Assembly: GCF_050320075.1 (NCBI RefSeq) | Contig: NZ_CP190018.1 | Direction: 5' to 3' (one strand) | From: Escherichia coli | GTDB lineage: Bacteria > Pseudomonadota > Gammaproteobacteria > Enterobacterales > Enterobacteriaceae | DNA: 64,000 bases | In this document: positions 1 to 64,000 of the stretch, one piece after another | How positions within the stretch are numbered: the first letter of the stretch is position 1 | Layout of the letters: each line of letters starts with the position of its first letter | Program-made: the position numbers and the translations under genes | Notes under the pieces: model-generated | What the model saw: only the letters and a program-made list of their open reading frames with translations | The model's database searches: none | Told to the model about the DNA's origin: nothing

Positions 1-366
1 AATAAGGATGAGTTTCTCAAGCCGGGCATGAATGCCTATCTGAAACTGAATACCAGAAGCCAGGAGATGCTGCTGATACCAAGCCAGGCCGTTATCGATA
101 CCGGCAAAGAACAGCGCGTGATTACTGTTGATGATGAAGGCAAGTTTGTGCCGAAACAGATCCACGTTCTGCATGAGTCACAGCAACAGTCCGGCATCGG
201 CTCCGGCCTGAATGAAGGCGATACCGTGGTGGTCAGTGGCCTGTTCCTCATTGACTCTGAAGCCAATATTACGGGCGCACTGGAACGTATGCGCCACCCT
301 GAAAAAACAGAAAGCAGTATGCCAGCAATGTCTGACCAGCCTGTAAATATGCATTCAGGGCACTGA
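1..366 (+). CDS. silB: RND efflux periplasmic adaptor, SilB/CusB family, C-terminal fragment (5' end lies outside window)
   Basis: Frame open from position 1; C-terminal translation matches membrane-fusion protein ends; immediately precedes the RND pump gene. Named sil rather than cus because silG-like and silP genes follow. Confidence 0.75.
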
Positions 367-376
367 GGAGACGACG

Positions 377-3300
377 ATGATTGAATGGATTATCCGGCGC
401 TCTGTCGCCAACCGTTTCCTGGTCATGATGGGGGCCCTGTTTCTCAGCATCTGGGGCACATGGACGATTATTAACACGCCTGTCGATGCCTTGCCTGACC
501 TGTCAGATGTGCAGGTCATTATCAAAACCAGCTATCCCGGCCAGGCCCCGCAGATTGTAGAAAACCAGGTCACCTATCCACTTACCACCACCATGCTGTC
601 CGTGCCTGGCGCAAAAACCGTGCGTGGTTTTTCACAGTTCGGTGATTCGTATGTGTATGTCATTTTTGAAGACGGCACCGATCTGTACTGGGCCCGTTCC
701 CGCGTGCTGGAGTACCTGAACCAGGTACAGGGAAAACTGCCCGCCGGTGTAAGTTCTGAAATCGGTCCGGACGCCACGGGGGTGGGCTGGATATTTGAAT
801 ATGCCCTTGTCGATCGCAGCGGAAAACACGACCTTTCAGAACTGCGTTCTCTGCAGGACTGGTTCCTGAAATTTGAGCTGAAAACCATCCCGAACGTGGC
901 TGAGGTCGCTTCGGTTGGCGGCGTGGTGAAACAGTACCAGATTCAGGTCAATCCGGTAAAATTGTCTCAGTATGGTATCAGCCTGCCCGAAGTGAAACAG
1001 GCCCTTGAATCGTCTAACCAGGAGGCCGGTGGCTCATCCGTTGAAATGGCCGAAGCTGAGTATATGGTCCGTGCCAGCGGTTATCTTCAGAGCATTGATG
1101 ATTTTAATAACATCGTCCTGAAAACAGGCGAGAACGGCGTGCCGGTTTATCTGCGGGATGTTGCCCGCGTGCAGACCGGGCCTGAAATGCGGCGTGGTAT
1201 TGCCGAGCTGAACGGCCAGGGCGAAGTCGCTGGCGGCGTGGTGATCCTGCGGTCGGGTAAAAATGCACGCGACGTTATCACGGCAGTGAGGGATAAACTT
1301 GAGACGCTGAAGGCCAGCCTGCCGGAAGGCGTTGAAATCGTGACCACCTACGATCGCAGCCAGCTCATCGACCGGGCGATTGATAACCTCAGTTCCAAAC
1401 TTCTGGAAGAGTTTATCGTGGTGGCCATCGTCTGTGCCCTGTTCCTGTGGCACGTACGTTCTGCCCTGGTGGCGATTATCTCTCTGCCGCTTGGTCTGTG
1501 TATCGCCTTTATCGTCATGCACTTCCAGGGACTGAACGCCAATATCATGTCGCTGGGAGGGATAGCGATTGCCGTCGGTGCGATGGTGGATGCCGCCATT
1601 GTGATGATTGAGAATGCGCATAAGCGGCTTGAGGAGTGGGATCATCAGCATCCGGGTGAGCAGATTGACAACGCCACCCGCTGGAAGGTGATTACCGATG
1701 CCTCCGTTGAAGTGGGACCCGCACTGTTTATCAGCCTGCTGATCATCACCCTGTCCTTTATTCCTATCTTTACCCTGGAAGGTCAGGAAGGACGTCTGTT
1801 TGGCCCGCTGGCATTCACGAAAACGTACTCCATGGCGGGCGCGGCCGCGCTGGCCATCATCGTCATTCCGATTCTGATGGGATTCTGGATCCGGGGGAAA
1901 ATTCCTGCAGAGACCAGTAACCCCCTGAACCGGGTACTGATCAAAGCGTATCATCCATTGCTGTTGCGGGTTCTCCACTGGCCAAAAACAACCCTGCTGG
2001 TTGCGGCCTTGTCCATTTTCACCGTTATCTGGCCGCTGAGCCAGGTGGGCGGTGAGTTTCTGCCGAAGATTAACGAGGGCGACCTGTTGTATATGCCGTC
2101 GACCCTGCCGGGTGTCTCTCCGGCTGAAGCTGCAGCGCTCCTGCAGACGACGGACAAGTTAATCAAAAGCGTTCCTGAAGTGGCCTCTGTATTTGGCAAG
2201 ACCGGTAAAGCAGAGACCGCCACGGATTCCGCACCGCTCGAAATGGTTGAAACCACGATCCAGCTCAAACCTGAGGATCAGTGGCGTCCAGGCATGACGA
2301 TTGACAAGATTATTGAAGAACTCGACAGGACCGTCCGTTTACCGGGGCTGGCAAACCTCTGGGTGCCGCCAATCCGTAACCGTATTGATATGCTCTCAAC
2401 CGGGATCAAAAGCCCGATAGGTATCAAGGTGTCCGGAACGGTTCTGTCCGATATCGATGCAACGGCGCAGAGTATCGAAGCGGTCGCCAAAACCGTACCC
2501 GGCGTAGTGTCTGCTCTCGCAGAGCGACTGGAAGGCGGGCGCTACATTGATGTGGATATCAACCGGGAAAAAGCCTCCCGCTACGGAATGACGGTGGGCG
2601 ATGTGCAGCTGTTCATCTCATCAGCCATCGGCGGCGCGACGGTAGGGGAAACGGTTGAAGGCGTGGCCCGGTACCCGATTAATATCCGCTATCCGCAGGA
2701 TTACCGGAACAGCCCGCAGGCCCTGAAACAGATGCCGATCCTGACCCCGATGAAGCAGCAGATCACGCTGGGCGATGTTGCGGATATTAAGGTCGTTTCC
2801 GGGCCGACTATGCTGAAAACGGAAAATGCCCGTCCAGCCAGCTGGATTTACATTGACGCGCGCGGCAGGGATATGGTGTCGGTGGTTAATGACATTAAAA
2901 CGGCGATCAGTCAGAAAGTGAAACTGAGACCGGGTACCAGCGTGTCATTCTCCGGACAGTTTGAACTGCTTGAGCATGCCAACAAGAAACTGAAGCTGAT
3001 GGTGCCGATGACGGTGATGATCATCTTCATCCTGTTGTATCTGGCATTCCGCCGGGTTGATGAAGCCCTGCTGATCCTGATGAGCCTGCCGTTCGCCCTG
3101 GTTGGCGGGATATGGTTCCTGTACTGGCAGGGCTTCCATATGTCTGTCGCAACCGGAACGGGGTTTATCGCTCTGGCCGGGGTGGCAGCAGAGTTTGGCG
3201 TGGTCATGCTGATGTATCTGCGTCATGCCATTGAAGCGCACCCGGAATTGTCCCGTAAAGAGACGTTCACACCGGAAGGCCTTGATGAAGCCCTCTATCA

Positions 3301-3523
3301 TGGTGCCGTACTGCGTGTCCGGCCGAAAGCCATGACCGTGGCGGTGATCATTGCGGGTCTGCTGCCAATACTCTGGGGAACCGGTGCAGGTTCAGAAGTC
3401 ATGAGCCGTATCGCGGCACCCATGATTGGTGGGATGATCACGGCTCCGCTGCTGTCCCTGTTCATTATTCCTGCCGCCTACAAATTAATCTGGCTGCGCA
3501 GACATAAAAAAAGCGTGTCCTGA
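377..3523 (+). CDS. silA: Heavy-metal (Ag+/Cu+) RND efflux pump, CusA/SilA family
   Basis: 1048-aa ORF of typical RND length and 12-TM architecture, N-terminus [16 protein letters not shown]; sits between adaptor gene and silG/silP. Confidence 0.92.
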
Positions 3524-3566
3524 ACCTGAAAGGGCACCCCCTGTGGGTGTCCTTCTTTACTGATTC

Positions 3567-3582
3567 ACCCTGACGTCAGGGT
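3567..3582. promoter_or_regulatory. Perfect 16-bp palindrome ACCCTGACGTCAGGGT followed by TTT, between silA and the DUF411 gene; terminator or operator candidate
   Basis: Read directly from sequence; function not established. Confidence 0.3.
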
Positions 3583-3609
3583 TTAAATCGATAATATACA
3601 GAGGTGAGT

Positions 3610-4050
3610 ATGAAAAAAGTGGTTCTGATGGCGCTGGCTCTCGGCCTTTCACTGCCCGCGATGGCGAGTGAAAAAGTGATTGATATGTACAAATCTGACA
3701 ACTGTGGCTGTTGTTCCCTGTGGGGCAAGGCGATGGAAAAAGACGGGTTTGAAGTACGAACTCACGTCATGAATGATCAGGCGCTGTCAGCCCTGAAAGA
3801 AAAGCATGCTATTCCTGCAGGGCTGCGAAGTTGTCATACCGCGGTTGCCGGTAATTTGATCATTGAAGGCCATGTGCCTGCGACAACGATACATAAGGCA
3901 ATGCAGTCTGGTTCAGGTATATACGGTTTCGCCACCCCCGGTATGCCAGCAGGAAGTCCTGGAATGGAGATGGGAGCCCGAAAAGAGGCTTACGATGTTA
4001 TCGCATTCTCACCGGATGGAAGTAAAAAAGTCTTCCAGCGAATCGAATAG
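3610..4050 (+). CDS. silG: Periplasmic metal-binding protein, DUF411 / ORF96 (SilG-like)
   Basis: Signal peptide, CxxC-like GCCS motif, position between silA and silP. ATG at 3610 preferred over the track's GTG at 3604 because GAGG lies just upstream. Confidence 0.75.
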   Translation: MKKVVLMALALGLSLPAMASEKVIDMYKSDNCGCCSLWGKAMEKDGFEVRTHVMNDQALSALKEKHAIPAGLRSCHTAVAGNLIIEGHVPATTIHKAMQSGSGIYGFATPGMPAGSPGMEMGARKEAYDVIAFSPDGSKKVFQRIE

Positions 4051-4176
4051 TCAGCGGAACGGCTGATAACGGGACGCCGGTAGCAGGCACTCCTGTGCCG
4101 GCGATATTCGTGGTAATCGCATCCATGACATACCCTGAAGACAGAAGATGCTTCGGTATGCATAAGGAGAGTTACT

Positions 4177-6624
4177 GTGAAAAATGACAATGCAGTGCAA
4201 CACAACAACCAGACTGCTTCTGAGCAGACATTATCCCCGGACGAGGGCCACGTATTGCATAAGGTGAGAGATCCCGTGTGCGGGATGGCCATCCTGCCCG
4301 ACAGGGCGCACAGCAGCATTCGATACCAGGACCATCAACTTTATTTCTGCTCCGCCAGCTGTGAGAGTAAATTTAAAGCCCATCCCGATCGTTATCTTAC
4401 CGAAGATGCCAGTGAACATTCCCATCACCATCACCACGATCATCACGAAGTCAGCCCTGATCAGATAAAACAGCCTCACCACCAGGCGGAAAAAGAGAAT
4501 TCTGAAGGTGTGTGGACATGTCCGATGCACCCGGAGATACGCCGCAGTGGTCCCGGAAGCTGTCCTGTCTGTGGAATGGCACTGGAGCCGCTCGTAGCTA
4601 CGGCATCCACGGGGCCGAGTGATGAACTTCACGACATGACAAGACGCTTCTGGCTGGGGTTGTTGCTGGCGTTTCCGGTTCTGGTACTCGAAATGGGATC
4701 TCATCTGTTTCCCGAGTTGAGGAATACAGTACCGCCACAGTACAACACATGGCTGCAGCTGCTTCTGGCCTCCCCTGTCGTGTTGTGGTGTGGCTGGCCA
4801 TTCTTCGCCCGGGCCGGAATGTCGTTACGTAACCGCTCCCTGAATATGTTTACCCTTGTTGCAATGGGGACCGGCGTAGCCTGGGTTTACAGCGTCATTG
4901 CAACCGTCTTCCCCTCCTGGTTTCCTGCATCGTTCAGAAACATGGATGGCCTGGTGGCCGTTTATTTTGAAGCCGCAGCAGTTATTACGGTGCTTGTTCT
5001 GCTGGGACAGGTTCTTGAGCTGCGGGCACGGGAACAAACCTCAGGCGCCATTACTGCGCTTCTGAACCTTGCCCCCAAAACCGCCAGACGGCTGGATCAT
5101 GACGGTCATGAAACGGATATTAATGCGGAAGATGTCCTGCCTGGCGATAAGCTCCGCATCAGACCTGGAGAGAGTATTCCGGTCGACGGTATCGTGATCG
5201 AAGGCAAAACAACCGTTGATGAATCGATGGTGACCGGGGAATCTATGCCGGTTACCAAAACGGAGGGTGACCCTGTCATCGGGGGGACCATTAATCAGAC
5301 AGGGAGTCTCATCATCCGTGCAGAGAAAGTCGGTGATGAAACAATGCTCTCACGAATTGTTCAGATGGTCGCTGATGCACAGCGTTCGCGTGCCCCCATC
5401 CAGAGAATGGCTGACAGCGTTTCAGGCTGGTTTGTTCCTCTGGTGATACTTATCGCGGTTGTTGCTTTCGTGATCTGGTCTGTCTGGGGGCCCGAGCCCA
5501 GGATGGCGCACGGTCTCATTGCGGCTGTGTCGGTCCTGATTATTGCCTGTCCCTGCGCGCTGGGGCTGGCCACGCCGATGTCGATAATGGTGGGGGTGGG
5601 CAAAGGAGCCCAGGCCGGGGTGTTAATCAGGAATGCCGAAGCCCTTGAGCGTCTTGAAAAAGTGGACACGCTGGTTGTCGACAAAACAGGCACGCTCACG
5701 GAAGGTTCGCCTACGGTGACAGGGATTATCAGTCTCAATCCGGGTGGGGAAACATCTCTTTTGCGTGTAACAGCCGCAGTGGAAAAAGGCTCGCAGCATC
5801 CGCTGGGTATGGCAGTAGTTAAAGCAGCACAGGAAAAGGGGATCGCAATACCCGCAGTCACTCATTTCGATGCACCGTCGGGTAAAGGTGTCTCAGGCGA
5901 TGTCGAAGGTCAACGGGTTGTTATTGGTAATGAACTGGCTATGCAGGAAAACAGTATAGTTATTGATAATCAAAAGGCCGTTGCGGATACGTTGCGGATG
6001 GAAGGCGCTACCGTTATCTATGTGGCCACAGACGGGGACCTTGCAGGCCTGATAGCTATCTCGGATCCCGTGAAAACAACCACGCCGGATGCGCTTAAAG
6101 CTTTGCGTCAGGCGGGGATCCGCATCGTTATGCTCACCGGGGATAACCAGCTTACTGCTGAAGCAGTCGCACGGAAACTGGGAATAGATGAGGTTGAAGC
6201 CGGAATTCTGCCGGATGGCAAAAAAGCAGTGATAACCCGACTGAAAGAGTCTGGCCATGTGGTTGCGATGGCCGGAGACGGTGTGAATGATGCCCCGGCG
6301 CTGGCAGCGGCTGACGTGGGTATAGCCATGGGAACGGGTACAGATGTGGCAATTGAAAGTGCCGGAGTCACCCTTCTCAAAGGCGACTTGATGATACTGA
6401 ACAGGGCCCGTCATCTGTCAGAGATCACCATGAAAAATATCCGTCAGAATCTGTTTTTTGCATTTATCTACAACGCACTTGGCGTGCCTGTGGCTGCAGG
6501 TCTGCTTTATCCTGTGTATGGAATACTGCTGTCGCCAGTTATTGCGGCGGCGGCCATGGCTCTTTCCTCCGTCAGCGTCATTGTGAATGCGTTGCGTCTG
6601 AAAAGTGTCAGGCTCGGGAAATAA
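4177..6624 (+). CDS. silP: Cu+/Ag+ exporting P1B-type ATPase
   Basis: His-rich N-terminal stretch (HHHHHDHHE), CPC metal-transduction motif, DKTGT phosphorylation motif, GDGVNDAP hinge; GTG start. Confidence 0.9.
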
Positions 6625-6664
6625 CACTGAGTGAAGGGTCAGTTACGAACAGAAGGAGTCCAGT

Positions 6665-6862
6665 ATGAAAAGTACCACCTATGCGCTTATTGCTGTCGCC
6701 GCGATCGCGGCATTTGCCCTCCTGCGCGAACACTGGTCACATGTGGCAGGTTACTGGCCATATCTGTTATTGCTGGTCTGCCCGCTAATGCATCTTTTCC
6801 ACGGCCACGGAGGGCATGGAGATCATCAACATCACGGAAGTGAAAACGATAAAAAAAATTAA
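6665..6862 (+). CDS. Small membrane protein with His-rich tail (DUF2933-like) downstream of the P-type ATPase
   Basis: 65-aa ORF with one hydrophobic segment and a C-terminal HGHGGHGDHQHH run; RBS-like GGAG upstream. Confidence 0.5.
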   Translation: MKSTTYALIAVAAIAAFALLREHWSHVAGYWPYLLLLVCPLMHLFHGHGGHGDHQHHGSENDKKN

Positions 6863-6895
6863 TCCGGCAGACGGGGCCGCGTCGCGGTCCCGTTA

Positions 6896-7633
6896 TCAGT
6901 CCAGGTATCGTTCGTAGTCTCTGGCATGCGCAAAGGCATGCTGTTCGAGTTTGTTATCAGCGGGTGCCGCTGCCCGGAACGCCAGAGAGTTAACAGGGTT
7001 GTTATTGATGACCAGCTCGTAATGCAGATGAGGACCGGATGAACGTCCGCTGTTACCGGATAACGCAATAGCACCTCCCCGTGTAACCCTGGCCCCTTTA
7101 GTAACGAGTATTTTATTGAGGTGGAGATAGCGAGTTTTAACACCGGCTTTTCCCGTTACTTCAACAAAATATCCCATGGTACTGTTGTATTCGGCCCGGG
7201 TGATTTTTCCGTCGATGACGCTGACTATTTTCGTGTTCATGGGCATGGAATAATCAATGCCATTATGGGGACTCACTTTTCCCGATACCGGGTTAAGTCT
7301 TGCAGGATTGAAAGGCGAACTGAGTCTTGCTGTGGCCGGTAATGGATAATCGAGACTGCCTTTCCCGGAAGTATCGGAAAGGTTATAGAACTTTTTATCT
7401 GATATACGATACGCCGTGTAATTAAATGAACCGGACGTAAATTTATAGGCCACGACACGTGATTTTCCCGCTTTCTTTTGCAGTACGAGTTTTAATGATT
7501 CATTTTTTTTCAAATGCCGCAGATTAAACCGGGAAGGCAAGGAGCGCTGAAGAGTAGCGATCTCGTTCGATTCCAGCCCCGAGCGGGTGGCTGAAAGGTA
7601 GGCATTTTCTTTTACGACATCGGTAGAATACAT
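6896..7633 (-). CDS. M23 family metallopeptidase (PcoG-like)
   Basis: 245-aa ORF with HxxxD-like (PHNGIDY) and HxH (PHLHYE) motifs typical of LytM/M23 peptidases; located between silP and pco genes. Confidence 0.75.
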   Translation of the reverse strand: MYSTDVVKENAYLSATRSGLESNEIATLQRSLPSRFNLRHLKKNESLKLVLQKKAGKSRVVAYKFTSGSFNYTAYRISDKKFYNLSDTSGKGSLDYPLPATARLSSPFNPARLNPVSGKVSPHNGIDYSMPMNTKIVSVIDGKITRAEYNSTMGYFVEVTGKAGVKTRYLHLNKILVTKGARVTRGGAIALSGNSGRSSGPHLHYELVINNNPVNSLAFRAAAPADNKLEQHAFAHARDYERYLD

Positions 7634-7921
7634 TTACTGGAATTCGCCGTTAGCATGAACACTGCGGCGTATGCTAGGGGTTTTCAGGAGGCGTGTCATC
7701 TGTCAGTTAATCGGGAGCACCGTTGATGGTCGTCATTTTTGTAAAATATCTTGTTTCCCGTTTGCTCCTGAAGCTCTGGGAACTGTATGACCAGCCCGAC
7801 GGTGATGATTAACGGGACTGAAACAGGTTACGGCAGAGCAATATGGGGCTCATGTCCTGCTACGTAACCCGTCAGTAAAGCCCTGCTGCGCACCTGACGC
7901 TAAGCACTAACCCGCCTGCAG

Positions 7922-8371
7922 TTACCTGGTCGAATACAGCCCGCGAAGCTTTCTTGCCTGCGTCTGATGTGCTTCCGCACCGGCATTATTGACCTGCTCA
8001 TGCACGAGAGCGGCTTTTTCTCCGGCATTCAGTTCGTTAAAAGAAGAAGACGAGGTCTTTGAATTTGCATCACTGCCGGACAGCATTTTTTTATGTTCCT
8101 CAATCATTTTCTGATGCGCATAGGACGCGCTGTTGTTCATAAATGAATGAGCAACAATGGCCCTTTCATGTTCATTCATTTCAGAGAATGAGGGCGTGTT
8201 GTTTTTATTAACCCTGTCCGGTAAGTTTTCATGCGTCGAGGAATTCACATGACTGACGGCTGAGGCATTATTAACAAATCGATGTGCTTCATGGGCAATA
8301 TCACTGGACTGAGCAAAAGCTGCCCCACAAAATAAAGCTGTAAACGCAGTGGTCGTGATTAATATATTCAT
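7922..8371 (-). CDS. PcoE/SilE-family periplasmic metal-binding protein (second paralog)
   Basis: Signal peptide; repeated His/Met/Glu-rich motifs similar to the pcoE product at 15023-15457. Confidence 0.7.
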   Translation of the reverse strand: MNILITTTAFTALFCGAAFAQSSDIAHEAHRFVNNASAVSHVNSSTHENLPDRVNKNNTPSFSEMNEHERAIVAHSFMNNSASYAHQKMIEEHKKMLSGSDANSKTSSSSFNELNAGEKAALVHEQVNNAGAEAHQTQARKLRGLYSTR

Positions 8372-8472
8372 GTGTAATTACCTTCTGAGGTACATAAAAG
8401 ATGTCCTTATGATCATATATAAAAATAATCAACCTGTGGGGAAGATGACGTAAATGTAATACAGCTATGTAC

Positions 8473-8488
8473 ATTACACGATTGTAAT
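8473..8488. promoter_or_regulatory. Inverted repeat ATTACA-N4-TGTAAT in the divergent pcoE-like/pcoA promoter region; candidate copper-box for PcoR/CusR-type regulators
   Basis: Perfect palindrome read from sequence in an AT-rich divergent intergenic region; assignment to a regulator is inferred. Confidence 0.4.
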
Positions 8489-8605
8489 GAATTTGTTTCT
8501 TAAGGTGTGCTAGATTCATTTCATTGTAAGTGGATGAACCAGTAATTTAATTTAAATCGGTTCTCGAATTCTGTCAGTAACCATACTTTAAATAAGGGAA
8601 TGCGC

Positions 8606-10423
8606 ATGCTGTTGAAAACGTCTCGACGAACTTTCCTGAAGGGGTTAACCCTCTCTGGCGTAGCCGGAAGTCTTGGCGTATGGAGTTTCAATGCGCGTTC
8701 CAGTCTGAGCCTGCCAGTTGCCGCATCCCTGCAGGGTACTCAGTTTGACCTGACCATTGGTGAAACGGCCGTCAATATCACGGGCAGTGAGCGTCAGGCC
8801 AAAACAATCAATGGAGGCCTGCCGGGGCCCGTTCTTCGCTGGAAAGAAGGTGACACCATTACCCTGAAGGTCAAAAACCGTCTTAATGAACAGACGTCCA
8901 TTCACTGGCACGGCATTATTCTTCCGGCCAATATGGATGGTGTTCCGGGGCTGAGTTTTATGGGCATAGAGCCTGATGATACCTACGTTTACACCTTTAA
9001 GGTTAAGCAGAACGGGACTTACTGGTACCACAGCCATTCCGGTCTGCAGGAACAGGAGGGGGTATACGGTGCCATTATCATCGATGCCGGGGAGCCAGAA
9101 CCGTTTACTTACGATCGTGAGCATGTGGTCATGTTGTCTGACTGGACCGATGAAAATCCTCACAGCCTGCTGAAAAAATTAAAAAAACAGTCGGATTACT
9201 ACAATTTCAATAAACCAACCGTTGGCTCTTTTTTCCGCGACGTGAATACCAGGGGGCTGTCAGCCACCATTGCCGATCGGAAAATGTGGGCTGAAATGAA
9301 AATGAATCCGACTGACCTCGCGGATGTCAGTGGCTACACCTACACCTATCTCATGAACGGGCAGGCCCCGCTGAAAAACTGGACCGGACTGTTCCGTCCC
9401 GGTGAAAAGATACGCTTACGGTTTATCAACGGCTCGGCAATGACCTATTTCGATATCCGTATCCCCGGGCTGAAAATGACGGTCGTGGCTGCAGATGGCC
9501 AGTATGTAAACCCGGTTACCGTTGACGAATTCAGGATTGCCGTTGCCGAAACCTATGATGTCATTGTGGAGCCTCAGGGTGAGGCCTATACCATCTTCGC
9601 ACAATCCATGGACAGGACCGGTTACGCTCGAGGGACACTGGCCACGAGAGAGGGGTTAAGTGCTGCCGTTCCCCCCCTCGATCCCCGTCCTCTGTTGACC
9701 ATGGAAGATATGGGTATGGGGGGAATGGGACATGATATGGCAGGAATGGACCACAGCCAGATGGGAGGCATGGATAACAGCGGAGAGATGATGTCTATGG
9801 ACGGTGCTGGCCTTCCGGATAGCGGGACATCCTCCGCGCCCATGGATCACAGCAGCATGGCCGGTATGGATCATTCCCGGATGGCCGGAATGCCGGGTAT
9901 GCAAAGTCATCCTGCGTCAGAAACGGATAACCCACTGGTTGATATGCAGGCGATGAGCGTCTCTCCGAAATTAAATGATCCGGGTATTGGTCTTCGAAAT
10001 AACGGAAGAAAGGTTCTCACGTACGCGGATTTGAAAAGCCGCTTTGAGGATCCTGACGGACGTGAACCTGGCCGTACCATAGAACTGCATTTAACCGGCC
10101 ACATGGAAAAGTTTGCCTGGTCATTTAACGGAATCAAGTTTTCAGATGCCGCACCGGTGCTGCTGAAATACGGTGAGCGGCTCAGGATCACGCTGATCAA
10201 CGATACCATGATGACTCACCCCATTCACCTGCATGGTATGTGGAGCGATCTGGAAGATGAAAACGGTAATTTCATGGTTCGTAAACACACAATAGATGTT
10301 CCCCCTGGTACAAAACGCAGTTACAGAGTGACAGCAGATGCGCTTGGCCGCTGGGCGTATCACTGCCATTTGCTCTATCACATGGAAATGGGAATGTTTC
10401 GTGAAGTCCGGGTGGAGGAATGA
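8606..10423 (+). CDS. pcoA: Multicopper oxidase PcoA
   Basis: Twin-arginine signal (SRRTFLKG), cupredoxin His motifs (HWHG, HCHLLYH), Met-rich insert ([16 protein letters not shown]). Start may be 8600 or 8606. Confidence 0.92.
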
Positions 10424-10428
10424 TGCGA

Positions 10429-11319
10429 ATGAAGAGAAATTTGAAGGCCATACCTGTTCTGGTCGCCGGTTTGTTTACCTCACAGCTTTCTATTGCGGCG
10501 GGCTCCGTCTCTGCAGATCCCCACGCCGGGCACGACATGTCTGCCATGCAGATGCCAGCAGATGAGAATTTCACTGAGATGACGTCAATGGAGCCCATTG
10601 TAACTGAGAGCAGAACGCCAATTCCGCCTGTTACCGATGCCGACCGGAAGGCTGCATTCGGCAATTTACAGGGGCATGCGATTCACGACAGTGCGATTAA
10701 TTATCTGGTTCTGCTGGATCAACTGGAATGGCAACGGTCGGATAACACCAACAATTTCAGCTGGAGTGTTAACAGCTGGATTGGAGGCGACACAGATCGG
10801 ATTTGGCTAAAGAGTGAAGGTGAACGAAGCAATGGGGAAACGGAGGCGGCTGAAGCGCAGTTACTCTGGGGACATGCGGTTGGCCCATGGTGGGATTTGG
10901 TTGCGGGTGTCAGGCAGGATTTCAGACCTGCTTCTGCCCGGACCTGGGCTGCTGTCGGTTTTCAGGGGCTGGCACTCTATAATTTTGAGTCTGAAATTAC
11001 GGGTTTTGTCAGTAATGGCGGAAAAGCAGCCCTTCGTCTGGGAGGAGAATACGACGTTTTACTGACTAACCGGCTCATACTCCAGCCATCCTATGAGGTG
11101 AATTTCTACAGTCAGGATGATGAATCGCGGGGTCGCGGCAGGGGACTGACTGACACAGAGCTGGGGCTCCGGCTGCGCTATGAAATACGCCGTGAGTTTG
11201 CACCCTATATAGGCGTTTCCTGGAATCAACTTTACGGGAAAACATCCGATATGGCGAAAAGAGAAGGTGAGAAAGACCATCAGGTAGTATTCCTGGCGGG
11301 AGCCAGAATCTGGTTTTAA
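10429..11319 (+). CDS. pcoB: Copper resistance outer membrane protein PcoB
   Basis: Signal peptide, Met-rich N-region, C-terminal beta-barrel-like ending in F. Start could be 10420, 10423 or 10429. Confidence 0.88.
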
Positions 11320-11358
11320 CGCACTGATATAAAACACTCAACTAAACAGGTAAATAAA

Positions 11359-11739
11359 ATGTCGATTTTAAATAAAGCCATTCTTACAGGTGGCCTCGTT
11401 ATGGGCGTTGCTTTCTCTGCTATGGCCCATCCGGAATTAAAAAGCTCTGTGCCACAGGCTGATTCAGCCGTAGCGGCCCCGGAAAAGATTCAGCTTAATT
11501 TCTCGGAAAATCTGACCGTGAAATTCTCAGGTGCAAAATTAACGATGACGGGTATGAAAGGCATGTCATCACATTCTCCGATGCCGGTCGCGGCAAAAGT
11601 GGCGCCAGGCGCTGACCCTAAATCGATGGTCATTATTCCGCGAGAGCCTTTACCCGCTGGCACTTATCGTGTTGACTGGCGCGCGGTTTCTTCAGATACG
11701 CACCCTATTACCGGTAATTACACCTTTACAGTGAAGTAA
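11359..11739 (+). CDS. pcoC: Periplasmic copper-binding protein PcoC (CopC family)
   Basis: 126 aa, signal peptide, mature N-terminal HPELK, Met-rich loop ([13 protein letters not shown]). Confidence 0.9.
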
Positions 11740-11743
11740 TATT

Positions 11744-12673
11744 ATGAACGACCTGATTATGATTGTTATTCGTTTTCTTCTTTATCTGGATTTGATGGTA
11801 ATATTTGGATTGCCATTTTTTCAGATATATGGAATAAGCGGTGTCAGACATGAAACCTATAACCTGACTAATTTCAGGTCGTTTATAACTTTTGCTGTTG
11901 TTACAGGCATCATTCTTACTGGCATTAATATGCTCCTGGTATCTAATGCCATGAGTGGAGTAACTGACCTCAGAGAATTATCCATCCATGTTATCGAGAT
12001 GGTGATAGAAGAAACTGATGTGGGTATTAGCTGGATTGTCAGGCTCTGTGCCCTGTTTACCACACTCGGTGCTTTGTTCCTTTACACTAATAAGAGAGTA
12101 TTGTCCTGCCTGCTGATGACGATGAGTGGGGGCGTGGCGCTGGCTACACTTGCCTGGGGAGGACACGCCGTTATGCATGACGGTCTGCATTACTATCTCC
12201 ATTTACTGAGCGATCTGACCCATCTCGGCGCTGCAGGTGCCTGGACAGGTGCTCTGGTTGCATTTGCTATCCTGCTGATGCGCAGAAACGAGCATAATGC
12301 ACAGAGCGTCATTGTGATATCTGACTCCCTGGCAAAATTTGCCACGGCAGGAACGGTGATTGTTGTAGCCCTGATCCTGAGTGCGCTGGTCAACTATCTG
12401 TATATTGCTGAGGGTAACTTAACTCCCTTATTCAACAGTTCCTGGGGGAGGATATTGCTTGCCAAGACGGCTCTGTTTGTTCTGATGCTTCTTCTGGCTG
12501 CAGCAAACCGGTTTCACCTGGGTCCCCGGCTTGAAGTTATGGTCAGGGAAGGGAATTATGATCGCAGCGTTGCCCTGATGCGAAACAGCATCCTGACAGA
12601 ATTCGTTGTTGCGATTATCATTCTGGGCGCCGTAGCGTGGCTCGGAATGCTTGCTCCGTCTCAGGTCAGCTAG
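11744..12673 (+). CDS. pcoD: Inner membrane copper resistance protein PcoD (CopD family)
   Basis: 309-aa polytopic membrane protein immediately downstream of pcoC. Confidence 0.88.
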
Positions 12674-12727
12674 GGGACAGCCAAAGCTCATGCGTGAGAT
12701 TTTTACTTTCATATCAGCGAGTTGACC

Positions 12728-22467: not shown

Positions 22468-25199
22468 CGCATCTGGAACTGGTTCCCGTCCCGCCTGTCG
22501 CGCAACTGGCGGGCGTGAGCCAGCATTATGGAAAAACCGTTGCGCTGAACAATATCACTCTCGATATTCCGACCCGCTGCATGGTTGGGCTGATTGGTCC
22601 GGATGGCGTCGGGAAGTCGAGTTTATTGTCATTGATTTCCGGTGCTCGTGTCATTGAGCAGGGCAATGTGATCGTGCTGGGCGGCGATATGCGCGACCCG
22701 AAGCATCGACGCGACGTTTGCCCGCGCATCGCCTGGATGCCGCAGGGGCTGGGTAAAAACCTCTACCACACCTTGTCGGTGTATGAAAACGTCGATTTTT
22801 TCGCCCGCCTGTTCGGTCACGACAAAGCGGAGCGAGAAGTGCGAATTAATGAGCTGCTGACCAGCACCGGGTTAGCACCGTTTCGTGATCGTCCGGCAGG
22901 GAAACTCTCCGGCGGGATGAAGCAAAAACTGGGGCTGTGCTGTGCGTTAATCCACGACCCGGAACTGTTGATTCTTGATGAGCCAACAACGGGGGTTGAC
23001 CCGCTCTCCCGCGCCCAGTTCTGGGATCTGATCGACAGTATTCGCCAGCGGCAGAGCAATATGAGCGTGCTGGTCGCCACCGCCTACATGGAAGAGGCCG
23101 AACGCTTCGACTGGCTGGTAGCGATGAATGCCGGAGAAGTGCTGGCAACCGGCAGCGCCGAAGAGCTGCGGCAGCAAACGCAAAGCGCCACGCTGGAAGA
23201 AGCATTTATAAATCTGTTACCGCAAGCGCAACGCCAGGCGCATCAGGCGGTAGTGATCCCACCATATCAACCTGAAAACGCAGAGATTGCCATCGAAGCG
23301 CGCGATCTGACCATGCGTTTTGGTTCCTTCGTTGCCGTTGATCACGTCAATTTCCGCATTCCACGCGGGGAGATTTTTGGTTTTCTTGGTTCGAACGGCT
23401 GCGGTAAATCCACCACCATGAAAATGCTTACCGGATTGCTGCCCGCCAGCGAAGGTGAGGCGTGGCTGTTCGGGCAACCGGTTGATCCAAAAGATATCGA
23501 TACTCGCCGTCGGGTAGGCTATATGTCGCAGGCGTTTTCGCTCTATAACGAACTCACCGTGCGGCAAAACCTTGAGTTACATGCCCGTTTGTTTCACATC
23601 CCGGAAGCGGAAATTCCCGCGCGAGTGGCTGAAATGAGCGAGCGTTTTAAGCTCAACGACGTTGAAGATGTTCTGCCGGAGTCATTACCGCTCGGCATTC
23701 GCCAGCGGCTTTCGCTGGCGGTGGCGGTGATTCATCGCCCAGAGATGTTAATCCTCGATGAGCCTACTTCTGGTGTCGATCCGGTGGCGAGGGATATGTT
23801 CTGGCAGTTGATGGTCGATCTCTCGCGTCAGGACAAAGTGACTATCTTCATCTCCACCCACTTTATGAACGAAGCGGAACGTTGCGACCGTATCTCACTG
23901 ATGCACGCCGGAAAAGTGCTCGCCAGCGGTACACCGCAGGAGTTGGTTGAGAAACGCGGAGCCGCCAGTCTGGAAGAGGCATTTATCGCCTATTTGCAGG
24001 AAGCGGCAGGGCAGAGCAGCGAAGCCGAAGCGCCGCCCGTGGTACACGACGCCACCCACGCGCCGCGTCAGGGATTTAGTCTGCGCCGTCTGTTTAGCTA
24101 CAGCCGTCGCGAAGCACTGGAACTGCGACGCGATCCGGTACGTTCGGCGCTGGCGCTGATGGGAACGGTGATCCTGATGCTGATAATGGGTTACGGCATC
24201 AGTATGGATGTGGAAAACCTGCGCTTTGCGGTGCTTGACCGCGACCAGACCGTCAGTAGCCAGGCGTGGACGCTCAATCTCTCCGGTTCCCGTTACTTTA
24301 TCGAACAACCACCGCTCACCAGTTATGACGAACTGGATCGCCGGATGCGTGCGGGCGATATCACGGTGGCGATTGAGATCCCACCCAATTTCGGGCGCGA
24401 TATCGCGCGTGGTACGCCTGTGGAACTCGGTGTCTGGATCGACGGTGCGATGCCCAGTCGTGCCGAAACGGCAAAAGGTTACGTGCAGGCTATGCACCAG
24501 AGCTGGCTACAGGATGTGGCGAGCCGACAATCCACACCCTCCAGCCAAAGCGGGCTGATGAACATTGAGACGCGCTATCGCTATAACCCGGACGTAAAAA
24601 GCCTGCCAGCGATTGTTCCGGCGGTGATCCCGCTTCTGCTGATGATGATCCCGTCAATGCTAAGCGCCCTTAGCGTGGTGCGGGAAAAAGAGTTGGGGTC
24701 GATTATCAACCTTTACGTGACTCCCACCACCCGTAGCGAATTTTTGCTTGGCAAACAGCTACCGTACATCGCGCTGGGGATGCTGAACTTTTTCCTGCTC
24801 TGCGGCCTGTCGGTGTTTGTGTTTGGCGTACCGCATAAAGGCAGTTTCCTGACGCTCACCCTGGCGGCGCTGCTGTATATCATCATCGCCACCGGAATGG
24901 GGCTGCTGATCTCCACCTTTATGAAAAGCCAGATTGCCGCTATTTTCGGTACGGCGATTATCACGTTGATCCCGGCGACACAGTTTTCCGGGATGATTGA
25001 TCCGGTAGCTTCGCTGGAAGGTCCAGGACGCTGGATCGGCGAGGTTTACCCGACCAGTCATTTTCTGACTATTGCCCGCGGGACGTTCTCGAAGGCGCTG
25101 GATTTGACTGATTTGTGGCAACTTTTTATCCCGTTGCTGATAGCCATCCCGCTGGTGATGGGCTTAAGCATCCTGCTGCTGAAAAAACAGGAGGGATGA
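22464..25199 (+). CDS. rbbA: Ribosome-associated ATPase RbbA (two ABC ATPase domains fused to a permease domain)
   Basis: 911 aa; two Walker A motifs ([18 protein letters not shown]) and LSGG signatures; C-terminal membrane domain. Confidence 0.92.
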
Positions 25200-26323
25200 T
25201 GCGCCATTTACGCAATATTTTTAATCTGGGTATCAAAGAGTTGCGCAGTTTGCTCGGTGATAAAGCGATGCTGACGCTGATTGTCTTCTCGTTTACGGTG
25301 TCGGTGTATTCGTCAGCGACCGTTACGCCAGGATCGTTGAACCTCGCGCCGATCGCCATTGCCGATATGGATCAATCGCAGTTATCGAACAGGATCGTTA
25401 ACAGCTTCTATCGCCCGTGGTTTTTGCCACCGGAGATGATCACCGCCGATGAGATGGATGCCGGGCTGGACGCCGGACGCTATACCTTCGCGATAAATAT
25501 TCCGCCTAATTTTCAGCGTGATGTCCTCGCCGGACGCCAGCCAGATATTCAGGTGAACGTCGATGCCACGCGCATGAGCCAGGCATTTACCGGCAATGGG
25601 TATATCCAGAATATTATCAACGGTGAAGTGAACAGCTTTGTCGCGCGCTACCGTGATAATAGCGAACCGTTGGTATCGCTGGAAACCCGGATGCGCTTTA
25701 ACCCGAACCTCGATCCCGCGTGGTTTGGCGGGGTGATGGCGATCATCAACAACATTACTATGCTGGCGATTGTATTGACCGGATCGGCGCTGATCCGCGA
25801 GCGTGAACACGGCACGGTGGAACACTTACTGGTGATGCCGATAACGCCGTTTGAGATCATGATGGCGAAGATCTGGTCGATGGGGCTGGTGGTGCTGGTG
25901 GTATCGGGATTATCGCTGGTGCTGATGGTAAAAGGCGTGCTGGGCGTACCGATTGAAGGCTCGATCCCGCTGTTTATGCTGGGCGTGGCGCTCAGTCTGT
26001 TTGCCACCACGTCAATCGGCATTTTTATGGGGACGATAGCGCGTTCAATGCCGCAACTGGGGCTGCTGGTGATTCTGGTGCTGCTGCCGCTGCAAATGCT
26101 TTCCGGTGGATCCACGCCGCGCGAAAGTATGCCGCAGATGGTGCAGGACATTATGCTGACCATGCCGACGACACACTTTGTTAGCCTCGCGCAGGCCATC
26201 CTCTACCGGGGTGCCGGATTCGAAATCGTCTGGCCGCAGTTCCTGACGCTGATGGCAATTGGCGGCGCGTTTTTCACCATCGCACTGCTGCGATTTAGGA
26301 AGACGATTGGGACAATGGCGTAA
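25196..26323 (+). CDS. yhhJ: ABC-2 family transporter permease YhhJ
   Basis: Start MMRHLRNIF overlaps the rbbA stop; polytopic membrane protein. Confidence 0.88.
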
Positions 26324-26424
26324 TTACAGTTGCCCGATGCGTAAGCTTATAGGGTCTACGCATTGGTGCAATTTATTGAATTTTAGTTTTTTTTAGGCCG
26401 GATAAGGCGTTTATGAACTGACCA

Positions 26425-26911
<487 letters not shown>

Positions 26912-27240
26912 TTTGTTCTCCTTAATTATGTAAGGAGTATTTGATCATGTATAAGCAATGGAAAACAGCTTTAGGTAATAAGGAATATCTCAATTATTGA
27001 ATATTTAGTGCGAATTATTTAGTACAAAAAAGCAGCGTTGCGTGATCTTTCCCTGCCCTTTATTCATAAACACATGGATATGGTGATCAACGGTGGTCTG
27101 ATGGAGGCGCAGAGCCTGAGTAATCATGACTGAATTTCAGCCTTCAGAAGCCAGAAAAATGGCTTTAATACAATCGCAGCCCCGCTTTTCACAACATTAT
27201 GCTTATAATATGAAAAATATCTTGCCTTGCATCTTTGTGC

Positions 27241-27720
27241 CTACGGCATTGGATGATCTTTCCCTAACCTTATAGTTTCTTTTAGCCTTTCAAGCCTTAG
27301 CAATTCAACCTCGGCTTTAATATAGCCATGTGAGGCAGCCATTTTCAGCCAATTAATTGCATTATCTAAATTATAATATTTTAAATAGGAATCATCCTCC
27401 TCTGAGGATAGAATCATAGCATAATTATATTGCGCTATGATATTTCCTTGAGATGCAGACCTTGCCAGATATTTAATTTGCTTGGGTATATTAAAGCAAA
27501 CATATGTATAATATTGATGTAATCGATATGACGCATCACCATCCCCGCCCTCAGATTTAATATCAAGTTCATATCTTTGATTTTCACTTAAATTAAACGA
27601 TTCAGATGTTGAGCTTATTTCAATGTTATGGAGCTTAATAGGGGGGGGGATTTCACCTCCATATGAACAACAAGAGAAAAAGAAAACATTTGCAATCAGA
27701 ATAAATAAAAAGCACTTCAT
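27241..27720 (-). CDS. Secreted Sel1/TPR-like repeat protein; candidate immunity protein for the adjacent orphan Rhs tip
   Basis: Signal peptide (MKCFLFILIANVFFFSCC), Sel1-like repeat signatures, immediately downstream of the orphan tip; AT-rich. Confidence 0.55.
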   Translation of the reverse strand: MKCFLFILIANVFFFSCCSYGGEIPPPIKLHNIEISSTSESFNLSENQRYELDIKSEGGDGDASYRLHQYYTYVCFNIPKQIKYLARSASQGNIIAQYNYAMILSSEEDDSYLKYYNLDNAINWLKMAASHGYIKAEVELLRLERLKETIRLGKDHPMP

Positions 27721-27733
27721 GTTGCCACCTTTG

Positions 27734-28725
27734 TTATTTTATATCACTTGGTCTCATAACTTTGCCAGGAGTGGAAGAAATGGGTTGACCTGAAGGTCCA
27801 AACGTTATCCAGCGGCCCATATTATTACCAGTTATGACATTATTACTTGTGTCAATTGCCGAGATATTATCCGTAAGTCCTGTTTGGATCGTATTAAAAA
27901 GAGGAGTATTATTATCCCACGCCATCCATACTTGCCATTGTGTATCAGCTCCAGTGACATTTGCATGAAGTGCTCTGGCTAACTTGCTGGCAAAAGATTT
28001 ATCTCCCTCTCTGGCTGTACCACATGAGAATAATCAAACAGACATTCCCTTTTTATAGCGTGGATTAGCTCTGATTCTCTTGGCTAATCCCTCAGCAGTT
28101 TCATAGTTTCCATTTTCATCTGTAATAAAACCAGGATATCCATGTCCTCCAATAGTAAAAACGCCAGGAATATTTATTTTATCTGTTGCAGCATGCAGTG
28201 ATACATTTCTGCGTATCCCCTCATCATAGAAATTCATATCAGCTAATCCAAAAGGGTCTATATACTGAACCGGATTCAACGGATACTCATAAAAATTCCA
28301 TCCCCCCTTCAGCCCAATCGAATCCTGAGTGATATACCTCCCCTGCAGCGGGTCATAATAGCGGTGGCGGTTGTAATACAGGCCGGACTCCTCATCATAC
28401 TGCTGACCCGGCAGGCGGATGAGTTGCTGCAGCTGTTGCGGGTTCTCTTCATTCAGCAGGTTGCCCCATTCATCGTATTCTGCGCACCATTCTGTTGCCC
28501 CTTCCGTGCTGATAAGCACCAGCGGCAGGCCGCGATGGTCGCAGTGGTACAGGTGGATTTTTCGCGCCGGCGTGTACACCGGGTCCATCTGGTTTTGCAT
28601 CTGCTTCACCGTCAGGCCGCACGATGCCAGCCAGCGGCGGCTTTCCTCACTCACCCGGTCAGCCAGGATTTCACTTTCCAGCCGGTCGAGCATCTGCACC
28701 GTGCCGGCGGGAATCCCCCACTGTG
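27734..28725 (-). pseudogene. Orphan rhs fragment: last part of the Rhs core plus an unrecognised C-terminal toxin domain, interrupted by one in-frame TGA at 28034-28036
   Basis: 28258-28700 is near-identical to 33108-33550 of the full rhs gene; the tip diverges after the DPxGL-type motif (here YIDPFGL); track ORFs 28034-28699 and 27734-27925 are in the same frame, separated only by TGA. Confidence 0.75.
28258..28700. repeat. Copy 1 of a near-identical direct repeat (about 443 bp), the rhs core 3' segment in the orphan fragment
   Basis: Collinear with 33108-33550 at constant offset 4850 with few mismatches. Confidence 0.85.
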
Positions 28726-28740
28726 CATAGGCAACTCACG

Positions 28741-29583
28741 CTATGAACGCTTCAGCTTATCAATAGCGGAAGTTATAATTTCATTGTCATCAAACTTGTA
28801 CAACATAGTATCTAAAACAGGAAGTAGCGTTTTATCACCTAATTCACCCGCAGCTTCAATGATATCATCATAAACAGTATTTTTTTTTAACTCATCGCAT
28901 AAAACAGATAAAACCCTTTTATCTTTTCTGTAGGAAAGTCCGATTATTGCTTCAATACGGACTTCCTCATTTTTATCCTGAAGCATCTCCACAAAACAAT
29001 CCCTAATATCACTATTATCATATTTATTGATATTTATTGCAAATGCGGCCCAGTTTCTGACATCTCCATTTGGATCTTTTAACAGATTAATCAATAGTGG
29101 AATTGTTGCTTTATCATTGATAACAGAAATAGCAAATGCTGTAGCACGTCTGACATTAGTCGATTTATCAAAAGCAGTAATTTGAGATTGTTCTACTATT
29201 TTAGGTGAATAAATTGGGTTTTTCTTGCATCGCTGAGCCGTTGACTCGATTGCCGTAGCTCGAACGCAAGCGCTCTTATCATTCAATGCCATATTGTTCA
29301 AAATATTAAACACATTATCTTTGCATTTTTTGCAAATTTTTATTTGCCCGAGTATAAATGCTCCGATATCTCTACGGATATAATTTTTATCAGAGCAGAA
29401 CTCAATTGCCAATCTAACAGCGTCTTGACCACCTCTTAACTGTAATACTCTGGCAGATGAAATCCTTTTCAAGGAATTGTGATCATCAAGTAAGCGAAAT
29501 AATTCATCATCATTTAGTTTCTTACATTGATTATATAAACCATACTCTTTACTTGCCTTTCTTTTCTGGTATGTATTTGACAT
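28741..29583 (-). CDS. HEAT-repeat protein (YibA-like), immunity-type gene in the Rhs array
   Basis: Repeated D/N-x-x-VR-x-x-A motifs; GGAGG RBS 6 nt before the ATG at 29583; about 280 aa like the rhsA-linked YibA. Confidence 0.7.
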   Translation of the reverse strand: MSNTYQKRKASKEYGLYNQCKKLNDDELFRLLDDHNSLKRISSARVLQLRGGQDAVRLAIEFCSDKNYIRRDIGAFILGQIKICKKCKDNVFNILNNMALNDKSACVRATAIESTAQRCKKNPIYSPKIVEQSQITAFDKSTNVRRATAFAISVINDKATIPLLINLLKDPNGDVRNWAAFAININKYDNSDIRDCFVEMLQDKNEEVRIEAIIGLSYRKDKRVLSVLCDELKKNTVYDDIIEAAGELGDKTLLPVLDTMLYKFDDNEIITSAIDKLKRS

Positions 29584-29687
29584 TGCAGGAACCTCCATAA
29601 AGACTATCTTTTTCTATCGTTTGACTGTCTGGAGTCCTCCACCTACTCTGCCATCAGCACACACGATGTTTGTTTATCCTTACATAC

Positions 29688-29954
29688 TTATTTTCCGTGG
29701 CCAAAATTTAGAATTCTCCCGTCATTTTTGCCTATTTCTATAATAAAAACCCTACCAGCAATTTGGTCTGATTCAATGGTGCCTTCAACAATCCAACTTG
29801 TTGGTAATTCCATGATTTTGTATGGTTTTTCTTCTTCTGCGGCATCATGCCCATAACGATTTTTAACATACATCTCAGCTAATTCCAATGCTATAGCTTT
29901 ATTTTTTACCAAATTTCTAACGGTGTATTTCCCCTCACATTCATACTTGCGCAT
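29688..29954 (-). CDS. Small cytoplasmic protein paralogous to 31553-31900; immunity-like candidate
   Basis: 88 aa; shares ALEL..Y.K..YG...E.KPY.I.....W.(I/V)EG....G..F.I.I.K.DG pattern with the 115-aa protein. Confidence 0.45.
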   Translation of the reverse strand: MRKYECEGKYTVRNLVKNKAIALELAEMYVKNRYGHDAAEEEKPYKIMELPTSWIVEGTIESDQIAGRVFIIEIGKNDGRILNFGHGK

Positions 29955-30035
29955 TATAATAATATTATTACACTGCGCCCATGTGTTGTATGTAAAAACA
30001 AAGATACAATCACATAGGTTCTGAATAATATTTTC

Positions 30036-30401
30036 TTATACGTTGTCATGTATTTTGCAAACATTAGACAATCCTTTTCCATTTATTATATCTTTCCCAT
30101 GATTATCTATTGCTTTAAAATTTTCACCTATTGACCTTGAATTACTACAATCACTTCCAGTGAAATCTGAGTTATTCAGAATAGCATTCATCAGAGCCGC
30201 ATTGTGAAAGACAGCATTTCTAGTTGATGTATGTTGAATCATTACATTTCTTAAATGAGTTTTTTCAAATTTCGCCCCATCAAGACAATAACCATTGAGG
30301 GTGGCACGATGTAGATTCATCCCGCTAAAATCATATCCAGCAAGAGTGGTACTATCTATCTCAAGAAATTTATTGGTTATTAAAAATGCGATTCTTATCA
30401 T
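30036..30401 (-). CDS. Pentapeptide-repeat protein (about 121 aa)
   Basis: Tandem five-residue repeats of the A(D/N)LxX type; GGAGG RBS 5 nt before the ATG at 30401 (track uses TTG at 30413). Confidence 0.6.
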   Translation of the reverse strand: MIRIAFLITNKFLEIDSTTLAGYDFSGMNLHRATLNGYCLDGAKFEKTHLRNVMIQHTSTRNAVFHNAALMNAILNNSDFTGSDCSNSRSIGENFKAIDNHGKDIINGKGLSNVCKIHDNV

Positions 30402-30439
30402 CTGTTCCTCCAATCATCTAACTCCTGAAAAATTTGAAA

Positions 30440-30600
30440 ACCAGAACCTCGCTTAGGCCTGTGTCCATACTACGTGGGTAGGATTATTCTGCGTACTACG
30501 CTGTTGTCCCTTACGTGCTGATAAGGGCTGGCAGGTTTCCGGCTTGCTTCGTTGAGTTCACTACGCTAAAGCTCCGTGTCCACATAACCCAGCTCGGAGG
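30440..30600 (-). pseudogene. Degenerate rhs core fragment
   Basis: Translation GNLPALIST*GTTA*YAE resembles the core segment [22 protein letters not shown] but carries in-frame stops. Confidence 0.45.
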
Positions 30601-30649
30601 CATGACCTTCTCTGGTTCGTTCCATCTAAAATGTCTATAACTGACATGG

Positions 30650-30970
30650 TTATTCAATTATTTTTTCTTTGAGTTTATTCTCAATCCAGCGGTCTTTATA
30701 CCTGATGAGAATTTGACATTCACCAATATTATCAATGTCACCAACATTTGTGTTTCGAATTTGACCAACAGCAACTATAGTTGATTCAAAACATTCAACA
30801 TTGACTTTATCTGTTATTATTGAAACTATATAATCATCTGGAATGGAGCCATTAGGTATTATATTAAAGAAAGTAACATCGGTAAATACTAAATAACCAT
30901 TTTCTAAGTCTTCATTATTATAAAAATTCCATTCTGTTGTACCATAGGCTATCCTTGAGATTAAATTCAC
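30650..30970 (-). CDS. Small cytoplasmic protein, immunity-like candidate; GTG start overlaps the stop of an upstream 27-codon tip remnant (GTGA)
   Basis: 106-aa AT-rich ORF; 4-bp stop/start overlap with the preceding short ORF, as in toxin-immunity pairs. Confidence 0.4.
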   Translation of the reverse strand: MNLISRIAYGTTEWNFYNNEDLENGYLVFTDVTFFNIIPNGSIPDDYIVSIITDKVNVECFESTIVAVGQIRNTNVGDIDNIGECQILIRYKDRWIENKLKEKIIE

Positions 30971-31092
30971 CTGAATTCTAATTTGTTTGCTCCATAAATC
31001 AAATTCAATTTTTTTATTGGTCGATCACCAAGATATATTCTATCAAACATATTACCCTCTATTCTAAAAATACTCAGGCATTCCACACATTA

Positions 31093-31420
31093 TATCAGCC
31101 TCATCTTGACTGCTTCCCGTTTCCCGATACGGCGGTGCGGGGAGTCATAAAGGTAAGAAATTTCCAGCAGTACGGCGTCCTATTGTTCACGGCGGTAATG
31201 CACCAGCCAGTATTGGCTATCGTAGTGATAACCGTGTAATCTGCCGCCGCATCGCGTATCTAATGTTCATTCTTTTCCATAAACCGTCCGTACACATTGT
31301 GATAGTAAAAATACAATACATCTTCGCTGATGCGGTTATTCTGCTGCATGTGGGAAGCGCCGAATACTGCTCCCGGTATGGCCAGTAATTACTATTTAGT
31401 ACGACGTTAGGGGGAGTCAC
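31093..31420 (-). pseudogene. Degenerate rhs core fragment with stops and frameshifts
   Basis: Translation ...GRLHGYHYDSQYWLVHYRREQ*...YLYDSPHRRIGKRE resembles core [17 protein letters not shown]...[13 protein letters not shown]. Confidence 0.45.
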
Positions 31421-31552
31421 TTAATCTCACAGATACTTCAAGTAACAGATGAAAATCGCTCCTGAAATGAAAAAGAAATTTTTTTGAATGTGTTCCTGTC
31501 AAATCAAGTGGTTTTTTCGTCGATATGTAGAGTCATATTGTACACAAAATAG

Positions 31553-31900
31553 TTATGAAACACACCTTGGTAAAATATTTGAATCGTCTGAACAGTGGAT
31601 TATTTTGTGTATTACATCCAACGCTTGCCCATCTTTTTTCGCTATTAGTATTGTAAAATTTCCTCCTAACGTCTTCGGTTGTTTTCCCTCGATTTTCCAA
31701 CAATTATTGTCATCTGTAATACTATATGGTTTCTGAAATTCTGCTTTTTCTTTCCCGTATATATATTTAATATAAACATATGATAATTCCAAAGCCATTT
31801 CACGACTATTTACTAAAATTTCCACTGAATTTTCTTTTCCAAATACTGAGTGTGATATTGTAAACAATATCATAATAAGTAATATTAGTGAGTTTCTCAT
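31553..31900 (-). CDS. Secreted small protein paralogous to 29688-29954; immunity-like candidate
   Basis: Signal peptide (MRNSLILLIMILFTISHSVFG) and shared motif pattern with the 88-aa protein. Confidence 0.5.
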   Translation of the reverse strand: MRNSLILLIMILFTISHSVFGKENSVEILVNSREMALELSYVYIKYIYGKEKAEFQKPYSITDDNNCWKIEGKQPKTLGGNFTILIAKKDGQALDVIHKIIHCSDDSNILPRCVS

Positions 31901-31912
31901 GCTCTACACCTA

Positions 31913-32047
31913 TCGAATCTCAAAAGTTGTGGGTAAAACATTACATTCAGAATATATGATATTCTTACCATCGGAATCCATTTTTCCAAATCGACCTTCT
32001 GGTGTTCCTGGATACCCATTAAGAACATATTTTTTCGAATAGTTAAT
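31913..32047 (-). pseudogene. Start-less remnant of a toxin C-terminus (about 45 codons)
   Basis: Open frame ...YSKKYVLNGYPGTPEGRFGKMDSDGKNIIYSECNVLPTTFEIR ending 10 nt before the next gene; no start codon. Confidence 0.3.
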
Positions 32048-32068
32048 TTATTTTCTCAGGAAGAGATT

Positions 32069-32638
32069 TTATTTTTCTTCACTACGAAGCAGTTCATGCT
32101 GTACTTTTGTTAAACATTCGTAAGACTCATCTTTGTTCGGGAGATGTGCTGTCATTCGAGCATAAGTTGGCTTCTCATCTTTAAAATATTTAACCATGAT
32201 TGAATTATCAAGGACTGCCAACAACTGAGCTGGATCACTGCTCTTTTTTTGATAGATACCCGCTCTTATATAACTTCTAAACCGATCGCCGAGAAACGCC
32301 GTTTTTTCTGCTGTATTTAGCAACTCCTGCAACGTTCCTTTGGTTGCATGATTTTCATTAAGGCGTAGTGATCCGACGCGAATTAAGAGTCTCGCCCCGC
32401 TTGGTGTGAATTTGTTATTTTTACATATACCAAGTTCTGTTTGCCAATAATACTCACCTATGTCCTCATTCTGATACCATCTCCACATGGTTTTATTATT
32501 TAAGACAGGAAACGCGGAAAAAATAGTACCCTTAGTGAAAATGGTAAAGCAATCTTGATCTTTAGCTTGTGTTTCGCAATTAGCTATAACACCAAAACTA
32601 ACGAATATCATCAGCAAAAAGAACAAAGCTCTTTTCAT
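32069..32638 (-). CDS. Candidate cognate immunity protein (RhsI) for the main Rhs toxin; secreted or lipoprotein
   Basis: Start overlaps the rhs stop by 4 bp; N-terminal signal peptide ([21 protein letters not shown]); AT-rich. Confidence 0.6.
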
Positions 32639-35600
32639 TTTCTTATTCCTCTCGATGTTCTCTGTTTCATTTTAGCTAAAATTTCACCCAAATCATCTAT
32701 CCCTGCTGTTGCTGGCCCATCGGGTTTATTAATGTCTGGGAATAAATAGGGTTCTGCACAAGTATATCCTGGTGGTAATTGAGTTGTTGGCCAAGTTGTC
32801 TGTGGCAGGTAATCACTTGCTGTCTTTGTCTCCATCCCTGGATACTGGGGATCATCCTGCGGCGTACAAGTCAGATTGGGTTTTACCCACTTCCTGCAAT
32901 ACAGTGTGTAATCGTAAGGACTTAATGCTCTGAAGAATGTTTTGAAAACATTAGGCGCACTACTGGCCTGGTCAATAGGATATGGCAGTCTTAATTGTTT
33001 CGCTATGTCTGGCAACTTACTTGGATCGGGCGTAGGCGGTTTGTTGGGTCTCGCTCCATATCCGCCATTATTTAAGTGTCCATATTTAGATGCCAGTCCC
33101 ATTGAATCTATATACTGAACCGGATTTAACGGATACTGATAAAAATTCCATCCCCCCTTCAGTCCAATCGGATCCTGAGTGATATACCGCCCCTGCAGCG
33201 GGTCATAATAGCGGTGGCGGTTGTAATACAGGCCGGACTCCTCATCATACTGCTGACCCGGCAGGCGGATGAGCTGCTGCAGCTGGTGCGGGTTCTCTTC
33301 ATTCAGCAGGTTGCCCCATTCATCGTATTCTGCGCACCATTCTGTTGCCCCTTCCGTGCTGACAAGCGCCAGCGGCAGGCCGCGATGGTCGCAGTGGTAC
33401 AGGTGGATTTTTCGCGCCGGCGTGTACACCGGGTCCATCTGGTTTTGTATCTGCTCCACCGTCAGGCCGCACGATGCCAGCCAGCGGCGGCTTTCCTCAC
33501 TCACCCGGTCAGCCAGGATTTCACTTTCCAGCCGGTCGAGCATCTGCACCAGCACCGGCGGGAACACCACACTGCCACCGTCTTCGCCGCCGGACTGCTG
33601 AAGGGCATCCGCCAGGCTGCGGCGCTGCGTTTTCGCCAGCTCACCGGTGGCGGTTTCAACTCTGATGAGTGGCGTGAAGCTCCCCGGCTGATAAACCGTC
33701 TGGATGCGGGTTCTGTCGTTCTGTATCGTGGTCAGCCGGTCGCCGTCCCAGCCGTACCAGGTCACTTCCGGTTTCCGTGACAGCGACATCCAGCCCGTCA
33801 GGTCCCGTTCACGCCGCCATACCCGTTTTGCCACCCTGCGGCCCAGCGGGTCGTAAAGATAGCGACTTTCGACCAGCGGCTCTGCATATTGTGTCCGCGT
33901 GTAGTGCACCAGCCGGTGCCGGCTGTCGTAATGATACCGGTGAGTCCGCTCATCATCCGTGCGGATAACCCCTTCCGGGATGAGGTCGGTTTTCTCTGTC
34001 AGCCTGCCGTGACGGTCATACCGGTAAAGATAGTGCGCGTCACGGGCGATACGGTTATCCGGCCACATGCTGAGGGTGCTGTCCGGGTGCAGCTCCGGGT
34101 CGGGCAGGCGGTTGCCTGCCGGGTCCGTGGCATACGGGATGCGGATATCCAGGTTCGCTGCCGTGGTGTGGACGCCGGTCAGCCTGCCGGTGTCGCTGTA
34201 GCTGTAACTCCGGGTCTGGCGCGGGCTGCTGATGCGGATGAGTTCGCCGTTGTCGTTCCAGGTGTAATCGCGGTCATACTGCAGGCTGTTCAGGTGCTGG
34301 CTCTGTAACTGCCCGGCAGAGGTGTAAGCGGTGGTGAGTTCATAACGGCCGAAGCTGCGCAGCGTTTCCCGGTGCAGGCGGTCGCGGGTGTACTCCACCA
34401 GCGGTGTGTCGCCGAGTTTCATGCCTGACAGCCAGCCGCTGCCGTAGGTCAGCCATTCCACGGCGGGCAGGCTGTCCGGTATACAGCGGTTCGCCAGTCC
34501 CTGCGCGTTGTAAGCGTGTCTGGTTTCATGCTGCCAGAGCAGTGCTTCCGTCTGCGGGTGATGCACCGTCTGGCGCTCACCGGTCAGGCGGCCTTTCTCA
34601 TCATACCCGTAATGCACCGTCACCCGGTGGCCTTCGCTGAGATGGCTGATGCCTGTCAGCCAGCCGCGTTCGTCATACTGCCACTGCTCTGCCGGTTCAC
34701 CATTCACCGTTCGCTGTGTGATGCGGTCTGCTTCGTCATAGTGCCAGTGGGTGACCAGCCCCTCATCCTCGCTGCGGATAAGTTTGCCGGTCAGGTCGTG
34801 GTGATAACGCTGTGTGCGGCCGTCAAAGCCGGTTTCCTGTATCAGCCGGTCAAGTACATCGTAACGGAAGGTGGTGTGGCTGCCGTTTTCACTGGTCAGG
34901 CGGATGACCCGCCCGGCAGCATCGTATTCCATACTGCGCGTCAGACCGCCCTGCGTGGTACGAACGGGCTTTCCCCACGCATCGTACTGTGTCCCGTTTC
35001 TGCTGCCGTCCGGGGCAATGACGGCGGTCAGGTCACCGGCGGCGTTGTATTCATACCGCGTTTCATGGCCCTGCGTGTCTTTCACCGCAATTAACTGTCC
35101 ACGGCTGTCGTATGCGCGGTACTGACTCAGCCCTTCCTCGCGGTGCACCGCCGTCATCTGACCAAAACGGTCATGGTCATAACGGGTTACATAACCGGAA
35201 CAGTCAGTGACGGTCAGCAACTGACCGTAACGGCTCCATGTCATGGTTTTCCGGCTGCCGGTGGCATCCTCCGTTGCGCAGGGTAAGTCACTGTGTGGAT
35301 TATCATAACGGTAGCGGGTGATATCGCCGTTGTGTGCGGTTTCCTGAATCAGACGGCCGGATTCATCATATTCCCGGCGCAATTCCAGCCCGTCAGGCCC
35401 GGTGGCTGACGTTAACTGGCTGTGGTGGTTATAGTAAAATGCCGATGCCCTGCCATCCGGTGTGGTGATGCGCGTGATGAGTCCCGTCACCACATCCGGG
35501 CTGTACTCAGTCGTCCGGCCTGCGGCATCCGTCTGTGCCTTAAGCCTGCCCACCGCGTCAAACTGACTCTGCGTGACGCTGCCGTCCGCGTGTTCCTTTT

Positions 35601-36834
35601 TCACCACCCGCTTCAGCCCGCCTTCGCCCTGCGTGTGCAGCACTTCACGGCGGTCCAGACTGTCGGTGATGGTGATGCGGTCTTTCTCATACTGATACGT
35701 GTAGCTTAAGCCTGCCGGGTTTAGCTGCTCTGTCACCCGCCCGTCGCTGTCGTAACGGTAACGGATTTCTGGCCGGCCCGCGCGGTGGTGCGCCACCATC
35801 CGGCCCCGGTATTTATCATCGTAAGTAAAGCTGCGCACCTGTTTGCCACTGCGGTCATACACCGCCGCCAGTTCGCCGCGTGGCGTCCAGCCATAGCGCA
35901 CCAGCGGCGCGGCAGGTAAATTCTCCGGGTATTCCGGGTCGTGTGTCAGCCACACGGCAGACAGACGGATACCGTTGTCCCGGCCATATTCCGTGTAGTC
36001 CGGCAGGGTATCAGGAAAAGCGGACGGTTCCGTCCCGCCGGAAGAGGCCTGCTGCCGGGCCTCTTCTGCCCGCTGCGCCTGCGTGGTCAGTACCAGCCGG
36101 AAGTGACGCCCGGCACCATCCGTCACGCCGGTGATTTCGCCGCTGAATTCACCGCCAGCCTCACGGTGAAACGTCTGTGTGCGCCCGAAGCGGTCCACCA
36201 GCCCGGTCAGTACCCGGTACGGCGGCAGCGGCGCGGGCAGCACCTCATCCGCTTCCGGCACCCGCTCACACCAGCCGAGCAGCCACCACGGCCCCTGCGG
36301 ACTGTTTGTCGCCAGATAACGATGCGGACTTAAGCGGAGTTCTTCCGGCAGCGCCTGCCAGAGTGCGGTCAGCCGGTGACCTTCATCCAGTTTCAGGACA
36401 CCGCCACGCACCAGCCAGAGTGACTCGCTGCGGCTGTAACCGTCCTCACCGGGAAACAGGTGCTCAAAATACAGGCTCCTGCCGCCGTTATCACTGAGTA
36501 TCAGTGTGTTATCGCGCAGCTGTAGGCGGATATCCGCAGGCATTTTCCAGCCGGGGCCGAGGCTCCCCACCGGCGCGGGCGTTTTTGTCCGGTAACTGCT
36601 GTAGGTGCGGGAGAGGATGAACGGCAGCGGGCCGGGCAGGGCAAGGTCGGTTTCGCCGGGAAGGACCTTCGCGCCGAGCAGCGGATTGACCGGATGGCCG
36701 GACGTCACCCCGCCGGGGCACACCGAACAGGCCACGCCGGTGGGGGCACCAATACGTACCCCGGCAGAACCCTGAACAATGCTACCGCCATACTGCGTCA
36801 TGTCGCCCTGACGCGCCGCCGGTTTTCCGCTCAT
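32635..36834 (-). CDS. rhsB: Rhs family protein (RhsB-like) with PAAR-motif N-terminus, YD-repeat core and an unrecognised polymorphic C-terminal toxin domain (about 32638-33107)
   Basis: 1399 aa; N-terminus [11 protein letters not shown]; numerous YD repeats; core ends at a DPxGL-type motif (YIDSMGL) after which sequence diverges from the orphan copy. Confidence 0.93.
33108..33550. repeat. Copy 2 of the direct repeat (within the full-length rhs gene)
   Basis: See 28258-28700. Confidence 0.85.
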
Positions 36835-37036
36835 CGTAAAATCCTTTTCTATTATTTTAATGACAGTATCTTCATACGAAAAAGCGAAGAAAAACTTGTG
36901 GTCACAATGAATTGAAGGTTTTTAGGAATATATTTAGAACGTTACAAAAGAGAAGGTTCGGATAGGGTATTTAGAGAGGAATCAGGTGTGCTAGTGGCCC
37001 TTTGTTGATCGTTCACCAAAGGACCCAATAATAGGC

Positions 37037-39839
<2,803 letters not shown>

Positions 39840-39843
<4 letters not shown>

Positions 39844-40784
39844 GCGTGGGCTCCTTCATGACGACGAATGCGCGGATCCAGCGCGGCGTTGAGCAAATCA
39901 ACAATCAAATTACAGACCACAAAAACCACCACCATCATCAGCGTAAAGCACTGGATCACCGGATAGTCACGGTTAAAAATCGCCGACACCGCATAGCGCC
40001 CGACGCCTGGCCAGGCAAAGATGTTTTCGATAATCATCGTCCCGCCAATCAGTTCGCCAATGTGCATCCCCACGGCGGTGATCATCGGCAGCGAGGCATT
40101 GCGCAGAATATGGCGGCGTTCGGTCTGTTTGTCGTTCAGGCCGCGTAGCCGCGCCCAGGTGACGTGACGCTGACCGGCGACGTCCAGCATACTGGCGCGC
40201 AGTAGCCGTGCATTAATCGCCAGCGACATAAAGGCAATGGAAACCGCAGGCAAAATGATGTGCTGCCAGCCGCCGTAGCCCATCGCGGGTAGCCATTGCA
40301 GATATACCGAAAACGCCATCACCAGCAAAAACGCCAGCCAGAAGTTGGGCATCGACACGCCGAGAAACGCGATGAAACGTACGGCGAAATCCGGCAGACG
40401 ATCGCGATGGCGCGCCGCCCAGATACCGAGCGGCACGGAAGTGAGCAGAATTAATACCAGCGCGGCACCTGCAAGTTCCAGCGTGGCGGGCAGGAAGTTC
40501 AGCATATCGTCCAGCACCGGGCGTTGGCTGGCGAATGAGATACCAAAGTCAAGATGCAGCGCCTTCCACAACCAGGTGCCGTACTGGACATACAGCGGCT
40601 GATCCAGCCCCAGCATGGTGCGTGTAGAGGCCAGCATCTCCGGCGTCGGCGGCAGGTTAGACAGACGCAGATAATCGAGCGCCGGGTCGCCGGTGCCGAG
40701 GCGCAGCATCAGAAAAATGATCACCGAGGCGGCGAGCACCATCGGGATCAGCAGCAGAAAGCGGCGTAATACGTAACGCAACAT
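39840..40784 (-). CDS. nikB: Nickel ABC transporter permease NikB
   Basis: 314-aa polytopic membrane protein. Confidence 0.92.
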
Positions 40785-42358
40785 TAAGGTTTCACCGGTT
40801 TAATCTGTTCGAACGGAATTTCGGTGGCGATCGGCGCGTAGGGGATGTTACCCAGCTCCGGTTTTGATACCACCATCATTGAGATGTAACTGATAGGCAG
40901 ATAAACAGCCTCGTCATGCAGACGGGTCAGAATGTCGCGATACAGCGCCTGACGTTGCGTTTCGTCATGGGTTGCCAGCACTTCGCCGATCTCTTTATCA
41001 ATCAGCGGCTTGTCGGCTAATCCTTGCTGTGCCTGGAAATCAGCGTGCGACGGTACGCGCATTGAACTCAGGAAGGCGTGTGGATCGTATGGCGCGCCCC
41101 AGGTGCGATGGAAAATCATGCCAAAACGACCGTCGCGCTGACGAGCATAGATACTGCTCTCTTCTTCGCCAATCAGTGAGACATCTGCGCCAATCTGGCG
41201 CATATCAGCCTGAATGATTTCCGCCATCGATTTGCTTAACGCATCGGTGCCGATGAACGACAGTTCAATGCGCAGCGGCTGACCATTTTTCTCGCGGATG
41301 TCTTTGCCCGCAGGCAACGTCCAACCGGCTTTTTCCAGCAACGCTTTCGCTTTCTGCGGATCGTACTGGCGCGGTTTCAGGCCGAGGTTGGCATAGGGCA
41401 CAGAAGGAGCAAACAGGGTGTCGGCGACCTGCTGGGTGCCATACAACGCGTTATCAATCAGCGATTTTTTGTTTACCGCGTAATTAAGAGCTTCACGTAC
41501 TGCCAGCTCGTTGGTGGGGGCTTTGGCGGTATTGAGCGCCAGCATCACGGTTTCGATCGGCTGTGACAGTTGGGTGTGGTAAGCCGGGTTCTGGCTAAAG
41601 CGGGCGAAGGTATCGAGCGGTAATAACCCTTCGTTTCCGTACAGCAGGTCAATATCGCCAGTTTCAAACGCCACCGCGCGGGTAGTCGGGTCCGGGATCA
41701 CGTTAAAAGTGATCTTCTTAATCGCCGGCTTTTCGCCCCAGTAGTTTTCGTTACGGACGAAGACATCGTACTGATTCAGTTTCGATTCCTGCAAAACCCA
41801 CGGCCCGGTGCCAATCGGCGCTTTAATTCCGTTCATGGTTTCATGGTTTTTAAACTGCGAGGGGGCGATAAAACGGAAAGGGCGTGGCAGGGCCAGTTCT
41901 TGCAGGAAAGGATAGTAGGCGCTTTTCAGGGTGATTTGCAGCTCTGTTTTACTGAGTGCTTTGACATCAACAATCTGGTTTGCCAGCTCCAGCCAGGCGT
42001 GACGTTGACGGTTATCGAGCACTGCGCGGAAGTTTTCTGCCGCCGCCTCTGCATCAAACGGTTCGCCGTTGGAGAATTTCACGTCATCACGCAGGGTGAA
42101 GGTCCAGGTTTTACCATCTTCAGAATGAGTCCAGCTTTTTGCCAGCCACGGGATCACCGAACCGTCTGCCTGATATTTCACCAATGGTTCATAAACCATG
42201 CTCTGGGCGAACATCTGGTTAGGCGTGTAAAGGTGCGGGTTTAGTGGCCCGACATTCACCGGCCAGGCGGTGGTGATTTCATCTGGTGCAGCGGCATGGA
42301 CGATAAAAGACGCACAAGCCAGCAGCGCAAATAGAGTGCGGCGGAGTGTGGAGAGCAT
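40784..42358 (-). CDS. nikA: Periplasmic nickel-binding protein NikA
   Basis: 524 aa with signal peptide; first gene of nikABCDE-nikR. Confidence 0.93.
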
Positions 42359-42395
42359 GGTAACCCCAATGGATTAAAATAGATGGCGGAAATAA

Positions 42396-42423
42396 GTATG
42401 ACGATTTTAAGTATTCGTCATAC
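42396..42423. promoter_or_regulatory. NikR operator GTATGA-N16-TCATAC upstream of nikA
   Basis: Exact dyad GTATGACGATTTTAAGTATTCGTCATAC read from sequence, about 40 bp upstream of the nikA start. Confidence 0.8.
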
Positions 42424-42468
42424 TGATAACCTGTTCTGGATCAAAAGATGGACAGTCGGGTGGGCGGA

Positions 42469-43056
42469 TCAGTTAACTGAATCGATCCATTGCACACTGT
42501 CGGCGGAGAGCGTAAAGGGGGTAGGGGTGCAGATCGCCAGGCTTAAATTATCAAGCTGGCAATGGCTGACCGACAGTGATGAGTGATAGGTGCTGTCTAC
42601 GCTGACGATTTGCCAGGCGCTGCCGCCACGTTGTTTAACGATGGCTTCTTTGCGCGTCCAGATGCGCCAGAACATTTCCAGTTGCTGATCGGGATGCACG
42701 GCGTCCATCTCAGCGTGTTCCCCGAGGCTGAACACGGCGTTCGCCAGCCAGCGCCAGTTGGCGCGCGGGCGAATTACTTCGATATCGCAGCCGACTTCGC
42801 CTTCATCGCTCAACAGCAGGGCGATATCGTCACCGCTATGGCTTAAGTTGAACCATAGCGGCGTTTCCGGCGCGAATGCAGGTTTGCCTTGTTCGCCATA
42901 GATGATCTCCGGTAGCGGGGAAAGCGTGTGCGAAAGCAATGCACGCCCCGCCAGCCAGCGTTCACGTCGTGGACCTTGCGGTGCTTGCTCGCGTAAACCC
43001 GGTGGCAGAGGAGCTGCGCTTAAGGTCGAAACTTTCCCCAGAACTATCCGATACAT
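42469..43056 (-). CDS. acpT: 4'-phosphopantetheinyl transferase AcpT
   Basis: 195-aa ORF between nikA and yhhT as in K-12. Confidence 0.88.
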   Translation of the reverse strand: MYRIVLGKVSTLSAAPLPPGLREQAPQGPRRERWLAGRALLSHTLSPLPEIIYGEQGKPAFAPETPLWFNLSHSGDDIALLLSDEGEVGCDIEVIRPRANWRWLANAVFSLGEHAEMDAVHPDQQLEMFWRIWTRKEAIVKQRGGSAWQIVSVDSTYHSSLSVSHCQLDNLSLAICTPTPFTLSADSVQWIDSVN

Positions 43057-43110
43057 ATCAGGGCCAACGTTTAATGGAAAATGAAAGTGCGTATCGTAAC
43101 ACTTGTCGCC

Positions 43111-44160
43111 TCATCCCGGTAACCGACTTTTCGGTCTGCCTGGTCCCAGTAAAATCGCCAGTTTGCTACCGCCTTTGGTGGTTTCCATCCAGATTTTACA
43201 CACGCTGGTTAATGGCACCGAAAGTAGCATCCCTACCGGGCCGAGCAGCCATCCCCAAATTAACAATGAAAGAAATACCACCATGGTGGACATCCCCAGG
43301 CGATGGCCCATCATCCGTGGCTCTAAAATATTGCCGATGACCATATGGACAACTAAAAACAATGCGCCGACCAGAATACATTCGTAAATACCATTAAACA
43401 GCAGCACCTGAATCATTGGCGGTACGGCGGAAATTACCGCGCCGATATTGGGCACGTAGTTGAGCAAAAACGCCAGTACTGCCCACATCAGCGCAAACTG
43501 TACGCCCATTAGCGCCAGCCCCAGCCAGACGATGACACCTGTCCATAAACTGAGTAACGTCTTTAACGCCAGATAATGCGAAACGCCTTTAAGTGCGCGG
43601 TGTAATCCCGCGATGTGAATCTGTGGGTTATTTAGCGCAAAACGCATTTTGTAAGGGACGTGGCGCACTTCAAACAGCATGAAAACTACGGTCATCACCA
43701 GCAAAAGCACGCTCGCCATTGCCCCGGAAAGCCCGGTCATTAGCGCCGTGGTGAAGGTAACCACTTTTTCCGAGTCCATCCGCTGCAGTATTCGCTCCGG
43801 CGATATATGCAAATTAAGAAAAGGCAACATCTCCTGCAATTTAAAAAGTTTGCGCGTCAGCTCCTTATTAAACTTCGGCAGCATAGATATAAATTCGTTA
43901 AACGATGCCGCCAGTACGCCGACCAGCGCGGTTAGTGCGATCAGCATCACCACCACCACAATCGTAATGGCAACGGGGCGTTGTACCCCCCGACGAATAA
44001 ACCAGGTGACGAGCGGGTTGAGAACGATGGCAAAAAACAGCGCCAGTAATAGCTGCACAATGATATCTGCCGCTGCGTGAATGCCCGCGAGGATCACTAC
44101 CAGCGAGGCCAGCTTGAGCAGAATGTGCATGCCCGTTTTATCGGGTTGAGGGGTTTCCAT
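43111..44160 (-). CDS. yhhT: AI-2E family transporter YhhT
   Basis: 349 aa from METPQPDKTGMHILLK; polytopic membrane protein. Confidence 0.88.
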   Translation of the reverse strand: METPQPDKTGMHILLKLASLVVILAGIHAAADIIVQLLLALFFAIVLNPLVTWFIRRGVQRPVAITIVVVVMLIALTALVGVLAASFNEFISMLPKFNKELTRKLFKLQEMLPFLNLHISPERILQRMDSEKVVTFTTALMTGLSGAMASVLLLVMTVVFMLFEVRHVPYKMRFALNNPQIHIAGLHRALKGVSHYLALKTLLSLWTGVIVWLGLALMGVQFALMWAVLAFLLNYVPNIGAVISAVPPMIQVLLFNGIYECILVGALFLVVHMVIGNILEPRMMGHRLGMSTMVVFLSLLIWGWLLGPVGMLLSVPLTSVCKIWMETTKGGSKLAILLGPGRPKSRLPG

Positions 44161-44291
44161 TGGGGCTTCCTTGTGACTTTTTGTATTAAGTGTAGCGGGA
44201 GTCACGCCAGCAATATTCTGATTCTTACTGCTGATTTTCACGTCAGCACGTGGTAAAAATGAAACACTGTTGTAAAAATGTGGTGATCCTC

Positions 44292-45509
44292 ATGCCCGAA
44301 CCCGTAGCCGAACCCGCGCTAAACGGATTGCGCCTGAATTTGCGCATTGTCTCCATTGTCATGTTTAACTTCGCCAGCTACCTCACCATCGGGTTGCCGC
44401 TCGCTGTATTACCGGGCTATGTCCATGATGTGATGGGCTTTAGCGCTTTCTGGGCAGGATTGGTTATCAGCCTGCAATATTTCGCCACCTTGCTGAGCCG
44501 CCCTCATGCCGGACGTTATGCCGATTTGCTGGGACCCAAAAAGATTGTCGTCTTCGGTTTATGCGGCTGCTTTTTGAGCGGTCTGGGATATCTGACGGCA
44601 GGATTAACCGCCAGTCTGCCCGTCATCAGCCTGTTATTACTTTGCCTGGGGCGCGTGATCCTTGGGATTGGGCAAAGTTTTGCCGGAACGGGATCGACCC
44701 TATGGGGCGTTGGCGTGGTTGGTTCGCTGCATATCGGGCGGGTGATTTCGTGGAACGGCATTGTCACTTATGGGGCGATGGCGATGGGTGCGCCGTTAGG
44801 TGTCGTGTTTTATCACTGGGGCGGCTTGCAGGCGTTAGCGTTAATCATTATGGGCGTGGCGCTGGTGGCCATTTTGTTGGCGATCCCGCGTCCGACGGTA
44901 AAAGCCAGTAAAGGCAAACCGCTGCCGTTTCGCGCGGTGCTTGGGCGCGTCTGGCTGTACGGCATGGCGCTGGCGTTGGCTTCCGCCGGATTTGGCGTCA
45001 TCGCCACCTTTATCACGCTGTTTTATGACGCTAAAGGTTGGGACGGTGCGGCTTTCGCGCTGACGCTGTTTAGCTGTGCGTTTGTCGGTACGCGTTTGTT
45101 ATTCCCTAACGGCATTAACCGTATCGGCGGCTTAAACGTAGCGATGATTTGCTTTAGCGTTGAGATAATCGGCCTGCTACTGGTTGGCGTGGCGACTATG
45201 CCGTGGATGGCGAAAATCGGCGTCTTACTCGCGGGGGCAGGGTTTTCGCTGGTGTTCCCGGCATTGGGCGTAGTGGCGGTAAAAGCGGTTCCGCAGCAAA
45301 ATCAGGGGGCGGCGCTGGCAACTTACACCGTATTTATGGATTTATCGCTTGGCGTGACCGGACCACTGGCTGGGCTGGTGATGAGTTGGGCGGGCGTCCC
45401 GGTGATTTATCTGGCGGCGGCGGGACTGGTCGCAATCGCGTTATTACTGACGTGGCGATTAAAAAAACGGCCTCCGGAACACGTCCCTGAGGCCGCCTCA
45501 TCATCTTAA
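44292..45509 (+). CDS. yhhS: MFS transporter YhhS
   Basis: 405 aa from MPEPVAEPALNGLRL; 12-TM profile. Confidence 0.88.
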   Translation: MPEPVAEPALNGLRLNLRIVSIVMFNFASYLTIGLPLAVLPGYVHDVMGFSAFWAGLVISLQYFATLLSRPHAGRYADLLGPKKIVVFGLCGCFLSGLGYLTAGLTASLPVISLLLLCLGRVILGIGQSFAGTGSTLWGVGVVGSLHIGRVISWNGIVTYGAMAMGAPLGVVFYHWGGLQALALIIMGVALVAILLAIPRPTVKASKGKPLPFRAVLGRVWLYGMALALASAGFGVIATFITLFYDAKGWDGAAFALTLFSCAFVGTRLLFPNGINRIGGLNVAMICFSVEIIGLLLVGVATMPWMAKIGVLLAGAGFSLVFPALGVVAVKAVPQQNQGAALATYTVFMDLSLGVTGPLAGLVMSWAGVPVIYLAAAGLVAIALLLTWRLKKRPPEHVPEAASSS

Positions 45510-45512
45510 AAC

Positions 45513-46070
45513 TTACTGAATAACCAGCGTATTAATGATGTTTTCTGCGGTGGTCTGCGCTTTTTGCTGATCGTCAGCTGGCAGAGTAATTTGCATGGTC
45601 AGCAGTTGATTACCCACGTTACCCAGAATAACGGAAGAGTACGCCGTCTGGCCTTTCGCGGAGATAATGCTGTCTAACTGCTGCATTTTGTGACCTTTCA
45701 GCTCAATGGCTTTATTGGTTACCACTTGCAGCTGCGGATCGCGGCTACGTTGCTGATCTTCCAGACGCTTCGCCAGCACCGCCAGATCTTCTTTCGGATC
45801 ATCGCCCATGATGACGATGACTGCTTTCTGCCCGGTGGCGTCGGACCAGACATGCATGTTATTGGCCTGCGTTCCCAGCTTACCGCTCTGGTCGGTCATA
45901 TCCGCTGGCAGCGAGAAACTTAACTTGCCATCAAGCAGGTTGACGGGATTCCCGGTAGCGTTACTTTCCGCGACCGAACCCTGCGCCGTAGCGTTAGTGT
46001 CTTTATCATCACAGGCCGCAAGCCCCATAACCAGCAGGCCAATTCCGACATATTTAACCAGATTGCGCAT
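45513..46070 (-). CDS. dcrB: Periplasmic lipoprotein DcrB
   Basis: 185 aa from [20 protein letters not shown] (lipobox). Confidence 0.88.
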
Positions 46071-46142
46071 TGACTTCTTCCTTTCGATAAACGGCCATAA
46101 CGGCTCATTCATCCATCTTATCACAACTCTGATAACGAACCT

Positions 46143-46808
46143 TTAACTCGCCTGCAAAGCGTTGATTTCGGATTTATCTGCCAGTCTTTTCAACAGCATA
46201 TTGAGTAATACGCCATACATTGGCAGGAAGAAAACGATACTGATTAACACTTTGAAACAGTAATCGACCAGTGCGATTTCCATCCAGTGTTCAGCCATAA
46301 AGGCATCCGGGCTACGCCAGAAGGCAATGAAGAAGAAGGCCAGCGTGTCGCTGACGTTACCGAACAGTGTGGACGCTGTCGGTGCCAGCCACCAGCGGCG
46401 ACTCTGACGCAGGCGGTTAAAAACGTGCACGTCGAGGATCTGTCCCAGCGCGTAGGCCATGAAACTGGCGGTGGCGATACGGGCGACAAACAGGTTGAAG
46501 TGGGCGAGCGCGCCGAATCCTTGCCATGACCCCATATAAAACAGCGATGAGATGACGTAGGAGATCAGCAACGCCGGGATCATCACCGCAAAGATGATAC
46601 GACGGGCCAGCGGTGCGCCAAAAATACGCACAGTCAGGTCGGTAGCAAGGAAAATAAACGGAAAGCTAAATGCGCCCCAGGTGGTATGGAAACCAAAAAT
46701 GGAGACGGGAAGCTGAACCAGATAGTTACTGGAGGTGATCACCAGCAGATGAAATAACGATAACCAGAACAACGCCTTATAGCGTTGAGTTTGCGAGAAA
46801 ACGTTCAT
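46143..46808 (-). CDS. yhhQ: Queuosine-precursor transporter YhhQ
   Basis: 221-aa polytopic membrane protein in conserved position. Confidence 0.88.
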   Translation of the reverse strand: MNVFSQTQRYKALFWLSLFHLLVITSSNYLVQLPVSIFGFHTTWGAFSFPFIFLATDLTVRIFGAPLARRIIFAVMIPALLISYVISSLFYMGSWQGFGALAHFNLFVARIATASFMAYALGQILDVHVFNRLRQSRRWWLAPTASTLFGNVSDTLAFFFIAFWRSPDAFMAEHWMEIALVDYCFKVLISIVFFLPMYGVLLNMLLKRLADKSEINALQAS

Positions 46809-47029
46809 ATTGTACCTTTTTGATTAACCATTGGGGTGAGGGAACCCAATACGTACGACACGCTATTTTACCTTGATTAAATAACGTTCTTACCCTTTTT
46901 TCGAGCCGCCGCATGATACTGCTTTACGTTGACAATGCAATGGTTAATTTTCACGCAATCGTTAACCTGGTTTGCTTACGGACTCACAGGGCGTAAACTA
47001 GCGCCGTTTTTTTATGTGATGAGAAGAAA

Positions 47030-47275
47030 ATGACCGATCTCTTTTCCTGCCCTGACCACACACTCGACGCACTTGGCCTGCGCTGCCCGGAACCAGTCAT
47101 GATGGTGCGCAAAACCGTGCGCAATATGCAGCCAGGTGAAACGTTGCTGATTATTGCTGACGATCCGGCGACGACCCGCGATATTCCTGGGTTTTGTACC
47201 TTTATGGAACACGAACTGGTTGCGAAAGAGACGGATGGACTGCCTTATCGTTATTTGATTCGCAAAGGCGGTTGA
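47030..47275 (+). CDS. tusA: Sulfur carrier protein TusA
   Basis: 81 aa with CPxP active-site motif (LRCPEPVMM). Confidence 0.93.
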
Positions 47276-47343
47276 TGGGGAAAGATTGGCTTCGATGCCG
47301 CCTTTTCCCCTCACCCTAACCCTCTCCCCAGAGGAGCGAGGGG

Positions 47344-47372
47344 ACCGATCGCGCTCAATGTTGCGATCGGTT
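47344..47372 (+). terminator. Hairpin CCGATCGC-N10-GCGATCGG followed by TTTG in the convergent tusA/zntA intergenic region
   Basis: Perfect 8-bp stem read from sequence; short T-run only. Confidence 0.35.
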
Positions 47373-47376
47373 TGCC

Positions 47377-49575
47377 TTATCTCCTGCGCAACAATCTTAA
47401 CGCATTCGCTGTCACCAGCACCGTCGCACCCGTATCTGCCAGCACCGCCAGCCACAGGCCGGTCATCCCTAACAGTGTGGTGACGAGGAAGATCCCTTTC
47501 AGCCCCAGCGCAATAGTGATGTTCTGGCGGATATTGGCGTGAGTGGCGCGTGCCAGTTCAATCATTTGCACCAGGCCGCGCAGGTGGTTATGGGTTAATG
47601 CTGCATCGGCGGTTTCCAGCGCCACGTCTGTGCCACTGCCCATTGCAATCCCGATGGCGGCAGCTTTCATCGCTGGCGCGTCGTTAATACCATCACCGAC
47701 CATCGCCAGCGGCGCATGTTGATTCAGCTCGGTCACCGCTTTGACTTTATCTTCCGGCAACAGGCCCGCTTTAAATTCCAGCCCCAGTTCCCCGGCAATT
47801 GCCGCCGCTGCGCGTGGATTATCGCCGGTGAGGATCACCCCTTTGACGCCCAGCGCGTTCAGTTCACTGATGGCAGTTGCAGCATCGGCGCGCAGAGTAT
47901 CCTGCAATGCAATGATACCCAGCACGTCATTGTTACGTACTACCAGCACTACCGTTTGCCCGGCGCTTTCCAGTTCGTTAATTAAACCAGCAAATGCAAC
48001 AGCCGGATGTTTTCCGGCAGCGCATATCAACACGCGCTCACCGTTAACCTGCGCTTCAATGCCAGACCCAACCAGCGCCCGCTGTGATTCGGCGGCGGGA
48101 ATGGCGAGTTCAGCAACCTGTGCTTCGCGTACGATGGCTTGCGCCAGTGGATGCGTCGCGCCTTGCTCGACCGCCGCTGCCAGTGTCAGCAGTTCAGATT
48201 CACTAATACCCGTTGCCGGATGAATCGCGGTAACGCGCGGTTTACCGACGGTCAGCGTACCGGTTTTATCAAACGCCACCTGGGTAACACGACCTAGTTG
48301 TTCCAGCGCCGCACCGCCTTTAATCAACGCCCCACGACGCGCTGCTGCTGCCAGCCCGGAGGTTATCGCCGCAGGCGTTGAGATAACTAACGCACACGGG
48401 CAACCAATCAGCAGCAGCGTCAGCCCTTTATAAATCCACTCTTGCCAGCTGGCGGCAAACAGCAGCGGCGGCACCAGCGTTACCAGCAGGGCGATGGCCA
48501 TAATCGCTGGCGTGTAAATACGGCTGAAACGGTCGATAAACCTCTCAATGGGGGCGCGACGCTCTTCGGCTTCTTCGATCAGTTTCAGAATCCGGTCAAT
48601 GGCGCTGGCACCCGGTTCTGACAGCACTTCCAGCGTTACCAGACGGTCTACGCTGGTGGCTCCTGCAGGAACTTTATCGCCCGTCGCGCGCTCCACCGGA
48701 ATGGATTCTCCGGTCAGGGCGCTTTCATCAAAACTGGCAAACGGTGAGAGCAGTTTACCGTCGGCAGGCAAACGCCCGCCCGCCGCAACTTCAATCACAT
48801 CGCCAGGGCGCAGGCTGTTAATCGCCACCTCTTCCCGCTCACCGTTACGCAGGCGCGTGGCGGTTTCTGGTTTCAGCGCCATCAACGCGCTAACGCCCTG
48901 ACGCGCGCGGCTGGCGGCCCAGCCTTCCAGTCGTTCACCAATCAAAAACAGCAGCAACACCATCGCAGCTTCAGCCGTTGCGCCAATAAACAGCGCACCA
49001 ATAGCAGCTACGCTCATTAACGTTTCAATGGCGAAGTAACTGCCGGATTTGATCAGCCGTAATGCCTGACGAGCAATCGGGTACAGCCCAACCAGCGTGG
49101 TCGCGATAAACGCCAGTTGCCCGAACGGATGATTAAACTGCTCCAGACCCCAGCTGATTGCCATCATCACGATTAGCGTAATCAGCGGCAAATTCTCTTT
49201 CAGGCGTGATGTTTGCGGTTCGTCGGCGGCCTGTTCATCGCGCAGGGAATAGCCCGCTTTTTGCACCGCAGATTCAACCTGGGCACGGATGTCATTGTCG
49301 GCATCGACCACCAGTTTTTCGGTGGCGAACAACACCTGCACCTGATTCACGCCTGCAAGCTGGCGCACGGCATTTTCTACCTTGCGCGCACAGGCGGCGC
49401 AGTCCATGCCGCTGACTTTCCAGCTATAGCGGGTGCCGGAGACGTTTTCAGAGAGCGTTGGCGTGCTGGAACATGCGCCGTCGCAGCAACAGTTGTTGGC
49501 GTTCTGTGCCGTGGTTAGCGGTTTGAACGCAGCAAAGTGAGGGGCTTTCTTGCCGTGATTGTCAGGAGTCGACAT
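47377..49575 (-). CDS. zntA: Zn2+/Cd2+/Pb2+ exporting P1B-type ATPase ZntA
   Basis: 732 aa; N-terminal GMDCAACARKVE metal-binding motif, CPC, DKTGT. Confidence 0.95.
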   Translation of the reverse strand: MSTPDNHGKKAPHFAAFKPLTTAQNANNCCCDGACSSTPTLSENVSGTRYSWKVSGMDCAACARKVENAVRQLAGVNQVQVLFATEKLVVDADNDIRAQVESAVQKAGYSLRDEQAADEPQTSRLKENLPLITLIVMMAISWGLEQFNHPFGQLAFIATTLVGLYPIARQALRLIKSGSYFAIETLMSVAAIGALFIGATAEAAMVLLLFLIGERLEGWAASRARQGVSALMALKPETATRLRNGEREEVAINSLRPGDVIEVAAGGRLPADGKLLSPFASFDESALTGESIPVERATGDKVPAGATSVDRLVTLEVLSEPGASAIDRILKLIEEAEERRAPIERFIDRFSRIYTPAIMAIALLVTLVPPLLFAASWQEWIYKGLTLLLIGCPCALVISTPAAITSGLAAAARRGALIKGGAALEQLGRVTQVAFDKTGTLTVGKPRVTAIHPATGISESELLTLAAAVEQGATHPLAQAIVREAQVAELAIPAAESQRALVGSGIEAQVNGERVLICAAGKHPAVAFAGLINELESAGQTVVLVVRNNDVLGIIALQDTLRADAATAISELNALGVKGVILTGDNPRAAAAIAGELGLEFKAGLLPEDKVKAVTELNQHAPLAMVGDGINDAPAMKAAAIGIAMGSGTDVALETADAALTHNHLRGLVQMIELARATHANIRQNITIALGLKGIFLVTTLLGMTGLWLAVLADTGATVLVTANALRLLRRR

Positions 49576-49610
49576 GGCATCCTCCGGTTAAGTTTTTTCT
49601 CATTAACCGA

Positions 49611-49643
49611 AGGATACACTCTGGAGTCGACTCCAGAGTCAAG
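49611..49643 (-). promoter_or_regulatory. zntA promoter with ZntR (MerR-type) operator: TTGACT, dyad ACTCTGGAGTCGACTCCAGAGT in a long spacer, then TATCCT
   Basis: Palindrome and hexamers read on the minus strand just upstream of zntA. Confidence 0.8.
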
Positions 49644-49648
49644 TTTTA

Positions 49649-50275
49649 TCAGAGATACAGCGAGCGGACGATCAGGAAGTGACCGGCAAAGTAGCAGGCC
49701 GCAGCAATCGCGTTATCCGCACGGAAGCGTCGGCGATAGTGGCTCCCCAGCCAGACAAAGTTACTGATAAATAGCAACGAAGCGCCAACAAACGCAGAGA
49801 GCGCCGGAGCGGTCGGACGGAAGAACCACAGTTCACCTGCCAGCCACACCATCACCAGCGTCATGCCGATAAACGTGCAGATAGGCCAACGGTACTCTTC
49901 CAGCCGCGTCCAGATAATCGCCAGTAACAGCGCCCCCAGAACCAGCAACACCAGTGGCAGAGGCCAGAAGAAAGAGAGCGTCATCTGACTGGCGAAATAG
50001 ATGGTGTACAGCAGGTGCGAGAGGAAAAACGCGCCGATGGCGTACATCAGACGTTGACGTGGCAACAGGGTTAGCGCATCGCCCAGCAGTGAGGCGCACA
50101 GCCCCGCCAGCACCAGATAGCTAATGGCGTCGAACATCGGCGCTTGCCAGGCCAGTAACAGCAGGAGAAGAAGGGTTAACGGTTTAAACACCCAGCGTTG
50201 CCAGGTTGGCCCACGATACGATGCATCCACAGATAGCCATGCGGAAAGACAGACAGCGATAAACGACCAAAGCAT
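49649..50275 (-). CDS. yhhN: YhhN-family membrane protein
   Basis: 208-aa polytopic membrane protein. Confidence 0.88.
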
Positions 50276-50415
50276 CTTAGTTCCTTGAATTCGTTATTTT
50301 TTCGTAAGCGGAATGCCTACGGTCTTGCTTCCAGTTTAGTGGCGAGGGTGGACGGATGACAACACCATAACTGGCAGGGTATGCTTAATTCCGCATTTTC
50401 CGATGAGGGATAAAG

Positions 50416-50775
50416 ATGAGCAAACCACCTCTTTTCTTTATTGTTATCATTGGCTTAATCATCGTCGCCGCATCGTTTCGTTTTATGCAACAACGACGGG
50501 AAAAAGCTGATAATGATATGGCACCGCTCCAGCAAAAGTTGGTGGTGGTGAGCAACAAGCGGGAAAAACCGATTAACGATCGCCGTTCGCGCCAGCAGGA
50601 AGTGACTCCGGCAGGCACCAGTATGCGCTATGAGGCAAGCTTCAAACCGCAAAGCGGAGGAATGGAGCAGACGTTTCGCCTCGACGCCCAGCAGTACCAC
50701 GCCCTGACAGTGGGCGATAAAGGTACGCTGAGCTATAAAGGAACGCGCTTTGTCAGCTTTGTTGGCGAACAATAA
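50416..50775 (+). CDS. yhhM: DUF2500 protein YhhM
   Basis: 119 aa with N-terminal TM segment. Confidence 0.85.
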   Translation: MSKPPLFFIVIIGLIIVAASFRFMQQRREKADNDMAPLQQKLVVVSNKREKPINDRRSRQQEVTPAGTSMRYEASFKPQSGGMEQTFRLDAQQYHALTVGDKGTLSYKGTRFVSFVGEQ

Positions 50776-50777
50776 GG

Positions 50778-51047
50778 TTATTTTTTAACTTTAAATTTCT
50801 TCTGCCAGACCAGCAGTTCAAACACGCCGAAAAGGAAAATCCGTACCTTTTCGGCGGTGGTCATCTGCGGGCCATCTTTCGGCAAGGTCGATTTCAATAG
50901 CGCCAGCTGCATACCATGCATCAGCACGGTAAAAATCAGCGCCACGTTAACAAAAATATTCAGCGGGCGTGGGAAGGGATGCACCAGGTTGAGGATTAAA
51001 AATCCCCAAACGCAGAGCATTAACAAACGACCAATATTAATCAGCAT
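50778..51047 (-). CDS. yhhL: DUF1145 small membrane protein YhhL
   Basis: 89 aa from MLINIGRLL with AAGGAG RBS; overlaps the rsmD 3' end. Confidence 0.8.
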   Translation of the reverse strand: MLINIGRLLMLCVWGFLILNLVHPFPRPLNIFVNVALIFTVLMHGMQLALLKSTLPKDGPQMTTAEKVRIFLFGVFELLVWQKKFKVKK

Positions 51048-51633
51048 CACTTTCTCCTTGTGCTTCGCGTTGATACAGCCGATAAGCCACCTGACCCGCC
51101 ACTTTTTCCCGATGTAATGACCAGTTTGCCGGAACAGTGGGCAGACCGTTTTCGACTTCGCTTTCGACATAAATCAGGGCTTCGTCAGCCAGCCAGCCGT
51201 TATCTTCCAGTAAATTTATCGTCTCTTCTAACAAGCCACGGCGGAACGGCGGATCGACAAACACGATATTATGCGGTGTGCCTTTTTGCGCCAGGAATGA
51301 CATCGCGTTGCTGTTCACCACGCGTGCATTGCCTGCTTTTAGTGTCGCCAGATTCTTAATTAACTGCTGAGAAACCGCGCGATCCATCTCAATCAACGTG
51401 GCCCCCGCAGCGTAGCGCGATAACGCTTCCAGCCCCAGCGCGCCGCTCCCGGCGAAGCAATCCAGACATTGGGCGTCAACAATGACCGGAGCCAGCCAGT
51501 TAAACAACGTTTCGCGTACGCGGTCGGTGGTGGGGCGCAGACCTGGGCTATCAGGAACCGGGAGTTTACGGCCTCGCCACTGCCCGCCAATAATGCGGAT
51601 TTGGCCGCTGCCGGAATGATTCGGTTTTTTCAT
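51037..51633 (-). CDS. rsmD: 16S rRNA m2G966 methyltransferase RsmD
   Basis: 198 aa; SAM-binding motif region (DCFAGSGALGLEALSR). Confidence 0.9.
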   Translation of the reverse strand: MKKPNHSGSGQIRIIGGQWRGRKLPVPDSPGLRPTTDRVRETLFNWLAPVIVDAQCLDCFAGSGALGLEALSRYAAGATLIEMDRAVSQQLIKNLATLKAGNARVVNSNAMSFLAQKGTPHNIVFVDPPFRRGLLEETINLLEDNGWLADEALIYVESEVENGLPTVPANWSLHREKVAGQVAYRLYQREAQGESDAD

Positions 51634-51782
51634 GATAAATTGCTCAATCCGCCAGATAACACATACTTGCAGGCGGTGATGTGAATTAAGTTAAGTGATA
51701 GACTATTTCATCATTTTTTTAGCTGCTATGTACATAGCGTTAACGCTGTGCCATGAAGCAACAGCGAGGAGTGTAGTCGCAA

Positions 51783-53279
51783 ATGGCGAAAGAAAAAAAA
51801 CGTGGCTTTTTTTCCTGGCTGGGCTTTGGTCAAAAAGAGCAGACCCCGGAAAAAGAGACAGAAGTTCAGAATGAACAACCGGTTGTAGAAGAAATCGTTC
51901 AGGCGCAAGAGCCTGCGAAGGCTTCGGAACAAGCCGTTGAAGAGCAGCCGCAGGCGCATACTGAGGCCGAAGCGGAAACTTTTGCTGCCGAAGTTGTGGA
52001 AGTCACTGAACAGGTTGCTGAAAGTGAAAAAGCGCAGCCTGAAGCGGAAGTCGTTGCACAGCCGGAACTGGTCGCAGAAGAAACGCCGGAGCCAGTGGCT
52101 ATCGAACGTGAAGAGCTGCCGTTGCCGGAAGACGTCAACGCCGAAGAGGTTTCGCCAGAAGAGTGGCGGGCTGAAGCGGAAACCGTAGAGATTGTCGAAG
52201 CGGCGGAAGAAGAAGCGGCTAAAGAAGAAATCACCGACGAAGAGCTGGAAGCACAGGCGCTGGCTGCCGAAGCGGCAGAAGAGGCAGTGATGGTGGTTCC
52301 TCCGGCAGAAGAAGAGCAGCCGGTAGAAGAAATCGCTCAGGAGCAGGAAAAACCGACCAAAGAAGGTTTCTTCGCGCGCCTGAAACGCAGCCTGTTAAAA
52401 ACTAAAGAAAATCTCGGTTCCGGATTTATCAGCCTGTTCCGCGGTAAAAAAATCGACGATGATCTGTTTGAAGAGCTGGAAGAACAGCTGTTGATCGCCG
52501 ATGTGGGCGTGGAAACCACACGTAAAATAATCACCAATCTGACGGAAGGCGCATCCCGCAAGCAGCTTCGTGATGCCGAGGCGCTCTATGGCCTGCTGAA
52601 AGAAGAGATGGGCGAGATTCTGGCGAAAGTCGATGAGCCGCTGAATGTTGAAGGTAAAACGCCGTTCGTGATCCTGATGGTAGGCGTCAACGGTGTGGGT
52701 AAAACCACGACGATTGGTAAGCTGGCGCGTCAGTTTGAGCAGCAGGGTAAATCGGTGATGCTGGCGGCGGGCGATACTTTCCGTGCGGCAGCGGTTGAAC
52801 AGCTTCAGGTCTGGGGTCAGCGCAACAATATTCCGGTGATTGCCCAGCATACCGGTGCGGATTCCGCCTCTGTTATCTTCGACGCCATTCAGGCCGCTAA
52901 AGCGCGTAATATCGACGTCCTGATTGCCGATACCGCCGGACGCCTGCAGAACAAATCGCACCTGATGGAAGAGTTGAAGAAAATCGTCCGCGTGATGAAG
53001 AAACTCGACGTTGAAGCGCCGCATGAAGTTATGCTGACTATCGATGCCAGCACCGGGCAGAACGCGGTAAGCCAGGCCAAACTGTTCCATGAAGCCGTTG
53101 GCTTAACCGGCATCACGCTAACGAAACTGGACGGCACGGCGAAAGGCGGGGTAATTTTCTCGGTGGCTGACCAGTTTGGTATTCCTATCCGCTACATTGG
53201 TGTCGGCGAACGTATTGAGGATTTGCGTCCGTTTAAGGCGGACGACTTTATAGAGGCACTTTTTGCCCGAGAGGATTAA
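51783..53279 (+). CDS. ftsY: Signal recognition particle receptor FtsY
   Basis: Acidic Glu-rich A domain then NG GTPase domain (GVNGVGKTT, DTAGR, TKLDG). Confidence 0.95.
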   Translation: MAKEKKRGFFSWLGFGQKEQTPEKETEVQNEQPVVEEIVQAQEPAKASEQAVEEQPQAHTEAEAETFAAEVVEVTEQVAESEKAQPEAEVVAQPELVAEETPEPVAIEREELPLPEDVNAEEVSPEEWRAEAETVEIVEAAEEEAAKEEITDEELEAQALAAEAAEEAVMVVPPAEEEQPVEEIAQEQEKPTKEGFFARLKRSLLKTKENLGSGFISLFRGKKIDDDLFEELEEQLLIADVGVETTRKIITNLTEGASRKQLRDAEALYGLLKEEMGEILAKVDEPLNVEGKTPFVILMVGVNGVGKTTTIGKLARQFEQQGKSVMLAAGDTFRAAAVEQLQVWGQRNNIPVIAQHTGADSASVIFDAIQAAKARNIDVLIADTAGRLQNKSHLMEELKKIVRVMKKLDVEAPHEVMLTIDASTGQNAVSQAKLFHEAVGLTGITLTKLDGTAKGGVIFSVADQFGIPIRYIGVGERIEDLRPFKADDFIEALFARED

Positions 53280-53281
53280 CA

Positions 53282-53950
53282 ATGATTCGCTTTGAACATG
53301 TCAGCAAGGCTTATCTCGGTGGGAGACAGGCGCTGCAGGGCGTTACGTTCCATATGCAGCCGGGTGAGATGGCGTTTCTGACCGGTCATTCCGGCGCAGG
53401 GAAAAGTACCCTCCTGAAGCTGATCTGTGGGATTGAGCGGCCCAGCGCCGGGAAAATCTGGTTTAGCGGCCATGACATCACGCGTCTGAAAAACCGTGAA
53501 GTTCCGTTTCTGCGCCGCCAGATTGGCATGATTTTCCAGGATCACCATCTACTGATGGACCGTACTGTCTACGATAACGTGGCGATCCCGCTGATTATCG
53601 CTGGTGCCAGCGGTGACGATATTCGTCGCCGGGTGTCGGCGGCACTGGATAAAGTCGGGCTACTGGACAAAGCGAAGAACTTCCCTATTCAGCTTTCGGG
53701 CGGTGAACAACAGCGTGTTGGCATTGCCCGCGCGGTGGTGAATAAGCCCGCGGTACTGCTGGCGGACGAACCGACTGGTAACCTGGACGACGCGTTGTCG
53801 GAAGGCATTTTACGTCTGTTTGAAGAGTTTAACCGCGTTGGGGTAACCGTATTGATGGCAACGCACGACATCAACCTGATTTCGCGGCGTTCCTATCGCA
53901 TGCTCACCCTGAGCGATGGTCACTTGCATGGAGGCGTGGGCCATGAATAA
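53282..53950 (+). CDS. ftsE: Cell division ABC ATPase FtsE
   Basis: 222 aa, Walker [18 protein letters not shown]. Confidence 0.95.
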
Positions 53951-55001
53951 GCGCGATGCAATCAATCATATTCGGCAGTTTGGCGGGCGTCTGGATCGCT
54001 TCCGTAAATCGGTCGGCGGCTCAGGCGACGGCGGTCGTAACGCGCCAAAACGCGCGAAATCCTCGCCAAAACCGGTAAATCGCAAAACCAACGTTTTCAA
54101 CGAACAGGTGCGCTATGCCTTCCACGGCGCATTGCAGGATCTGAAAAGCAAACCGTTCGCCACGTTTTTAACGGTGATGGTTATCGCCATCTCCCTGACG
54201 CTGCCCAGCGTCTGTTATATGGTGTACAAAAACGTTAACCAGGCGGCGACGCAATATTATCCGTCACCGCAAATCACTGTTTATCTGCAAAAAACGCTGG
54301 ACGATGACGCCGCTGCGGGTGTGGTGGCACAGTTGCAGGCCGAGCAAGGCGTGGAGAAAGTGAACTATCTTTCTCGTGAAGACGCGCTGGGCGAGTTCCG
54401 TAACTGGTCTGGTTTTGGTGGTGCGCTGGATATGCTGGAAGAAAACCCGCTTCCGGCAGTGGCGGTGGTGATCCCGAAACTCGATTTTCAGGGGACAGAA
54501 TCACTGAATACGCTGCGTGATCGTATCACCCAGATCAACGGCATTGACGAAGTGCGGATGGATGACAGCTGGTTTGCCCGTCTGGCGGCGTTAACCGGGC
54601 TGGTCGGGCGCGTTTCCGCGATGATCGGCGTGTTGATGGTGGCAGCAGTGTTTCTCGTCATCGGCAACAGTGTGCGTCTGAGCATCTTTGCTCGCCGTGA
54701 CTCCATTAACGTGCAGAAACTGATTGGTGCGACGGATGGTTTCATCCTGCGCCCGTTCCTGTACGGTGGCGCACTGCTGGGATTTTCTGGCGCATTGCTG
54801 TCATTAATTTTGTCAGAAATTCTGGTACTGCGTTTGTCATCGGCGGTTGCGGAAGTGGCACAGGTTTTCGGAACAAAGTTTGATATCAATGGCTTATCGT
54901 TCGATGAATGCCTGCTGTTGCTGCTGGTATGCTCGATGATTGGCTGGGTGGCAGCGTGGCTTGCCACGGTACAACATTTACGCCACTTTACGCCTGAATA
55001 A
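53943..55001 (+). CDS. ftsX: Cell division ABC permease-like protein FtsX
   Basis: 352 aa from [12 protein letters not shown]; overlaps the ftsE 3' end. Confidence 0.92.
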
Positions 55002-55125
55002 TAAAAGCGTGTTATACTCTTTCCCTGCAATGGGTTCCGTAGCAGGGAAAGAGACCCCGTTGTCTCTTCCCGGTATTTCATCTCTATGTCACATTTTGTG
55101 CGTAATTTATTCACAGCGTTGCATT

Positions 55126-55153
55126 GAACTTGTGGATAAAATCACTGTCTGAT
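55126..55153 (+). promoter_or_regulatory. Candidate sigma-E-dependent rpoH promoter (GAACTT -35, 16-nt spacer, TCTGAT -10)
   Basis: Motifs read upstream of rpoH; assignment relies on the remembered sigma-E consensus. Confidence 0.5.
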
Positions 55154-55245
55154 AAAACAGTGAATGATAACCTCGTTGCTCTTAAGCTCTGGCACAGTTG
55201 TTGCTACCACTGAAGCGCCAGAAGATATCGATTGAGAGGATTTGA

Positions 55246-56100
55246 ATGACTGACAAAATGCAAAGTTTAGCTTTAGCCCCAGTTGGCAACCTGGATTCCT
55301 ACATCCGGGCAGCTAACGCGTGGCCGATGTTGTCGGCTGACGAGGAGCGGGCGCTGGCTGAAAAGCTGCATTACCATGGCGATCTGGAAGCAGCTAAAAC
55401 GCTGATCCTGTCTCACCTGCGGTTTGTTGTTCATATTGCTCGTAATTATGCGGGCTATGGCCTGCCACAGGCGGATTTGATTCAGGAAGGTAACATCGGC
55501 CTGATGAAAGCAGTGCGCCGTTTTAACCCGGAAGTGGGTGTGCGCCTGGTCTCCTTCGCCGTCCACTGGATCAAAGCAGAGATCCACGAATACGTTCTGC
55601 GTAACTGGCGTATCGTCAAAGTTGCGACCACCAAAGCGCAGCGCAAACTGTTCTTCAACCTGCGTAAAACCAAGCAGCGTCTGGGCTGGTTTAACCAGGA
55701 TGAAGTTGAAATGGTGGCCCGTGAACTGGGCGTAACCAGCAAAGACGTACGTGAGATGGAGTCGCGTATGGCGGCACAGGACATGACCTTTGACCTGTCT
55801 TCCGACGACGATTCGGATAGCCAGCCGATGGCTCCGGTGCTCTATCTGCAGGATAAATCATCTAACTTTGCTGACGGCATCGAAGATGATAACTGGGAAG
55901 AGCAGGCGGCAAACCGTCTGACCGACGCGATGCAAGGTCTGGACGAGCGTAGCCAGGATATCATCCGCGCGCGCTGGCTGGACGAAGACAACAAGTCCAC
56001 GTTGCAGGAGCTGGCTGACCGTTACGGTGTTTCCGCTGAGCGTGTGCGCCAGCTGGAAAAGAACGCGATGAAAAAACTTCGCGCTGCCATTGAAGCGTAA
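55246..56100 (+). CDS. rpoH: RNA polymerase sigma-32 (heat shock sigma factor)
   Basis: 284 aa, [24 protein letters not shown]; sigma-70 family regions 2 and 4. Confidence 0.96.
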
Positions 56101-56122
56101 TTTCCGCTACTAAGCAGAGAAC

Positions 56123-56153
56123 CCTGGATGAGAATCCGGGGTTTTTGTTTTTT
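56123..56153 (+). terminator. Rho-independent terminator downstream of rpoH
   Basis: Hairpin CCCTGGAT-GAGA-ATCCGGGG followed by TTTTTGTTTTTT. Confidence 0.75.
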
Positions 56154-56370
56154 GGGCCTCTGCAATAATCAGTTTCCCCTCCGGCAAAACGCCAATCCCC
56201 ACGCAGATTGTTAATAAACTGTCAAAATAGCTATTCCAATATCATAAAAATGGGGTATGTTTTAGCAGAGTATGCTGCTAAAGCACGGGTAGTCATGCAT
56301 AAAACGAAATAAAGTGCTGAATCACAACACCACAACACACGTAATAACCAGAAGAATGGGGAACCTCAGG

Positions 56371-57474
56371 ATGAACATGAAGGGTAAAGCGTTACTGGCA
56401 GGATGTATCGCGCTGGCATTCAGCAATATGGCTCTGGCAGAAGATATTAAAGTCGCGGTCGTGGGCGCAATGTCCGGTCCGGTGGCCCAGTACGGTGACC
56501 AGGAGTTTACTGGTGCTGAGCAGGCGGTTGCGGATATCAATGCTAAAGGTGGTATCAAAGGCAACAAACTGCAAATCGTGAAATATGACGATGCCTGTGA
56601 CCCGAAACAGGCGGTTGCGGTGGCGAACAAAGTCGTTAACGACGGCATTAAATATGTGATTGGTCACCTCTGTTCTTCATCAACGCAGCCAGCGTCAGAC
56701 ATCTATGAAGATGAAGGCATTTTAATGATCACCCCAGCGGCAACCGCGCCAGAGCTGACCGCTCGTGGCTATCAGCTGATCCTGCGCACTACCGGCCTGG
56801 ACTCCGACCAGGGGCCGACGGCGGCGAAATATATTCTTGAGAAAGTGAAACCGCAGCGTATTGCTATCGTCCACGACAAACAGCAGTACGGTGAAGGTCT
56901 GGCGCGTGCGGTGCAGGACGGCCTGAAGAAAGGCAATGCTAACGTGGTGTTCTTTGATGGTATCACCGCCGGGGAAAAAGATTTCTCTACGCTGGTGGCG
57001 CGTCTGAAAAAAGAGAATATCGACTTCGTTTACTACGGCGGTTATCACCCGGAAATGGGGCAAATCCTGCGTCAGGCACGCGCGGCGGGGCTGAAAACTC
57101 AGTTTATGGGGCCGGAAGGCGTGGCTAACGTCTCGCTGTCTAACATTGCGGGCGAATCAGCGGAAGGGCTGCTGGTGACCAAGCCGAAGAACTACGATCA
57201 GGTTCCGGCGAACAAACCCATTGTTGACGCGATCAAAGCGAAGAAACAGGACCCAAGCGGCGCGTTCGTCTGGACCACCTACGCCGCGCTGCAATCTTTG
57301 CAGGCGGGTCTGAATCAGTCTGACGATCCGGCTGAAATCGCCAAATACCTGAAAGCGAACTCCGTGGATACGGTGATGGGGCCGCTGACCTGGGATGAGA
57401 AAGGCGATCTGAAAGGCTTTGAGTTCGGCGTATTTGACTGGCACGCCAACGGCACGGCGACCGATGCGAAGTAA
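56371..57474 (+). CDS. livJ: Leu/Ile/Val periplasmic binding protein LivJ
   Basis: 367 aa from [23 protein letters not shown]; paralog of livK in this window. Confidence 0.92.
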
Positions 57475-57529
57475 TCATTAATCGGCAACTTTGGGTTGCC
57501 GCCAAATTGCTAATATCGAGTACGTTGCT

Positions 57530-57635
<106 letters not shown>

Positions 57636-57673
57636 TTCTCGTTGGTCATCACTTTTGAAATCAAACTTTACGA

Positions 57674-58057
57674 TTAACGCTTCTCCCAGCCGCCCTGTTG
57701 TGCCGTAAATCCCAGTGCCTGCATAAACGCTGTCATCACGCCGCGATCTTCCACGCCTGCATCCGCCATCCACCAGCATGAAACGCCAGGATTGTTACGC
57801 AAAACCTCTTCCAGCAGATATTGCCCCACACCGCGACGGCGGGTGACTTCCCTAACACGCAGGGAATCCAGTGCCCCCTCGGTGCCGCTTAAGGTTACCC
57901 GCACGGCCGCGAGAAGGCGCTCGTTAAAACGCGCGGCGTAGATACGGTGGTTATCGTCAACCTGTAAAGAGGAAGGGGAATACTCCGGCCAGATCTTTTG
58001 CAGGTCAATCCGGTCCTGGTCGCTAAAGTTTTCTAATCGAATGATGGTCAGCTTCAT
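57674..58057 (-). CDS. panM: PanD maturation factor PanM (PanZ, YhhK), GNAT fold
   Basis: 127-aa ORF between livJ and livK. Confidence 0.85.
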   Translation of the reverse strand: MKLTIIRLENFSDQDRIDLQKIWPEYSPSSLQVDDNHRIYAARFNERLLAAVRVTLSGTEGALDSLRVREVTRRRGVGQYLLEEVLRNNPGVSCWWMADAGVEDRGVMTAFMQALGFTAQQGGWEKR

Positions 58058-58480
58058 GGGGAACCCGTGTAAATCACAAAAGTGGAACCAGTGTAGCGAA
58101 ATAATTTAATCGGAGGCTTTCTCTTTTTTATTTCTTTTGGCAGGTGATTAATTTTTTAACAGCAATAATTACAAAGTTAAAACATTATAGAATGAAAAAT
58201 ACCCAGCATAATCCCCTGAATGATAGTGAATTATTCCGCCCTTTGTGCCGTTATTTTATGCTGACAACGGCACTTTTTTCTGTTTATCTATCATTAAATT
58301 CAGAATATTATCTGTTCTTAATCGACTGAAAAATAGGGATTTTAATCGCTATTATCACAAAATACTGCGCTAAATCCTTAATCAGACAGGCAAAAACAGT
58401 GCAGTATAAAAAAAGAACAGTCTGATTTGTTAACACATAAAAACAAAGCAACACAACATCACGAATGGGGATTTTTGACT

Positions 58481-59590
58481 ATGAAACGGAATGCGAAAAC
58501 TATCATCGCAGGGATGATTGCACTGGCAATTTCACACACCGCTATGGCTGACGATATTAAAGTCGCCGTTGTCGGCGCGATGTCTGGCCCGATTGCCCAG
58601 TGGGGCGATATGGAATTTAACGGCGCGCGTCAGGCGATTAAAGACATTAATGCCAAAGGGGGAATTAAAGGCGATAAGCTGGTTGGCGTGGAATATGACG
58701 ACGCCTGCGACCCGAAACAAGCCGTTGCGGTCGCCAACAAAATCGTTAACGACGGCATTAAATACGTTATTGGTCATCTGTGTTCTTCCTCTACCCAGCC
58801 AGCGTCGGATATCTACGAAGACGAAGGTATTCTGATGATCTCACCGGGAGCGACCAACCCGGAACTGACCCAACGCGGTTATCAACACATCATGCGTACT
58901 GCCGGGCTGGACTCTTCCCAGGGGCCAACGGCGGCAAAATACATTCTTGAGACGGTGAAGCCCCAGCGCATCGCCATCATTCACGACAAACAACAGTATG
59001 GCGAAGGGCTGGCACGTTCGGTGCAGGACGGGCTGAAAGCGGCTAACGCCAACGTTGTCTTCTTCGACGGTATTACCGCGGGTGAGAAAGATTTCTCCGC
59101 GCTGATCGCCCGCCTGAAAAAAGAAAATATCGACTTCGTTTACTACGGCGGTTACTACCCGGAAATGGGGCAGATGCTGCGCCAGGCCCGTTCCGTTGGC
59201 CTGAAAACTCAGTTTATGGGGCCGGAAGGTGTGGGTAATGCGTCGTTGTCGAATATTGCTGGCGATGCTGCCGAAGGCATGTTGGTCACCATGCCAAAAC
59301 GCTATGACCAGGACCCGGCAAACAAAGGCATCGTTGATGCGCTGAAAGCAGACAAGAAAGATCCATCCGGGCCATATGTCTGGATCACCTACGCGGCGGT
59401 GCAATCTCTGGCAACTGCCCTTGAGCGTACCGGCAGCGATGAGCCGCTGGCGCTGGTGAAAGATTTAAAAGCTAACGGTGCAAATACCGTGATTGGGCCG
59501 CTGAACTGGGATGAAAAAGGCGATCTTAAGGGATTTGATTTTGGTGTCTTCCAGTGGCACGCCGACGGTTCATCCACGGCAGCCAAGTGA
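58481..59590 (+). CDS. livK: Leucine-specific periplasmic binding protein LivK
   Basis: 369 aa from [23 protein letters not shown]. Confidence 0.92.
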
Positions 59591-59637
59591 TCATCCCACC
59601 GCCCGTAAAATGCGGGCGGGTTTAGAAAGGTTACCTT

Positions 59638-60564
59638 ATGTCTGAGCAGTTTTTGTATTTCTTGCAGCAGATGTTTAACGGCGTCACGCTGGGCAGTACC
59701 TACGCGCTGATAGCCATCGGCTACACCATGGTTTATGGCATTATCGGCATGATCAACTTCGCCCACGGCGAGGTTTATATGATTGGCAGCTACGTCTCAT
59801 TTATGATCATCGCCGCACTGATGATGATGGGCATTGATACCGGCTGGCTGCTGGTGGCGGCGGGATTCGTCGGCGCAATCGTCATTGCCAGCGCCTACGG
59901 CTGGAGTATTGAACGGGTAGCCTATCGCCCGGTGCGTAACTCTAAGCGCCTGATTGCGCTCATCTCGGCAATCGGTATGTCCATCTTCCTGCAAAACTAC
60001 GTCAGCCTGACCGAAGGTTCGCGCGACGTGGCGCTGCCCAGCCTGTTTAACGGTCAGTGGGTGGTGGGCCATAGCGAAAACTTCTCTGCCTCTATTACCA
60101 CCATGCAGGCGGTGATCTGGATTGTTACTTTCCTCGCCATGCTGGCGCTGACGATTTTCATTCGCTATTCCCGCATGGGGCGCGCCTGTCGTGCCTGCGC
60201 GGAAGATCTGAAAATGGCGAGTCTGCTTGGCATTAACACCGACCGGGTGATTGCGCTGACCTTTGTGATTGGCGCGGCAATGGCGGCGGTGGCGGGTGTG
60301 TTGCTCGGCCAGTTCTACGGCGTCATTAACCCCTATATCGGCTTTATGGCCGGGATGAAAGCCTTTACCGCTGCGGTGCTCGGTGGGATTGGCAGCATTC
60401 CGGGAGCGATGATTGGCGGGCTGATCCTGGGGATTGCGGAGGCGCTCTCTTCTGCCTATCTGAGTACGGAATATAAAGATGTGGTCTCATTCGCCCTACT
60501 GATTCTGGTGTTGCTGGTGATGCCGACCGGTATTCTGGGTCGCCCGGAGGTAGAGAAAGTATGA
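59638..60564 (+). CDS. livH: Branched-chain amino acid ABC permease LivH
   Basis: 308-aa membrane protein in operon order. Confidence 0.93.
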
Positions 60565-61838
60565 AACCGATGCATATTGCAATGGCGCTGCTTTCTGCCG
60601 CGATGTTCTTTGTCCTCGCTGGCGTCTTTATGGGCGTGCAACTGGAGCTGGATGGCACCAAACTGGTGGTCGACACGGCTTCAGACATCCGTTGGCAGTG
60701 GGTGTTTATCGGCACGGCGGTGGTCTTTTTCTTCCAGCTTTTGCGACCGGCTTTCCAGAAAGGGTTGAAAAGCATTTCCGGACCGAAGTTTATTCTGCCC
60801 GCCATTGATGGCTCCACGGTGAAGCAAAAGCTGTTTCTCGTGGCGCTGCTGGTGCTTGCGGTGGCGTGGCCGTTTATGGTTTCACGTGGGACGGTGGATA
60901 TCGCCACCCTGACCATGATCTACATTATTCTCGGTCTCGGGCTGAACGTGGTGGTAGGTCTTTCTGGTCTGCTGGTGCTGGGATACGGCGGCTTTTACGC
61001 CATCGGCGCTTACACTTTTGCGCTGCTCAATCACTATTACGGTTTGGGCTTCTGGACCTGTCTGCCGATTGCCGGGTTAATGGCAGCGGCGGCGGGCTTC
61101 CTGCTCGGCTTCCCGGTGTTGCGTTTACGTGGCGACTATCTGGCGATCGTTACCCTCGGTTTCGGCGAAATTGTGCGCATATTGCTGCTCAATAACACCG
61201 AAATTACCGGCGGACCGAACGGTATCAGTCAGATCCCGAAACCGACGCTCTTCGGACTCGAGTTCAGCCGTACCGCCCGTGAAGGCGGCTGGGACACGTT
61301 CAGTAATTTCTTTGGCCTGAAATACGATCCCTCCGATCGCGTTATCTTCCTGTACCTGGTGGCGTTGCTGCTAGTGGTGTTAAGCCTGTTTGTCATTAAC
61401 CGCCTGCTGCGGATGCCGCTGGGGCGTGCGTGGGAAGCGTTGCGTGAAGATGAAATCGCTTGTCGTTCGCTGGGCTTAAGCCCGCGTCGTATCAAGCTGA
61501 CTGCCTTTACCATCAGCGCTGCGTTTGCCGGTTTTGCCGGAACGCTGTTTGCTGCGCGCCAGGGCTTTGTCAGCCCTGAATCCTTCACTTTTGCCGAATC
61601 GGCGTTTGTGCTGGCGATAGTGGTGCTCGGCGGTATGGGCTCGCAATTTGCGGTAATTCTGGCGGCAATTTTGCTGGTGGTGTCGCGCGAATTGATGCGT
61701 GATTTCAACGAATACAGCATGTTAATGCTCGGTGGTTTGATGGTGCTGATGATGATCTGGCGTCCGCAGGGCTTGCTGCCCATGACGCGCCCGCAACTCA
61801 AGCTGAAAAACGGCGCAGCAAAAGGAGAGCAGGCATGA
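60561..61838 (+). CDS. livM: Branched-chain amino acid ABC permease LivM
   Basis: 425-aa membrane protein; 4-bp overlaps on both sides. Confidence 0.93.
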
Positions 61839-62602
61839 GTCAGCCATTATTATCTGTTAACGGCCTGATGATGCGCTTCGGCGGCCTGCTGGCGGTGAAC
61901 AACGTCAATCTTGAACTGTACCCGCAGGAGATCGTCTCGTTAATCGGCCCTAACGGTGCCGGAAAAACCACGGTCTTCAACTGCCTGACCGGATTCTACA
62001 AACCTACCGGCGGCACCATTTTACTGCGCGATCAGCATCTGGAAGGTTTACCGGGGCAGCAAATCGCCCGCATGGGCGTGGTGCGCACCTTCCAGCATGT
62101 GCGTCTGTTCCGTGAAATGACGGTGATTGAAAACCTGCTGGTGGCACAGCATCAGCAACTGAAAACCGGGCTGTTCTCCGGCCTGTTGAAAACACCCTCT
62201 TTCCGTCGCGCCCAGAGTGAAGCACTCGACCGCGCCGCCACCTGGCTTGAGCGTATTGGTTTGCTGGAACACGCCAACCGCCAGGCGAGCAACCTGGCCT
62301 ATGGCGACCAGCGTCGTCTGGAGATCGCCCGCTGCATGGTGACGCAGCCGGAGATTTTAATGCTCGACGAACCGGCAGCAGGTCTTAACCCAAAAGAGAC
62401 GAAAGAGCTGGATGAGCTGATTGCCGAACTGCGTAACCATCACAACACCACTATCTTGTTGATTGAACACGATATGAAGCTGGTGATGGGGATTTCAGAC
62501 AGAATTTACGTGGTCAACCAGGGGACGCCGCTGGCAAACGGTACGCCGGAGCAGATCCGTAATAACCCGGACGTGATCCGTGCCTATTTAGGTGAGGCAT
62601 AA
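61835..62602 (+). CDS. livG: Branched-chain amino acid ABC ATPase LivG
   Basis: 255 aa, Walker [10 protein letters not shown]. Confidence 0.93.
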
Positions 62603-62603
62603 G

Positions 62604-63317
62604 ATGGAAAAAGTCATGTTGTCCTTTGACAAAGTCAGCGCCCACTACGGCAAAATCCAGGCGCTGCATGAGGTGAGCCTGCATATCAATCAGGGCGAGA
62701 TTGTCACCCTCATTGGCGCGAACGGCGCGGGGAAAACCACCTTGCTCGGCACGTTATGCGGCGACCCACGCGCCACCAGCGGGCGAATTGTGTTTGATGA
62801 TAAAGACATTACCGACTGGCAGACGGCGAAAATCATGCGCGAAGCGGTGGCGATTGTCCCGGAAGGGCGTCGCGTTTTCTCGCGGATGACGGTGGAAGAG
62901 AACCTGGCGATGGGCGGCTTTTTTGCCGAACGCGACCAGTTCCAGGAGCGCATAAAGTGGGTGTATGAACTGTTTCCACGTCTGCATGAGCGCCGTGTTC
63001 AGCGGGCAGGCACCATGTCCGGCGGTGAGCAGCAGATGCTGGCGATTGGTCGCGCGCTGATGAGCAACCCGCGTTTGTTGTTACTTGATGAGCCATCGCT
63101 CGGTCTTGCGCCGATTATCATCCAGCAAATTTTCGACACCATCGAACAACTGCGCGAGCAGGGGATGACTATCTTCCTCGTCGAGCAGAACGCCAACCAG
63201 GCGCTGAAGCTCGCTGATCGCGGCTACGTGCTGGAAAACGGCCATGTTGTGCTCTCCGATACTGGTAATGCGCTGCTGGCGAACGAAGCAGTGAGAAGTG
63301 CGTATTTAGGCGGGTAA
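62604..63317 (+). CDS. livF: Branched-chain amino acid ABC ATPase LivF
   Basis: 237 aa from MEKVMLSFDKVSAHYG; Walker A GANGAGKTT. Confidence 0.93.
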   Translation: MEKVMLSFDKVSAHYGKIQALHEVSLHINQGEIVTLIGANGAGKTTLLGTLCGDPRATSGRIVFDDKDITDWQTAKIMREAVAIVPEGRRVFSRMTVEENLAMGGFFAERDQFQERIKWVYELFPRLHERRVQRAGTMSGGEQQMLAIGRALMSNPRLLLLDEPSLGLAPIIIQQIFDTIEQLREQGMTIFLVEQNANQALKLADRGYVLENGHVVLSDTGNALLANEAVRSAYLGG

Positions 63318-63436
63318 ATTATCGATAACCCGGCAGCTAAGTTCTGCCGGGTTATTCGTCCGTATACAGACTTGTTTCAACTGACCAGGAGGATTAAAAC
63401 CAGACCACTTATTTGCCACGGAAAGGTTCCCTCCCA

Positions 63437-64000
63437 TGCATTATGCCGTTGTTGTCATGCTTGAACTGCTTTGCTGTATTCACGCTTACCGTACCGGACA
63501 AGAGCGGTACTGGATTTTTATCATTTTCTGTTTTCCGGTGATTGGCTGCGTGGCGTATTTCGTCATAGTGATGCTGCCTGAAACGGGCGCTGACCGTCAC
63601 GGGCATACTTTGCTGATGCGCCTGCAGGACAAACTCAACCCTGAGCGCCACCTGCGCAAATTAACCGAAGAACTGGCGATTGCCGAGACCAATCAAAACC
63701 ATTATGCGTTGGCTAATGAACTGGCGCGTCTGGGGCGTTATCACGAAGCTGTTCCCCATTATCAGCAGGCGTTAAGCGGGATATTCGCCCATGAAGCGGC
63801 AATGATGCTAAGCCTGGCGCAGGCACAGTTTGCTATTCAGGAGTTCGCCGCCTGTCAGCAGACGCTGGAAGATGTGATGCGTTATAACCCTGATTTTCAG
63901 TCGGCAGACGGGCATTTGTTATTTGCCAGAACGTTAGCCGCACAAGAAAAATACGCTGATGCGGAAAGCGAGTTTGAAGTATTGATTTCTTATTACCCCG
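63437..64000 (+). CDS. Partial ORF running off the window: membrane-anchored protein with TPR-like helical repeats, function unknown
   Basis: Own translation from the ATG at 63437 (MHYAVVVMLELLCC...) is open to the window end; hydrophobic N-terminus; not in the ORF track. Start codon uncertain. Confidence 0.45.

Follow-up and report, generated by a model that had tools for sequence, protein, structure and literature searches.

We interpret the perfect 16-bp palindrome between silA and silG as encoding a small RNA stem-loop in a transcribed spacer of the silCFBAGP operon, most likely with an mRNA-structural role, and give this reading a probability of about one half. The stem-loop, hereafter hairpin 2, is the type A allele of a fast-evolving hairpin located ~25–30 nt 5′ of the silG start, type A being the allele spread by the common sil island and its plasmids. 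It is neither a sequence-specific protein site nor an efficient terminator. As an element it is ordinary, of a very common type though not itself described before, and would not surprise a specialist. For the silA–silG interval, the analysis reveals no hidden regulator site or operon boundary and supports silCFBAGP as one SilRS-controlled unit; for annotation, no terminator is to be placed between the two genes.

The palindrome and its spacer

ACCCTGACGTCAGGGT occupies positions 3567–3582 (+) of the window (the whole 64-kb stretch of DNA that was analysed) and is, as an earlier note on this DNA had claimed, a perfect 8+8 dyad able to form a hairpin. Positions 3560–3612 read ...CTGATTC-ACCCTGACGTCAGGGT-TTAAATCGATAATATACAGAGGTGAGT-ATG. 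The gene context assigned earlier (silA, the DUF411 gene silG, and silP) is correct; the silG ATG is at 3610, with a measured gap of 27 nt from the palindrome instead of ~28 bp, and the spacer, put at 90 bp, measures 86 nt from the silA stop (3523) to that ATG. The TTT described as following the dyad is present at 3582–3584, but its first T is the palindrome's last base, and the tail after the palindrome (TTAAATCG) is not a real U-tract. The features of the region, all on the plus strand, are:

377..3523 (+), silA, RND pump permease, 1048 aa (ORF; annotation of matching records)
3530..3554 (+), hairpin 1, 10-bp GC-rich stem-loop AAGGGCACCC-CCUGU-GGGUGUCCUU, then CUUUAC (fold, RNAalifold)
3567..3582 (+), hairpin 2, the palindrome in its type A allele, stem 3567–3572/3577–3582, loop ACGU at 3573–3576
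3583..3609 (+), A/T-rich tail and silG translation-initiation region, TTA.ATCG.TAA..TAC.GAGGTGAGT (invariant alignment columns)
3610..4050 (+), silG (ORF105), DUF411, CopG-like periplasmic CxxC protein, 146 aa (translation; PF04214 homologs; PMC4356207)
4075..4103 (+), stem-loop in the silG–silP spacer, CGCCGGUAGCAGGCACUCCUGUGCCGGCG (−20.2 kcal/mol, z = −3.7)
4177..6624 (+), silP, P-type ATPase, last large gene of the unit (ORF; annotation in matching records); the start codon at 4177 is provisional, R478 silP being annotated as slightly longer than this ORF

The ATG at 3610 is the start annotated by RefSeq in orthologs, and the silG Shine-Dalgarno sequence GAGG lies at 3601–3604. The invariant columns of 3583–3609 come from two alignments (A1 and A2), and the GATAA..GAGG..ATG motif is kept in the type C loci described below as well.

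About 2,760 plasmids carry sil loci that match the region, R478 being the best match (99.7%). The sil/pco island, a widespread silver and copper resistance determinant, was present in 834 of 5,426 complete E. coli genomes, in most cases as a chromosomal locus; several of these were 100% identical to window positions 3440–3760, which cover the spacer region. To the right, the window continues into E. coli chromosome around zntA, and the island analysed here is therefore chromosomal.

The earlier note considered a perfect 16-mer unlikely by chance in such a spacer. The naive expectation for the 86-nt spacer alone is indeed ~0.0016, but the full 64 kb had been scanned, and a stretch of that size should hold ~1.2 perfect 16-mers, which leaves the palindrome without significance of its own. 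Dinucleotide-shuffled versions of the window had on average 1.16 perfect palindromes with a half-length of at least 8 per 64 kb, and 67.5% of the shuffles contained one or more; the window itself holds two, that at 3567–3582 and a 22-bp one in the zntA promoter region. The former is unusual only in its intergenic location. Part of its perfection comes from a self-complementary 4-nt loop (ACGT), a 1/16 chance, by which a stem of 6 bp reads as a "perfect 16-mer". The 22-bp palindrome, ACTCTGGAGTCGACTCCAGAGT at 49618–49639, is the only longer one in the window and lies in an intergenic part of the E. coli chromosome (98% identity); zntA is annotated in the surrounding 2.5 kb of matching records, and we take the palindrome to be the known ZntR (MerR-family) operator within the zntA promoter. 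A 14-bp perfect palindrome, GCGCGATATCGCGC, occurs twice, at 24395–24408 and 38977–38990 (~14.6 kb apart), and may belong to a repeated element or a duplicated gene.

At the RNA level, the silA–silG spacer folds as two adjacent stem-loops. Hairpin 2 has only 6 bp (ACCCUG/CAGGGU, four of them G-C pairs, loop ACGU) and folds with −9.0 kcal/mol (z = −3.15). Hairpin 1, which the earlier note did not mention, starts 7 nt past the silA stop and is stronger (−16.5 kcal/mol, z = −3.65); RNAalifold retained it with compensatory changes at three pairs, and a strong stem stands at its position in every folded lineage that retains silA. It is a better candidate than hairpin 2 for a silA 3′ stabiliser or a weak terminator. 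The stem at 4075–4103 lies just past the silG stop and, with hairpins 1 and 2, brackets silG; types B and C carry a stem of different sequence at the same place. RNAalifold also kept a 5-bp stem (GACAU...GUGUC) over the last silA codons (3503–3521), which is nearly invariant and hence uninformative. A search with the covariance models of Rfam 15 gave no match in the spacer; its one hit, to CRISPR-DR20 (E = 3.5), lay within silA and is attributed to chance. Pairing of the CCUG after the silA stop with the silG Shine-Dalgarno sequence, a candidate translational-coupling switch, was rejected; among the minimum-energy folds, this long-range pairing was present for the window and Klebsiella alleles only and absent for Enterobacter and type B.

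Alleles in orthologous sil loci

Ortholog spacers were collected over a range of SilG identities from 98% to 62%, using protein homologs and their contigs. Every full-length locus had the RND pump gene, a spacer of 85–102 nt and the DUF411 gene, and nearly all had a P-type ATPase gene downstream. The gene 3′ of silG varies: a Cronobacter dublinensis-type locus (L014) has a multicopper oxidase in the place of silP, and in L015 and L024/L025 the P-type ATPase is truncated or split, perhaps through silP pseudogenisation. The conservation check that the earlier note had proposed turned out negative, the 16-mer being replaced or degraded at 62–90% SilG identity. This absence of the palindrome from orthologous loci, named there as the refuting observation, refutes a sequence-specific role. 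The alleles found at the hairpin 2 position, with their carriers and stem lengths, are:

Type A, ACCCTG-ACGT-CAGGGT: window, Klebsiella, Enterobacter; 6 bp
Type B, (T)CGTGT-GAACG-ACACG(G/A): Pantoea septica, an S. Pomona plasmid, C. dublinensis, three metagenome contigs; 5–6 bp
A/B intermediate, GCCCGAACGTCAGGG: L018/L019/L029, and L032 in type-A-like flanks; 4 bp
Degraded B, CGTG...CACG: C. sakazakii; 4 bp
Degraded A, CCTG...CAGG: L013; 4 bp
Type C, TCTGCCCGGAT-AACAG-(G)ATCCGGCAGA: Serratia microhaemolytica and relatives; 9–11 bp
Type C′, CGGAT...ATCCG: Yersinia; 5 bp
Type D, CGTCC...GGACG: L024; 5 bp

Structure, not sequence, recurs at this position, with a stem formed in unrelated sequence versions; four other alleles have decayed to 4–5 bp, and the A/B intermediate was seen in two sequence backgrounds. 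A structure that recurs without a conserved sequence argues against a sequence-specific operator. Within the type C family, the RNAalifold consensus included hairpin 2, with double compensatory changes at 3 of the 10 stem pairs, and the family contains G·U pairs that are workable in plus-strand RNA only. RNAalifold did not recover hairpin 2 in the A/B/D family. Types A and B are in-register homologs that differ at 8 of 21 positions and pair in different registers, which is why A/B shows no column-wise covariation. When stability was tested by shuffling a 37-nt hairpin 2 zone, z ranged from −2.3 to −3.0 for type A and from −1.9 to −3.4 for type C, with −2.1 for type D; type B (−0.9 to −1.85) was not significantly more stable than its shuffles, and degraded alleles lay between +0.15 (C. 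sakazakii) and −1.1. Constraint on hairpin 2 is soft, since several natural alleles lack most of the stem.

One locus (L023) is a natural deletion that has lost silCFBA and half of hairpin 1, leaving hairpin 2 and the silG initiation region intact; a SilR-box promoter (AAAATGACAGTTTTGTCAT; AAAATGACAACATTGTCAT in R478) and the silC start are fused to the distal spacer. By comparison, the 3′ region of cusA in E. coli K-12, whose paralogous operon has neither silG nor silP, forms a GGGCAC/GTGCCC stem and has no hairpin 2 analogue. These two arrangements, cusA being a single comparison, are consistent with a hairpin 2 that travels with silG. The deletion lies at 1120–1510 of its contig (Logan SRR16693548 contig 45), where silRS-like genes and the SilR-box promoter are joined through a silC′ remnant to silG; both an RND pump and silP are missing from the locus, which has a TorS-like sensor gene downstream.

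The same alleles bear on whether the hairpin has any function of its own. The palindrome could be a chance or relic inverted repeat in a tolerant spacer, its conserved look produced by the recent horizontal spread of one sil allele. The ~1.2 palindromes expected per window fit this explanation. So does the 33-mer that spans the palindrome: 2,534 of 2,727 plasmids share it unchanged, an invariance that reflects recent clonal spread of one allele rather than selection and is uninformative about constraint. Alleles with weak stems persist (C. sakazakii, L013, L018/L029, L032), and the A/B/D family lacks a consensus hairpin. Deletion of silG or silP leaves the silver MIC unchanged (PMC4356207), so selection on fine-tuning may be weak, which would match the decayed alleles. 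Against neutrality, at least four unrelated sequence versions pair into a stem equally far from the silG start, compensatory changes occur in the type C family, the deletion derivative retains the hairpin, and z-scores are negative in most lineages. We consider the neutral explanation rather unlikely.

Transcription across the spacer

The earlier note had suggested a short terminator separating silCFBA from silG and silP. Hairpin 2 does not behave as one: its 6-bp stem is followed by UUAAAUCG, the type A allele was not flagged as a terminator, and read density is not lost beyond it. The stem itself has the form expected of an intrinsic terminator (GC-rich, at least 5 bp, loop of 3–8 nt), but the tail TTAAATCG falls short of 5 T among the 8 nt after the stem. 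A scan of window positions 3300–4300 found no plus-strand terminator-like site, the dominant Klebsiella type A allele and type C were likewise unflagged, and among the alleles scanned only type B was flagged, by a loose pattern. Type C has no T-run or U-tail behind either hairpin.

Expression data point in the same direction. Reviews citing Silver 2003 treat silCFBAGP as one transcription unit (PMC5008109, PMC8085274), and copper RNA-seq of Salmonella SGI-4 showed silG and silP induced together with silCFBA (PMC7716197). At 30 min, log2 fold changes were 6.65 for silA, 6.89 for orf105/silG and 5.74 for silP; at 60 min they were 5.77, 4.80 and 3.47, respectively (PMC7716197). From the 30-min set we calculated RNA density as DESeq2 baseMean divided by gene length, a measure of steady-state rather than nascent RNA in a strain different from that of the window and known to match it in spacer length (86 nt) only. 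The values along SGI-4 (PMC7716197) are:

silC: 10.9k reads per kb
silF: 31.5k reads per kb
silB: 19.7k reads per kb
silA: 10.1k reads per kb
silG: 42.4k reads per kb
silP: 12.0k reads per kb
DUF2933: 15.3k reads per kb

The RNA density of silP is not below that of silA, and therefore neither the silA–silG nor the silG–silP spacer contains an efficient terminator; transcription reads through. Across SGI-4 (AOL22_23525 to AOL22_23555), silF and silG have 3–4 times the read density of silC, silA and silP. The fold induction of silP is lower than that of silA, suggesting higher basal expression or an extra weak promoter 5′ of silP.

A milder effect is conceivable, in which hairpins 2 and 1 act in tandem as a weak intrinsic terminator or attenuator that stops or pauses some polymerases after silA and lowers silG and silP relative to silCFBA. 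Hairpin 2 resembles such elements in its GC-containing stem, 4-nt loop and following T/A-rich sequence (the tail TTTA.ATCG is conserved in types A, B and D), and in standing directly 3′ of a stronger post-stop hairpin that is itself preceded by an A-run and followed by CUUCUUU. The type B allele fits the loose pattern used for terminators, and the 60-min induction declines along the operon from silA through silG to silP. It differs from known terminators and attenuators in a U-tract that is too short and interrupted (UUAAAUCG), in the failure of the scan to flag either type A allele (window or dominant Klebsiella), and in the missing U-tail after both hairpins of type C. The genes beyond it are co-induced and equally abundant, with silG and silP RNA density not below that of silA. 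Attenuation of this kind is unlikely.

The other function proposed earlier was that of a regulator binding site, and this is contradicted by an unconserved sequence, the lack of a sigma-70-like promoter and of a CusR/SilR box, and the lack of a second copy. More specifically, the palindrome could be an operator to which a regulator binds as a dimer, or it could belong to an internal Cu/Ag-responsive promoter for silG and silP. Operators are typically perfect dyads, the window's sole other long palindrome lies in the zntA promoter region, and the half-site core TGAC/GTCA resembles copper-box half-sites. An internal inducible promoter could also produce the ~4-fold excess of silG over silA RNA density. 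The dyad shares its perfection, its location in a metal-resistance locus and its TGAC/GTCA core with the CusR/SilR/PcoR copper box (AAAATGACAAnnTTGTCAT) and with MerR-family operators such as the ZntR site of zntA. Unlike these, it has the wrong half-site spacing, no promoter and no conservation among orthologs, and it has no further copy at the silC, silE or pco promoters. Its sequence varies among orthologs that have near-identical SilRS-type systems, and the G·U pairs of other alleles fit RNA, not DNA. No −35/−10 pair was found in any lineage scanned: a sigma-70-only scan gave no promoter in window positions 3300–4300 or in three other lineages. The copper box (ATGACAAnnTTGTCAT) has no match in 3524–3609, and matches elsewhere at 8473 and 14833, in pco promoter regions, and in the R478 silC promoter. 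The 16-mer has no second copy in the 64-kb window at up to 3 mismatches, and its core is unique within the 26-kb sil-pco region of R478, where the other matches have 3 mismatches and lie inside coding sequence only. An operator or internal promoter is accordingly very improbable.

Several promoter candidates picked out around the spacer were rejected. Two −10 candidates found by eye, GATAAT and TAATAT (3590–3597), lack a −35, and their transcription start would fall in the conserved Shine-Dalgarno sequence. In a MerR-type arrangement TTCACC-20-GATAAT, with the dyad beginning at position 4 of the −35 as in copA and zntA, the dyad is on inspection off-centre and too short; a 16-bp dyad starting in the −35-like hexamer TTCACC leaves an off-centre spacer of 14 or 20 bp, which is not MerR-type geometry. 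A sigma-54-like GGGCAC-N5-GTGG in hairpin 1 is, also by inspection, not conserved in other lineages. A REP/BIME-type element would have many dispersed copies of a shared consensus, and the palindrome is present as a single copy in the 64 kb (at up to 3 mismatches). A literature search for the palindrome sequence found no paper, and searches for CopG/DUF411 and for mapping of sil transcription start sites found nothing. Elsewhere in the island, ATTACACGATTGTAAT (8473–8488) is a copper-box-like dyad 5′ of a pcoA-like ORF (8600–10423), and GTGACAAAATTGTCAT (14833–14848) is a second one that, by synteny with R478, lies 5′ of pcoE; both look like real two-component regulator sites of the island.

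A proposed role in segment stability

Classic cases of intercistronic stem-loops that set the stability of mRNA segments are the malE–malF REP, the Rhodobacter pufBA 3′ hairpins and papBA processing, and 5′-terminal stem-loops such as that of the ompA 5′ UTR slow the entry of RNase E. Hairpin 2 shares with the intercistronic group a transcribed, intra-operon location (silCFBAGP is treated as one unit, silG and silP are co-induced, and synteny with a spacer of 85–102 nt holds in every full-length locus), a small and stable stem, a structure that recurs when the sequence does not, and flanked short genes, silG and silF, that exceed the long pump genes in RNA density. It differs in being short (6 bp), dispensable in some lineages and not a repeated REP element, and its role here is predicted. 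By analogy with these systems, the mRNA-structural role of hairpin 2 is probably one in stability or processing.

In the proposed mechanism, hairpin 1, hairpin 2 and the stem after silG would mark off the silG segment and protect it. Cleavage by an endonuclease within the A/U-rich linker would leave hairpin 2 as a 5′-proximal stem, which would slow RNase E entry, and the remaining stems would block 3′-exonucleases, giving segments of one transcript unequal stability. Hairpin 2 may in addition contribute mild attenuation or pausing at most. Strong stems follow both silF (in R478) and silG, two short chaperone genes with the highest RNA density of the operon. The excess of silG RNA is shared with the short gene silF and may in part be a counting or short-gene effect; this effect, weak attenuation and plain neutrality are possible alternatives to a stability role.

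A more specific version is put forward tentatively, as possible rather than likely: hairpin 2 may form the 5′ boundary of a processed, unusually stable silG message, released from the silCFBAGP transcript by a cut in the A/U-rich linker that separates hairpins 1 and 2 and closed at the 3′ end by the 4075–4103 stem, with the same design for silF. If such a discrete message exists, the cell would make several-fold more periplasmic CopG-like protein than pumps. The stems flanking silF and silG offer a cheap, testable hypothesis on protein ratios within the operon. Further intercistronic structure is present in the R478 silF–silB spacer (L027 6323–6435), where a large composite stem-loop (UGUGCGCCUG...CAGGCGCAUA, with the inner stem CAUUCACAUA/UAUGUGUGAG) is followed by a U-rich run.

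Follow-up and report, generated by a model that had tools for sequence, protein, structure and literature searches.

Displaced Rhs toxin-immunity cassettes: a probable graveyard at the Escherichia coli rhsB locus

The region between positions 28741 and 32047 of the analysed DNA (a stretch of 64,000 nucleotides from Escherichia coli, referred to here as the window) is, with a probability of about 85%, a graveyard of displaced Rhs toxin-immunity cassettes at the rhsB locus. As originally predicted, five small AT-rich genes and two degenerate rhs core fragments are all present on its minus strand, and the GC content of the region is 0.351, compared with 0.518 in the window as a whole and 0.618 in the rhs core. 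They are accompanied by toxin tails that are indeed start-less, but number four rather than two (32047..31913, 31120..31067, 30122..30039, and 29636..29607). Each displaced toxin is cut to its last 10-45 codons and the adjacent immunity-type genes retain 58-100% of their length, so that the toxins are far more degraded than the immunity genes. No complete alternative tip follows the core fragments in 28741-32047, intact tips being 130-185 aa long. Every immunity-type gene except a pentapeptide fragment lies directly 3' of the tail of the toxin that neighbors it at intact loci.

Judged from its sequence, the array is in keeping with the known model of C-terminal displacement (Jackson 2009, PMC2935791). 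New cassettes consisting of a core end, a tip and an immunity gene would have recombined onto the live rhs gene, and earlier cassettes would have been shifted downstream of it. Internal deletions and one IS3-associated deletion would then have stripped the cores and the catalytic parts of the toxins. The immunity proteins of these families would bind and neutralise the cognate toxin domain delivered by a neighboring cell. The predicted repeated tip displacement is supported by former toxin-immunity cassettes 3' of the live gene. It is not the sole process, since an IS3-associated deletion is also present and the array is a mosaic, with blocks that occur at rhsC (BL21, O157) and rhsA (K-12) in other strains.

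The live gene and its surroundings

In the chromosome, the site lies between nikR and yhhJ and corresponds to the E. coli rhsB locus. This is an ordinary stretch of rhsB, for which hundreds of RefSeq genomes already carry an annotation. The array is carried by 272 of the 5,426 complete E. coli genomes, with 100% identity over 28741-32047 in the records listed. It lies directly 3' of the full-length live rhs gene and on the same strand, from 32047 downward. This gene (minus strand, 36834..32635) encodes 1399 aa with a YbfO-type C-terminal tip, for which a Pfam search gave no family match. Its presumed cognate immunity gene, of ybfC type (minus strand, 32069..32638), has an ATG overlapping the rhs stop codon (ATGA), and encodes 189 aa with a signal-peptide-like N-terminus and a dN/dS of 0.24-0.27.

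On the other side of the array is found a yibJ-like orphan rhs core end with its tip (minus strand, 27734..28711), interrupted by an in-frame TGA at 28036..28034. Its part 28711..28257 shows 92% protein identity to the main core end, and the re-attachment of orphan cassettes to a main rhs gene through recombination between core repeats is documented for Salmonella orphan rhs (PMC3967940). It is nevertheless extremely unlikely that the array is a toxin-switching reservoir of this kind: the tails in 28741-32047 hold no toxin domain to re-attach, the core scraps are short (44-240 nt) and degenerate, and the sole downstream orphan tip is the one with the in-frame stop.

Most of the small proteins had been considered not assignable to characterised families. 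The profile searches find Imm-NTF2-2 twice, YibA/Imm-HEAT, and DUF6258, the fifth protein being a pentapeptide-repeat fragment. Pfam and NCBIfam thereby place four of the five, three of them in published polymorphic-toxin immunity families (PMC3482391), and in the published pairings Imm-NTF2-2 is the partner of Tox-JAB-2, and Imm-HEAT that of Ntox34 (PMC3482391). No useful NCBIfam match was obtained for YbfC or the 115-, 106-, 88-, and 63-aa ORFs. The families assigned, together with the exclusive rhs-locus context, speak against the small ORFs being housekeeping genes, a reading that was rejected for this reason. Comparison with rhs loci of other strains also located intact toxin partners (in the E. 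coli locus L023, K-12 rhsB, K-12 rhsA, and Salmonella/Lelliottia).

Four cassettes in order from the live gene

Sequence comparison resolves the array into four cassettes, in the first of which a Tox-JAB-2 tail precedes an Imm-NTF2-2 gene. The tail (minus strand, 31909..32047) comprises the last 45 codons and stop of a Tox-JAB-2/DUF4329 Rhs toxin, with no start codon. It is 93% identical to an orphan tip of E. albertii (E = 3e-27), and nearly the same as the 45 C-terminal residues of the intact E. coli Rhs-DUF4329 toxin of L023, which is followed by a 100-aa NTF2 gene. In all of the 847 complete genomes carrying this tail, it is truncated at one identical point. The gene behind it (minus strand, 31553..31900) is a 115-aa ORF with a signal-peptide-like N-terminus and a match to Pfam PF15631 (E = 1.1e-17). 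A 2-nt deletion between 31611 and 31610, near its 3' end, has put 17 other residues in place of the 2 that end the intact 100-aa form. Non-canonical forms dominate the lengths of NTF2 homologs in the database, with 115 aa (455 members), 91 aa (238), and 75 aa (316) against 100 aa (2 + 27), and copies elsewhere hold independent lesions, such as the BL21 copy without ATG or the O157 copy with a nonsense codon. The orphan NTF2 gene is present in 847 of the 5,426 complete E. coli genomes, and the intact cognate tip in none. The 115-aa protein, with its domain whole and its C-terminus altered, may still work against Tox-JAB-2.

The second cassette consists of a core scrap and an unclassified tip tail, followed by a DUF6258 gene. 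The scrap (minus strand, 31117..31358) corresponds approximately to residues 923-1004 of the main Rhs protein and holds an in-frame stop and a frameshift; it is recovered by tblastn (E = 7e-11 / 4e-12) as well as by blastn. The tail (minus strand, 31064..31120; last 18 codons and stop) shares 17 of 18 residues with an orphan Rhs tip from Salmonella enterica (E = 1e-7). The intact form has the motifs DTHT...NAYRLNPxGH...TPHAHAH, and in S. enterica, S. bongori, and Lelliottia such tips precede DUF6258 by 15 nt. A Pfam search with the Salmonella tip partnering DUF6258 found no family.

The DUF6258 gene itself (minus strand, 30650..31050) has 133 codons when intact, and its frame is broken by a 1-nt deletion at codon 12 that adjoins an A7 run (31015..31009). 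A frameshift at the GTG/TGA overlap (codon 27) was also considered, and rejected by the alignment with E. albertii and Salmonella DNA, which puts it at codon 12. Once repaired, the gene aligns over 100% of its length with 133-aa homologs. The 106-aa ORF (GTG 30970..30650) is only its downstream part; its match to Pfam DUF6258 (PF19772; E = 1.9e-15) spans no more than positions 33-103 of the 136 in the model and leaves part of the domain uncovered. Since the invariant N-terminal motif YLGDR is encoded before the frameshift, this ORF lacks it. The O157 copy has a nonsense codon, and the pairwise dN/dS of the DUF6258 ORF is 0.21-0.44, from small counts.

A fold search against the PDB with a confident predicted model of DUF6258 (pLDDT 85.6, all-beta) returned only a weak match, to the uncharacterised Neisseria gonorrhoeae protein 5v77 (E = 0.014, TM 0.51-0.62), which allows no functional inference, and the literature searched contained no paper on DUF6258. 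In several genera the DUF6258 gene keeps its place immediately behind a toxin tip, which provides context evidence that DUF6258 may be an Rhs immunity family with an unclassified toxin tip as partner, a role that is proposed here rather than established.

The third cassette ends in a yhhH-type Imm-NTF2-2 gene, preceded by a core scrap, an IS3 end, and a fragment of a pentapeptide gene that is joined to a second Tox-JAB-2 tail. The scrap (minus strand, 30485..30528; approximately main Rhs residues 1156-1170) is 82% identical to core nucleotides 3466-3509 (E = 5e-7) and breaks off at an IS3-family element, of which the right terminal end is present (30417..30484, without assigned strand; 62-68 nt, 88-95% identity to IS3 copies). 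This end is the junction of block 1 and block 2, and its segment 30484..30423 marks an IS-associated deletion. The 5' fragment of the pentapeptide-repeat gene (minus strand, 30123..30401) retains about 97 of 165 codons and a strong GGAGG ribosome-binding site. Its ORF (30401/30413..30036) matches Pentapeptide_4 in Pfam (E = 1e-7; families PF13599/PF00805) and stays below all NCBIfam curated cut-offs (30 bits vs 125). The intact form is found only in Salmonella salamae Rhs arrays. Instead of the free-standing pentapeptide-repeat gene that was predicted, the ORF is a truncated chimera of 121 aa, in which 41% of the protein is gone and the end derives from a toxin, namely the last 28 codons and stop of a K-12 RhsB-type DUF4329 tip fused in frame (minus strand, 30036..30122; 71% identity, E = 1.5e-11). 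The ORF was also considered as a toxin tip, a candidate discarded in view of the alignment of its first 97 codons, starting at residue 1, to a Salmonella protein of 165 aa that is free-standing.

The yhhH-type gene (minus strand, 29688..30064) has about 89-92% nucleotide identity to K-12 yhhH, which is annotated with PF15631 and follows rhsB as an intact pair. Gaps visible in the alignment show that the signal-peptide region has lost 4 nt (~29996) and 3 nt (~29966), which shifts the frame, and PGAP labels the gene as "frameshifted". The 88-aa ORF (29954..29688) is the part 3' of the frameshift, and its protein is 38% identical to the 115-aa one (E = 1e-14). The signal peptide present in every intact family member compared is lost from it, so what had been described as a paralog without signal peptide is the product of the 4-nt deletion. 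Both Imm-NTF2-2 copies lie directly 3' of DUF4329 tails, as in the intact pairs of L023, K-12 rhsB, and Salmonella (L014-L016), and neither is an undamaged full-length CDS. The pairwise dN/dS of the yhhH-type ORF is 0.23, again from small counts; values below 1 for this and the DUF6258 ORF imply that the lesions are recent or that some constraint remains. Pseudogene status is most likely for DUF6258, the yhhH-type gene, and the pentapeptide fragment.

The fourth cassette is formed by an Ntox34 tail and yibA. The tail (minus strand, 29604..29636), of K-12 RhsA type, amounts to the last ~10 codons (DSRQSNDRKR) and stop and is collinear with the 3' end of K-12 rhsA from 29635; the K-12 RhsA-CT matches Ntox34 with E = 1.3e-43. 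The yibA gene (minus strand, 28741..29583; PGAP start 29583) encodes 280 aa of HEAT repeats of the Imm-HEAT family, and is the only undamaged gene of the array. It passes the NCBIfam PRK09687 equivalog cut-off (465.7 bits vs 275) and is 99.6% identical to K-12 yibA, with 3 substitutions, in flanks that are ~95% identical. In K-12, rhsA (Ntox34) and yibA form an intact pair, and a passage of PMC3150448 citing Vlazny & Hill 1995 reports that yibA neutralises RhsA-CT. Cognate toxins were searched for in the window and at the rhsA locus of one proxy genome with an identical array, where a different tip is found and yibA is absent. YibA is thus without a cognate tip at both loci, in agreement with the prediction of immunity against toxins that the strain no longer makes.

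Damage, rescue, and expression

Four of the five small genes have disabling or suspicious lesions. The claim that toxins decay and immunity genes persist therefore holds for the stronger degradation of the toxins, and fails for the immunity-type genes other than yibA. Ribosome-binding sites of their own are found at the original starts (AGGTG/ATG 31900, GAGGG/ATG 31050, GGAGG/ATG 30401, and GGAGG/ATG 29583); contrary to expectation, the GTG of the 106-aa ORF and the ATG of the 88-aa ORF lack them and are internal restarts 3' of frameshifts. Each of these restart codons shares nucleotides with the stop codon of the piece before it (GTGA, TAATG), and the long downstream ORFs are still open, an arrangement in which coupled re-initiation may occur. 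A scan of 27200-32700 for promoters and terminators gave 21 promoter-like sites against 20.3 expected, no excess and too close to expectation to be informative, and an Rfam scan of 26300-33300 gave no RNA family.

It is very unlikely that all five small genes are expressed as a working orphan-immunity repertoire against the toxins of other strains. The ORFs are open and co-oriented, the four original starts have Shine-Dalgarno sequences, several ORFs have dN/dS < 1, orphan immunity is a documented phenomenon, and the listed records among the 272 carrier genomes are 100% identical. This identity, however, suggests recent shared ancestry and is no evidence of selection. Moreover, the 106-aa ORF has neither YLGDR nor a ribosome-binding site, the pentapeptide and 88-aa ORFs are incomplete as described above, copies in other lineages hold independent nonsense and start-loss mutations, and the JAB-2 tip cognate to the 115-aa protein is intact in 0 of 5,426 complete genomes.

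The opposite alternative, on balance unlikely, is a completely inert fossil kept by linkage to the live rhs gene, in which nothing is expressed or useful, yibA and the 115-aa NTF2 gene included. The promoter count, the absence of a live JAB-2 cognate toxin from all complete E. coli genomes, the wide decay of related copies, and the reduction of the K-12 yibA copy at the same locus to the pseudogene yrhC would all agree with it. It is harder to reconcile with a yibA intact across 280 codons, more conserved than its flanks, and with E. albertii, which keeps intact DUF6258 and NTF2 genes beside dead toxins, an argument that orphans of this kind can be kept; the live rhs-ybfC operon could also plausibly supply read-through transcripts.

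A partial orphan-immunity shield appears quite improbable. Here YibA and the 115-aa NTF2 protein would act against Ntox34 and Tox-JAB-2 attackers and there would be low-level rescue of the single-lesion genes, for DUF6258 via slippage at the A7 run or re-initiation at the overlapping GTG, and for the YhhH fragment through coupled re-initiation. DUF6258 and the TPHAHAH tip would form an undescribed toxin-immunity pair. Under the preferred reading of a graveyard, the array would be at best a two-member orphan-immunity set (YibA against Ntox34, and the 115-aa NTF2 protein) within decaying DNA.

Relation to known rhs loci and orphan immunity

The array resembles the dissociated rhs tip arrays (Jackson et al. 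2009, PMC2935791; orphan rhs-CT/rhsI, Poole et al. 2011, PMC3150448; Koskiniemi et al. 2014, PMC3967940) in its same-strand site directly 3' of a full-length rhs gene, its combination of GC-rich core fragments, AT-rich tips, and small downstream ORFs, and its blocks common to other rhs loci. In contrast to them, its tips are tails of 10-45 codons rather than whole silent orphans, and one junction is an IS3 end instead of a core-core recombination joint.

The K-12 rhsB locus (rhsB-yhhH-yrhC-yhhI) occupies the same chromosomal site and shares the yhhH-to-yibA junction, although its yibA has decayed to yrhC. The window differs in its live tip, which is YbfO-type and not DUF4329, in its frameshifted yhhH and intact yibA, and in an extra inserted NTF2/DUF6258 block, as found at rhsC of BL21 and O157. 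The yibA-yibJ block is 95% identical to that of the K-12 rhsA locus (rhsA-yibA-yibJ-yibG), and the tip-ybfC block 96% identical to that of the K-12 rhsC locus (ybfO-ybfC). Immunity genes that outlast a replaced effector are also described in passages on the Vibrio cholerae T6SS immunity arrays generated by sequential effector displacement (PMC5361080) and on Serratia Rhs-locus orphan immunity (PMC10539506); compared with the cases in those passages, most of the left-behind immunity genes in the window are damaged.

The locus represents textbook rhs tip displacement followed by decay, and its significance is modest: a base-level case of displaced toxins deleted to short 3' tails, with neighboring immunity genes decaying more slowly. 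It also serves as a warning that open ORFs in such arrays can be misleading: among the five "genes" here, two amount to restart fragments of frameshifted genes, and a third is a chimera of immunity and toxin sequence.

Content and origin of the array

The window spans the E. coli rhsB locus, where everything relevant lies on the minus strand in the order nikR, full-length rhs, the interval 28741-32047, an ISAs1/H-repeat remnant, and yhhJ-rbbA-yhiI. The original prediction placed at least five small genes and two degenerate rhs core fragments in this interval. All five open reading frames (ORFs) are present and far from chance, as their family and profile matches indicate: yibA matches NCBIfam PRK09687 (465.7 bits, cut-off 275), the 115-aa ORF Pfam Imm-NTF2-2 (E = 1.1e-17), the 106-aa ORF Pfam DUF6258 (E = 1.9e-15), and the 125-aa ORF pentapeptide repeats (E = 1e-7), and the 88-aa ORF encodes a paralog of the 115-aa protein (38% identity, E = 1e-14). 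Both core fragments are also real. The one at 31358..31117 (minus strand) corresponds approximately to core residues 923-1004 and contains a stop codon and a frameshift, and the one at 30528..30485 (minus strand) shows core homology. The GC content of the interval is 0.351, versus 0.618 for the rhs core and 0.518 for the whole window.

Arrays of this kind are well documented, and this particular sequence is a common one that already carries annotation. The 3,307-bp interval is found in 272 of 5,426 complete E. coli genomes, with 100% identity among the 30 records listed. In CFSAN061763, which carries an identical array, PGAP labels an NTF2 fold immunity protein, a DUF6258 family protein, and yibA, together with three pseudogenes (two partial pentapeptide-repeat genes and one frameshifted NTF2 fold immunity gene). 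In many listed array-bearing genomes (records H1-H21) the match is not a single 3,307-bp segment but covers 4,643 bp in two pieces, with an IS2/IS3-family transposase annotated inside, so another IS has inserted into the array of those strains. On the 3' side of the array, the PGAP annotation of the identical strain shows a scrap of an IS630-family element and a truncated ISAs1/H-repeat transposase within 26478..27175. A promoter scan of 27200-32700 stayed at chance level, and an Rfam scan of 26300-33300 found no RNA family.

Alignments portray the interval as a mosaic. In BL21 and O157, the rhsC locus is the collinear counterpart (95%) of 33300..30485, in the order tip, ybfC, tail, NTF2 gene, core scrap, DUF6258 gene, core scrap. 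Further along, 30122..29600 matches the K-12 rhsB-yhhH-yrhC stretch, and 29635..28140 the 3' end of K-12 rhsA followed by yibA and yibJ. Between the rhsC-like and the rhsB-like blocks, positions 30484..30423 form the right terminus of an IS3-family element, and it is therefore proposed that IS-associated deletion, besides tip displacement, shaped the array. The anatomy is consistent with the model of C-terminal displacement proposed by Jackson et al. 2009 (PMC2935791), and the repeated tip displacement first suggested would be one process, but not the only one. Cassettes would have been displaced from the C-terminus of the live rhs gene and would then have undergone deletional decay.

Toxin tails and their intact counterparts

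Start-less tip remnants are indeed present, but they number four rather than the two first reported, and each of these toxin 3' tails has an immunity-type gene directly downstream. Comparison with Rhs loci of other strains showed intact toxin partners in E. coli, Salmonella, and Lelliottia. Tail 1 (32047..31913, minus strand) comprises the last 45 codons of a Tox-JAB-2/DUF4329 Rhs tip; it shares 93% identity with an orphan tip of E. albertii (E = 3e-27) and is almost the same sequence as the one that ends an intact Rhs-DUF4329 toxin of E. coli (locus L023), where an intact 100-aa Imm-NTF2-2 gene starts 9 nt after the toxin. Tail 3 (30122..30039, minus strand) consists of the 28 final codons of a DUF4329 tip of the K-12 RhsB type, and the DNA remains collinear with K-12 onward through yhhH. 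Tail 4 (29636..29607, minus strand), with yibA downstream, reads DSRQSNDRKR*, the sequence that closes the K-12 RhsA tip; that tip itself is Ntox34 (E = 1.3e-43). These pairings agree with the published ones of Tox-JAB-2 with Imm-NTF2-2 and Ntox34 with Imm-HEAT (Zhang et al. 2012, PMC3482391). Neutralization of the RhsA C-terminus by yibA is credited to Vlazny and Hill 1995 in the passage of Poole et al. 2011 (PMC3150448) citing that work.

What is new here is limited to two by-products. The first concerns tail 2 (31120..31067, minus strand), 18 codons of an unclassified Rhs tip end with 17/18 residues matching an intact counterpart. In Salmonella enterica, S. bongori, and Lelliottia the counterpart sits 15 nt 5' of DUF6258, whose gene is intact there (133 aa). 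This tip is a C-terminal Rhs domain of ~170 aa with conserved DTHT, NAYRLNPxGH, and TPHAHAH motifs (comparison loci L011 5294-6985, L021 4858-5985, and L019 1-1116). It matched no family in a Pfam search, and in the loci compared it always stands 15 nt 5' of DUF6258. The two look like an undescribed toxin-immunity pair, and this genomic context suggests a role for DUF6258 as an Rhs immunity family, which no paper in the literature searched mentions. The second by-product is a rare pentapeptide-repeat protein found only in Rhs arrays. The first ~97 codons of the pentapeptide ORF match, from residue 1 and at 65% identity, a free-standing 165-aa homolog found only in Rhs arrays of Salmonella salamae. 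The intact Salmonella gene, like the array, is flanked by a broken IS630-family element.

Decay of the immunity-type genes

Set against intact homologs, most of the array's immunity genes are damaged. The 115-aa NTF2 gene lacks 2 nt between 31611 and 31610: where the intact protein has 100 aa and ends in DVIHTK, the window version has 17 unrelated residues in place of the last two, with the domain left whole. The DUF6258 gene has lost 1 nt in codon 12, adjoining an A7 run, a deletion common to BL21 and O157 and absent in E. albertii and Salmonella; restoring one base yields an uninterrupted 133-aa protein that aligns end to end with intact homologs. The 106-aa ORF has a GTG start without a Shine-Dalgarno sequence and lacks the invariant YLGDR motif. 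A single base at 30970..30967, GTG in the window lineage versus GTT in BL21 and O157, creates both the TGA closing a 27-codon leader ORF and the overlapping GTG opening the 106-aa ORF, making coupled re-initiation conceivable. The paralogy of the two small proteins stands, and the missing signal peptide of one is explained by frameshift, since the 88-aa ORF represents only the downstream portion of a yhhH-type gene with 4-nt and 3-nt deletions in its signal-peptide region. The pentapeptide ORF is a chimera, fused in frame to tail 3. Only yibA (28741..29583; 280 codons) is intact. Its identity to K-12 yibA is 99.6% (two synonymous changes and one non-synonymous change), whereas the block around it reaches only ~95% against the K-12 rhsA locus, which suggests strong constraint or recent exchange of yibA alone.

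The decay extends to other lineages, where the lesions differ. BL21 has lost the NTF2 start codon, O157 carries a nonsense codon in NTF2 and another in DUF6258, and non-canonical lengths dominate among database homologs; E. albertii keeps whole copies of the NTF2 gene (100 aa) and DUF6258 (133 aa) next to its dead toxins. The expected asymmetry between decaying toxins and persisting immunity genes is seen in the length kept (~8-27% of tips versus 58-100% of immunity-type genes), but persistence proper applies only to yibA. The orphan NTF2 block occurs in 847 of 5,426 complete genomes, with the toxin always cut at the same position, and a full cognate tip in none of the 5,426 at megablast sensitivity. 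Pairwise dN/dS values, each with few substitutions behind it, are 0.24-0.27 for ybfC, 0.23 for the yhhH-type ORF, 0.21-0.44 for the DUF6258 ORF, and, for NTF2, ~1.0-1.25 against other E. coli copies and 0.12 against the intact E. albertii gene. The 100 nt of non-coding DNA at 31470..31371, which separate the NTF2 gene from the core fragment, do not differ among the window, BL21, and O157, and the adjoining coding DNA differs by 2-9%; this identity may be due to chance (roughly 2% expected).

Possible remaining function and neighboring genes

In CFSAN061763 the rhsA locus has no yibA and carries a different tip, accompanied by an Imm57-type gene, and thus YibA has no cognate Ntox34 tip beside it at the array or at that rhsA locus. 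This agrees with the proposed immunity against toxins no longer made, but three members of the repertoire read as pseudogenes: in our reading, no more than two proteins, YibA and the 115-aa NTF2 protein, would still be able to neutralize incoming toxins.

A signal-peptide-like hydrophobic start is found in every intact Imm-NTF2-2 protein compared (K-12 YhhH, E. albertii, L023, and the Salmonella copies), in the 115-aa ORF, and in YbfC, the presumed partner of the live tip. The observation covers 31900..31840 and 32638..32570 in the window and the comparison loci L006 (4900-5283), L009 (6148-6450), and L016 (729-1082). Imm-NTF2-2 would therefore be periplasmic, and so would its Tox-JAB-2/DUF4329 partner, in contrast with the nuclease or RNase activity that the literature predicts for DUF4329 (PMC3482391, PMC10469887).

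The toxin made by the window strain is the uncharacterized YbfO-type tip of the main Rhs protein (32638..33097), which had no match in Pfam, nor did its partner YbfC in NCBIfam. On the other side, the yibJ-like orphan tip bounding the array (28257..27737) has an in-frame TGA at 28036..28034, annotated by PGAP as an internal stop, and is thus itself a pseudogene. It is followed by a SEL1-like gene (27720..27241) with a signal-peptide-like N-terminus.

Follow-up and report, generated by a model that had tools for sequence, protein, structure and literature searches.

Does the short pentapeptide-repeat reading frame on the minus strand of this Escherichia coli Rhs array encode a working immunity protein, or is it what remains of one? 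Pentapeptide-repeat proteins are abundant, and the few with a known job are mainly involved in topoisomerase protection. The window, by which we mean the whole stretch of 64,000 nucleotides analyzed, matches E. coli genomes, and a window-identical genome has been annotated by PGAP. The open reading frame (ORF) has its ATG at 30401 and its TAA stop at 30036-30038, encodes 121 aa and has a GGAGG 5 nt 5' of the start codon (30407-30411). An earlier note, made from the sequence, had described it as a stand-alone pentapeptide-repeat protein with a strong ribosome-binding site, placed in an immunity slot whose toxin tip was lost. The best overall explanation, to which we give a probability of about 0.8, is that an orphan toxin-immunity cassette has decayed here and that the ORF is its chimeric remnant, not a working stand-alone gene.

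Judged by profile and sequence matches, the pentapeptide-repeat signal of the ORF is genuine. Pfam Pentapeptide_4 (PF13599) matches aa 18-83 with an E-value of 9.5e-8, sequence matches to solved pentapeptide-repeat structures reach down to E 3e-8, and 16 pentads can be counted in register over aa 18-97, 13 of them with a hydrophobic centre. Read in fives from residue 18, the register is gone past residue 97. The NCBIfam matches are weak and repeat-driven (Alr5209 30.5 bits, HetL 28.5, MfpA 19.6 and Qnr 17.6), the cut-offs for the families matched being 125-360 bits (240 for Qnr and 360 for MfpA). A single-sequence AlphaFold2 model of the 121-aa ORF was unusable (pLDDT 33), and a promoter scan gave weak consensus matches only. 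A word-indexed homologue search with the ORF returned near-identical copies only, and an Rfam scan of 26000-33000 gave one sub-threshold chance match, located outside the ORF.

The array occupies the site of the K-12 RhsB locus, with nikR and yhhJ on its two sides (Table 1), and vgrG and DUF2169 genes are absent from it. It resembles the orphan tip-immunity cassettes of Rhs and CDI arrays in that the ORF follows a full rhs gene within a series of units of core fragment, tip and immunity gene, with insertion sequence debris alongside and with immunity-type neighbours (NTF2-fold, DUF6258, HEAT (yibA) and Sel1). Unlike such cassettes, the unit studied here is doubly deleted: the toxin is gone, and the shortened immunity gene runs on into the toxin tail of the next unit.

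Table 1 Features of the Rhs array around the chimeric ORF, in window coordinates
Feature	Position	Strand	Basis
Full 1399-aa RHS protein	32635-36834	-	
189-aa YbfC-like protein	32069-32638	-	
NTF2-fold immunity gene	31553-31900	-	
AT-rich decayed rhs core fragment	31117-31349	-	
DUF6258 gene	30650-30970	-	
44-nt trace of conserved rhs core	30485-30528	-	82-85% identity to window 28476-28516 and 33326-33369 in rhs cores
62-bp remnant, IS3 right end	30423-30484	.	95% match to IS3 ends in ~1,600 genomes; L057 and L012 alignments
Last 11 codons of the deleted putative cognate toxin (predicted ParB/sulfiredoxin fold), QIFQELDDWRNR and stop	30402-30436	-	Alignment to AF40 toxin 3' end from 30436
Chimeric ORF	30036-30401	-	ORF list and sequence; PGAP has two pseudogene pieces in window-identical genomes
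Codons 1-93 of the ORF, N-terminal cap and ~15 pentads	30123-30401	-	95% DNA identity to AF40 gene; PF13599, E 9.5e-8
Deletion junction, AAYTTT (Asn-Phe) microhomology	30117-30122	-	Homology limits
Last 28 codons and stop of RhsB-type toxin tip, fused in frame, NFKAIDNHGKDIINGKGLSNVCKIHDNV and stop	30036-30122	-	Colinear with K-12
yhhH-like NTF2-fold immunity gene, frameshifted	29688-30064	-	PGAP of identical genome; K-12 alignment
yibA-like HEAT-repeat gene	28741-29598	-	NCBIfam PRK09687, 466 bits; annotated yibA
rhs core fragment	28034-28699	-	
Sel1-repeat gene	27241-27720	-	
IS630 and ISAs1 debris	26477-26911 and adjacent		Annotation of identical genome
yhhJ	25115-26323	+	

Several of the surrounding features carry details of their own. 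In the main Rhs protein, the DSMGL motif is followed by a C-terminal tip of ~150 aa. Behind it comes the YbfC-like protein, which has a hydrophobic N-terminal segment; no NCBIfam family was matched by this protein or by three of the small downstream proteins (88, 106 and 115 aa). The AT-rich core fragment shows 39-55% protein identity to aa 923-1004 of the main Rhs protein and contains an in-frame stop, being far more diverged than the core fragment at 28034-28699 (92% identical). In the yhhH-like gene, 4 nt are missing from the part that encodes the hydrophobic N-terminus, a loss that shifts the frame, and an 88-aa ORF from an internal ATG still spans its NTF2 domain.

The ORF is a chimera of two genes. 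Its first 93 codons come from a pentapeptide-repeat gene of 161 aa, of which they make up the first 58%. This is the putative immunity gene that E. coli AF40 carries intact (L012 7001-7285), and window positions 30117-30436 are 95% identical to the module formed by the toxin end and immunity gene of that strain. From 30122 down to 29237 the window is instead colinear with K-12, at 92% identity over 893 nt, through the final 87 nt of rhsB, then yhhH and a yibA-like pseudogene. In direct alignment the tail of the ORF faces the K-12 RhsB tail NFKAIDNHGKEITNRKGLPNVCRVHGNM, both ending in a stop codon, and the yhhH-like gene shares 29 nt with the ORF, the same overlap that K-12 has between yhhH and rhsB. 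The 3' 76 nt of the ORF matched the rhsB/yhhH junction in ~2,700 E. coli genomes in a distant-mode DNA search. Homology to the intact gene stops at 30117 and homology to K-12 rhsB begins at 30122; the AAYTTT between these limits is common to the pentapeptide-repeat gene and the rhsB-type tail, and the fusion point reads …SRSIGENFKAIDNHGK…. The claim of a stand-alone protein of about 121 aa therefore holds for the ORF and its repeats but not for its integrity, because codons 94-121 are the tail of an RhsB-type toxin.

An exhaustive HMMER search, whose list otherwise consists mostly of giant repeat proteins scoring through repetition, gave family relatives of 160-168 aa that are alignable only to aa 1-96 of the ORF. 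The full form is thus ~160 aa long, with 25 pentads and a C-terminal cap, and compared with the intact protein the ORF has lost nine of the 25 pentads together with the T-x-W-P-x-G-F-x-P...GAI cap. What is left amounts to ~4 coils, versus ~6.25 in the intact protein. The core phenylalanine at residue 85 has become cysteine (F85C), and the family motifs LHRAI, LRN and ALMNA are still present. The pN/pS ratio between the remnant and an intact copy is 0.43, a value based on only 13 differences, too few to decide constraint.

Upstream of the ORF, the sequence up to 30649 is common to the window and the RhsC array of REL606, in which the homologue of the 44-nt core trace region is annotated as an RHS fragment. 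The toxin of the intact module ends in ...QIFPELDDWGNR, of which the window keeps only the 11 codons listed in Table 1. The inner edge of the IS3 remnant and the toxin tail share a 14-nt microhomology, TCCNGAANAATTTG, so that both deletion junctions, this one and the one within the ORF, lie at short microhomologies. The placement downstream of a decayed rhs core fragment with a missing toxin tip, as the earlier note had it, is borne out by the core trace and the surviving toxin codons. The GGAGG is likewise real, but it is not a free-standing signal: it falls within the W-R codons of the toxin tail (last codons W-R-N-R-stop), and the toxin stop overlaps the ATG of the ORF as ATGA. A ribosome-binding site inside the last codons of the toxin is the usual coupled arrangement.

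What the ORF was before these deletions is best seen where the gene is intact. In E. coli AF40 a 1403-aa RHS protein is followed by the 161-aa pentapeptide-repeat protein, whose start overlaps the RHS stop as ATGA. The RHS protein is WP_181679505.1, with a tip of 143 aa, and the repeat protein is WP_000618048.1. The intact protein has 25 pentads and the T-x-W-P-x-G-F-x-P cap, and its sequence matches solved beta-helix repeat proteins down to E 1.7e-12. The module of toxin and pentapeptide-repeat gene is found at at least 99% identity in 143 of 5426 complete E. coli genomes, where it lies beside yddH and nhoA, i.e. at the RhsE locus. Metagenome contigs were scanned with a degenerate DNA pattern for MDGNVIVxxNHR, which gave 26 loci, two of them chance matches and 24 true. 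A pentapeptide-repeat ORF of ~160 aa lies directly 3' of the toxin in all 21 true loci that have downstream sequence, and by mechanical ORF extraction its start lies between -34 and +68 nt relative to the toxin ORF's stop. The larger of these offsets come from unresolved start codons and, in two loci, from a premature stop in the toxin frame. A tblastn search of plasmids added Pseudomonas aeruginosa pHPA0008-4, in which a toxin domain of 36% identity is followed by an annotated pentapeptide-repeat gene.

The toxin domain in question forms the C-terminal ~105 aa of Rhs proteins and also of CdiA-like proteins of more than 1900 aa. The metagenome partners and the E. coli protein have the motifs LHRAI, LRN, ALMNA and T-x-WP-x-GF-x-P...GAI in common, and the partner family is mildly acidic (pI 4.2-7.0). 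Pairwise identities of toxin and immunity proteins are correlated (r = 0.76 for 15 pairs), a figure that is confounded by phylogeny. Conservation within the family is 0.54 for the N-terminal and 0.56 for the C-terminal half, and does not tell which of them binds the toxin. Some contigs have the intact gene called in two parts (69 + 91 aa), which was traced to a 1-nt assembly indel or to scaffold gaps. The toxin of P. aeruginosa (L030 1554-1862, on the 2.6-kb 'plasmid' pHPA0008-4) and that of contig L054 have an in-frame stop after ...IAEKILG, and in other Pseudomonas-like contigs the toxin reads through to ...DWGNK.

The order of toxin and immunity gene is conserved: in different carriers the intact relatives follow the toxin tip on its 3' side and share its strand, and the window retains 11 toxin codons and the ATGA overlap of this arrangement. 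Cognate immunity genes are typically recognized by just this pattern, a conserved adjacency to one toxin domain that holds in two delivery scaffolds. Gene order and sequence similarity thus support the assignment of the intact 161-aa protein as the cognate immunity protein of a predicted ParB/sulfiredoxin-fold toxin domain. The proposal of an immunity slot with a lost cognate tip is accordingly upheld by the intact relative that overlaps the stop of a complete Rhs toxin, and homologs adjoining intact toxin tips, which the earlier note had suggested looking for, are present in the 143 E. coli genomes, the 21 metagenome loci and P. aeruginosa.

The fold of the lost toxin was approached by modeling. 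An AlphaFold2 model from a 12-sequence alignment reached a pLDDT of 89.1 and a pTM of 0.81, and Foldseek of this model against AFDB50 gave 73 matches at E <= 1e-3 with TM-scores of 0.75-0.9, many of them named ParB/Sulfiredoxin domain and located C-terminally in RHS, haemagglutinin, DUF637 and Hint proteins. An invariant (D/N/E)GNHR lies at a strand-to-helix turn of the model. The lost toxin is thus confidently predicted, from the structural model, to be a ParB/sulfiredoxin-fold domain at the C-terminus of its carrier. Sequence profiles did not reveal this: the toxin tip had no match in Pfam (ParBc included), NCBIfam or PDB sequences with the threshold relaxed to E 10, and one member of the toxin alignment matched DUF1015 at E 0.1. 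Foldseek of the model against the PDB gave nothing significant, the best match being a ParB-N domain at E 1.7. A tblastn search of phage genomes with the toxin gave no match, and a word-indexed homologue search yielded two fragments only. Proteins of the ParB/sulfiredoxin superfamily bind nucleotides and include phosphotransferases, CTPases and reported nucleases. A literature search found no experimental study of ParB-fold toxins.

Toxins of this general kind are known as Tox-ParB, described with a DGHHR motif and with Imm20, Imm27 and SuFu as immunity partners; in the part of that account available to us, pentapeptide repeats are not mentioned among the partners (Zhang et al. 2012, PMC3482391). 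As far as that part goes, the lost toxin resembles Tox-ParB in being, by its model, a small ParB/sulfiredoxin-fold C-terminal domain of RHS- and haemagglutinin-type carriers, with (D/N/E)GNHR situated where Tox-ParB has DGHHR, and differs from it in having a pentapeptide-repeat partner and no sequence-profile match. Repeat genes next to polymorphic toxins have been noted before: YjbI-like genes lie beside GH-E nucleases, although the neighbour was not recognized there as an immunity gene (PMC5714182), and the Rhs immunity protein Tsi6a of Stenotrophomonas has been likened to the pentapeptide-annotated antitoxin DYE20_11255 of Mycobacterium chelonae (bioRxiv 10.64898/2026.07.13.738213). These cases, compared with ours by description only, share the adjoining toxin gene, but the partner toxins of Tsi6a and the YjbI-like genes are different ones (Tse6 and a GH-E His-Me finger, as opposed to the predicted ParB fold here). 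Our literature search found no description of a pairing between a ParB-fold toxin and pentapeptide-repeat immunity, and such a pair apparently has been undescribed so far.

We propose the following history for the locus. The ancestral unit would have consisted of a displaced rhs core fragment, a tip of the ParB/sulfiredoxin fold and the 161-aa pentapeptide-repeat immunity gene, with a second unit (RhsB-type tip, yhhH and yibA) behind it. Insertion of IS3 into the core fragment of the first unit would have been followed by a microhomology deletion from inside IS3, in which most of IS3, the core and the toxin were lost and 11 toxin codons were left. By a second microhomology deletion, the final 28 codons of the RhsB-type tip would then have come to follow codon 93 of the immunity gene in the same reading frame. 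As to function, we infer that the intact protein, with its putative beta-helix, most likely binds the toxin directly and blocks its nucleotide- or nucleic-acid-binding cleft. The intact family may possibly do so by mimicking the substrate of the toxin, acting on the toxin itself and not on a host enzyme.

The window ORF, in contrast to the intact gene, is probably a pseudogene. We infer that the truncated copy is inactive because it is shortened, lacks the cap, ends in foreign sequence and has a Cys in place of the core Phe, and because it lies among pseudogenes and is itself called one by PGAP. At at least 99% identity the remnant is found in about 271-273 of 5426 complete E. coli genomes, in ~270 of which the ORF is unbroken. 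Nearly all of the 143 genomes with the intact module also have the remnant, and about half of the remnant carriers are without the intact module. Strain GmM066 has the same chimera at a different locus, RhsA, close to yibH and mtlA. There it is part of a 4.6-kb block, remnants included, with 97.9% identity to the window (window 28427-33000 versus L003 4014-8591); whole arrays therefore move between rhs loci. Of the 273 carrier genomes, 252 have no IS2 in the stretch just 5' of the ATG. In about 21 carriers a 1331-bp element of the IS3 family, of the size of IS2, is inserted exactly at the GGAGG (L001 7913-9243), whose 5 bp form the target duplication, and such an insertion cuts the ORF off from everything upstream.

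The truncated protein could still be made, given that the fusion preserves the reading frame, that the start codon and its Shine-Dalgarno sequence are undamaged and that ~270 genomes have the ORF without a break. It might then be a half-length decoy with a toxin-binding face that gives partial protection against the ParB-fold Rhs toxin of related E. coli, from which the carriers lacking the intact module would gain. We regard this as unlikely. The intact frame and start and the pN/pS of 0.43, on its 13 differences, leave room for some residual function; beta-helices are modular, and the family motifs kept in the remnant likewise count against inactivity. The at least 99% identity among 271 genomes, the absence of IS2 from the junction in most of them and the second copy at RhsA in GmM066 are also in line with a retained product. 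However, clonal descent without selection gives the same high identity, and the chance that a fusion falls in frame is one in three. Nine of the 25 pentads are missing, as is the cap that is conserved in every family member, 28 residues are foreign and a core Phe is replaced by Cys, the yhhH-like neighbour is frameshifted, and the whole stretch consists of fragments, the ORF itself being treated as a pseudogene by PGAP.

A wider form of this idea takes the ~160-aa repeat proteins as an unrecognized immunity class for one subfamily of ParB-fold toxins, mimicking the nucleic-acid or nucleotide substrate of the toxin by reuse of a Qnr-like trick, with the half-length copy of the window still protective. 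Taken as a whole we find it doubtful.

The earlier note had gone further and suggested that the protein neutralised a lost tip targeting a topoisomerase or another DNA-binding enzyme, naming Qnr and McbG as DNA mimics that protect gyrase or topoisomerase. Here the evidence led elsewhere, and we consider it very improbable that the protein is a DNA mimic of the Qnr, McbG or MfpA type that shields gyrase or a topoisomerase from a tip poisoning that enzyme. The resemblance to Qnr, MfpA, McbG and AlbG lies in the tandem pentapeptide repeats and in a role, putative in our case, as a protective factor against a toxic agent; the intact protein weakly matches QnrB1, MfpA and McbG-like structures (E 2e-11 to 4e-4), and the mild acidity of the family would suit a DNA mimic. 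These matches are, however, driven by the repeats and are equally good to cyanobacterial and designed repeat proteins. The ORF scores 17-20 bits where the Qnr and MfpA cut-offs are 240 and 360, and the intact protein also stays far under them (Qnr 32.3 and MfpA 37.2 bits). Qnr and MfpA have 8-10 coils, against four in the window copy and ~6 in the shorter intact form of 161 aa. In addition, the gene is tied to a protein toxin and not to a gyrase-inhibitor pathway, the predicted ParB/sulfiredoxin-fold toxin is unlike known gyrase poisons, our search found no link of the lost toxin to topoisomerases, and the strict one-to-one adjacency seen with both Rhs and CdiA carriers is more readily explained by direct toxin binding than by the guarding of a host enzyme.

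It is hardly credible that the ORF represents a type VI secretion accessory or adaptor protein (TagAB/TagB-like) and not immunity, for although pentapeptide-repeat proteins occur as accessory components in vgrG islands beside DUF2169 (PMC3942780, PMC10933656), this array is without vgrG or DUF2169, the gene lies 3' of a toxin tip with an ATGA overlap and not 5' of an effector, and the pairing also occurs behind CdiA-like two-partner secretion proteins, which use no type VI adaptors.

Read as a decayed chimeric remnant, the ORF is an ordinary piece of genome debris such as builds up in Rhs arrays. The locus nevertheless provides a clean, base-resolved example of the way in which orphan toxin-immunity cassettes are eroded and fused, through insertion of an insertion sequence and deletion at microhomologies. 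The strict pairing of the intact gene with one toxin domain across phyla suggests a testable second job for pentapeptide-repeat proteins, namely toxin immunity, and the pairing offers a handle on ParB-fold toxins.

The closer relatives of the repeat protein are orphans in Rhs arrays of Salmonella salamae and Enterobacter. More distant ones (42-57% identity; L029 7001-7453, L026 and L027 6983-7465) stand alone with no toxin nearby in Escherichia whittamii, Intestinirhabdus alba and Gilliamella, each a single gene among housekeeping genes; the fold is therefore not tied to immunity alone. The small ORFs beside the Gilliamella and Enterobacter relatives matched no immunity family in Pfam. The neighbours of the distant relatives are pabB and a yoaH-like gene in E. 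whittamii, azlCD in I. alba and a pssA-like gene in Gilliamella, and these stand-alone proteins may be orphans of ancient origin or may represent the stock that supplied the immunity gene.

Follow-up and report, generated by a model that had tools for sequence, protein, structure and literature searches.

Arrays of dissociated tips and degenerate fragments occur downstream of rhs genes, where they have been counted as pseudogenes or gene relics; the core fragments in them are of the clade to which the resident rhs gene belongs, and tip displacement is reported to take place within one clade (Jackson et al. 2009, PMC2935791). A second class of comparable arrays consists of orphan immunity genes (Zhang et al. 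2012, PMC3482391), for which toxin-immunity pairings, including that of Tox-JAB-2 with Imm-NTF2-2, have been listed.

We analyzed a window of 64,000 nucleotides of Escherichia coli DNA (contig NZ_CP190018.1; positions below are those of this whole stretch) in which two decayed fragments of Rhs core, here called relic A and relic B, are part of a low-GC array that follows a full-length rhs gene, as orphan and dissociated rhs tips are (Jackson et al. 2009, PMC2935791; Poole et al. 2011, PMC3150448). Like those tips, the relics are degenerate core-homologous fragments with stops and frameshifts, placed among small immunity-type genes, and the pattern is a known phenomenon, C-terminal displacement accompanied by gene relics. 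Unlike those tips, they have neither the core end PxxxxDPxGL nor a toxin, and unlike the relics of C-terminal displacement, they owe their truncation to a microhomology deletion (relic A) and to IS3 (relic B). There are two further modest departures from the pattern of Jackson et al.: the clade that relic A and part 1 of relic B resemble is not the resident one, and both relics were inherited within a mobile block. As in the arrays of Zhang et al., immunity genes have outlasted toxins (Imm-NTF2-2 twice, a HEAT-repeat gene, a SEL1-like gene, and DUF6258), and Tox-JAB-2/DUF4329 remnants precede the Imm-NTF2-2 genes, as the pairing predicts. Several immunity genes here are frameshifted, however (DUF6258 and a yhhH-like NTF2 gene), which suggests that this array, unlike those, is decaying rather than maintained. 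Overall, both relics are very probably non-functional debris in an array of orphan immunity genes downstream of rhs, carried in by a mobile block.

Gene order at the rhsB locus

The window contains the rhsB locus of E. coli on the minus strand, in the order nikR–rhs–…–yhhJ. The region is 100% identical in many complete genomes, and the copy in CFSAN061763 is flanked by nikR and yhhJ, which places it at rhsB. From the rhs gene onward, the main features are as follows.

36834-32635, minus strand: full-length rhs gene, 1399 aa
Downstream of rhs, minus strand, in order: 189-aa ybfC-like gene, Imm-NTF2-2 gene, DUF6258 gene
31897-32047, minus strand: 3' remnant of a DUF4329/Tox-JAB-2 Rhs toxin, approximately 49 codons
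After DUF6258, minus strand: two pentapeptide-repeat pseudogene pieces, then a frameshifted Imm-NTF2-2 gene
Further on, minus strand: HEAT-repeat gene yibA, RHS orphan with an internal stop, SEL1-like gene, remnants of IS630 and ISAs1

The PGAP annotation of this genome has no feature at 30440-30600 or 31093-31420, the two intervals to which an initial annotation of the sequence had assigned vestigial Rhs core.

The toxin remnant at 31897-32047 lies directly upstream of its Imm-NTF2-2 immunity gene (31900-31553), a toxin-immunity pairing listed in PMC3482391. We recognized the remnant by its Pfam family, DUF4329, and by collinearity with an E. albertii toxin ORF (L010 4824-5138). The E. albertii NTF2 gene comes after its DUF4329 toxin, which is carried on the main Rhs; the toxin ORF there is complete, but an internal stop splits the Rhs/toxin gene (L010 874-4800 and 4824-5138). 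Three immunity-type genes in the window each keep just the tail of a toxin gene upstream, measuring 147 nt, 58 nt, and 87 nt.

Two core relics and their junctions

Between the first Imm-NTF2-2 gene and the pentapeptide-repeat pieces, we resolved six features.

31117-31405, minus strand: relic A, decayed Rhs core, core aa ~905-1004
31064-31121, minus strand: end of an Rhs C-terminal toxin, last 18 codons and stop (GSSQDEADIMCGMPEYF*)
30650-31050, minus strand: DUF6258 gene (Pfam PF19772), candidate immunity gene for the deleted toxin
30539-30583, minus strand: relic B part 1, 45 nt, like the foreign-clade core LEAELxRGELSxAxR
30486-30537, minus strand: relic B part 2, E. coli-type core LPALIST*GTTA*YAE (asterisks, stops), with a 3-4 nt deletion
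30423-30486, minus strand: right terminal inverted-repeat end of IS3, 64 nt

Two vestigial core fragments with stops and frameshifts had been proposed from the sequence, and their existence was confirmed by tblastn, phmmer, and shuffled controls, with trimmed coordinates: core is present at 31405-31117, 30583-30539, and 30537-30486, but 30486-30423 belongs to IS3, 30600-30584 shows no detectable Rhs similarity, and 31121-31064 is a toxin end.

The translated alignment of Rhs core that had been suggested as a check gave significant similarity. When the resident 1399-aa Rhs was used as the tblastn query, relic A matched at 31242-31117 (core aa 963-1004, 55% identity) and at 31349-31266 (core aa 923-950, 39% identity); the two matches are collinear, lie in different frames, and have a combined E of 8e-11. 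Queries from another clade recovered a third piece, REQYSALP, at 31375-31352 in the third frame. Relic A consists of three reading-frame segments, with frameshifts near 31350 and 31245 and in-frame TAG stops at 31262-31260 and 31182-31180. The peptide YHYDSQYWLVHY, quoted in the initial annotation, is found in this region. An exhaustive phmmer search of 1.8 billion proteins with the repaired 94-aa relic A peptide returned 59 matches (best E 1e-13), and the matches inspected were Rhs core sequences, ORF calls from relic A itself excepted. Such an ORF call was the sole match in a word-indexed protein search with repaired relic A, and Pfam returned nothing at E≤10 for the repaired peptides of either relic (PF03527, RHS_repeat, and TEN_YD-shell unmatched). 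Homology to Rhs core was found for relic A by tblastn and phmmer and for relic B by alignment compared with shuffles.

The DNA of relic A is 65% identical to the resident core over 121 nt and 59% identical to K-12 rhsD. Its closest real relative is the protein P0005 (66% aa identity over 44 aa; tblastn E 6e-16), whose gene, L011, is 75% identical to relic A over 164 nt. The GC content of relic A is 49%, compared to 62% for the resident core. Judging from these identities, relic A is closest to a non-E. coli Rhs clade and not to the resident core. In almost all of 5,426 complete E. coli genomes, the clade of L011 and L012 is matched at ~72% nucleotide identity at most; the exceptions, which we left uninspected, are two E. 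coli records at 80-90% identity and one at 90-95%. The flanks of L012, the second clade member, had no match in E. coli, and the DNA of P0004 and P0005 outside the Rhs core had none in E. coli genomes. Relic A is thus not of the clade of the resident rhs gene; part 2 of relic B does have an E. coli-type sequence. The motif PxxxxDPxGL, which marks the core/tip boundary, is absent from relic A, where core homology stops at aa ~1004.

At ~31121, core homology ends in ...AAACGG and toxin homology begins with AACGGG, which leaves a 5-nt overlap (AACGG) at which the two are joined out of frame. This joint is a deletion scar: the distal core and the toxin were lost and the downstream gene was kept. 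The toxin end was identified by alignment with an orphan toxin of ETEC1748 (L004 6156-7058). The comparison with intact orphan modules elsewhere, which had also been suggested, was informative, given that ETEC1748 has an intact copy of the toxin, on an E. coli-type core fragment and with DUF6258 directly after it. The same toxin-DUF6258 gene order is annotated in OkiPb01711, of which only the region downstream of DUF6258 was aligned. In the window, the toxin domain is absent, with 18 toxin codons left after relic A and none after relic B.

In ETEC1748 and OkiPb01711, DUF6258 comes directly after a C-terminal Rhs toxin that is intact, a gene order that makes it a good candidate immunity gene. 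Comparison of its frames with L004, L002, and L010 showed that the window has lost the 130-aa frame to a -1 frameshift: the homopolymer at 31015-31009 is A7 (A8 in the intact ETEC1748 allele), and a GTG-started ORF of 106 aa is left at 30970-30650. The frame is intact in E. albertii (run length uncounted), and ATCC 8739 shares A7. The tract may reflect simple decay or slippage-prone on/off switching, both of which are possible. DUF6258 is also the most diverged segment of the shared block, at 89.6-92.5% identity compared to 92-98% for the surrounding relics and spacers (vs L010, L002, and L013). A contig scan of genomes with DUF6258 gave one locus alone, in E. albertii, and the original host of the toxin and DUF6258 was not found in it.

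Relic B is composite and shorter than the interval 30440-30600 first claimed for it. In local alignment, part 1 matches the L011 segment coding LEAELQRGELSAANR with a score of 22 (shuffles 9.8±1.3; 0/500 reach it), and the match holds in all three alleles tested; part 1 has no match in the resident core or K-12 rhsD. Of the core sequence that would separate the two parts, approximately 107 nt have been lost in an internal deletion. Part 2 is identical to nt 3466-3509 of the resident core at 36 of 44 positions, with a local score of 28 (shuffles 10.7±1.4; 0/300 reach it). Its stops, at 30513-30511, 30498-30496, and 30486-30484, fall at E, W, and Y codons; the last was created at the IS3 junction and extends 2 nt beyond part 2. 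Core homology in relic B stops at that junction, at aa ~1170, and PxxxxDPxGL is absent here as well. We also considered the whole spacer from DUF6258 to relic B as decayed core and rejected this, as only 30583-30539 is detectable and 30649-30584 scores no better than shuffles.

Homologues of relic B at the same position are better preserved. The ATCC 8739 homologue has an open Rhs frame, is an RHS pseudogene according to PGAP, and reaches 28.0 bits against PF03527 (cut-off 27.9). Longer open-frame orphans that begin at the junction of relic B are present in ETEC1748 and OkiPb01711, and the E. albertii homologue extends further and has a 2-nt deletion near its start. The open-frame orphans begin at an LPLAL junction after DUF6258 in L004, L005, L002, and L010.

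The IS3 segment is identical to the IS3 end in L006 at 64 of 70 positions and matches from the tip inward, with the terminal TGATCC reading TAATCC; it has thousands of matches across E. coli genomes. It cuts off relic B, and the remainder of the IS has been deleted. The segment corresponds to the right terminal inverted repeat of IS3 and differs from an element in being the tip only, a deletion scar: 64 nt of right end alone, with neither the orfA/orfB transposase nor a left end. A group II intron, retron, or noncoding RNA at 30440-30640, suggested by repeated chromosome and plasmid matches, was rejected, as the repeated part is the IS3 end. At E≤1, Rfam returned nothing across 26000-33000 but a sub-threshold match to rli42, a Listeria sRNA, at 26264-26367 on the plus strand (25.7 bits vs a gathering score of 80, E 0.016), which is almost certainly due to chance. 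In approximately 20 of the closest genomes, e.g., WP2-W18-ESBL-10 (L007 1340-2680), a complete IS2, flanked by a GGAGG target duplication, separates the IS3 scrap from the pentapeptide start; the insertion site corresponds to ~30410-30414, and the window has no IS2.

Inheritance and origin of the relics

The relics are not confined to this locus. Relic A is present in 876 of 5,426 E. coli genomes and is intact in none. Its stops, frameshifts, and junction are identical, in gapless alignment, in ATCC 8739 (rhsC) and E. albertii. At the rhsA locus of SW4848, relic B has its stops and IS3 junction in common with the window, and the two relics, with their lesions unchanged, are also found at the rhsC loci of O157, BL21, and ATCC 8739. 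Positions 36836-30625 of the window are collinear at 96% identity with the rhsC locus of O157 EDL933, and the K-12 rhsB locus matches just 37198-33146 and 30122-29233. Compared to K-12, a 3-kb block replaced most of the resident RhsB toxin as a single unit. This block contains a new tip, the ybfC-like gene, the toxin remnant, the NTF2 gene, relic A, DUF6258, relic B, the IS3 scrap, and the pentapeptide gene.

These data bear on the history given in the initial annotation, in which the relics marked at least two older tip acquisitions at this very locus, each displacing the prior tip and leaving a core fragment and an immunity gene. The architecture of the array generally fits C-terminal displacement, and DUF6258 follows an Rhs toxin in other strains. 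However, identical lesions occur at rhsC, at rhsA, and in E. albertii; the 6.2-kb stretch collinear with O157 rhsC is missing from K-12 rhsB; relic A is a mid-core piece of another clade without a core end; and IS3 cuts relic B, breaking its link to the next ORF. Two successive acquisitions at this locus are therefore improbable, and the claim is not supported, the block having come in as one unit. Because the same lesions are found at rhsC, at rhsA, and in E. albertii, the relics would have arrived as passengers in one block, and given the shared lesions together with the collinearity with O157 rhsC, the events that formed them should predate the arrival of that block here. Based on these alignments, the relics were inherited in an imported mobile block and not generated at this rhsB locus.

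We propose the following sequence of events for debris carried in by a mobile block. Relic A would derive from an Rhs gene or orphan of a clade not resident in E. coli, which ended in a C-terminal toxin and had DUF6258 after it. The toxin would have been lost, and the immunity gene spared, in a deletion of ~1 kb that began at core residue ~1004, left the last 18 toxin codons, and was joined at AACGG. Relic B would be the next orphan module, beginning after DUF6258, which lost ~107 nt internally and received an IS3 insertion at its AEY|DEW codons; a later deletion from within IS3 would have taken the rest of the IS, core, and toxin. Both relics would then have drifted neutrally, being too short for homogenization against full-length cores. 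Finally, recombination in the shared core would have moved the block from one rhs locus to another in its entirety, from the tip through the ybfC-like gene, the NTF2 gene, relic A, and DUF6258 to relic B, with the relics as passengers. We infer this order of events, and the neutrality of the drift, from homologies, junctions, and lesions common to loci and species.

A more specific origin can be put forward tentatively. An Rhs toxin-immunity array of another genus or clade possibly entered Escherichia by illegitimate recombination and left relic A and relic B part 1 behind; its cargo would later have been re-attached to E. coli-type cores via the conserved PF03527 segment. In that case, the array may have borne the toxin that pairs with DUF6258. 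The only intact toxin copy inspected in E. coli, that of ETEC1748, has an E. coli-type core, which counts against a foreign-core origin, as does the low identity of relic A to its closest core (66% over 44 aa). We found no intact foreign-clade Rhs with this toxin and DUF6258, and because of this, we only infer the continuity between relic A and the toxin remnant. If the foreign origin is correct, it would be an exception to the reported one-clade rule for tip displacement and a route for importing toxins between clades.

Retention of the relics for a function, whether to provide the orphan immunity genes with promoters or leaders or to serve as homology patches for toxin-tip switching, seems very unlikely. 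Every retained immunity gene does have some toxin or core sequence upstream. Orphan tips reportedly recombine with main rhs genes. RecA recombination needs roughly 20-30 bp of homology, however, and the exact stretches that the relics share with the resident core measure at most 11 nt and 9 nt, too short for RecA exchange. A promoter and terminator scan found 15 promoter-like sites compared to 13.9 expected, which is not an enrichment, and no terminators; the relics had no match to an Rfam family. Relic A is no better conserved between strains than the DNA around it (93-98% identity vs 92-98% for the adjoining spacer), and the DUF6258 gene downstream of it is itself frameshifted. Inert debris is the best description of the relics.

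A merely accidental similarity of AT-rich intergenic DNA to Rhs core, without common ancestry, which might be argued from the lack of Pfam matches in the repaired peptides and from the length of relic B (only ~50 nt), has a negligible probability and is refuted by the alignments, given the tblastn E values of 8e-11 and 6e-16, a phmmer E of 1e-13 against 1.8 billion proteins, scores that no shuffle reached, and positional homologues with an open Rhs frame.

In annotation, these intervals should be labelled as a pseudogene or relic, with the IS3 end marked as a scar, and no gene should be called in them. Relic counts per locus overestimate the number of acquisition events there. The relics document rhs loci that lose toxins but retain immunity genes, as well as multi-gene tip blocks that move among rhsA, rhsB, and rhsC and between E. 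coli and E. albertii.

The chimeric ORF and the distal array

An immunity-like gene had been reported after each relic. This is half supported: relic A is followed by DUF6258, a candidate immunity gene that is frameshifted here, but relic B is followed by the IS3 end and then by a truncated pentapeptide chimera, which we delimited from Pfam and PGAP pseudogene calls.

30036-30401, minus strand: chimeric ORF, pentapeptide-repeat 5' part (30401 to ~30125) and RhsB toxin end (30122-30036)

The 3' part consists of the last 29 codons of the K-12-type RhsB DUF4329/Tox-JAB-2 toxin, fused at ~30123. From the toxin end onward, including the yhhH-like and yibA/yrhA-like genes, the window is 92% identical to K-12 (L008 6001-6893). 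The chimeric ORF is followed by a frameshifted yhhH-like immunity gene at 29688-30064. A search for an intact homologue or an Rhs-linked context of the pentapeptide gene returned the same chimeric 121-aa ORF alone, and the immunity families of PMC3482391 do not include pentapeptide repeats; an immunity role for the chimera is therefore unsupported.

Farther along the array, at 26525-28723 on the minus strand, there is an orphan RHS fragment with 92% aa identity to the resident core and an internal stop according to PGAP. It is accompanied by the SEL1-like gene and then by remnants of IS630 and ISAs1 (H-repeat), and it matches the tip region of the main Rhs in ETEC1748 (L004 3182-5393) at 96.7% identity.

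Follow-up and report, generated by a model that had tools for sequence, protein, structure and literature searches.

The rhs gene of the window (the whole 64,000-nucleotide stretch of Escherichia coli DNA that was analysed) and the small gene overlapping its stop codon probably encode a cognate Rhs polymorphic toxin and immunity pair that would act in the periplasm or envelope of the target cell. We put the probability of this reading at roughly two in three. The original prediction, which took an exported immunity protein as a sign that the toxin works in the periplasm or attacks the envelope instead of nucleic acids, is supported, although we infer toxicity, protection and the site of action. 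Judged by sequence, the pair is the ybfO tip and YbfC module of strain K-12, and as a sequence it is already known, an identity that the original prediction did not name.

A full-length rhs gene at the nikR-yhhJ locus

All features described here lie on the minus strand. The rhs gene (32635..36834) encodes a protein of 1399 amino acids, recognised from the list of open reading frames, the NCBIfam RHS_core equivalog and Pfam repeats, and occupies the E. coli nikR-yhhJ (rhsB) locus. The RHS_core equivalog covers residues 1–1247 with 2633 bits, and Pfam places DUF6531 at residues 46–123 (E=1.4e-17), more than ten RHS repeats along the body and an RHS match at residues 1143–1179. In identical genomes the RefSeq label is 'RHS element core protein'. 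[quoted passage not shown] Of the 'typical PAAR/YD-repeat body' that had been described, the RHS repeats and the core are borne out by Pfam and NCBIfam; the PAAR domain is not, the literal P-A-A-R standing alone with no Pfam match even at E<=10.

The Rhs-associated core ends in ...YIDSMGL (residues 1170–1247; 33094..33327; TIGR03696, 80.5 bits). By analogy with studied Rhs proteins, this end is presumed to be the autoproteolytic boundary that frees the tip, with the cut after ...GL. The protein has the hallmarks of an Rhs element, namely a YD/RHS-repeat shell and an associated core closing in a (D/x)xxGL-type boundary, here YIDSMGL. Neither vgrG, eagR nor any other T6SS gene is found in the window, where the flanks are occupied by housekeeping genes (nik, yhhJ, rbbA and others), and delivery by a T6SS is therefore assumed.

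The predicted toxin tip

The C-terminal toxin tip comprises 152 amino acids (residues 1248–1399, ending RGIRK; 32638..33093), as delimited by the reading frame and a drop in GC content. Its length agrees with the 150–160 codons predicted to follow YIDSMGL. The predicted span of 32638–33107 is correct at its start, and its other limit is moved to 33093, as position 33107 lies inside the YIDSMGL motif. The GC content falls from 0.61–0.64 in the core to 0.36–0.46 in the tip and immunity gene, which fits the expectation for an Rhs core extension. A variable tip of differing composition, followed at once by its cognate small gene, is the arrangement characteristic of Rhs polymorphic toxins, and the identical tip is found on another Rhs backbone (K-12 ybfO).

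As had been claimed, the tip belongs to no nameable toxin family: no match was returned from Pfam, NCBIfam, PADLOC, PHROGs or PDB sequences. Homology to a known nuclease or deaminase family, which would have spoken against an envelope toxin, was looked for in Pfam, NCBIfam and PDB sequences and none was found; nor did these profiles or the fold give any nuclease, deaminase or ADP-ribosyltransferase (ART) signature.

Alignments of homologues define a conserved toxin-domain core at tip residues 36–152 (32638..32988), with the motif SPYDYxxYCxxW...C...DYxP...PxGYxC..P..F and a C-terminal helix bearing A130/D134. C112 is invariant and C66 is present in every homologue covering that position, while one homologue (P0009) has Tyr in place of C76. 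The acidic residues D61, D94 and D134 are conserved, and E114 is lost in distant homologues. The alignments contain no column of conserved His, and the single His of the window tip falls inside the variable N-terminal linker. The first ~35 tip residues are proline-rich and poorly conserved, and the tip has no hydrophobic segment. The terminal ...RGxRK before the stop codon is also conserved among homologues; this may derive in part from the Shine-Dalgarno sequence and ATGA of the next gene, a constraint on the nucleotides, and it was consequently set aside as a functional protein motif.

In a variant of the main reading, differing in chemistry alone, the tip would be a previously undescribed enzyme that degrades the envelope, such as a hydrolase of peptidoglycan or lipids, and would act catalytically in the manner of Tae, Tge and Tle instead of as a stoichiometric binder. 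The conserved cysteines and D61, D94 and D134 are compatible with this, and, of the characterised T6SS effectors that act in the periplasm and have Sec-exported immunity proteins, most are enzymes, as with Tae, Tge and Tle. However, the core is small (~115 aa), E114 is not retained in distant homologues, and no hydrolase match was obtained from Pfam, PDB or the fold search. The cysteines are conserved but have no conserved His to pair with, unlike those of NlpC/P60-type amidases, and identity as a Cys-His amidase (Tae, NlpC/P60-like) was rejected. We regard a catalytic tip as less likely than not.

An AlphaFold2 (AF2) model of the tip alone, made with 13 close homologues, gave no usable fold (mean pLDDT 41, blocks 33–46). 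A fusion of the tip, a GS linker and mature YbfC was modelled with medium confidence overall (pLDDT 63.9, pTM 0.52); the block-mean pLDDT is 65–77 for tip residues 61–120, and the beta-rich YbfC part lies mostly at 70–92. In this model the tip has strands at residues 65–72, 87–91 and 111–116. The higher pLDDT of the tip in the fusion may reflect the deeper alignment and not an interaction with YbfC. A fold search with the fusion, the sole model good enough for this use, returned no informative match and no hint of activity. Because the domain is small, lacks a Cys-His pair and bears no motif recognisable as metal-binding or nuclease-like, action as a stoichiometric binder or by membrane perturbation is slightly favoured over that of a classical hydrolase for the candidate toxin.

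The predicted exported immunity candidate

The immunity candidate (32069..32638) is an open reading frame of 189 amino acids that is 93% identical to K-12 YbfC and carries the RefSeq label 'protein YbfC'. The 4 bp overlap with the rhs stop that had been noted is the ATGA at 32635–32638, shared by that stop and the start of the 189-aa gene. A Shine-Dalgarno-like GAGAGG (32648..32653) sits in the last tip codons (R-G), 9 nt before the ATG. Judged by its conservation from Escherichia to Delftia, a dN/dS of 0.26 and its RefSeq annotation, the reading frame is a real gene. In PMC6033998, ybfC is listed as a 'putative secreted protein', and ybfC and rhsC transcripts were detected, with higher levels in Shiga toxin-producing E. 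coli (STEC) strains from cases of HUS.

The signal peptide that had been proposed for this protein is corroborated by a rule requiring a basic n-region, a hydrophobic h-region and small residues at -3/-1. The predicted leader, of the SPase I type, spans residues 1–19 (32582..32638) and consists of MKR, a 15-residue hydrophobic core and a final A, giving V-I-A at -3/-1, with the mature protein starting at NCE; the best 12-residue Kyte-Doolittle mean is 2.85. A basic-then-hydrophobic leader is seen in all eight full-length immunity sequences (window, Citrobacter, Phytobacter and distant) and in 21 database homologues. A lipoprotein reading of the window allele was rejected, as I-A-N-C, with N at -1, is no canonical lipobox ([LVI][ASTVI][GAS]C). 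At the same Cys, K-12 YbfC has I-A-D-C and eight homologues, with source labels that include Citrobacter, Kluyvera and Salmonella, have a lipobox-like L/M/I-A/S/G-S/A-C; this leader-end Cys is missing from the most distant homologues.

In the mature protein C30 and C175 are invariant, and the family shares the motif E-[YF]-x-W-x-x-E-x-G. Searches of Pfam, NCBIfam, PHROGs, PADLOC and PDB sequences gave no family match for YbfC. Among the relatives found in AFDB for the YbfC part is a protein from Salmonella that its source calls 'Periplasmic protein'.

An exported partner could also be reconciled with a cytoplasmic toxin directed at nucleic acids or translation if YbfC intercepted it in the periplasm before it crossed the inner membrane. 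The T6SS can leave cargo in the periplasm, from which some Rhs/CDI toxins then cross the inner membrane, and the proline-rich, poorly conserved segment of ~35 residues at the tip N-terminus could be an entry segment. Nevertheless, we know of no precedent for purely periplasmic immunity against a cytoplasm-acting T6SS toxin, and such an arrangement would leave the producer unprotected if caged toxin leaked. The conserved toxin cysteines suit an oxidising compartment and, as described above, the tip bears no nuclease, deaminase or ART signature. These points make a cytoplasmic target improbable.

Relation to K-12 ybfO/ybfC and distribution

The tip is identical to that of K-12 at 149 of 152 residues (98%), and the 189-aa protein at 175 of 189 (93%). 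K-12 ybfO (b0703, an Rhs fragment) and ybfC (b0704), at the rhsC locus, encode the same tip and 189-aa protein, and likewise overlap in ATGA. The K-12 tip, however, is borne on an orphan fragment of 478 codons 3' of rhsC, in an ybfO annotated as a pseudogene, whereas the window tip belongs to a full-length rhs that lies at nikR-yhhJ. Of 5426 complete E. coli genomes, 3613 carry the pair, among them K-12, B/BL21, EC93 and O157:H7; in an annotation-based sample, ~30% of carriers have a full-length Rhs as in the window and ~70% have orphans. An allele of >=99% identity occurs in 284 genomes, strain 7/2 being one example with this full-length rhs. Against K-12, dN/dS is 0.10 (tip) and 0.26 (ybfC), which indicates purifying selection on both. 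No functional paper on ybfO or ybfC was turned up by a literature search, and no function is recorded for either. In an in-silico study of enterohaemorrhagic E. coli (EHEC), the protein called RhsCI (z0853), which may be the O157 copy of ybfC, gave no significant match, only a weak TPR match with an e-value of 0.21.

The toxin domain was found by profile search in 27 clusters among 1.84 billion representatives, preceded by an Rhs core in all matches long enough to read. Searching the 1.84e9 representatives by profile, together with a 5.8e9-cluster database, contributed only about a dozen divergent sequences, so that this small family offers no basis for a deep alignment. A YbfC-type gene lies directly downstream of the tip in every inspected locus with both genes intact, and every intact neighbour inspected is of the YbfC family, with an N-terminal signal peptide and the conserved Cys pair. 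In five loci the tips are 33–39% identical and the intact neighbours 19–31% identical to YbfC, and the pair has been kept across Gamma- and Betaproteobacteria at 19–39% identity. One partner is broken or split in three loci (L009, L010 and L020). In L020, the rhs with this tip type has vgrG immediately upstream, and in L011 vgrG/DUF2169/PAAR adjoin the array. A YbfC scan of genome contigs gave eight loci, four of them in named Enterobacteriaceae genomes; the others are one Citrobacter metagenome-assembled genome (MAG), one Escherichia sp. draft and two short E. coli-like contigs, which are in MAGs labelled Flavobacterium and Nanosynbacter and are probably contamination.

The high proportion of truncated ybfO-type fragments, the pseudogene annotation in K-12, the broken copies in other genera and a lone ybfC beside ISAs1 in Citrobacter and Pseudocitrobacter might suggest a decaying or inert orphan remnant devoid of present toxicity, with YbfC having an unrelated periplasmic role. 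We consider this very improbable. The window tip is carried by an intact 1399-aa rhs, the dN/dS values remain low even against the K-12 orphan, and the pair is retained over the phylogenetic range given above; moreover, lone immunity genes are the expected mark of defence against a live toxin.

Proposed mechanism and comparison with known systems

In the mechanism that we propose for an envelope-acting pair, the YD-repeat shell of the 1399-aa Rhs would enclose the 152-aa tip, with self-cleavage after ...YIDSMGL. A T6SS spike encoded elsewhere in the genome would carry the Rhs into neighbouring cells. The conserved domain of ~115 residues, with three short strands and a C-terminal helix, would reach its folded, oxidised state only in the periplasm, where it would damage an envelope target. 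The YbfC-type protein would be exported via Sec by its leader (residues 1–19) and, as a disulfide-braced beta-sandwich (C30/C175), bind and block incoming toxin in the periplasm. Since the toxin would stay caged and reduced until it is exported, the producer could do without immunity in the cytoplasm. An exported immunity protein is equally compatible with several envelope targets.

The Tai, Tgi and Tli types of immunity protein have a Sec leader or a lipobox, and their producers need no cytoplasmic immunity. The window pair would share the logic of Tae/Tai amidases, Tge/Tgi muramidases and Tle/Tli lipases, in which exported immunity neutralises the toxin in the periplasm. Most Tae, Tge and Tle toxins are enzymes that travel as independent cargo, have known folds and use catalytic Cys-His or Glu/Asp residues, whereas the window toxin is caged as an Rhs tip, lacks a conserved His and has a fold that could not be recognised. 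Among these immunity proteins, Tai3 is cited in PMC7216683.

A further parallel is Tse5 (RhsP1) of Pseudomonas aeruginosa, which like the window tip is an Rhs-encapsulated C-terminal toxin, and which, as we infer for the window tip, is directed at the envelope rather than nucleic acids. Tse5-CT is hydrophobic, helix-rich and membrane-inserting, and its partner Tsi5 is a membrane protein. The window tip lacks a hydrophobic segment, and its partner is predicted to be a soluble beta-sandwich, differences that set the two apart as far as Tse5 is described. Tse5, with Tsi5, is presented as a pore-forming Rhs toxin in PMC10684867.

The window rhs also resembles the E. coli Rhs-CT1 to CT10 of Ma et al. 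2017, reviewed in PMC6730261, in being an E. coli Rhs whose C-terminal toxin is polymorphic and is followed by an immunity gene. In having no adjoining vgrG or eagR it is like their 'neighbourless' Rhs-Nb class. The characterised toxins of that set are a metallopeptidase, a DNase and an RNase with Pfam domains; the window tip has none and would join the 'unknown' clan. In the polymorphic-toxin discovery paper, PT4 and PT6 act in the periplasm.

Possible implications for the Rhs repertoire and E. coli lineages

The Rhs tips studied so far are for the most part nucleases or enzymes of other kinds that act in the cytoplasm (PMC6730261). A periplasm-acting tip with an unrecognised fold, if true, would be a new activity for the Rhs repertoire. 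A more speculative and, on balance, unlikely extension is that a disulfide-dependent tip of new fold kills non-catalytically, by binding to an essential machine of the periplasm or outer membrane. Lineages would then be armed where the rhs is full-length, as in the window strain and O157:H7, only immune where an orphan ybfO-ybfC is kept, as in K-12, B, BL21 and EC93, and susceptible in the approximately one third that have neither gene. If this were so, the pair would be a major determinant of displacement between E. coli lineages.

The module is very common, with about two in three complete E. coli genomes carrying it, yet ybfO and ybfC are without recorded function. As both ybfC, the immunity candidate, and an orphan toxin copy are present in K-12, the hypothesis is testable in standard strains. 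A function for ybfO and ybfC, if established, would assign two y-genes of K-12 and possibly reveal a new envelope target.

The Rhs tip and its overlapping gene

The window covers the rhsB locus of the E. coli chromosome, which lies between nikABCDE-nikR and yhhJ-rbbA; these flanks match strain 7/2. A minus-strand open reading frame (32635–36834) encodes a 1399-residue Rhs protein, of which the last 152 residues (the tip; 32638–33093, minus strand) follow a ...YIDSMGL boundary. The rhs stop overlaps the ATG of the next reading frame, which encodes 189 residues (32069–32638, minus strand), in a shared ATGA, and a Shine-Dalgarno-like GAGAGG lies 9 nt upstream of that start. Residues 1–1247 match the NCBIfam RHS_core equivalog with 2633 bits; TIGR03696 spans residues 1170–1247 and ends at ...YIDSMGL, and Pfam identifies DUF6531 (46–123), many RHS repeats and the RHS domain. 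The PAAR/YD-repeat body of the original prediction is therefore borne out for the repeats and core; PAAR occurs at the N-terminus as literal letters at residues 5–8, with no Pfam PAAR domain.

The GC content is 0.36–0.46 in the tip and downstream gene versus 0.61–0.64 in the Rhs core, and an AT-rich segment of this kind is what typically marks an Rhs core extension. The unusual tip and overlapping gene are accordingly real and lie essentially where they had been placed, as the reading frames, core boundary and GC drop attest. The tip is a foreign C-terminal part of the rhs gene, joined at a boundary motif. Its family ends near-invariably in ...R-G-x-R-K and the stop; the codons of this end (window 32638–32655) also hold the Shine-Dalgarno-like sequence and the ATGA, so that translational coupling, acting on the nucleotide sequence, may account for part of the apparent protein conservation.

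Distribution in E. coli

Judged by its identity with the ybfO/ybfC module of K-12, the pair is far from rare. In MG1655 an identical-type tip ends ybfO (b0703), a 478-codon orphan fragment downstream of rhsC that is annotated as a pseudogene. The window tip matches the ybfO end at 149 of 152 residues and the 189-residue protein matches YbfC at 175 of 189, with the same ATGA overlap in K-12. The 1039-bp segment comprising tip and gene is present in 3613 of 5426 complete E. coli genomes, with at least 99% identity in 284 and 95–99% in 3323. In a sample of 60 evenly spaced matching genomes, 58 gave full-length matches; by annotation names, the tip is carried on a full-length 'RHS element core protein' in 17 of these 58, a set that takes in the O157:H7 group (~97%) and every allele with at least 99.9% identity to the window. 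By the same names it sits on an orphan fragment in ~70% of the sample, K-12, B, BL21(DE3) and EC93 among them. Compared with K-12, dN/dS is 0.26 for ybfC, against 0.10 for the tip and 0.09 for the core next to it, which indicates purifying selection on both tip and ybfC, the immunity gene being the faster-changing. Given these values, the reading of the module as an inert remnant, with which the pseudogene annotation of ybfO would fit, is a less likely one.

Two short contigs (L003 and L004; 1.4 and 2.4 kb) carry an E. coli-type ybfO-tip/ybfC, with tips 97–98% and YbfC copies 93% identical to those of the window. They are assigned to MAGs labelled Flavobacterium psychrophilum and Candidatus Nanosynbacter, a placement that is almost certainly binning contamination.

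Downstream of the pair, the minus strand at 26477–32000 carries rhs debris together with an array of genes that are likely orphan immunity genes. This stretch includes a 115-residue protein with its own signal-peptide-like start (31553–31900; RefSeq 'NTF2 fold immunity protein'), a DUF6258 protein (30650–30970), a pentapeptide-repeat frame (30036–30413) and a second NTF2-type frame (29688–29954), the last two annotated in the identical strain 7/2 as a split pseudogene and as frameshifted, respectively, followed by the HEAT-repeat gene yibA (28741–29598) and, at the far end, an ISAs1 transposase fragment (26477–26911). An orphan Rhs fragment of 221 residues (28034–28699, minus strand), with a different short tip after ...YIDPFGL, precedes a 159-residue protein (27241–27720, minus strand) with a hydrophobic, Cys-containing N-terminus, MKCFLFILIANVFFFSCCSYGG...; together these may form a second toxin tip and its candidate immunity protein, exported or a lipoprotein. 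We take the order of yibA, rhs fragment and small protein to recall what follows rhsA in K-12.

Family searches and gene neighbourhoods

Neither the tip nor YbfC matched Pfam, even at E<=10, NCBIfam, PADLOC or PHROGs, and single-sequence and profile searches of PDB sequences returned nothing for either; 15 tip-family and 12 immunity-family members scanned singly against Pfam also gave no match. By these searches the tip, originally described as unrecognised, belongs to no described toxin-domain family. A literature search yielded no function for ybfC or ybfO. Computational work on EHEC Rhs pairs found only an insignificant TPR hit for RhsCI (z0853), a possible ybfC copy (PMC7216683), and a STEC transcriptome paper names ybfC a 'putative secreted protein', with higher expression of ybfC and rhsC in STEC strains from HUS cases (PMC6033998).

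A tip profile searched against 1.84 billion representative proteins returned only 27 clusters. Wherever a hit is long enough to be read, an Rhs core and a DPxGL-type boundary precede the domain, and no delivery scaffold other than Rhs was seen among these readable hits. Divergent copies, 33–39% identical in alignments, come from Delftia and from genome and metagenome contigs, with Paracidovorax added from AFDB. All five divergent loci fetched have a gene for a 188–197-residue protein directly downstream, overlapping or within 2 nt, the products aligning with YbfC at 19–31% identity; a translationally coupled gene has been retained beside the tip over deep divergence.

ybfC also occurs alone, beside ISAs1, in Citrobacter and Pseudocitrobacter. 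Homologues of 70–71% identity in a Citrobacter MAG (L005, 1660–2226) and in Pseudocitrobacter vendiensis (L006, 8001–8567) have no toxin tip upstream and neighbour an ISAs1 (H-repeat) transposase. This looks like the pattern of an orphan immunity gene, which the IS element may have relocated. In AFDB50, uncharacterised ~185-residue proteins of the planctomycetes Stieleria and Roseiconus and of Lentisphaera have the fold predicted for YbfC (TM 0.56–0.62, 12–15% identity), and the immunity fold may thus reach well beyond Proteobacteria.

The putative immunity protein and toxin domain

The signal peptide predicted for the 189-residue protein is a Sec-type leader conserved in distant family members. 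The downstream proteins of the five divergent loci each open with a basic-then-hydrophobic leader and a small-residue end site, and leader ends in divergent YbfC-type proteins include ...NASA/M, ...PAFA/E, ...LILYA/E and ...SALA/C. Invariant across the family are the cysteine pair C30 and C175, W54, and E62, W65, E68 and G70, the last four within the motif E-[YF]-x-W-x-x-E-x-G. Enterobacterial members have a second pair, C21/C72. A lipobox-like L/M/I-A/S/G-S/A-C is found at C21 in eight homologues, several source-named Citrobacter, Kluyvera or Salmonella; position -1 is D or N in the Escherichia alleles, which by rule excludes them as lipoproteins.

Tip residues 1 to ~35 are proline-rich and variable, and alignments place the conserved core at residues 36–152. 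Only P107, G109, C112, A130 and D134 are strictly invariant in the divergent alignment. The motif SPYDY-x2-YC-x2-W and residues D94, P97 and F118 are kept in most sequences, with few exceptions; C66 is present in every sequence covering that position, and C76 is Tyr in one homologue (P0009). No histidine is conserved in the alignment and distant members lack E114; these points speak against a Cys-His amidase or protease and lend no support to a nuclease. The domain keeps its cysteines and shows none of the features of a nuclease. A less likely reading retains the exported YbfC but places the toxin's action in the cytoplasm, with YbfC intercepting it in the periplasm.

An AF2 model of the tip alone had a mean pLDDT of 41. 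A fusion of tip, 30-residue GS linker and mature YbfC was modelled from an alignment of 11 pairs plus unpaired sequences, ten of the pairs each being adjacent genes of one locus and the other, proteins P0013 and P0065, only presumed to share a contig. This gave a mean pLDDT of 63.9 and a pTM of 0.52. The YbfC part is mainly beta, with block means mostly 70–92; tip residues 61–120 form three short strands with block means raised to 65–77, and the C-terminal helix of the tip is near 50. The rise in tip pLDDT stems from the partner or the deeper alignment, the two not being separable.

Proposed mechanism and comparison with known systems

An exported immunity protein and a toxin of the periplasm or envelope had been proposed for this pair, and that interpretation holds up computationally: the tip probably acts in the periplasm. 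It would be cut off inside the Rhs shell, delivered by a T6SS encoded elsewhere and activated in the target cell's periplasm, an oxidising compartment, where it would harm the envelope, and periplasmic YbfC would bind and block it. Since the tip is small and shows no catalytic signature, an action by binding or by perturbing membranes is slightly preferred to hydrolysis; that this domain, outside the described families, is a novel enzyme is a serious alternative.

Like other Rhs polymorphic toxins, the locus combines a shell and a core boundary with a variable tip and a cognate gene beside it. T6SS linkage is absent within the window. In relatives, vgrG lies directly upstream of an rhs bearing a YbfO-type tip (locus L020), and an array at another locus (L011) is flanked by vgrG, DUF2169 and a PAAR-like gene. 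The window locus resembles the 'neighbourless' Rhs genes, without adjacent vgrG, that form a separate class in a review of E. coli T6SS, in which the characterised E. coli Rhs tips are metallopeptidase, DNase and RNase (PMC6730261). In where immunity acts, the pair is like the periplasm-acting T6SS pairs Tae/Tai, Tge/Tgi and Tle/Tli, and P. aeruginosa Tse5 is likewise an Rhs tip directed at the envelope, the aim proposed here. On this reading, ybfO/ybfC would be a toxin-immunity family of unrecognised fold that is unusually easy to test.

Follow-up and report, generated by a model that had tools for sequence, protein, structure and literature searches.

The N-terminus of Escherichia coli RhsB resembles a single PAAR blade and probably serves as a Tse5-like handle for type VI secretion

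The chromosomal Rhs toxin gene rhsB of Escherichia coli encodes an N-terminus that, judged from its alignments, is one blade of the three-blade PAAR cone followed by a linker, and not an autonomous PAAR domain. This piece probably acts as a single-blade handle like that of Pseudomonas aeruginosa Tse5, by which RhsB would be loaded onto VgrG for delivery by a type VI secretion system (T6SS), a machine that the lineage possesses. This is how E. coli Rhs core proteins normally begin, and it does not define a new kind of system; the refinement made here is that a single blade free of a zinc ligand fails canonical PAAR tests and probably works like the Tse5 handle.

RESULTS

The open reading frame is rhsB, at its usual chromosomal position

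The open reading frame at 32635-36834 of the 64-kb window (the whole stretch of DNA that was analysed) encodes a protein of 1399 amino acids, according to the translation of the window. It lies on the minus strand, a detail absent from an earlier, sequence-only reading of this DNA. The NCBIfam equivalog model RHS_core (NF041261) matched residues 1-1247 with 2633.6 bits (cutoff 2000; profile positions 1-1261), and Pfam searches detected RHS_repeat (237.9 bits), DUF6531 (residues 46-123) and RHS; TIGR03696 was found at residues 1170-1247. The protein shows the traits of an RHS element core protein, namely YD/RHS repeats, an Rhs-associated core that reaches a DPxGL motif, a variable tip and a downstream partner ORF. 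The reading frame is intact over its 1399 codons, with both the DPxGL motif and the partner ORF in place. The gene is flanked by nikR and nikEDCBA upstream, and by yhhJ and rbbA downstream, which is the chromosomal site of E. coli rhsB (order nikR-rhsB-...-yhhJ). The gene is thus E. coli rhsB, and positions 36700-36834 are its 5′ end, corresponding exactly to codons 1-45. The features of the locus are collected in Table 1.

The GC content is 62% in the RhsB core, 43.5% in the C-terminal tip and 38% further downstream, and the stretch that is conserved with an orphan copy stops near residue 1247. The toxin tip (codons 1226-1399) gave no family match in Pfam or NCBIfam. The same searches gave none for the 189-aa partner ORF, annotated as hypothetical protein WP_000816740.1 in the NZ_CP123240.1 record; its position makes it a candidate cognate immunity protein. 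According to the annotation of that record, the orphan array contains a Sel1 protein, an Rhs C-terminal pseudogene, a YibA HEAT protein, NTF2-fold immunity proteins and DUF6258, and the orphan ORF at 28034-28699 matches Pfam RHS.

The whole window, which contains sil/pco, IS elements, yhiI-rbbA-yhhJ, the rhsB locus and the genes from nik through liv, is collinear with positions 313871-377870 of NZ_CP123240.1 (strain YZLc1-3), with 99.98-100% identity. Four SNPs separate the two sequences in the rhsB region; two lie inside rhsB, one being synonymous and the other producing an A156T change. The strain-specific region formed by the toxin tip and the orphans was present at at least 99% identity in 234 complete genomes.

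Table 1. Features of the rhsB locus (window coordinates)
Feature	Coordinates	Strand	Basis
AAGGA ribosome-binding site, 7 nt 5′ of the rhsB ATG	36842..36846	-	Read from the sequence
Single PAAR-like repeat ('blade'), codons 1-29; Tyr15 at the DxxxH/C zinc-ligand position	36748..36834	-	Alignments to third PAAR repeats
Cys-containing linker, codons 30-47; predicted shell anchor, ending at the predicted autocleavage site H47/P48	36694..36747	-	Tse5 homology
DUF6531, N-terminal plug of the Rhs shell, codons 46-123	36466..36699	-	Pfam PF20148, 66.5 bits; Tse5 8cp6_B residues 1-79, E=8e-10
Rhs core/shell (YD repeats, RHS, Rhs_assc_core), codons 48-1247	33094..36693	-	RHS_core, TIGR01643, TIGR03696, RHS_repeat
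DPIGL motif, residues 1221-1225	33160-33174	-	Inside the Rhs core
C-terminal region after DPIGL, codons 1226-1399, with the variable toxin domain	32638..33159	-	GC drop to 43.5%
189-aa ORF overlapping the rhsB stop codon; candidate immunity gene, signal-peptide-like N-terminus	32069..32638	-	ORF list
Orphan toxin-tip/immunity gene array 3′ of rhsB, ending in an ISAs1 (H-repeat) fragment	26477..32068	-	Annotation of the collinear record

The N-terminus aligns to the third repeat of PAAR proteins

The sequence-only reading had placed a PAAR-type motif at the start of the Rhs protein. The motif is real: it is conserved and aligns to PAAR third repeats. The domain search of the first 120 residues that had been proposed along with it, however, yielded no PAAR match above cutoff in either of two libraries (Pfam and NCBIfam), the very outcome that the reading had formally named as speaking against its claim. 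The Pfam model PAAR_motif (PF05488; cutoff 27) gave 16.4 bits with the first 120 amino acids and 18.3 bits with the first 47, and the NCBIfam model T6SS_PAAR_dom (NF033420; cutoff 124) gave 15.8 bits. Both matches were partial, covering only profile positions 51-69 of 70 in the first case and positions 68-94 of 94 in the second, which correspond to repeat 3. Residues 2-29 of RhsB aligned to the last (third) repeat in four solved PAAR proteins (9rce_c, 4jiv_D, 4jiw_D and 8gra_J), with E values of 0.0009 for 9rce_c and 0.011 for 4jiv_D. An artificial three-fold copy of residues 1-29 reached 61 bits against PAAR_motif.

RhsB contains a single PAAR repeat, and the PVNP/DUF6531 plug starts after 47 residues, while a three-repeat cone takes about 90. 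The DxxxH motifs provide zinc ligands needed for PAAR folding (PMC7773334). In RhsB the corresponding segment reads D11-M-T-Q-Y15, with Tyr15 at the position where 4jiv has Cys and the three-repeat relatives described below have H, H and C. An AF2 model of residues 1-145, based on a 33-sequence alignment, had a pLDDT of 33-44 over residues 1-90, a low confidence that is not in itself proof of disorder.

An exhaustive HMMER search with RhsB residues 1-130 retrieved 480 clusters at E values up to 0.001. Among the 113 matches listed (Met start and PVNP), about 93 had 46-51 residues ahead of the PVNP, as in RhsB, while in six the PVNP was preceded by 101-108 residues containing three PAAR repeats. 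These three-repeat relatives carry the same GxACSxCPGG...PVNP linker, and RhsB aligns in register with the third of their repeats. Three of them, P0062, P0100 and P0107, passed the Pfam PAAR_motif threshold with 65.7, 142.4 and 125.9 bits, respectively. The AF2 model of the P0062 N-terminus (pLDDT 80) matched 4jiw_D (c1882; TM 0.65-0.70) and 4jiv_D (VCA0105) with a probability of 1.00.

The alignments to third repeats, the PAAR scores and fold of the three-repeat relatives and the score of the three-fold copy together indicate that the RhsB N-terminus corresponds to one blade plus a linker. The idea that a P-A-A-R tetrapeptide occurs by chance at the start of an unrelated protein agrees with the sub-cutoff scores of the curated PAAR models. 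It was nevertheless rejected, its probability being practically nil: the similarity to the four solved PAAR proteins spans 28 residues and always involves the same repeat, family members conserve the motif, and it lines up with repeat 3 of the three-repeat relatives.

Seven positions (M1, R8, D11, I19, V26, G29 and G33) were invariant in 33 homologues with identities down to 49%, and a further 12 (G3, P5, A6, A7, G22, S23, I28, A35, C36, S37, C39 and P40) were conserved in at least 90% of them. The residue that precedes the Pro of PVNP varies in the family, and can be H, N, S, K or D. Since blade residues show little or no variation even at identities as low as about 50%, the N-terminus, and the putative handle in particular, appears to be under continuing selection.

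The layout of RhsB parallels that of Tse5

By sequence comparison, the closest characterised relative of RhsB is P. aeruginosa Tse5 (PA2684, RhsP1; PDB 8cp6). Chain 8cp6_B was the best PDB sequence match (E=8e-10), and its first residue, the start of PVNP, aligns with P48 of RhsB. Cryo-EM of Tse5 revealed an autocleavage at K47/P48 that generates an N-terminal piece of residues 1-47, in which residues 1-29 are disordered and residues 30-47 have their anchorage within the shell, by way of the DUF6531 plug (PMC10684867). This 47-residue piece is reported to be necessary for secretion (PMC10684867, PMC12133291), and Tse5 is exported and has been assigned to the VgrG1c spike of the H1-T6SS (PMC12133291). 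Its N-terminus has been termed 'cryptic PAAR-like' and has no transmembrane segments (PMC10684867, PMC7376260); it is reported to lack a literal P-A-A-R tetrapeptide (PMC9637101). RhsB has the same layout, in which about 47 N-terminal residues lead directly into PVNP and the DUF6531 plug. The Tse5 fragment VISTGSPTVHVG...K/PVNP (which covers about residues 17-47) runs parallel to the RhsB ...H/PVNP.

The parallel with Tse5 also bears on another explanation, considered quite improbable, according to which the N-terminal 47 residues would mainly serve the cocoon, as plug anchor and in autocleavage, and spike loading would rely on another surface of the shell or on an adaptor, as for PAAR-less Rhs proteins carried on a C-terminal extension of VgrG. 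Acinetobacter Tse15 is one case for which PAAR-independent Rhs delivery has been proposed. Such delivery had also been proposed for RhsP, in a paper that is listed as retracted (PMC6156420). Consistent with a cocoon role, residues 30-47 of Tse5 are buried in the shell and killing is unaffected when N-terminal cleavage is blocked (PMC10684867). Moreover, the linker Cys residues of the family are conserved as strongly as the blade, and the VgrG encoded in the aspV island (see below) has a Pro-rich tail of roughly 25 residues after its beta-helix. However, residues 1-29, which in Tse5 lie outside the shell, are nonetheless specifically PAAR-repeat-like and the best-conserved part of the N-terminus, and this is the exact position that a true PAAR cone occupies in the three-repeat relatives.

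A complete T6SS is present in the lineage

No T6SS gene was found within the 64 kb of the window, and a T6SS inside it was therefore rejected. The search for core genes that the sequence-only reading had suggested did succeed in the collinear genome: NZ_CP123240.1 contains, at aspV (4.04-4.07 Mb of the record), a T6SS cluster with hcp, vgrG and tssA, B, C, E, F, G, H, J, K, L and M, plus tagH, vasI, a VasL-domain gene and a second hcp (tssL is annotated as icmH/DotU). The same cluster, with 100% coverage and at least 99.9% identity, was present in at least 19 genomes sharing the exact rhsB locus. The lineage of this rhsB locus thus carries a complete T6SS. Across E. coli, at least 80% of the cluster was detected in 2020 of 5426 complete genomes. 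The collinear genome has, in addition, three other Rhs 5′ ends and a second vgrG/hcp place.

In the aspV island the vgrG gene is directly followed by an 'RHS element core protein' gene, annotated as frameshifted in NZ_CP123240.1, whose product has the same short N-terminus and PVNP. Its blade is not identical to that of RhsB, the differences lying at residues 2, 14-18 and 27. The annotation of this island includes no separate PAAR gene. Linkage to vgrG was also found for the short-form homologue P0040, on another contig, which lies 76 bp after a vgrG, and for the three-repeat P0107, which follows a vgrG within a T6SS cluster. The rhsB copy analysed has nikR upstream, with no linked vgrG, and other short-form homologues are likewise orphans.

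The N-terminal motif is a family trait

The RhsB of E. coli K-12 (b3482), encoded at the same nikR-yhhJ site, is identical over its first 63 residues. In K-12 the stretch from ykfM to yafV lacks the roughly 30-kb aspV T6SS block and retains just the pseudogenes yafU and yafF; the strain is not known to have a functional T6SS. Of 5426 genomes, 3883 contained the Rhs 5′ end, the median copy number being three. Given that K-12 has the same 63 residues and lacks the aspV block, the motif alone does not show an active weapon; it is a family trait. The sequence-only reading had made the question of an active weapon depend on a T6SS elsewhere in the genome, and that check came out positive for the collinear genome. 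Its view of the motif as a PAAR that loads onto the T6SS spike held in part: the homology to a PAAR repeat and the export of Tse5 on VgrG1c speak for it, while the presence of one repeat of three, the Tyr at the ligand position and the lack of a linked vgrG do not.

These observations could also mean that the handle is vestigial, a conserved relic of a full PAAR, and that the orphan rhsB is not exported by a T6SS, being instead silent, a recombination reservoir of toxin tips, or active in the producer in the manner of a toxin-antitoxin (TA) pair. Such a scenario would account for the missing vgrG at the rhsB locus, for the K-12 identity in spite of the absent aspV block and for the below-threshold scores of the PAAR models. 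None of the rhsA/B/C clade members of EHEC is linked to vgrG, and the authors of that work were unable to name the VgrG, if any, that acts as carrier (PMC7216683). For Salmonella, the Rhs activity described is intracellular and TA-like (PMC7043789). A scan of the 200-bp nikR-rhsB gap for promoters and terminators found no site, and thus no sigma-70-like promoter, on the coding strand, which is weak evidence. A vestigial handle is nevertheless fairly unlikely. The blade residues are still nearly invariant among homologues of about 50% identity, the 1399-codon ORF is intact and retains DPxGL and the partner ORF, the lineage keeps a complete T6SS in whose island an Rhs protein has the same N-terminal type, and Tse5 shows that an N-terminal piece of 47 residues is enough for export by a T6SS (PMC10684867).

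A possible mode of loading onto the spike

The reading that we prefer, a single-blade handle of the Tse5 type, builds on the anatomy of the protein, its homologies, the T6SS of the collinear genome and the finding of the same N-terminal type directly after the island vgrG. By homology with Tse5, the linker (residues 30-47) would enter the Rhs shell through its DUF6531-plugged opening and act as an anchor. The chain would probably be cut at H47/P48, as suggested by the K47/P48 site of Tse5, and the small fragment would remain bound. As a flexible, exposed handle, the blade (residues 1-29) would dock the 150-kDa cocoon onto the tip of the VgrG trimer, and the docked RhsB could be fired by the aspV-encoded T6SS of the lineage. 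We infer the cleavage of RhsB, its binding to VgrG, which VgrG is involved and its export from the analogy with Tse5.

Several observations weigh against this proposal: the absence of an adjoining vgrG, the identity with K-12, the sub-threshold PAAR scores, the Tyr at the ligand position, the low AF2 pLDDT, the orphan state of other short-form homologues, the differences between the blade and that of the island paralogue, and the fact that one blade cannot form a cone. Because a 29-residue single blade cannot cap the three-fold VgrG tip as a PAAR cone does, other forms of spike loading were considered. Three Rhs N-termini, belonging to one or to several paralogues, might complete the tip by each pairing with one VgrG subunit, or a single blade might bind at the edge and leave the tip uncapped and zinc-free; such arrangements are improbable. 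If the variant with three N-termini were true, a single spike could be loaded with as many as three cocoons, or with a mixture of toxins, and either variant would amount to an undescribed mode of spike loading for most E. coli Rhs proteins and Tse5.

DISCUSSION

That these proteins have a PAAR-type N-terminus was already known, since surveys of E. coli list them as PAAR-Rhs T6SS effectors. A survey of ETEC based on CDD/rpsblast counted 237 intact proteins of this kind, at nine loci, as PAAR-domain T6SS effectors (PMC10761095), and one of EDL933, with the same tools, counted seven long rhs genes as coding for 'PAAR domain' proteins (PMC7216683). No experiment on the rhsB clade was found in the literature searched. 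The label 'PAAR domain' overstates what is present, that is, one blade of three without a zinc ligand, similar to the 'cryptic PAAR-like' piece of Tse5. As K-12 shares the sequence and lacks the aspV block, annotation pipelines and effector counts should not equate the motif with an active weapon. Two points lend themselves to easy testing: the way in which one blade engages the trimeric spike, and the identity of the VgrG used by the rhsA/B/C clade, which is not linked to a vgrG.

When compared with canonical PAAR proteins (V. cholerae VCA0105, 4jiv; E. coli c1882, 4jiw; family PF05488), RhsB shares with their third repeat the KPAARxGD and GSxxVxIG segments. However, those proteins have three repeats instead of one and a Cys/His zinc ligand instead of Tyr, and RhsB falls below the family cutoffs. 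The three-repeat PAAR-Rhs relatives (P0062, P0100 and P0107) resemble RhsB in having the linker, the PVNP, the DUF6531 plug and the Rhs core, but differ from it in their complete PAAR cone, and are a minority among the 113 members sampled.

Class I prePAAR Rhs effectors, such as EHEC RhsF and Serratia Rhs1, have an AARxxDxxxH motif, a transmembrane domain, a PAAR domain and an Eag/DUF1795 chaperone. The start of RhsB resembles their motif, but with His replaced by Tyr. A prePAAR/Eag reading of RhsB was rejected on account of this Tyr and of the absence of a transmembrane domain, a downstream PAAR or a DUF1795 gene: Pfam prePAAR_I did not match RhsB, residues 12-47 are Gly-rich with no hydrophobic stretch, and no DUF1795 gene lies within the locus. 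The 'split PAAR' of prePAAR effectors does provide a precedent for PAAR function arising from less than one contiguous domain (PMC7773334).

The K-12 RhsB, a member of the RhsA-D 'RHS element core protein' family, is encoded in a locus that likewise has a GC-rich core, an AT-rich toxin tip and a downstream orphan array. The two loci differ in the C-terminal toxin, the partner gene and the content of the array, K-12 having yhhH, which codes for a PF15631 family protein.

Finally, as regards Tse5, that protein is assigned to VgrG1c and its export has been shown, whereas RhsB has no linked vgrG and its export is inferred. The toxin domains of the two proteins are unrelated. The literal P-A-A-R tetrapeptide is present in RhsB and reported absent in Tse5, the linker reads ACSVCPGG in RhsB and SACVPLVGK in Tse5, and the residue before the cut is His at the predicted site of RhsB and Lys in Tse5. 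Common to both is the blade strand xIxxGSxxVxxG.

A three-repeat PAAR-Rhs protein without His/Cys zinc ligands

P0062, a relative of RhsB, is a natural three-repeat PAAR-Rhs protein. All three repeats in its residues 1–101 carry the DxxxY motif (DGTEY, DPVIY and DETLY), and the His/Cys zinc ligands are absent from them. The protein nevertheless passed the Pfam PAAR_motif model (65.7 bits), and its predicted structure (pLDDT 80) is a PAAR cone matching 4jiw, the structure of the E. coli c1882 PAAR protein. P0062 may be a zinc-free PAAR protein assembled from blades of the RhsB type.

The T6SS island of NZ_CP123240.1, a genome collinear with the window, has an Rhs gene directly 3′ of vgrG (NZ_CP123240.1 4039152–4043652; 9152–13652 in L003, the stretch holding the island), and the record's annotation marks this gene as frameshifted. 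If this frameshift is true, the tip/effector of the island itself is broken, and the RhsB-type N-terminus would be left only on unlinked Rhs proteins such as RhsB. The VgrG of the same island (L003 13728–15869) bears a Pro-rich tail of ∼25 residues (…CGATQPVPDAPVPKDLPPGMPDMRQF) C-terminal to its beta-helix.

Surroundings of rhsB

The orphan array behind rhsB has a GC content of 38%; its components, and those of the silver/copper resistance island and flanking fragments, are listed in the table. To our knowledge, the silver/copper resistance block is absent from the corresponding site in K-12. Elsewhere in the window, positions 56398–57297 and 58508–59407 share 77.7% identity, as these stretches hold the paralogues livJ and livK, products of a gene duplication of the usual kind.

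Features of the metal-resistance island and of the orphan array
Feature	Window position	Location
Silver/copper resistance island: silB fragment, silA, silP, pcoABCDRSE, then IS66-family element (ISCro1)	1–18229	
Truncated yhiM (DUF2776) fragment	18823–19185	Beside silver/copper island
IS1	19235–19932	Beside silver/copper island
Truncated DUF4049 gene	19949–21034	Beside silver/copper island
ISAs1/H-repeat fragment	within 26477–32068	Orphan array
Sel1 protein gene	within 26477–32068	Orphan array
Rhs C-terminal pseudogene	27734–28711	Orphan array
YibA HEAT-repeat protein gene	within 26477–32068	Orphan array
Two NTF2-fold immunity genes, one frameshifted	within 26477–32068	Orphan array
Pentapeptide-repeat fragments	within 26477–32068	Orphan array
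DUF6258 protein gene	within 26477–32068	Orphan array

The RhsB toxin tip and its partner

No Pfam or NCBIfam family was found for the RhsB toxin tip (residues 1226–1399) or the 189-aa partner ORF, which together span window 32069–33159. The partner ORF overlaps the rhsB stop codon, and its N-terminus resembles a signal peptide, a feature of the sequence that would fit an RhsB toxin whose site of action is periplasmic or at the membrane. Tse5, the P. aeruginosa Rhs effector that is the closest characterised relative of RhsB, is a toxin with this site of action.

Follow-up and report, generated by a model that had tools for sequence, protein, structure and literature searches.

The window analysed here, a stretch of 64,000 nt of Escherichia coli DNA, ends inside a genuine gene that directly follows livF and that had previously been annotated by domain content alone. 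Its product is a tetratricopeptide repeat (TPR) protein of an uncharacterised orthologue family, outside any named functional family, and our literature search on the function of the gene and its family returned no functional study, experimental evidence or paper. Taken as a whole, the observations below describe what is very probably an ancestral gene that was lost in K-12-type lineages and that would encode a stand-alone, membrane-tethered TPR adaptor.

The final 2000 bases of the window have an exact match in E. coli CFSAN061763 (NZ_CP042899.1, locus L001; window position = L001 position + 51199). According to the RefSeq annotation of this identical genome (L001 11405-12118) and to the list of open reading frames (ORFs), livF, with which the livKHMGF operon ends, occupies positions 62604..63317 on the forward strand, with its TAA stop codon at 63315-63317. 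After a spacer of 118 bp, an ATG at 63436-63438 on the same strand opens a frame of 188 codons that runs without a stop to base 64000, so that the window holds a partial coding sequence at 63436..64000 (codons 1-188 of 248). A first-pass annotation of this DNA had noted an ORF about 120 bp past livF that runs off the window, and this was confirmed, with the start at 63436 rather than 63437; the frame read from 63437 contains many stops, and the position of the start codon is common to all 25 aligned homologues. The same annotation was right that the ORF was missing from the supplied ORF track for want of a stop within the window, as that list omits ORFs running off the end. In CFSAN061763, where the window can be extended as had been proposed, the ORF closes at 248 codons, with its stop at window-equivalent position 64182, which is 182 bp and 60 codons past the window's end, and homologues are abundant. 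The RefSeq coding sequence at L001 12237-12983, located between livF and ugpB on the same strand, is WP_000558842.1 ("tetratricopeptide repeat protein", 248 aa); its identical sequence and identical livF-ugpB position make it the same gene as the one in the window. Its counterpart in E. coli O157:H7 Sakai is ECs_4300, in a locus with 99.7% DNA identity. Public annotation has included it ever since the first genomes of O157:H7 appeared, so that it carries little weight as a discovery.

Within E. coli the gene is variable. The synteny comparison across E. coli genomes suggested in the first-pass annotation shows that 659 of 5426 complete genomes (~12%), O157:H7 included, carry it between livF and ugpB, and the full-length ORF is intact in 658 genomes. 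Several diverged alleles with 95-100% identity exist within the species, and the exact protein sequence is found on at least 1000 public contigs. A spacer junction of the K-12 type is present in 4630 of the 5426 complete genomes (~85%), and about 137 have neither type of junction. The statement that livF is followed by ugpB in K-12 was accurate: in MG1655 the livF-ugpB spacer measures 398 bp and contains no gene, only REP-like palindromes (GCCTGATGCG...CTTATCAGGCCTAC). The first-pass annotation had also named a refuting case, namely that K-12 has the ORF here as an annotated, conserved gene; this does not hold for K-12 itself, but it does hold for many other E. coli, as exemplified by ECs_4300.

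The K-12 sequence departs from that of the window right after the livF stop codon and rejoins it ~180 bp upstream of the ugpB start, such that ~1041 bp in the carrier genome stand against ~215 unrelated bp in K-12. These two points are the borders of a 1.04-kb variable segment that contains the TPR gene with its hairpins and nothing else, and no repeat is visible at either of them. Across the region, K-12 and the window are 93-100% identical per 200-bp bin, with no clear peak of extra divergence near the junction at this bin size; the lower values (76-81%) in the bins at L001 7400-8200 come from a match to a livK/livJ paralogue and are artefactual.

Other differences were seen around this locus. 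E. coli Br_112_kylling (NZ_CP182371.1, 1035919-1037921) matches the window in two pieces, interrupted by an IS4-like ISVsa5 transposase that is annotated within the TPR gene or beside it. The livJ-panM spacer of the carrier genome (L001 6330-6438, window about 57529-57637) matches the livF-ugpB spacer of K-12 in reverse orientation with 84% identity, so REP elements of the K-12 spacer type lie nearby in the carrier genome as well. Past the window, the ugpB-ugpA spacer (L001 14660-14834) is 175 bp long, where K-12 has 97 bp, and it interrupts the BLAST alignment, probably with another REP-type insertion or deletion. Sakai, in addition, has an acetyltransferase-type toxin with its antitoxin between panM and livJ (ECs_4307/ECs_4308, L021 16978-17778); this pair, whose place corresponds to window positions of about 57400-57670, is missing in both L001 and K-12.

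Beyond E. coli, all enterobacterial orthologues that we could place come right after livF, and in most cases ugpB follows them. The order livF-TPR-ugpB was found in loci L003-L005, L007-L013, L015, L022 and L024-L027, which include Citrobacter freundii (L003-L005), loci of the E. fergusonii cluster (L007-L011) and further enteric contigs (L012, L013 and L015). A scan of one genome per species found the slot occupied also in Escherichia sp. E1V33, Escherichia sp. MOD1-EC7003, E. whittamii and E. albertii, as well as in a Pseudocitrobacter MAG and Citrobacter sp. NCU1; in the same scan, no species representative with the gene was found in Salmonella, Klebsiella or Enterobacter. The TPR protein is 94-96% identical within Escherichia and 68-77% identical in Citrobacter-like genomes, with LivF and UgpB at 89-99% in the same loci.

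These data bear directly on the suggestion, made in the first-pass annotation, that the ORF might be a strain-specific insertion between livF and ugpB. A recent horizontal insertion of this kind would fit the absence of the gene from K-12 and ~85% of complete E. coli genomes, its GC and GC3 content, which are both below those of its neighbours (GC3 of 54% vs 60-74% for the liv and ugp genes), and the variability of the interval, which holds Phd/Fic genes in C. freundii, a small ORF in E. albertii and E. whittamii, and SUKH-1 with IS200 in MOD1-EC7003. However, at least five Escherichia species, as well as Citrobacter and Pseudocitrobacter, have the gene at this site and in this orientation, with an identity that declines with taxonomic distance; the gene exists as diverged alleles within E. 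coli, and the number of contigs that carry the exact protein also speaks against a recent arrival. Moreover, no integrase, transposase, tRNA or flanking repeat was found at its borders in the carrier CFSAN061763, so the segment does not have the makings of a mobile element or genomic islet, the IS elements being just secondary insertions in single genomes. Synteny thus largely refutes the insertion reading, which we consider very unlikely. The low GC3 is compatible with low expression and also with an older foreign origin.

Because the gene is found in the same slot across genera, with identity falling with taxonomic distance and no mobility genes beside it, the most likely reading of these comparisons is that it was ancestral to Escherichia at the livF-ugpB position and was then lost in K-12-type lineages. 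The Escherichia ancestor would have had the gene, and in the lineage that gave K-12 and ~85% of sequenced E. coli, ~1.04 kb would have been replaced by the REP-containing spacer of ~215 bp. An early acquisition at this site before the split of Escherichia and Citrobacter, followed by losses, would look the same as a deeper ancestry, since the family is patchy in the Enterobacteriaceae. With ancestry and loss as the preferred reading, the K-12 map does not represent the ancestral order here; K-12 would be the derived state, in which the gene was lost and REP elements were gained. The livF-ugpB interval is, in any case, a recurrent site of gene gain and loss.

The interval has further contents in individual lineages. 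E. whittamii (L026 3594-3881) and E. albertii (L027) have ~410 extra bp between livF and the conserved block upstream of the TPR gene, and these encode a hydrophobic small ORF of 96-111 aa (MDFLTVVLKLFCCAVVLRW...) with no Pfam match. In the type strain of E. albertii (NBRC 107761, NZ_BBMY01000056.1, L027 4001-4743) the TPR gene is recovered by tblastn as two pieces, 4001-4555 and 4555-4743, with a switch of frame near codon 185; this copy is probably a frameshifted pseudogene or reflects a sequencing error. Between the TPR gene and ugpB, C. freundii (L003-L005, 6850-8324) carries ORFs of 93 and 135 aa, with no Pfam match, and a Phd/YefM-Fic toxin-antitoxin pair. In MOD1-EC7003 (L023 4744-7971) the TPR gene overlaps by 4 bp with the next gene, which encodes a SUKH-1 (SMI1/KNR4) protein; beyond that come an IS200-like transposase ORF, yhhA and, at the place of yhhX, a GFO/IDH/MocA oxidoreductase, and this stretch lacks the ugp operon and probably ggt too.

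The spacer between livF and the TPR gene contains several candidate signals. At 63323..63358 (forward strand), starting 6 nt past the livF stop codon, a GC-rich hairpin followed by UUAUUCGU folds with a dG of -21.6 kcal/mol (z -6.4), and 0 of 200 shuffled sequences fold as well. Its stem is conserved in the Escherichia loci, and we regard it as the probable intrinsic terminator of the liv operon, with a poor U-tract. A simple terminator scan did not call this hairpin, because its T-run is short. Further downstream, aligning the 99 nt that surround the start codon in 10 loci reveals a conserved element, GACTTGTTTCA-N8-GGAGGATTAAAA, at 63369..63400 (forward strand), a candidate promoter or regulatory site that is kept in six Escherichia loci, in the enteric locus L015 and in C. 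freundii L003 while the flanking sequence diverges. The element bears a weak resemblance to a sigma-70 promoter (TTGTTT / 17 nt / TAAAAC); a consensus promoter scan from livF to the ATG found no sigma-70 promoter, and the consensus sequences for sigma-E, sigma-32, sigma-54 and PhoB, compared with this block by eye, did not fit. A Shine-Dalgarno-like GGAAAGG, read from the sequence and conserved in the Escherichia loci, lies at 63420..63426 on the forward strand, 9 nt before the ATG. Past the window, the stop codon of the gene is followed by two hairpins, each with a U-run after it. Rfam gave no match at E <= 1 over the livF-ugpB interval.

With the liv hairpin upstream, a conserved element of its own and two terminator-like hairpins downstream, the TPR gene looks monocistronic, and we propose that it would be transcribed alone, apart from the liv operon. 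Read-through from the liv operon is possible, because the U-tract is poor and no consensus sigma-70 promoter was detected.

These features also speak to the idea that the protein serves one of the adjacent ABC transporters, Liv for branched-chain amino acids or Ugp for glycerol-3-phosphate, as an accessory subunit or a regulator, its gene being co-transcribed with livKHMGF. The location of the gene on the same strand at a short distance from livF, its position fixed between both operons in all enteric carriers, and the weak U-tract together with the lack of a detected strong sigma-70 promoter would all agree with such a role. Against it, K-12 and most E. coli do without the gene, and their Liv and Ugp systems work; the genes next to the homologues of Pseudomonas, Exilibacterium, Lysobacterales and Bradyrhizobium are unrelated and non-conserved; and the strong hairpin sets the gene apart from livF, with its own conserved element upstream. 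A part in either transporter is on these grounds highly improbable. Since the transcription of the gene appears to be independent, we do not regard its product as a component of Liv or Ugp.

The protein belongs to a large family. A profile search covering 1.84 billion cluster representatives retrieved 682 clusters at E <= 1e-30, nearly all of them 240-255 aa long and aligned end to end; the family thus amounts to about 680 clusters at 50% identity, from Gamma- and Alphaproteobacteria. Forty-one word-indexed homologues share 30-94% identity at 92-100% query coverage. In an alignment of 25 sequences, spanning 30-94% identity, 23 columns are invariant. These include H16, G21, W26, G37 and Y41 in the N-terminal hairpin described below, P48 just past it, the residues S156, G159, H160, L161, L162, A164 and R165, which together form an SxxGHLLxAR motif, and Y186 and G189. 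By full-length similarity, length, architecture and the S-x-x-G-H-L-L-x-A-R motif, the protein falls into the orthologue group of ECs_4300 / WP_000558842.1. No dedicated Pfam or NCBIfam model fits the family with its hairpin-plus-TPR layout, the best NCBIfam match being tol_pal_ybgF at 31.6 bits.

Pairwise comparison with the orthologues of four Escherichia-type loci and of the enteric locus L015 gave a dN/dS of 0.07-0.21 for the TPR gene, as compared with 0.01-0.05 for livF; against Citrobacter, synonymous sites are saturated in this comparison. The TPR gene is therefore under purifying selection and evolves faster than its neighbours. That it is real and selected follows from the dN/dS values together with the 682-cluster family, the invariant columns and the contig count. 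That the ORF is a decaying or non-functional remnant, a pseudogene or a spurious ORF, as the frameshifted E. albertii copy, the ISVsa5 insertion in one E. coli genome, the loss from most E. coli and the faster evolution relative to livF might hint, is scarcely credible in the face of the hundreds of intact full-length copies, a dN/dS well below 1, an architecture of 245 aa kept over 682 clusters with the 23 invariant columns, and a confident AlphaFold prediction.

In the 248-aa protein a hydrophobic hairpin leads, by way of a short linker helix, into about four TPR repeats, and a basic helix forms the C-terminus. This layout bears out the hydrophobic N-terminus and TPR-like helices seen in the first-pass annotation: hydropathy, Pfam TPR matches and an AlphaFold model (pLDDT 88.4) all agree on this. 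The two-helix hairpin (aa 1-47, positions 63436..63576, forward strand) is marked out by hydropathy, invariant columns, a Pfam match and the helices of the model. Its two hydrophobic helices, at ~residues 2-18 and 26-47, have Kyte-Doolittle means of 1.6 and 2.7 and are joined by the short basic loop RTGQER; in the model, helices run over residues 2-20, 23-32 and 34-50. The Pfam match is a weak one to PLDc_N, on the second helix, with 20.0 bits and an E of 6.9e-4 against a gathering score of 23.3, and it spans just profile positions 22-40 of 42. Among the 25 aligned family members, seven reach E <= 0.01 for PLDc_N, and the lowest value is 2.7e-5. The invariant residues of the hairpin suggest that it may do more than anchor the protein.

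The TPR domain extends over about residues 71-222, and its part within the window (aa 71-188, 63646..64000, forward strand) includes S156-x-x-G-H-L-L-x-A-R165 and Y186. Matches above the Pfam cut-offs were obtained for TPR_19 (38.7 bits, cut-off 25) and TPR_2 (29.8 bits, cut-off 27), and all 25 aligned family members match TPR_19, TPR_14, TPR_16 and TPR_6. With tandem 34-residue helix-turn-helix repeats that score above the gathering threshold, and antiparallel helix pairs arranged in a right-handed superhelix, the protein belongs among the TPR repeat proteins of the Pfam TPR clan. Regarding its orientation, the family means for lysine and arginine are 0 before the first transmembrane helix, 2.2 for the loop and 3.4 for the 15 residues that follow the second helix. 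This charge pattern and the basic C-terminal helix weakly favour a cytoplasmic TPR domain; the positive-inside signal is weak, and the TPR domain may alternatively be periplasmic.

We propose that the protein is anchored in the inner membrane by its two-helix hairpin, which would thereby tether the four-repeat TPR domain, probably on the cytoplasmic face. There, acting as an adaptor or scaffold, the domain could bind at least one partner protein in its groove. We infer membrane insertion, orientation, the adaptor role and independent transcription, and place them on top of what is directly observed, namely the existence of the gene, its distribution, its synteny, its purifying selection, the fold class of its product and the hydrophobic hairpin.

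Gene neighbourhoods outside the enteric bacteria did not point to a partner: no conserved neighbours were found in loci from Pseudomonas (alcaligenes/mendocina-type), Exilibacterium, Lysobacterales, Bradyrhizobium and metagenomes, and clustering of 732 ORFs from 78 distant loci yielded clade-specific neighbours only, plus an antisense shadow ORF artefact. Anti-phage defence models from PADLOC-DB gave 0 families at E <= 0.01. By analogy with LapB, discussed below, this family without a dedicated model might form a distinct class of inner-membrane adaptor that links a partner enzyme or protease to some process of the envelope or of membrane lipids, a speculative idea that we consider rather unlikely. 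If it were true, the presence of the gene in O157:H7 and other carriers versus its absence from K-12-type lineages could underlie a physiological difference. This conserved family is apparently uncharacterised, and natural carrier and non-carrier lineages of E. coli, available side by side, should make it easy to study.

Among known proteins, the TPR proteins of the envelope include YfgM, which is associated with PpiD and SecYEG, and CpoB/YbgF of the Tol-Pal system. The protein studied here does not belong to CpoB/YbgF (TIGR02795), for which its score is 31.6 bits against a cut-off of 90.1 and whose tol-pal neighbours are replaced here by liv and ugp, nor to HemY (TIGR00540), with 16.8 bits against 142 and a location outside the hem operon. 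The hairpin weakly resembles PLDc_N (PF13396), the N-terminal membrane domain of cardiolipin synthases, as found in ClsA: both have two hydrophobic helices with a short and basic loop, and in both the second helix bears a W...P.(I/L)G...Y pattern. ClsA has a similar hairpin, and its catalytic domain is assumed to be cytoplasmic. In contrast to ClsA, the TPR protein has no phospholipase-D domain (HKD, HxKxxxxD), its C-terminal 200 residues being TPR; the match to the cardiolipin synthase model TIGR04265 is confined to residues 22-46 and reaches 11.6 bits against a cut-off of 290, and with no PLDc domain match the protein is not a member of the cardiolipin synthase / phospholipase D superfamily.

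A second point of comparison is LapB (YciM), a cytoplasmic TPR adaptor anchored in the inner membrane that directs FtsH to LpxC. LapB is a protein of 389 aa with a single transmembrane segment and a C-terminal rubredoxin-type domain with two CxxC pairs, whereas the TPR protein has 248 aa, a two-helix hairpin and one cysteine after residue 48; no LapB model was among the NCBIfam matches at E <= 1, and the protein is not a member of the LapB/YciM family. What the two would have in common, as a working analogy only, is an N-terminal membrane anchor followed by a TPR array at the inner membrane.
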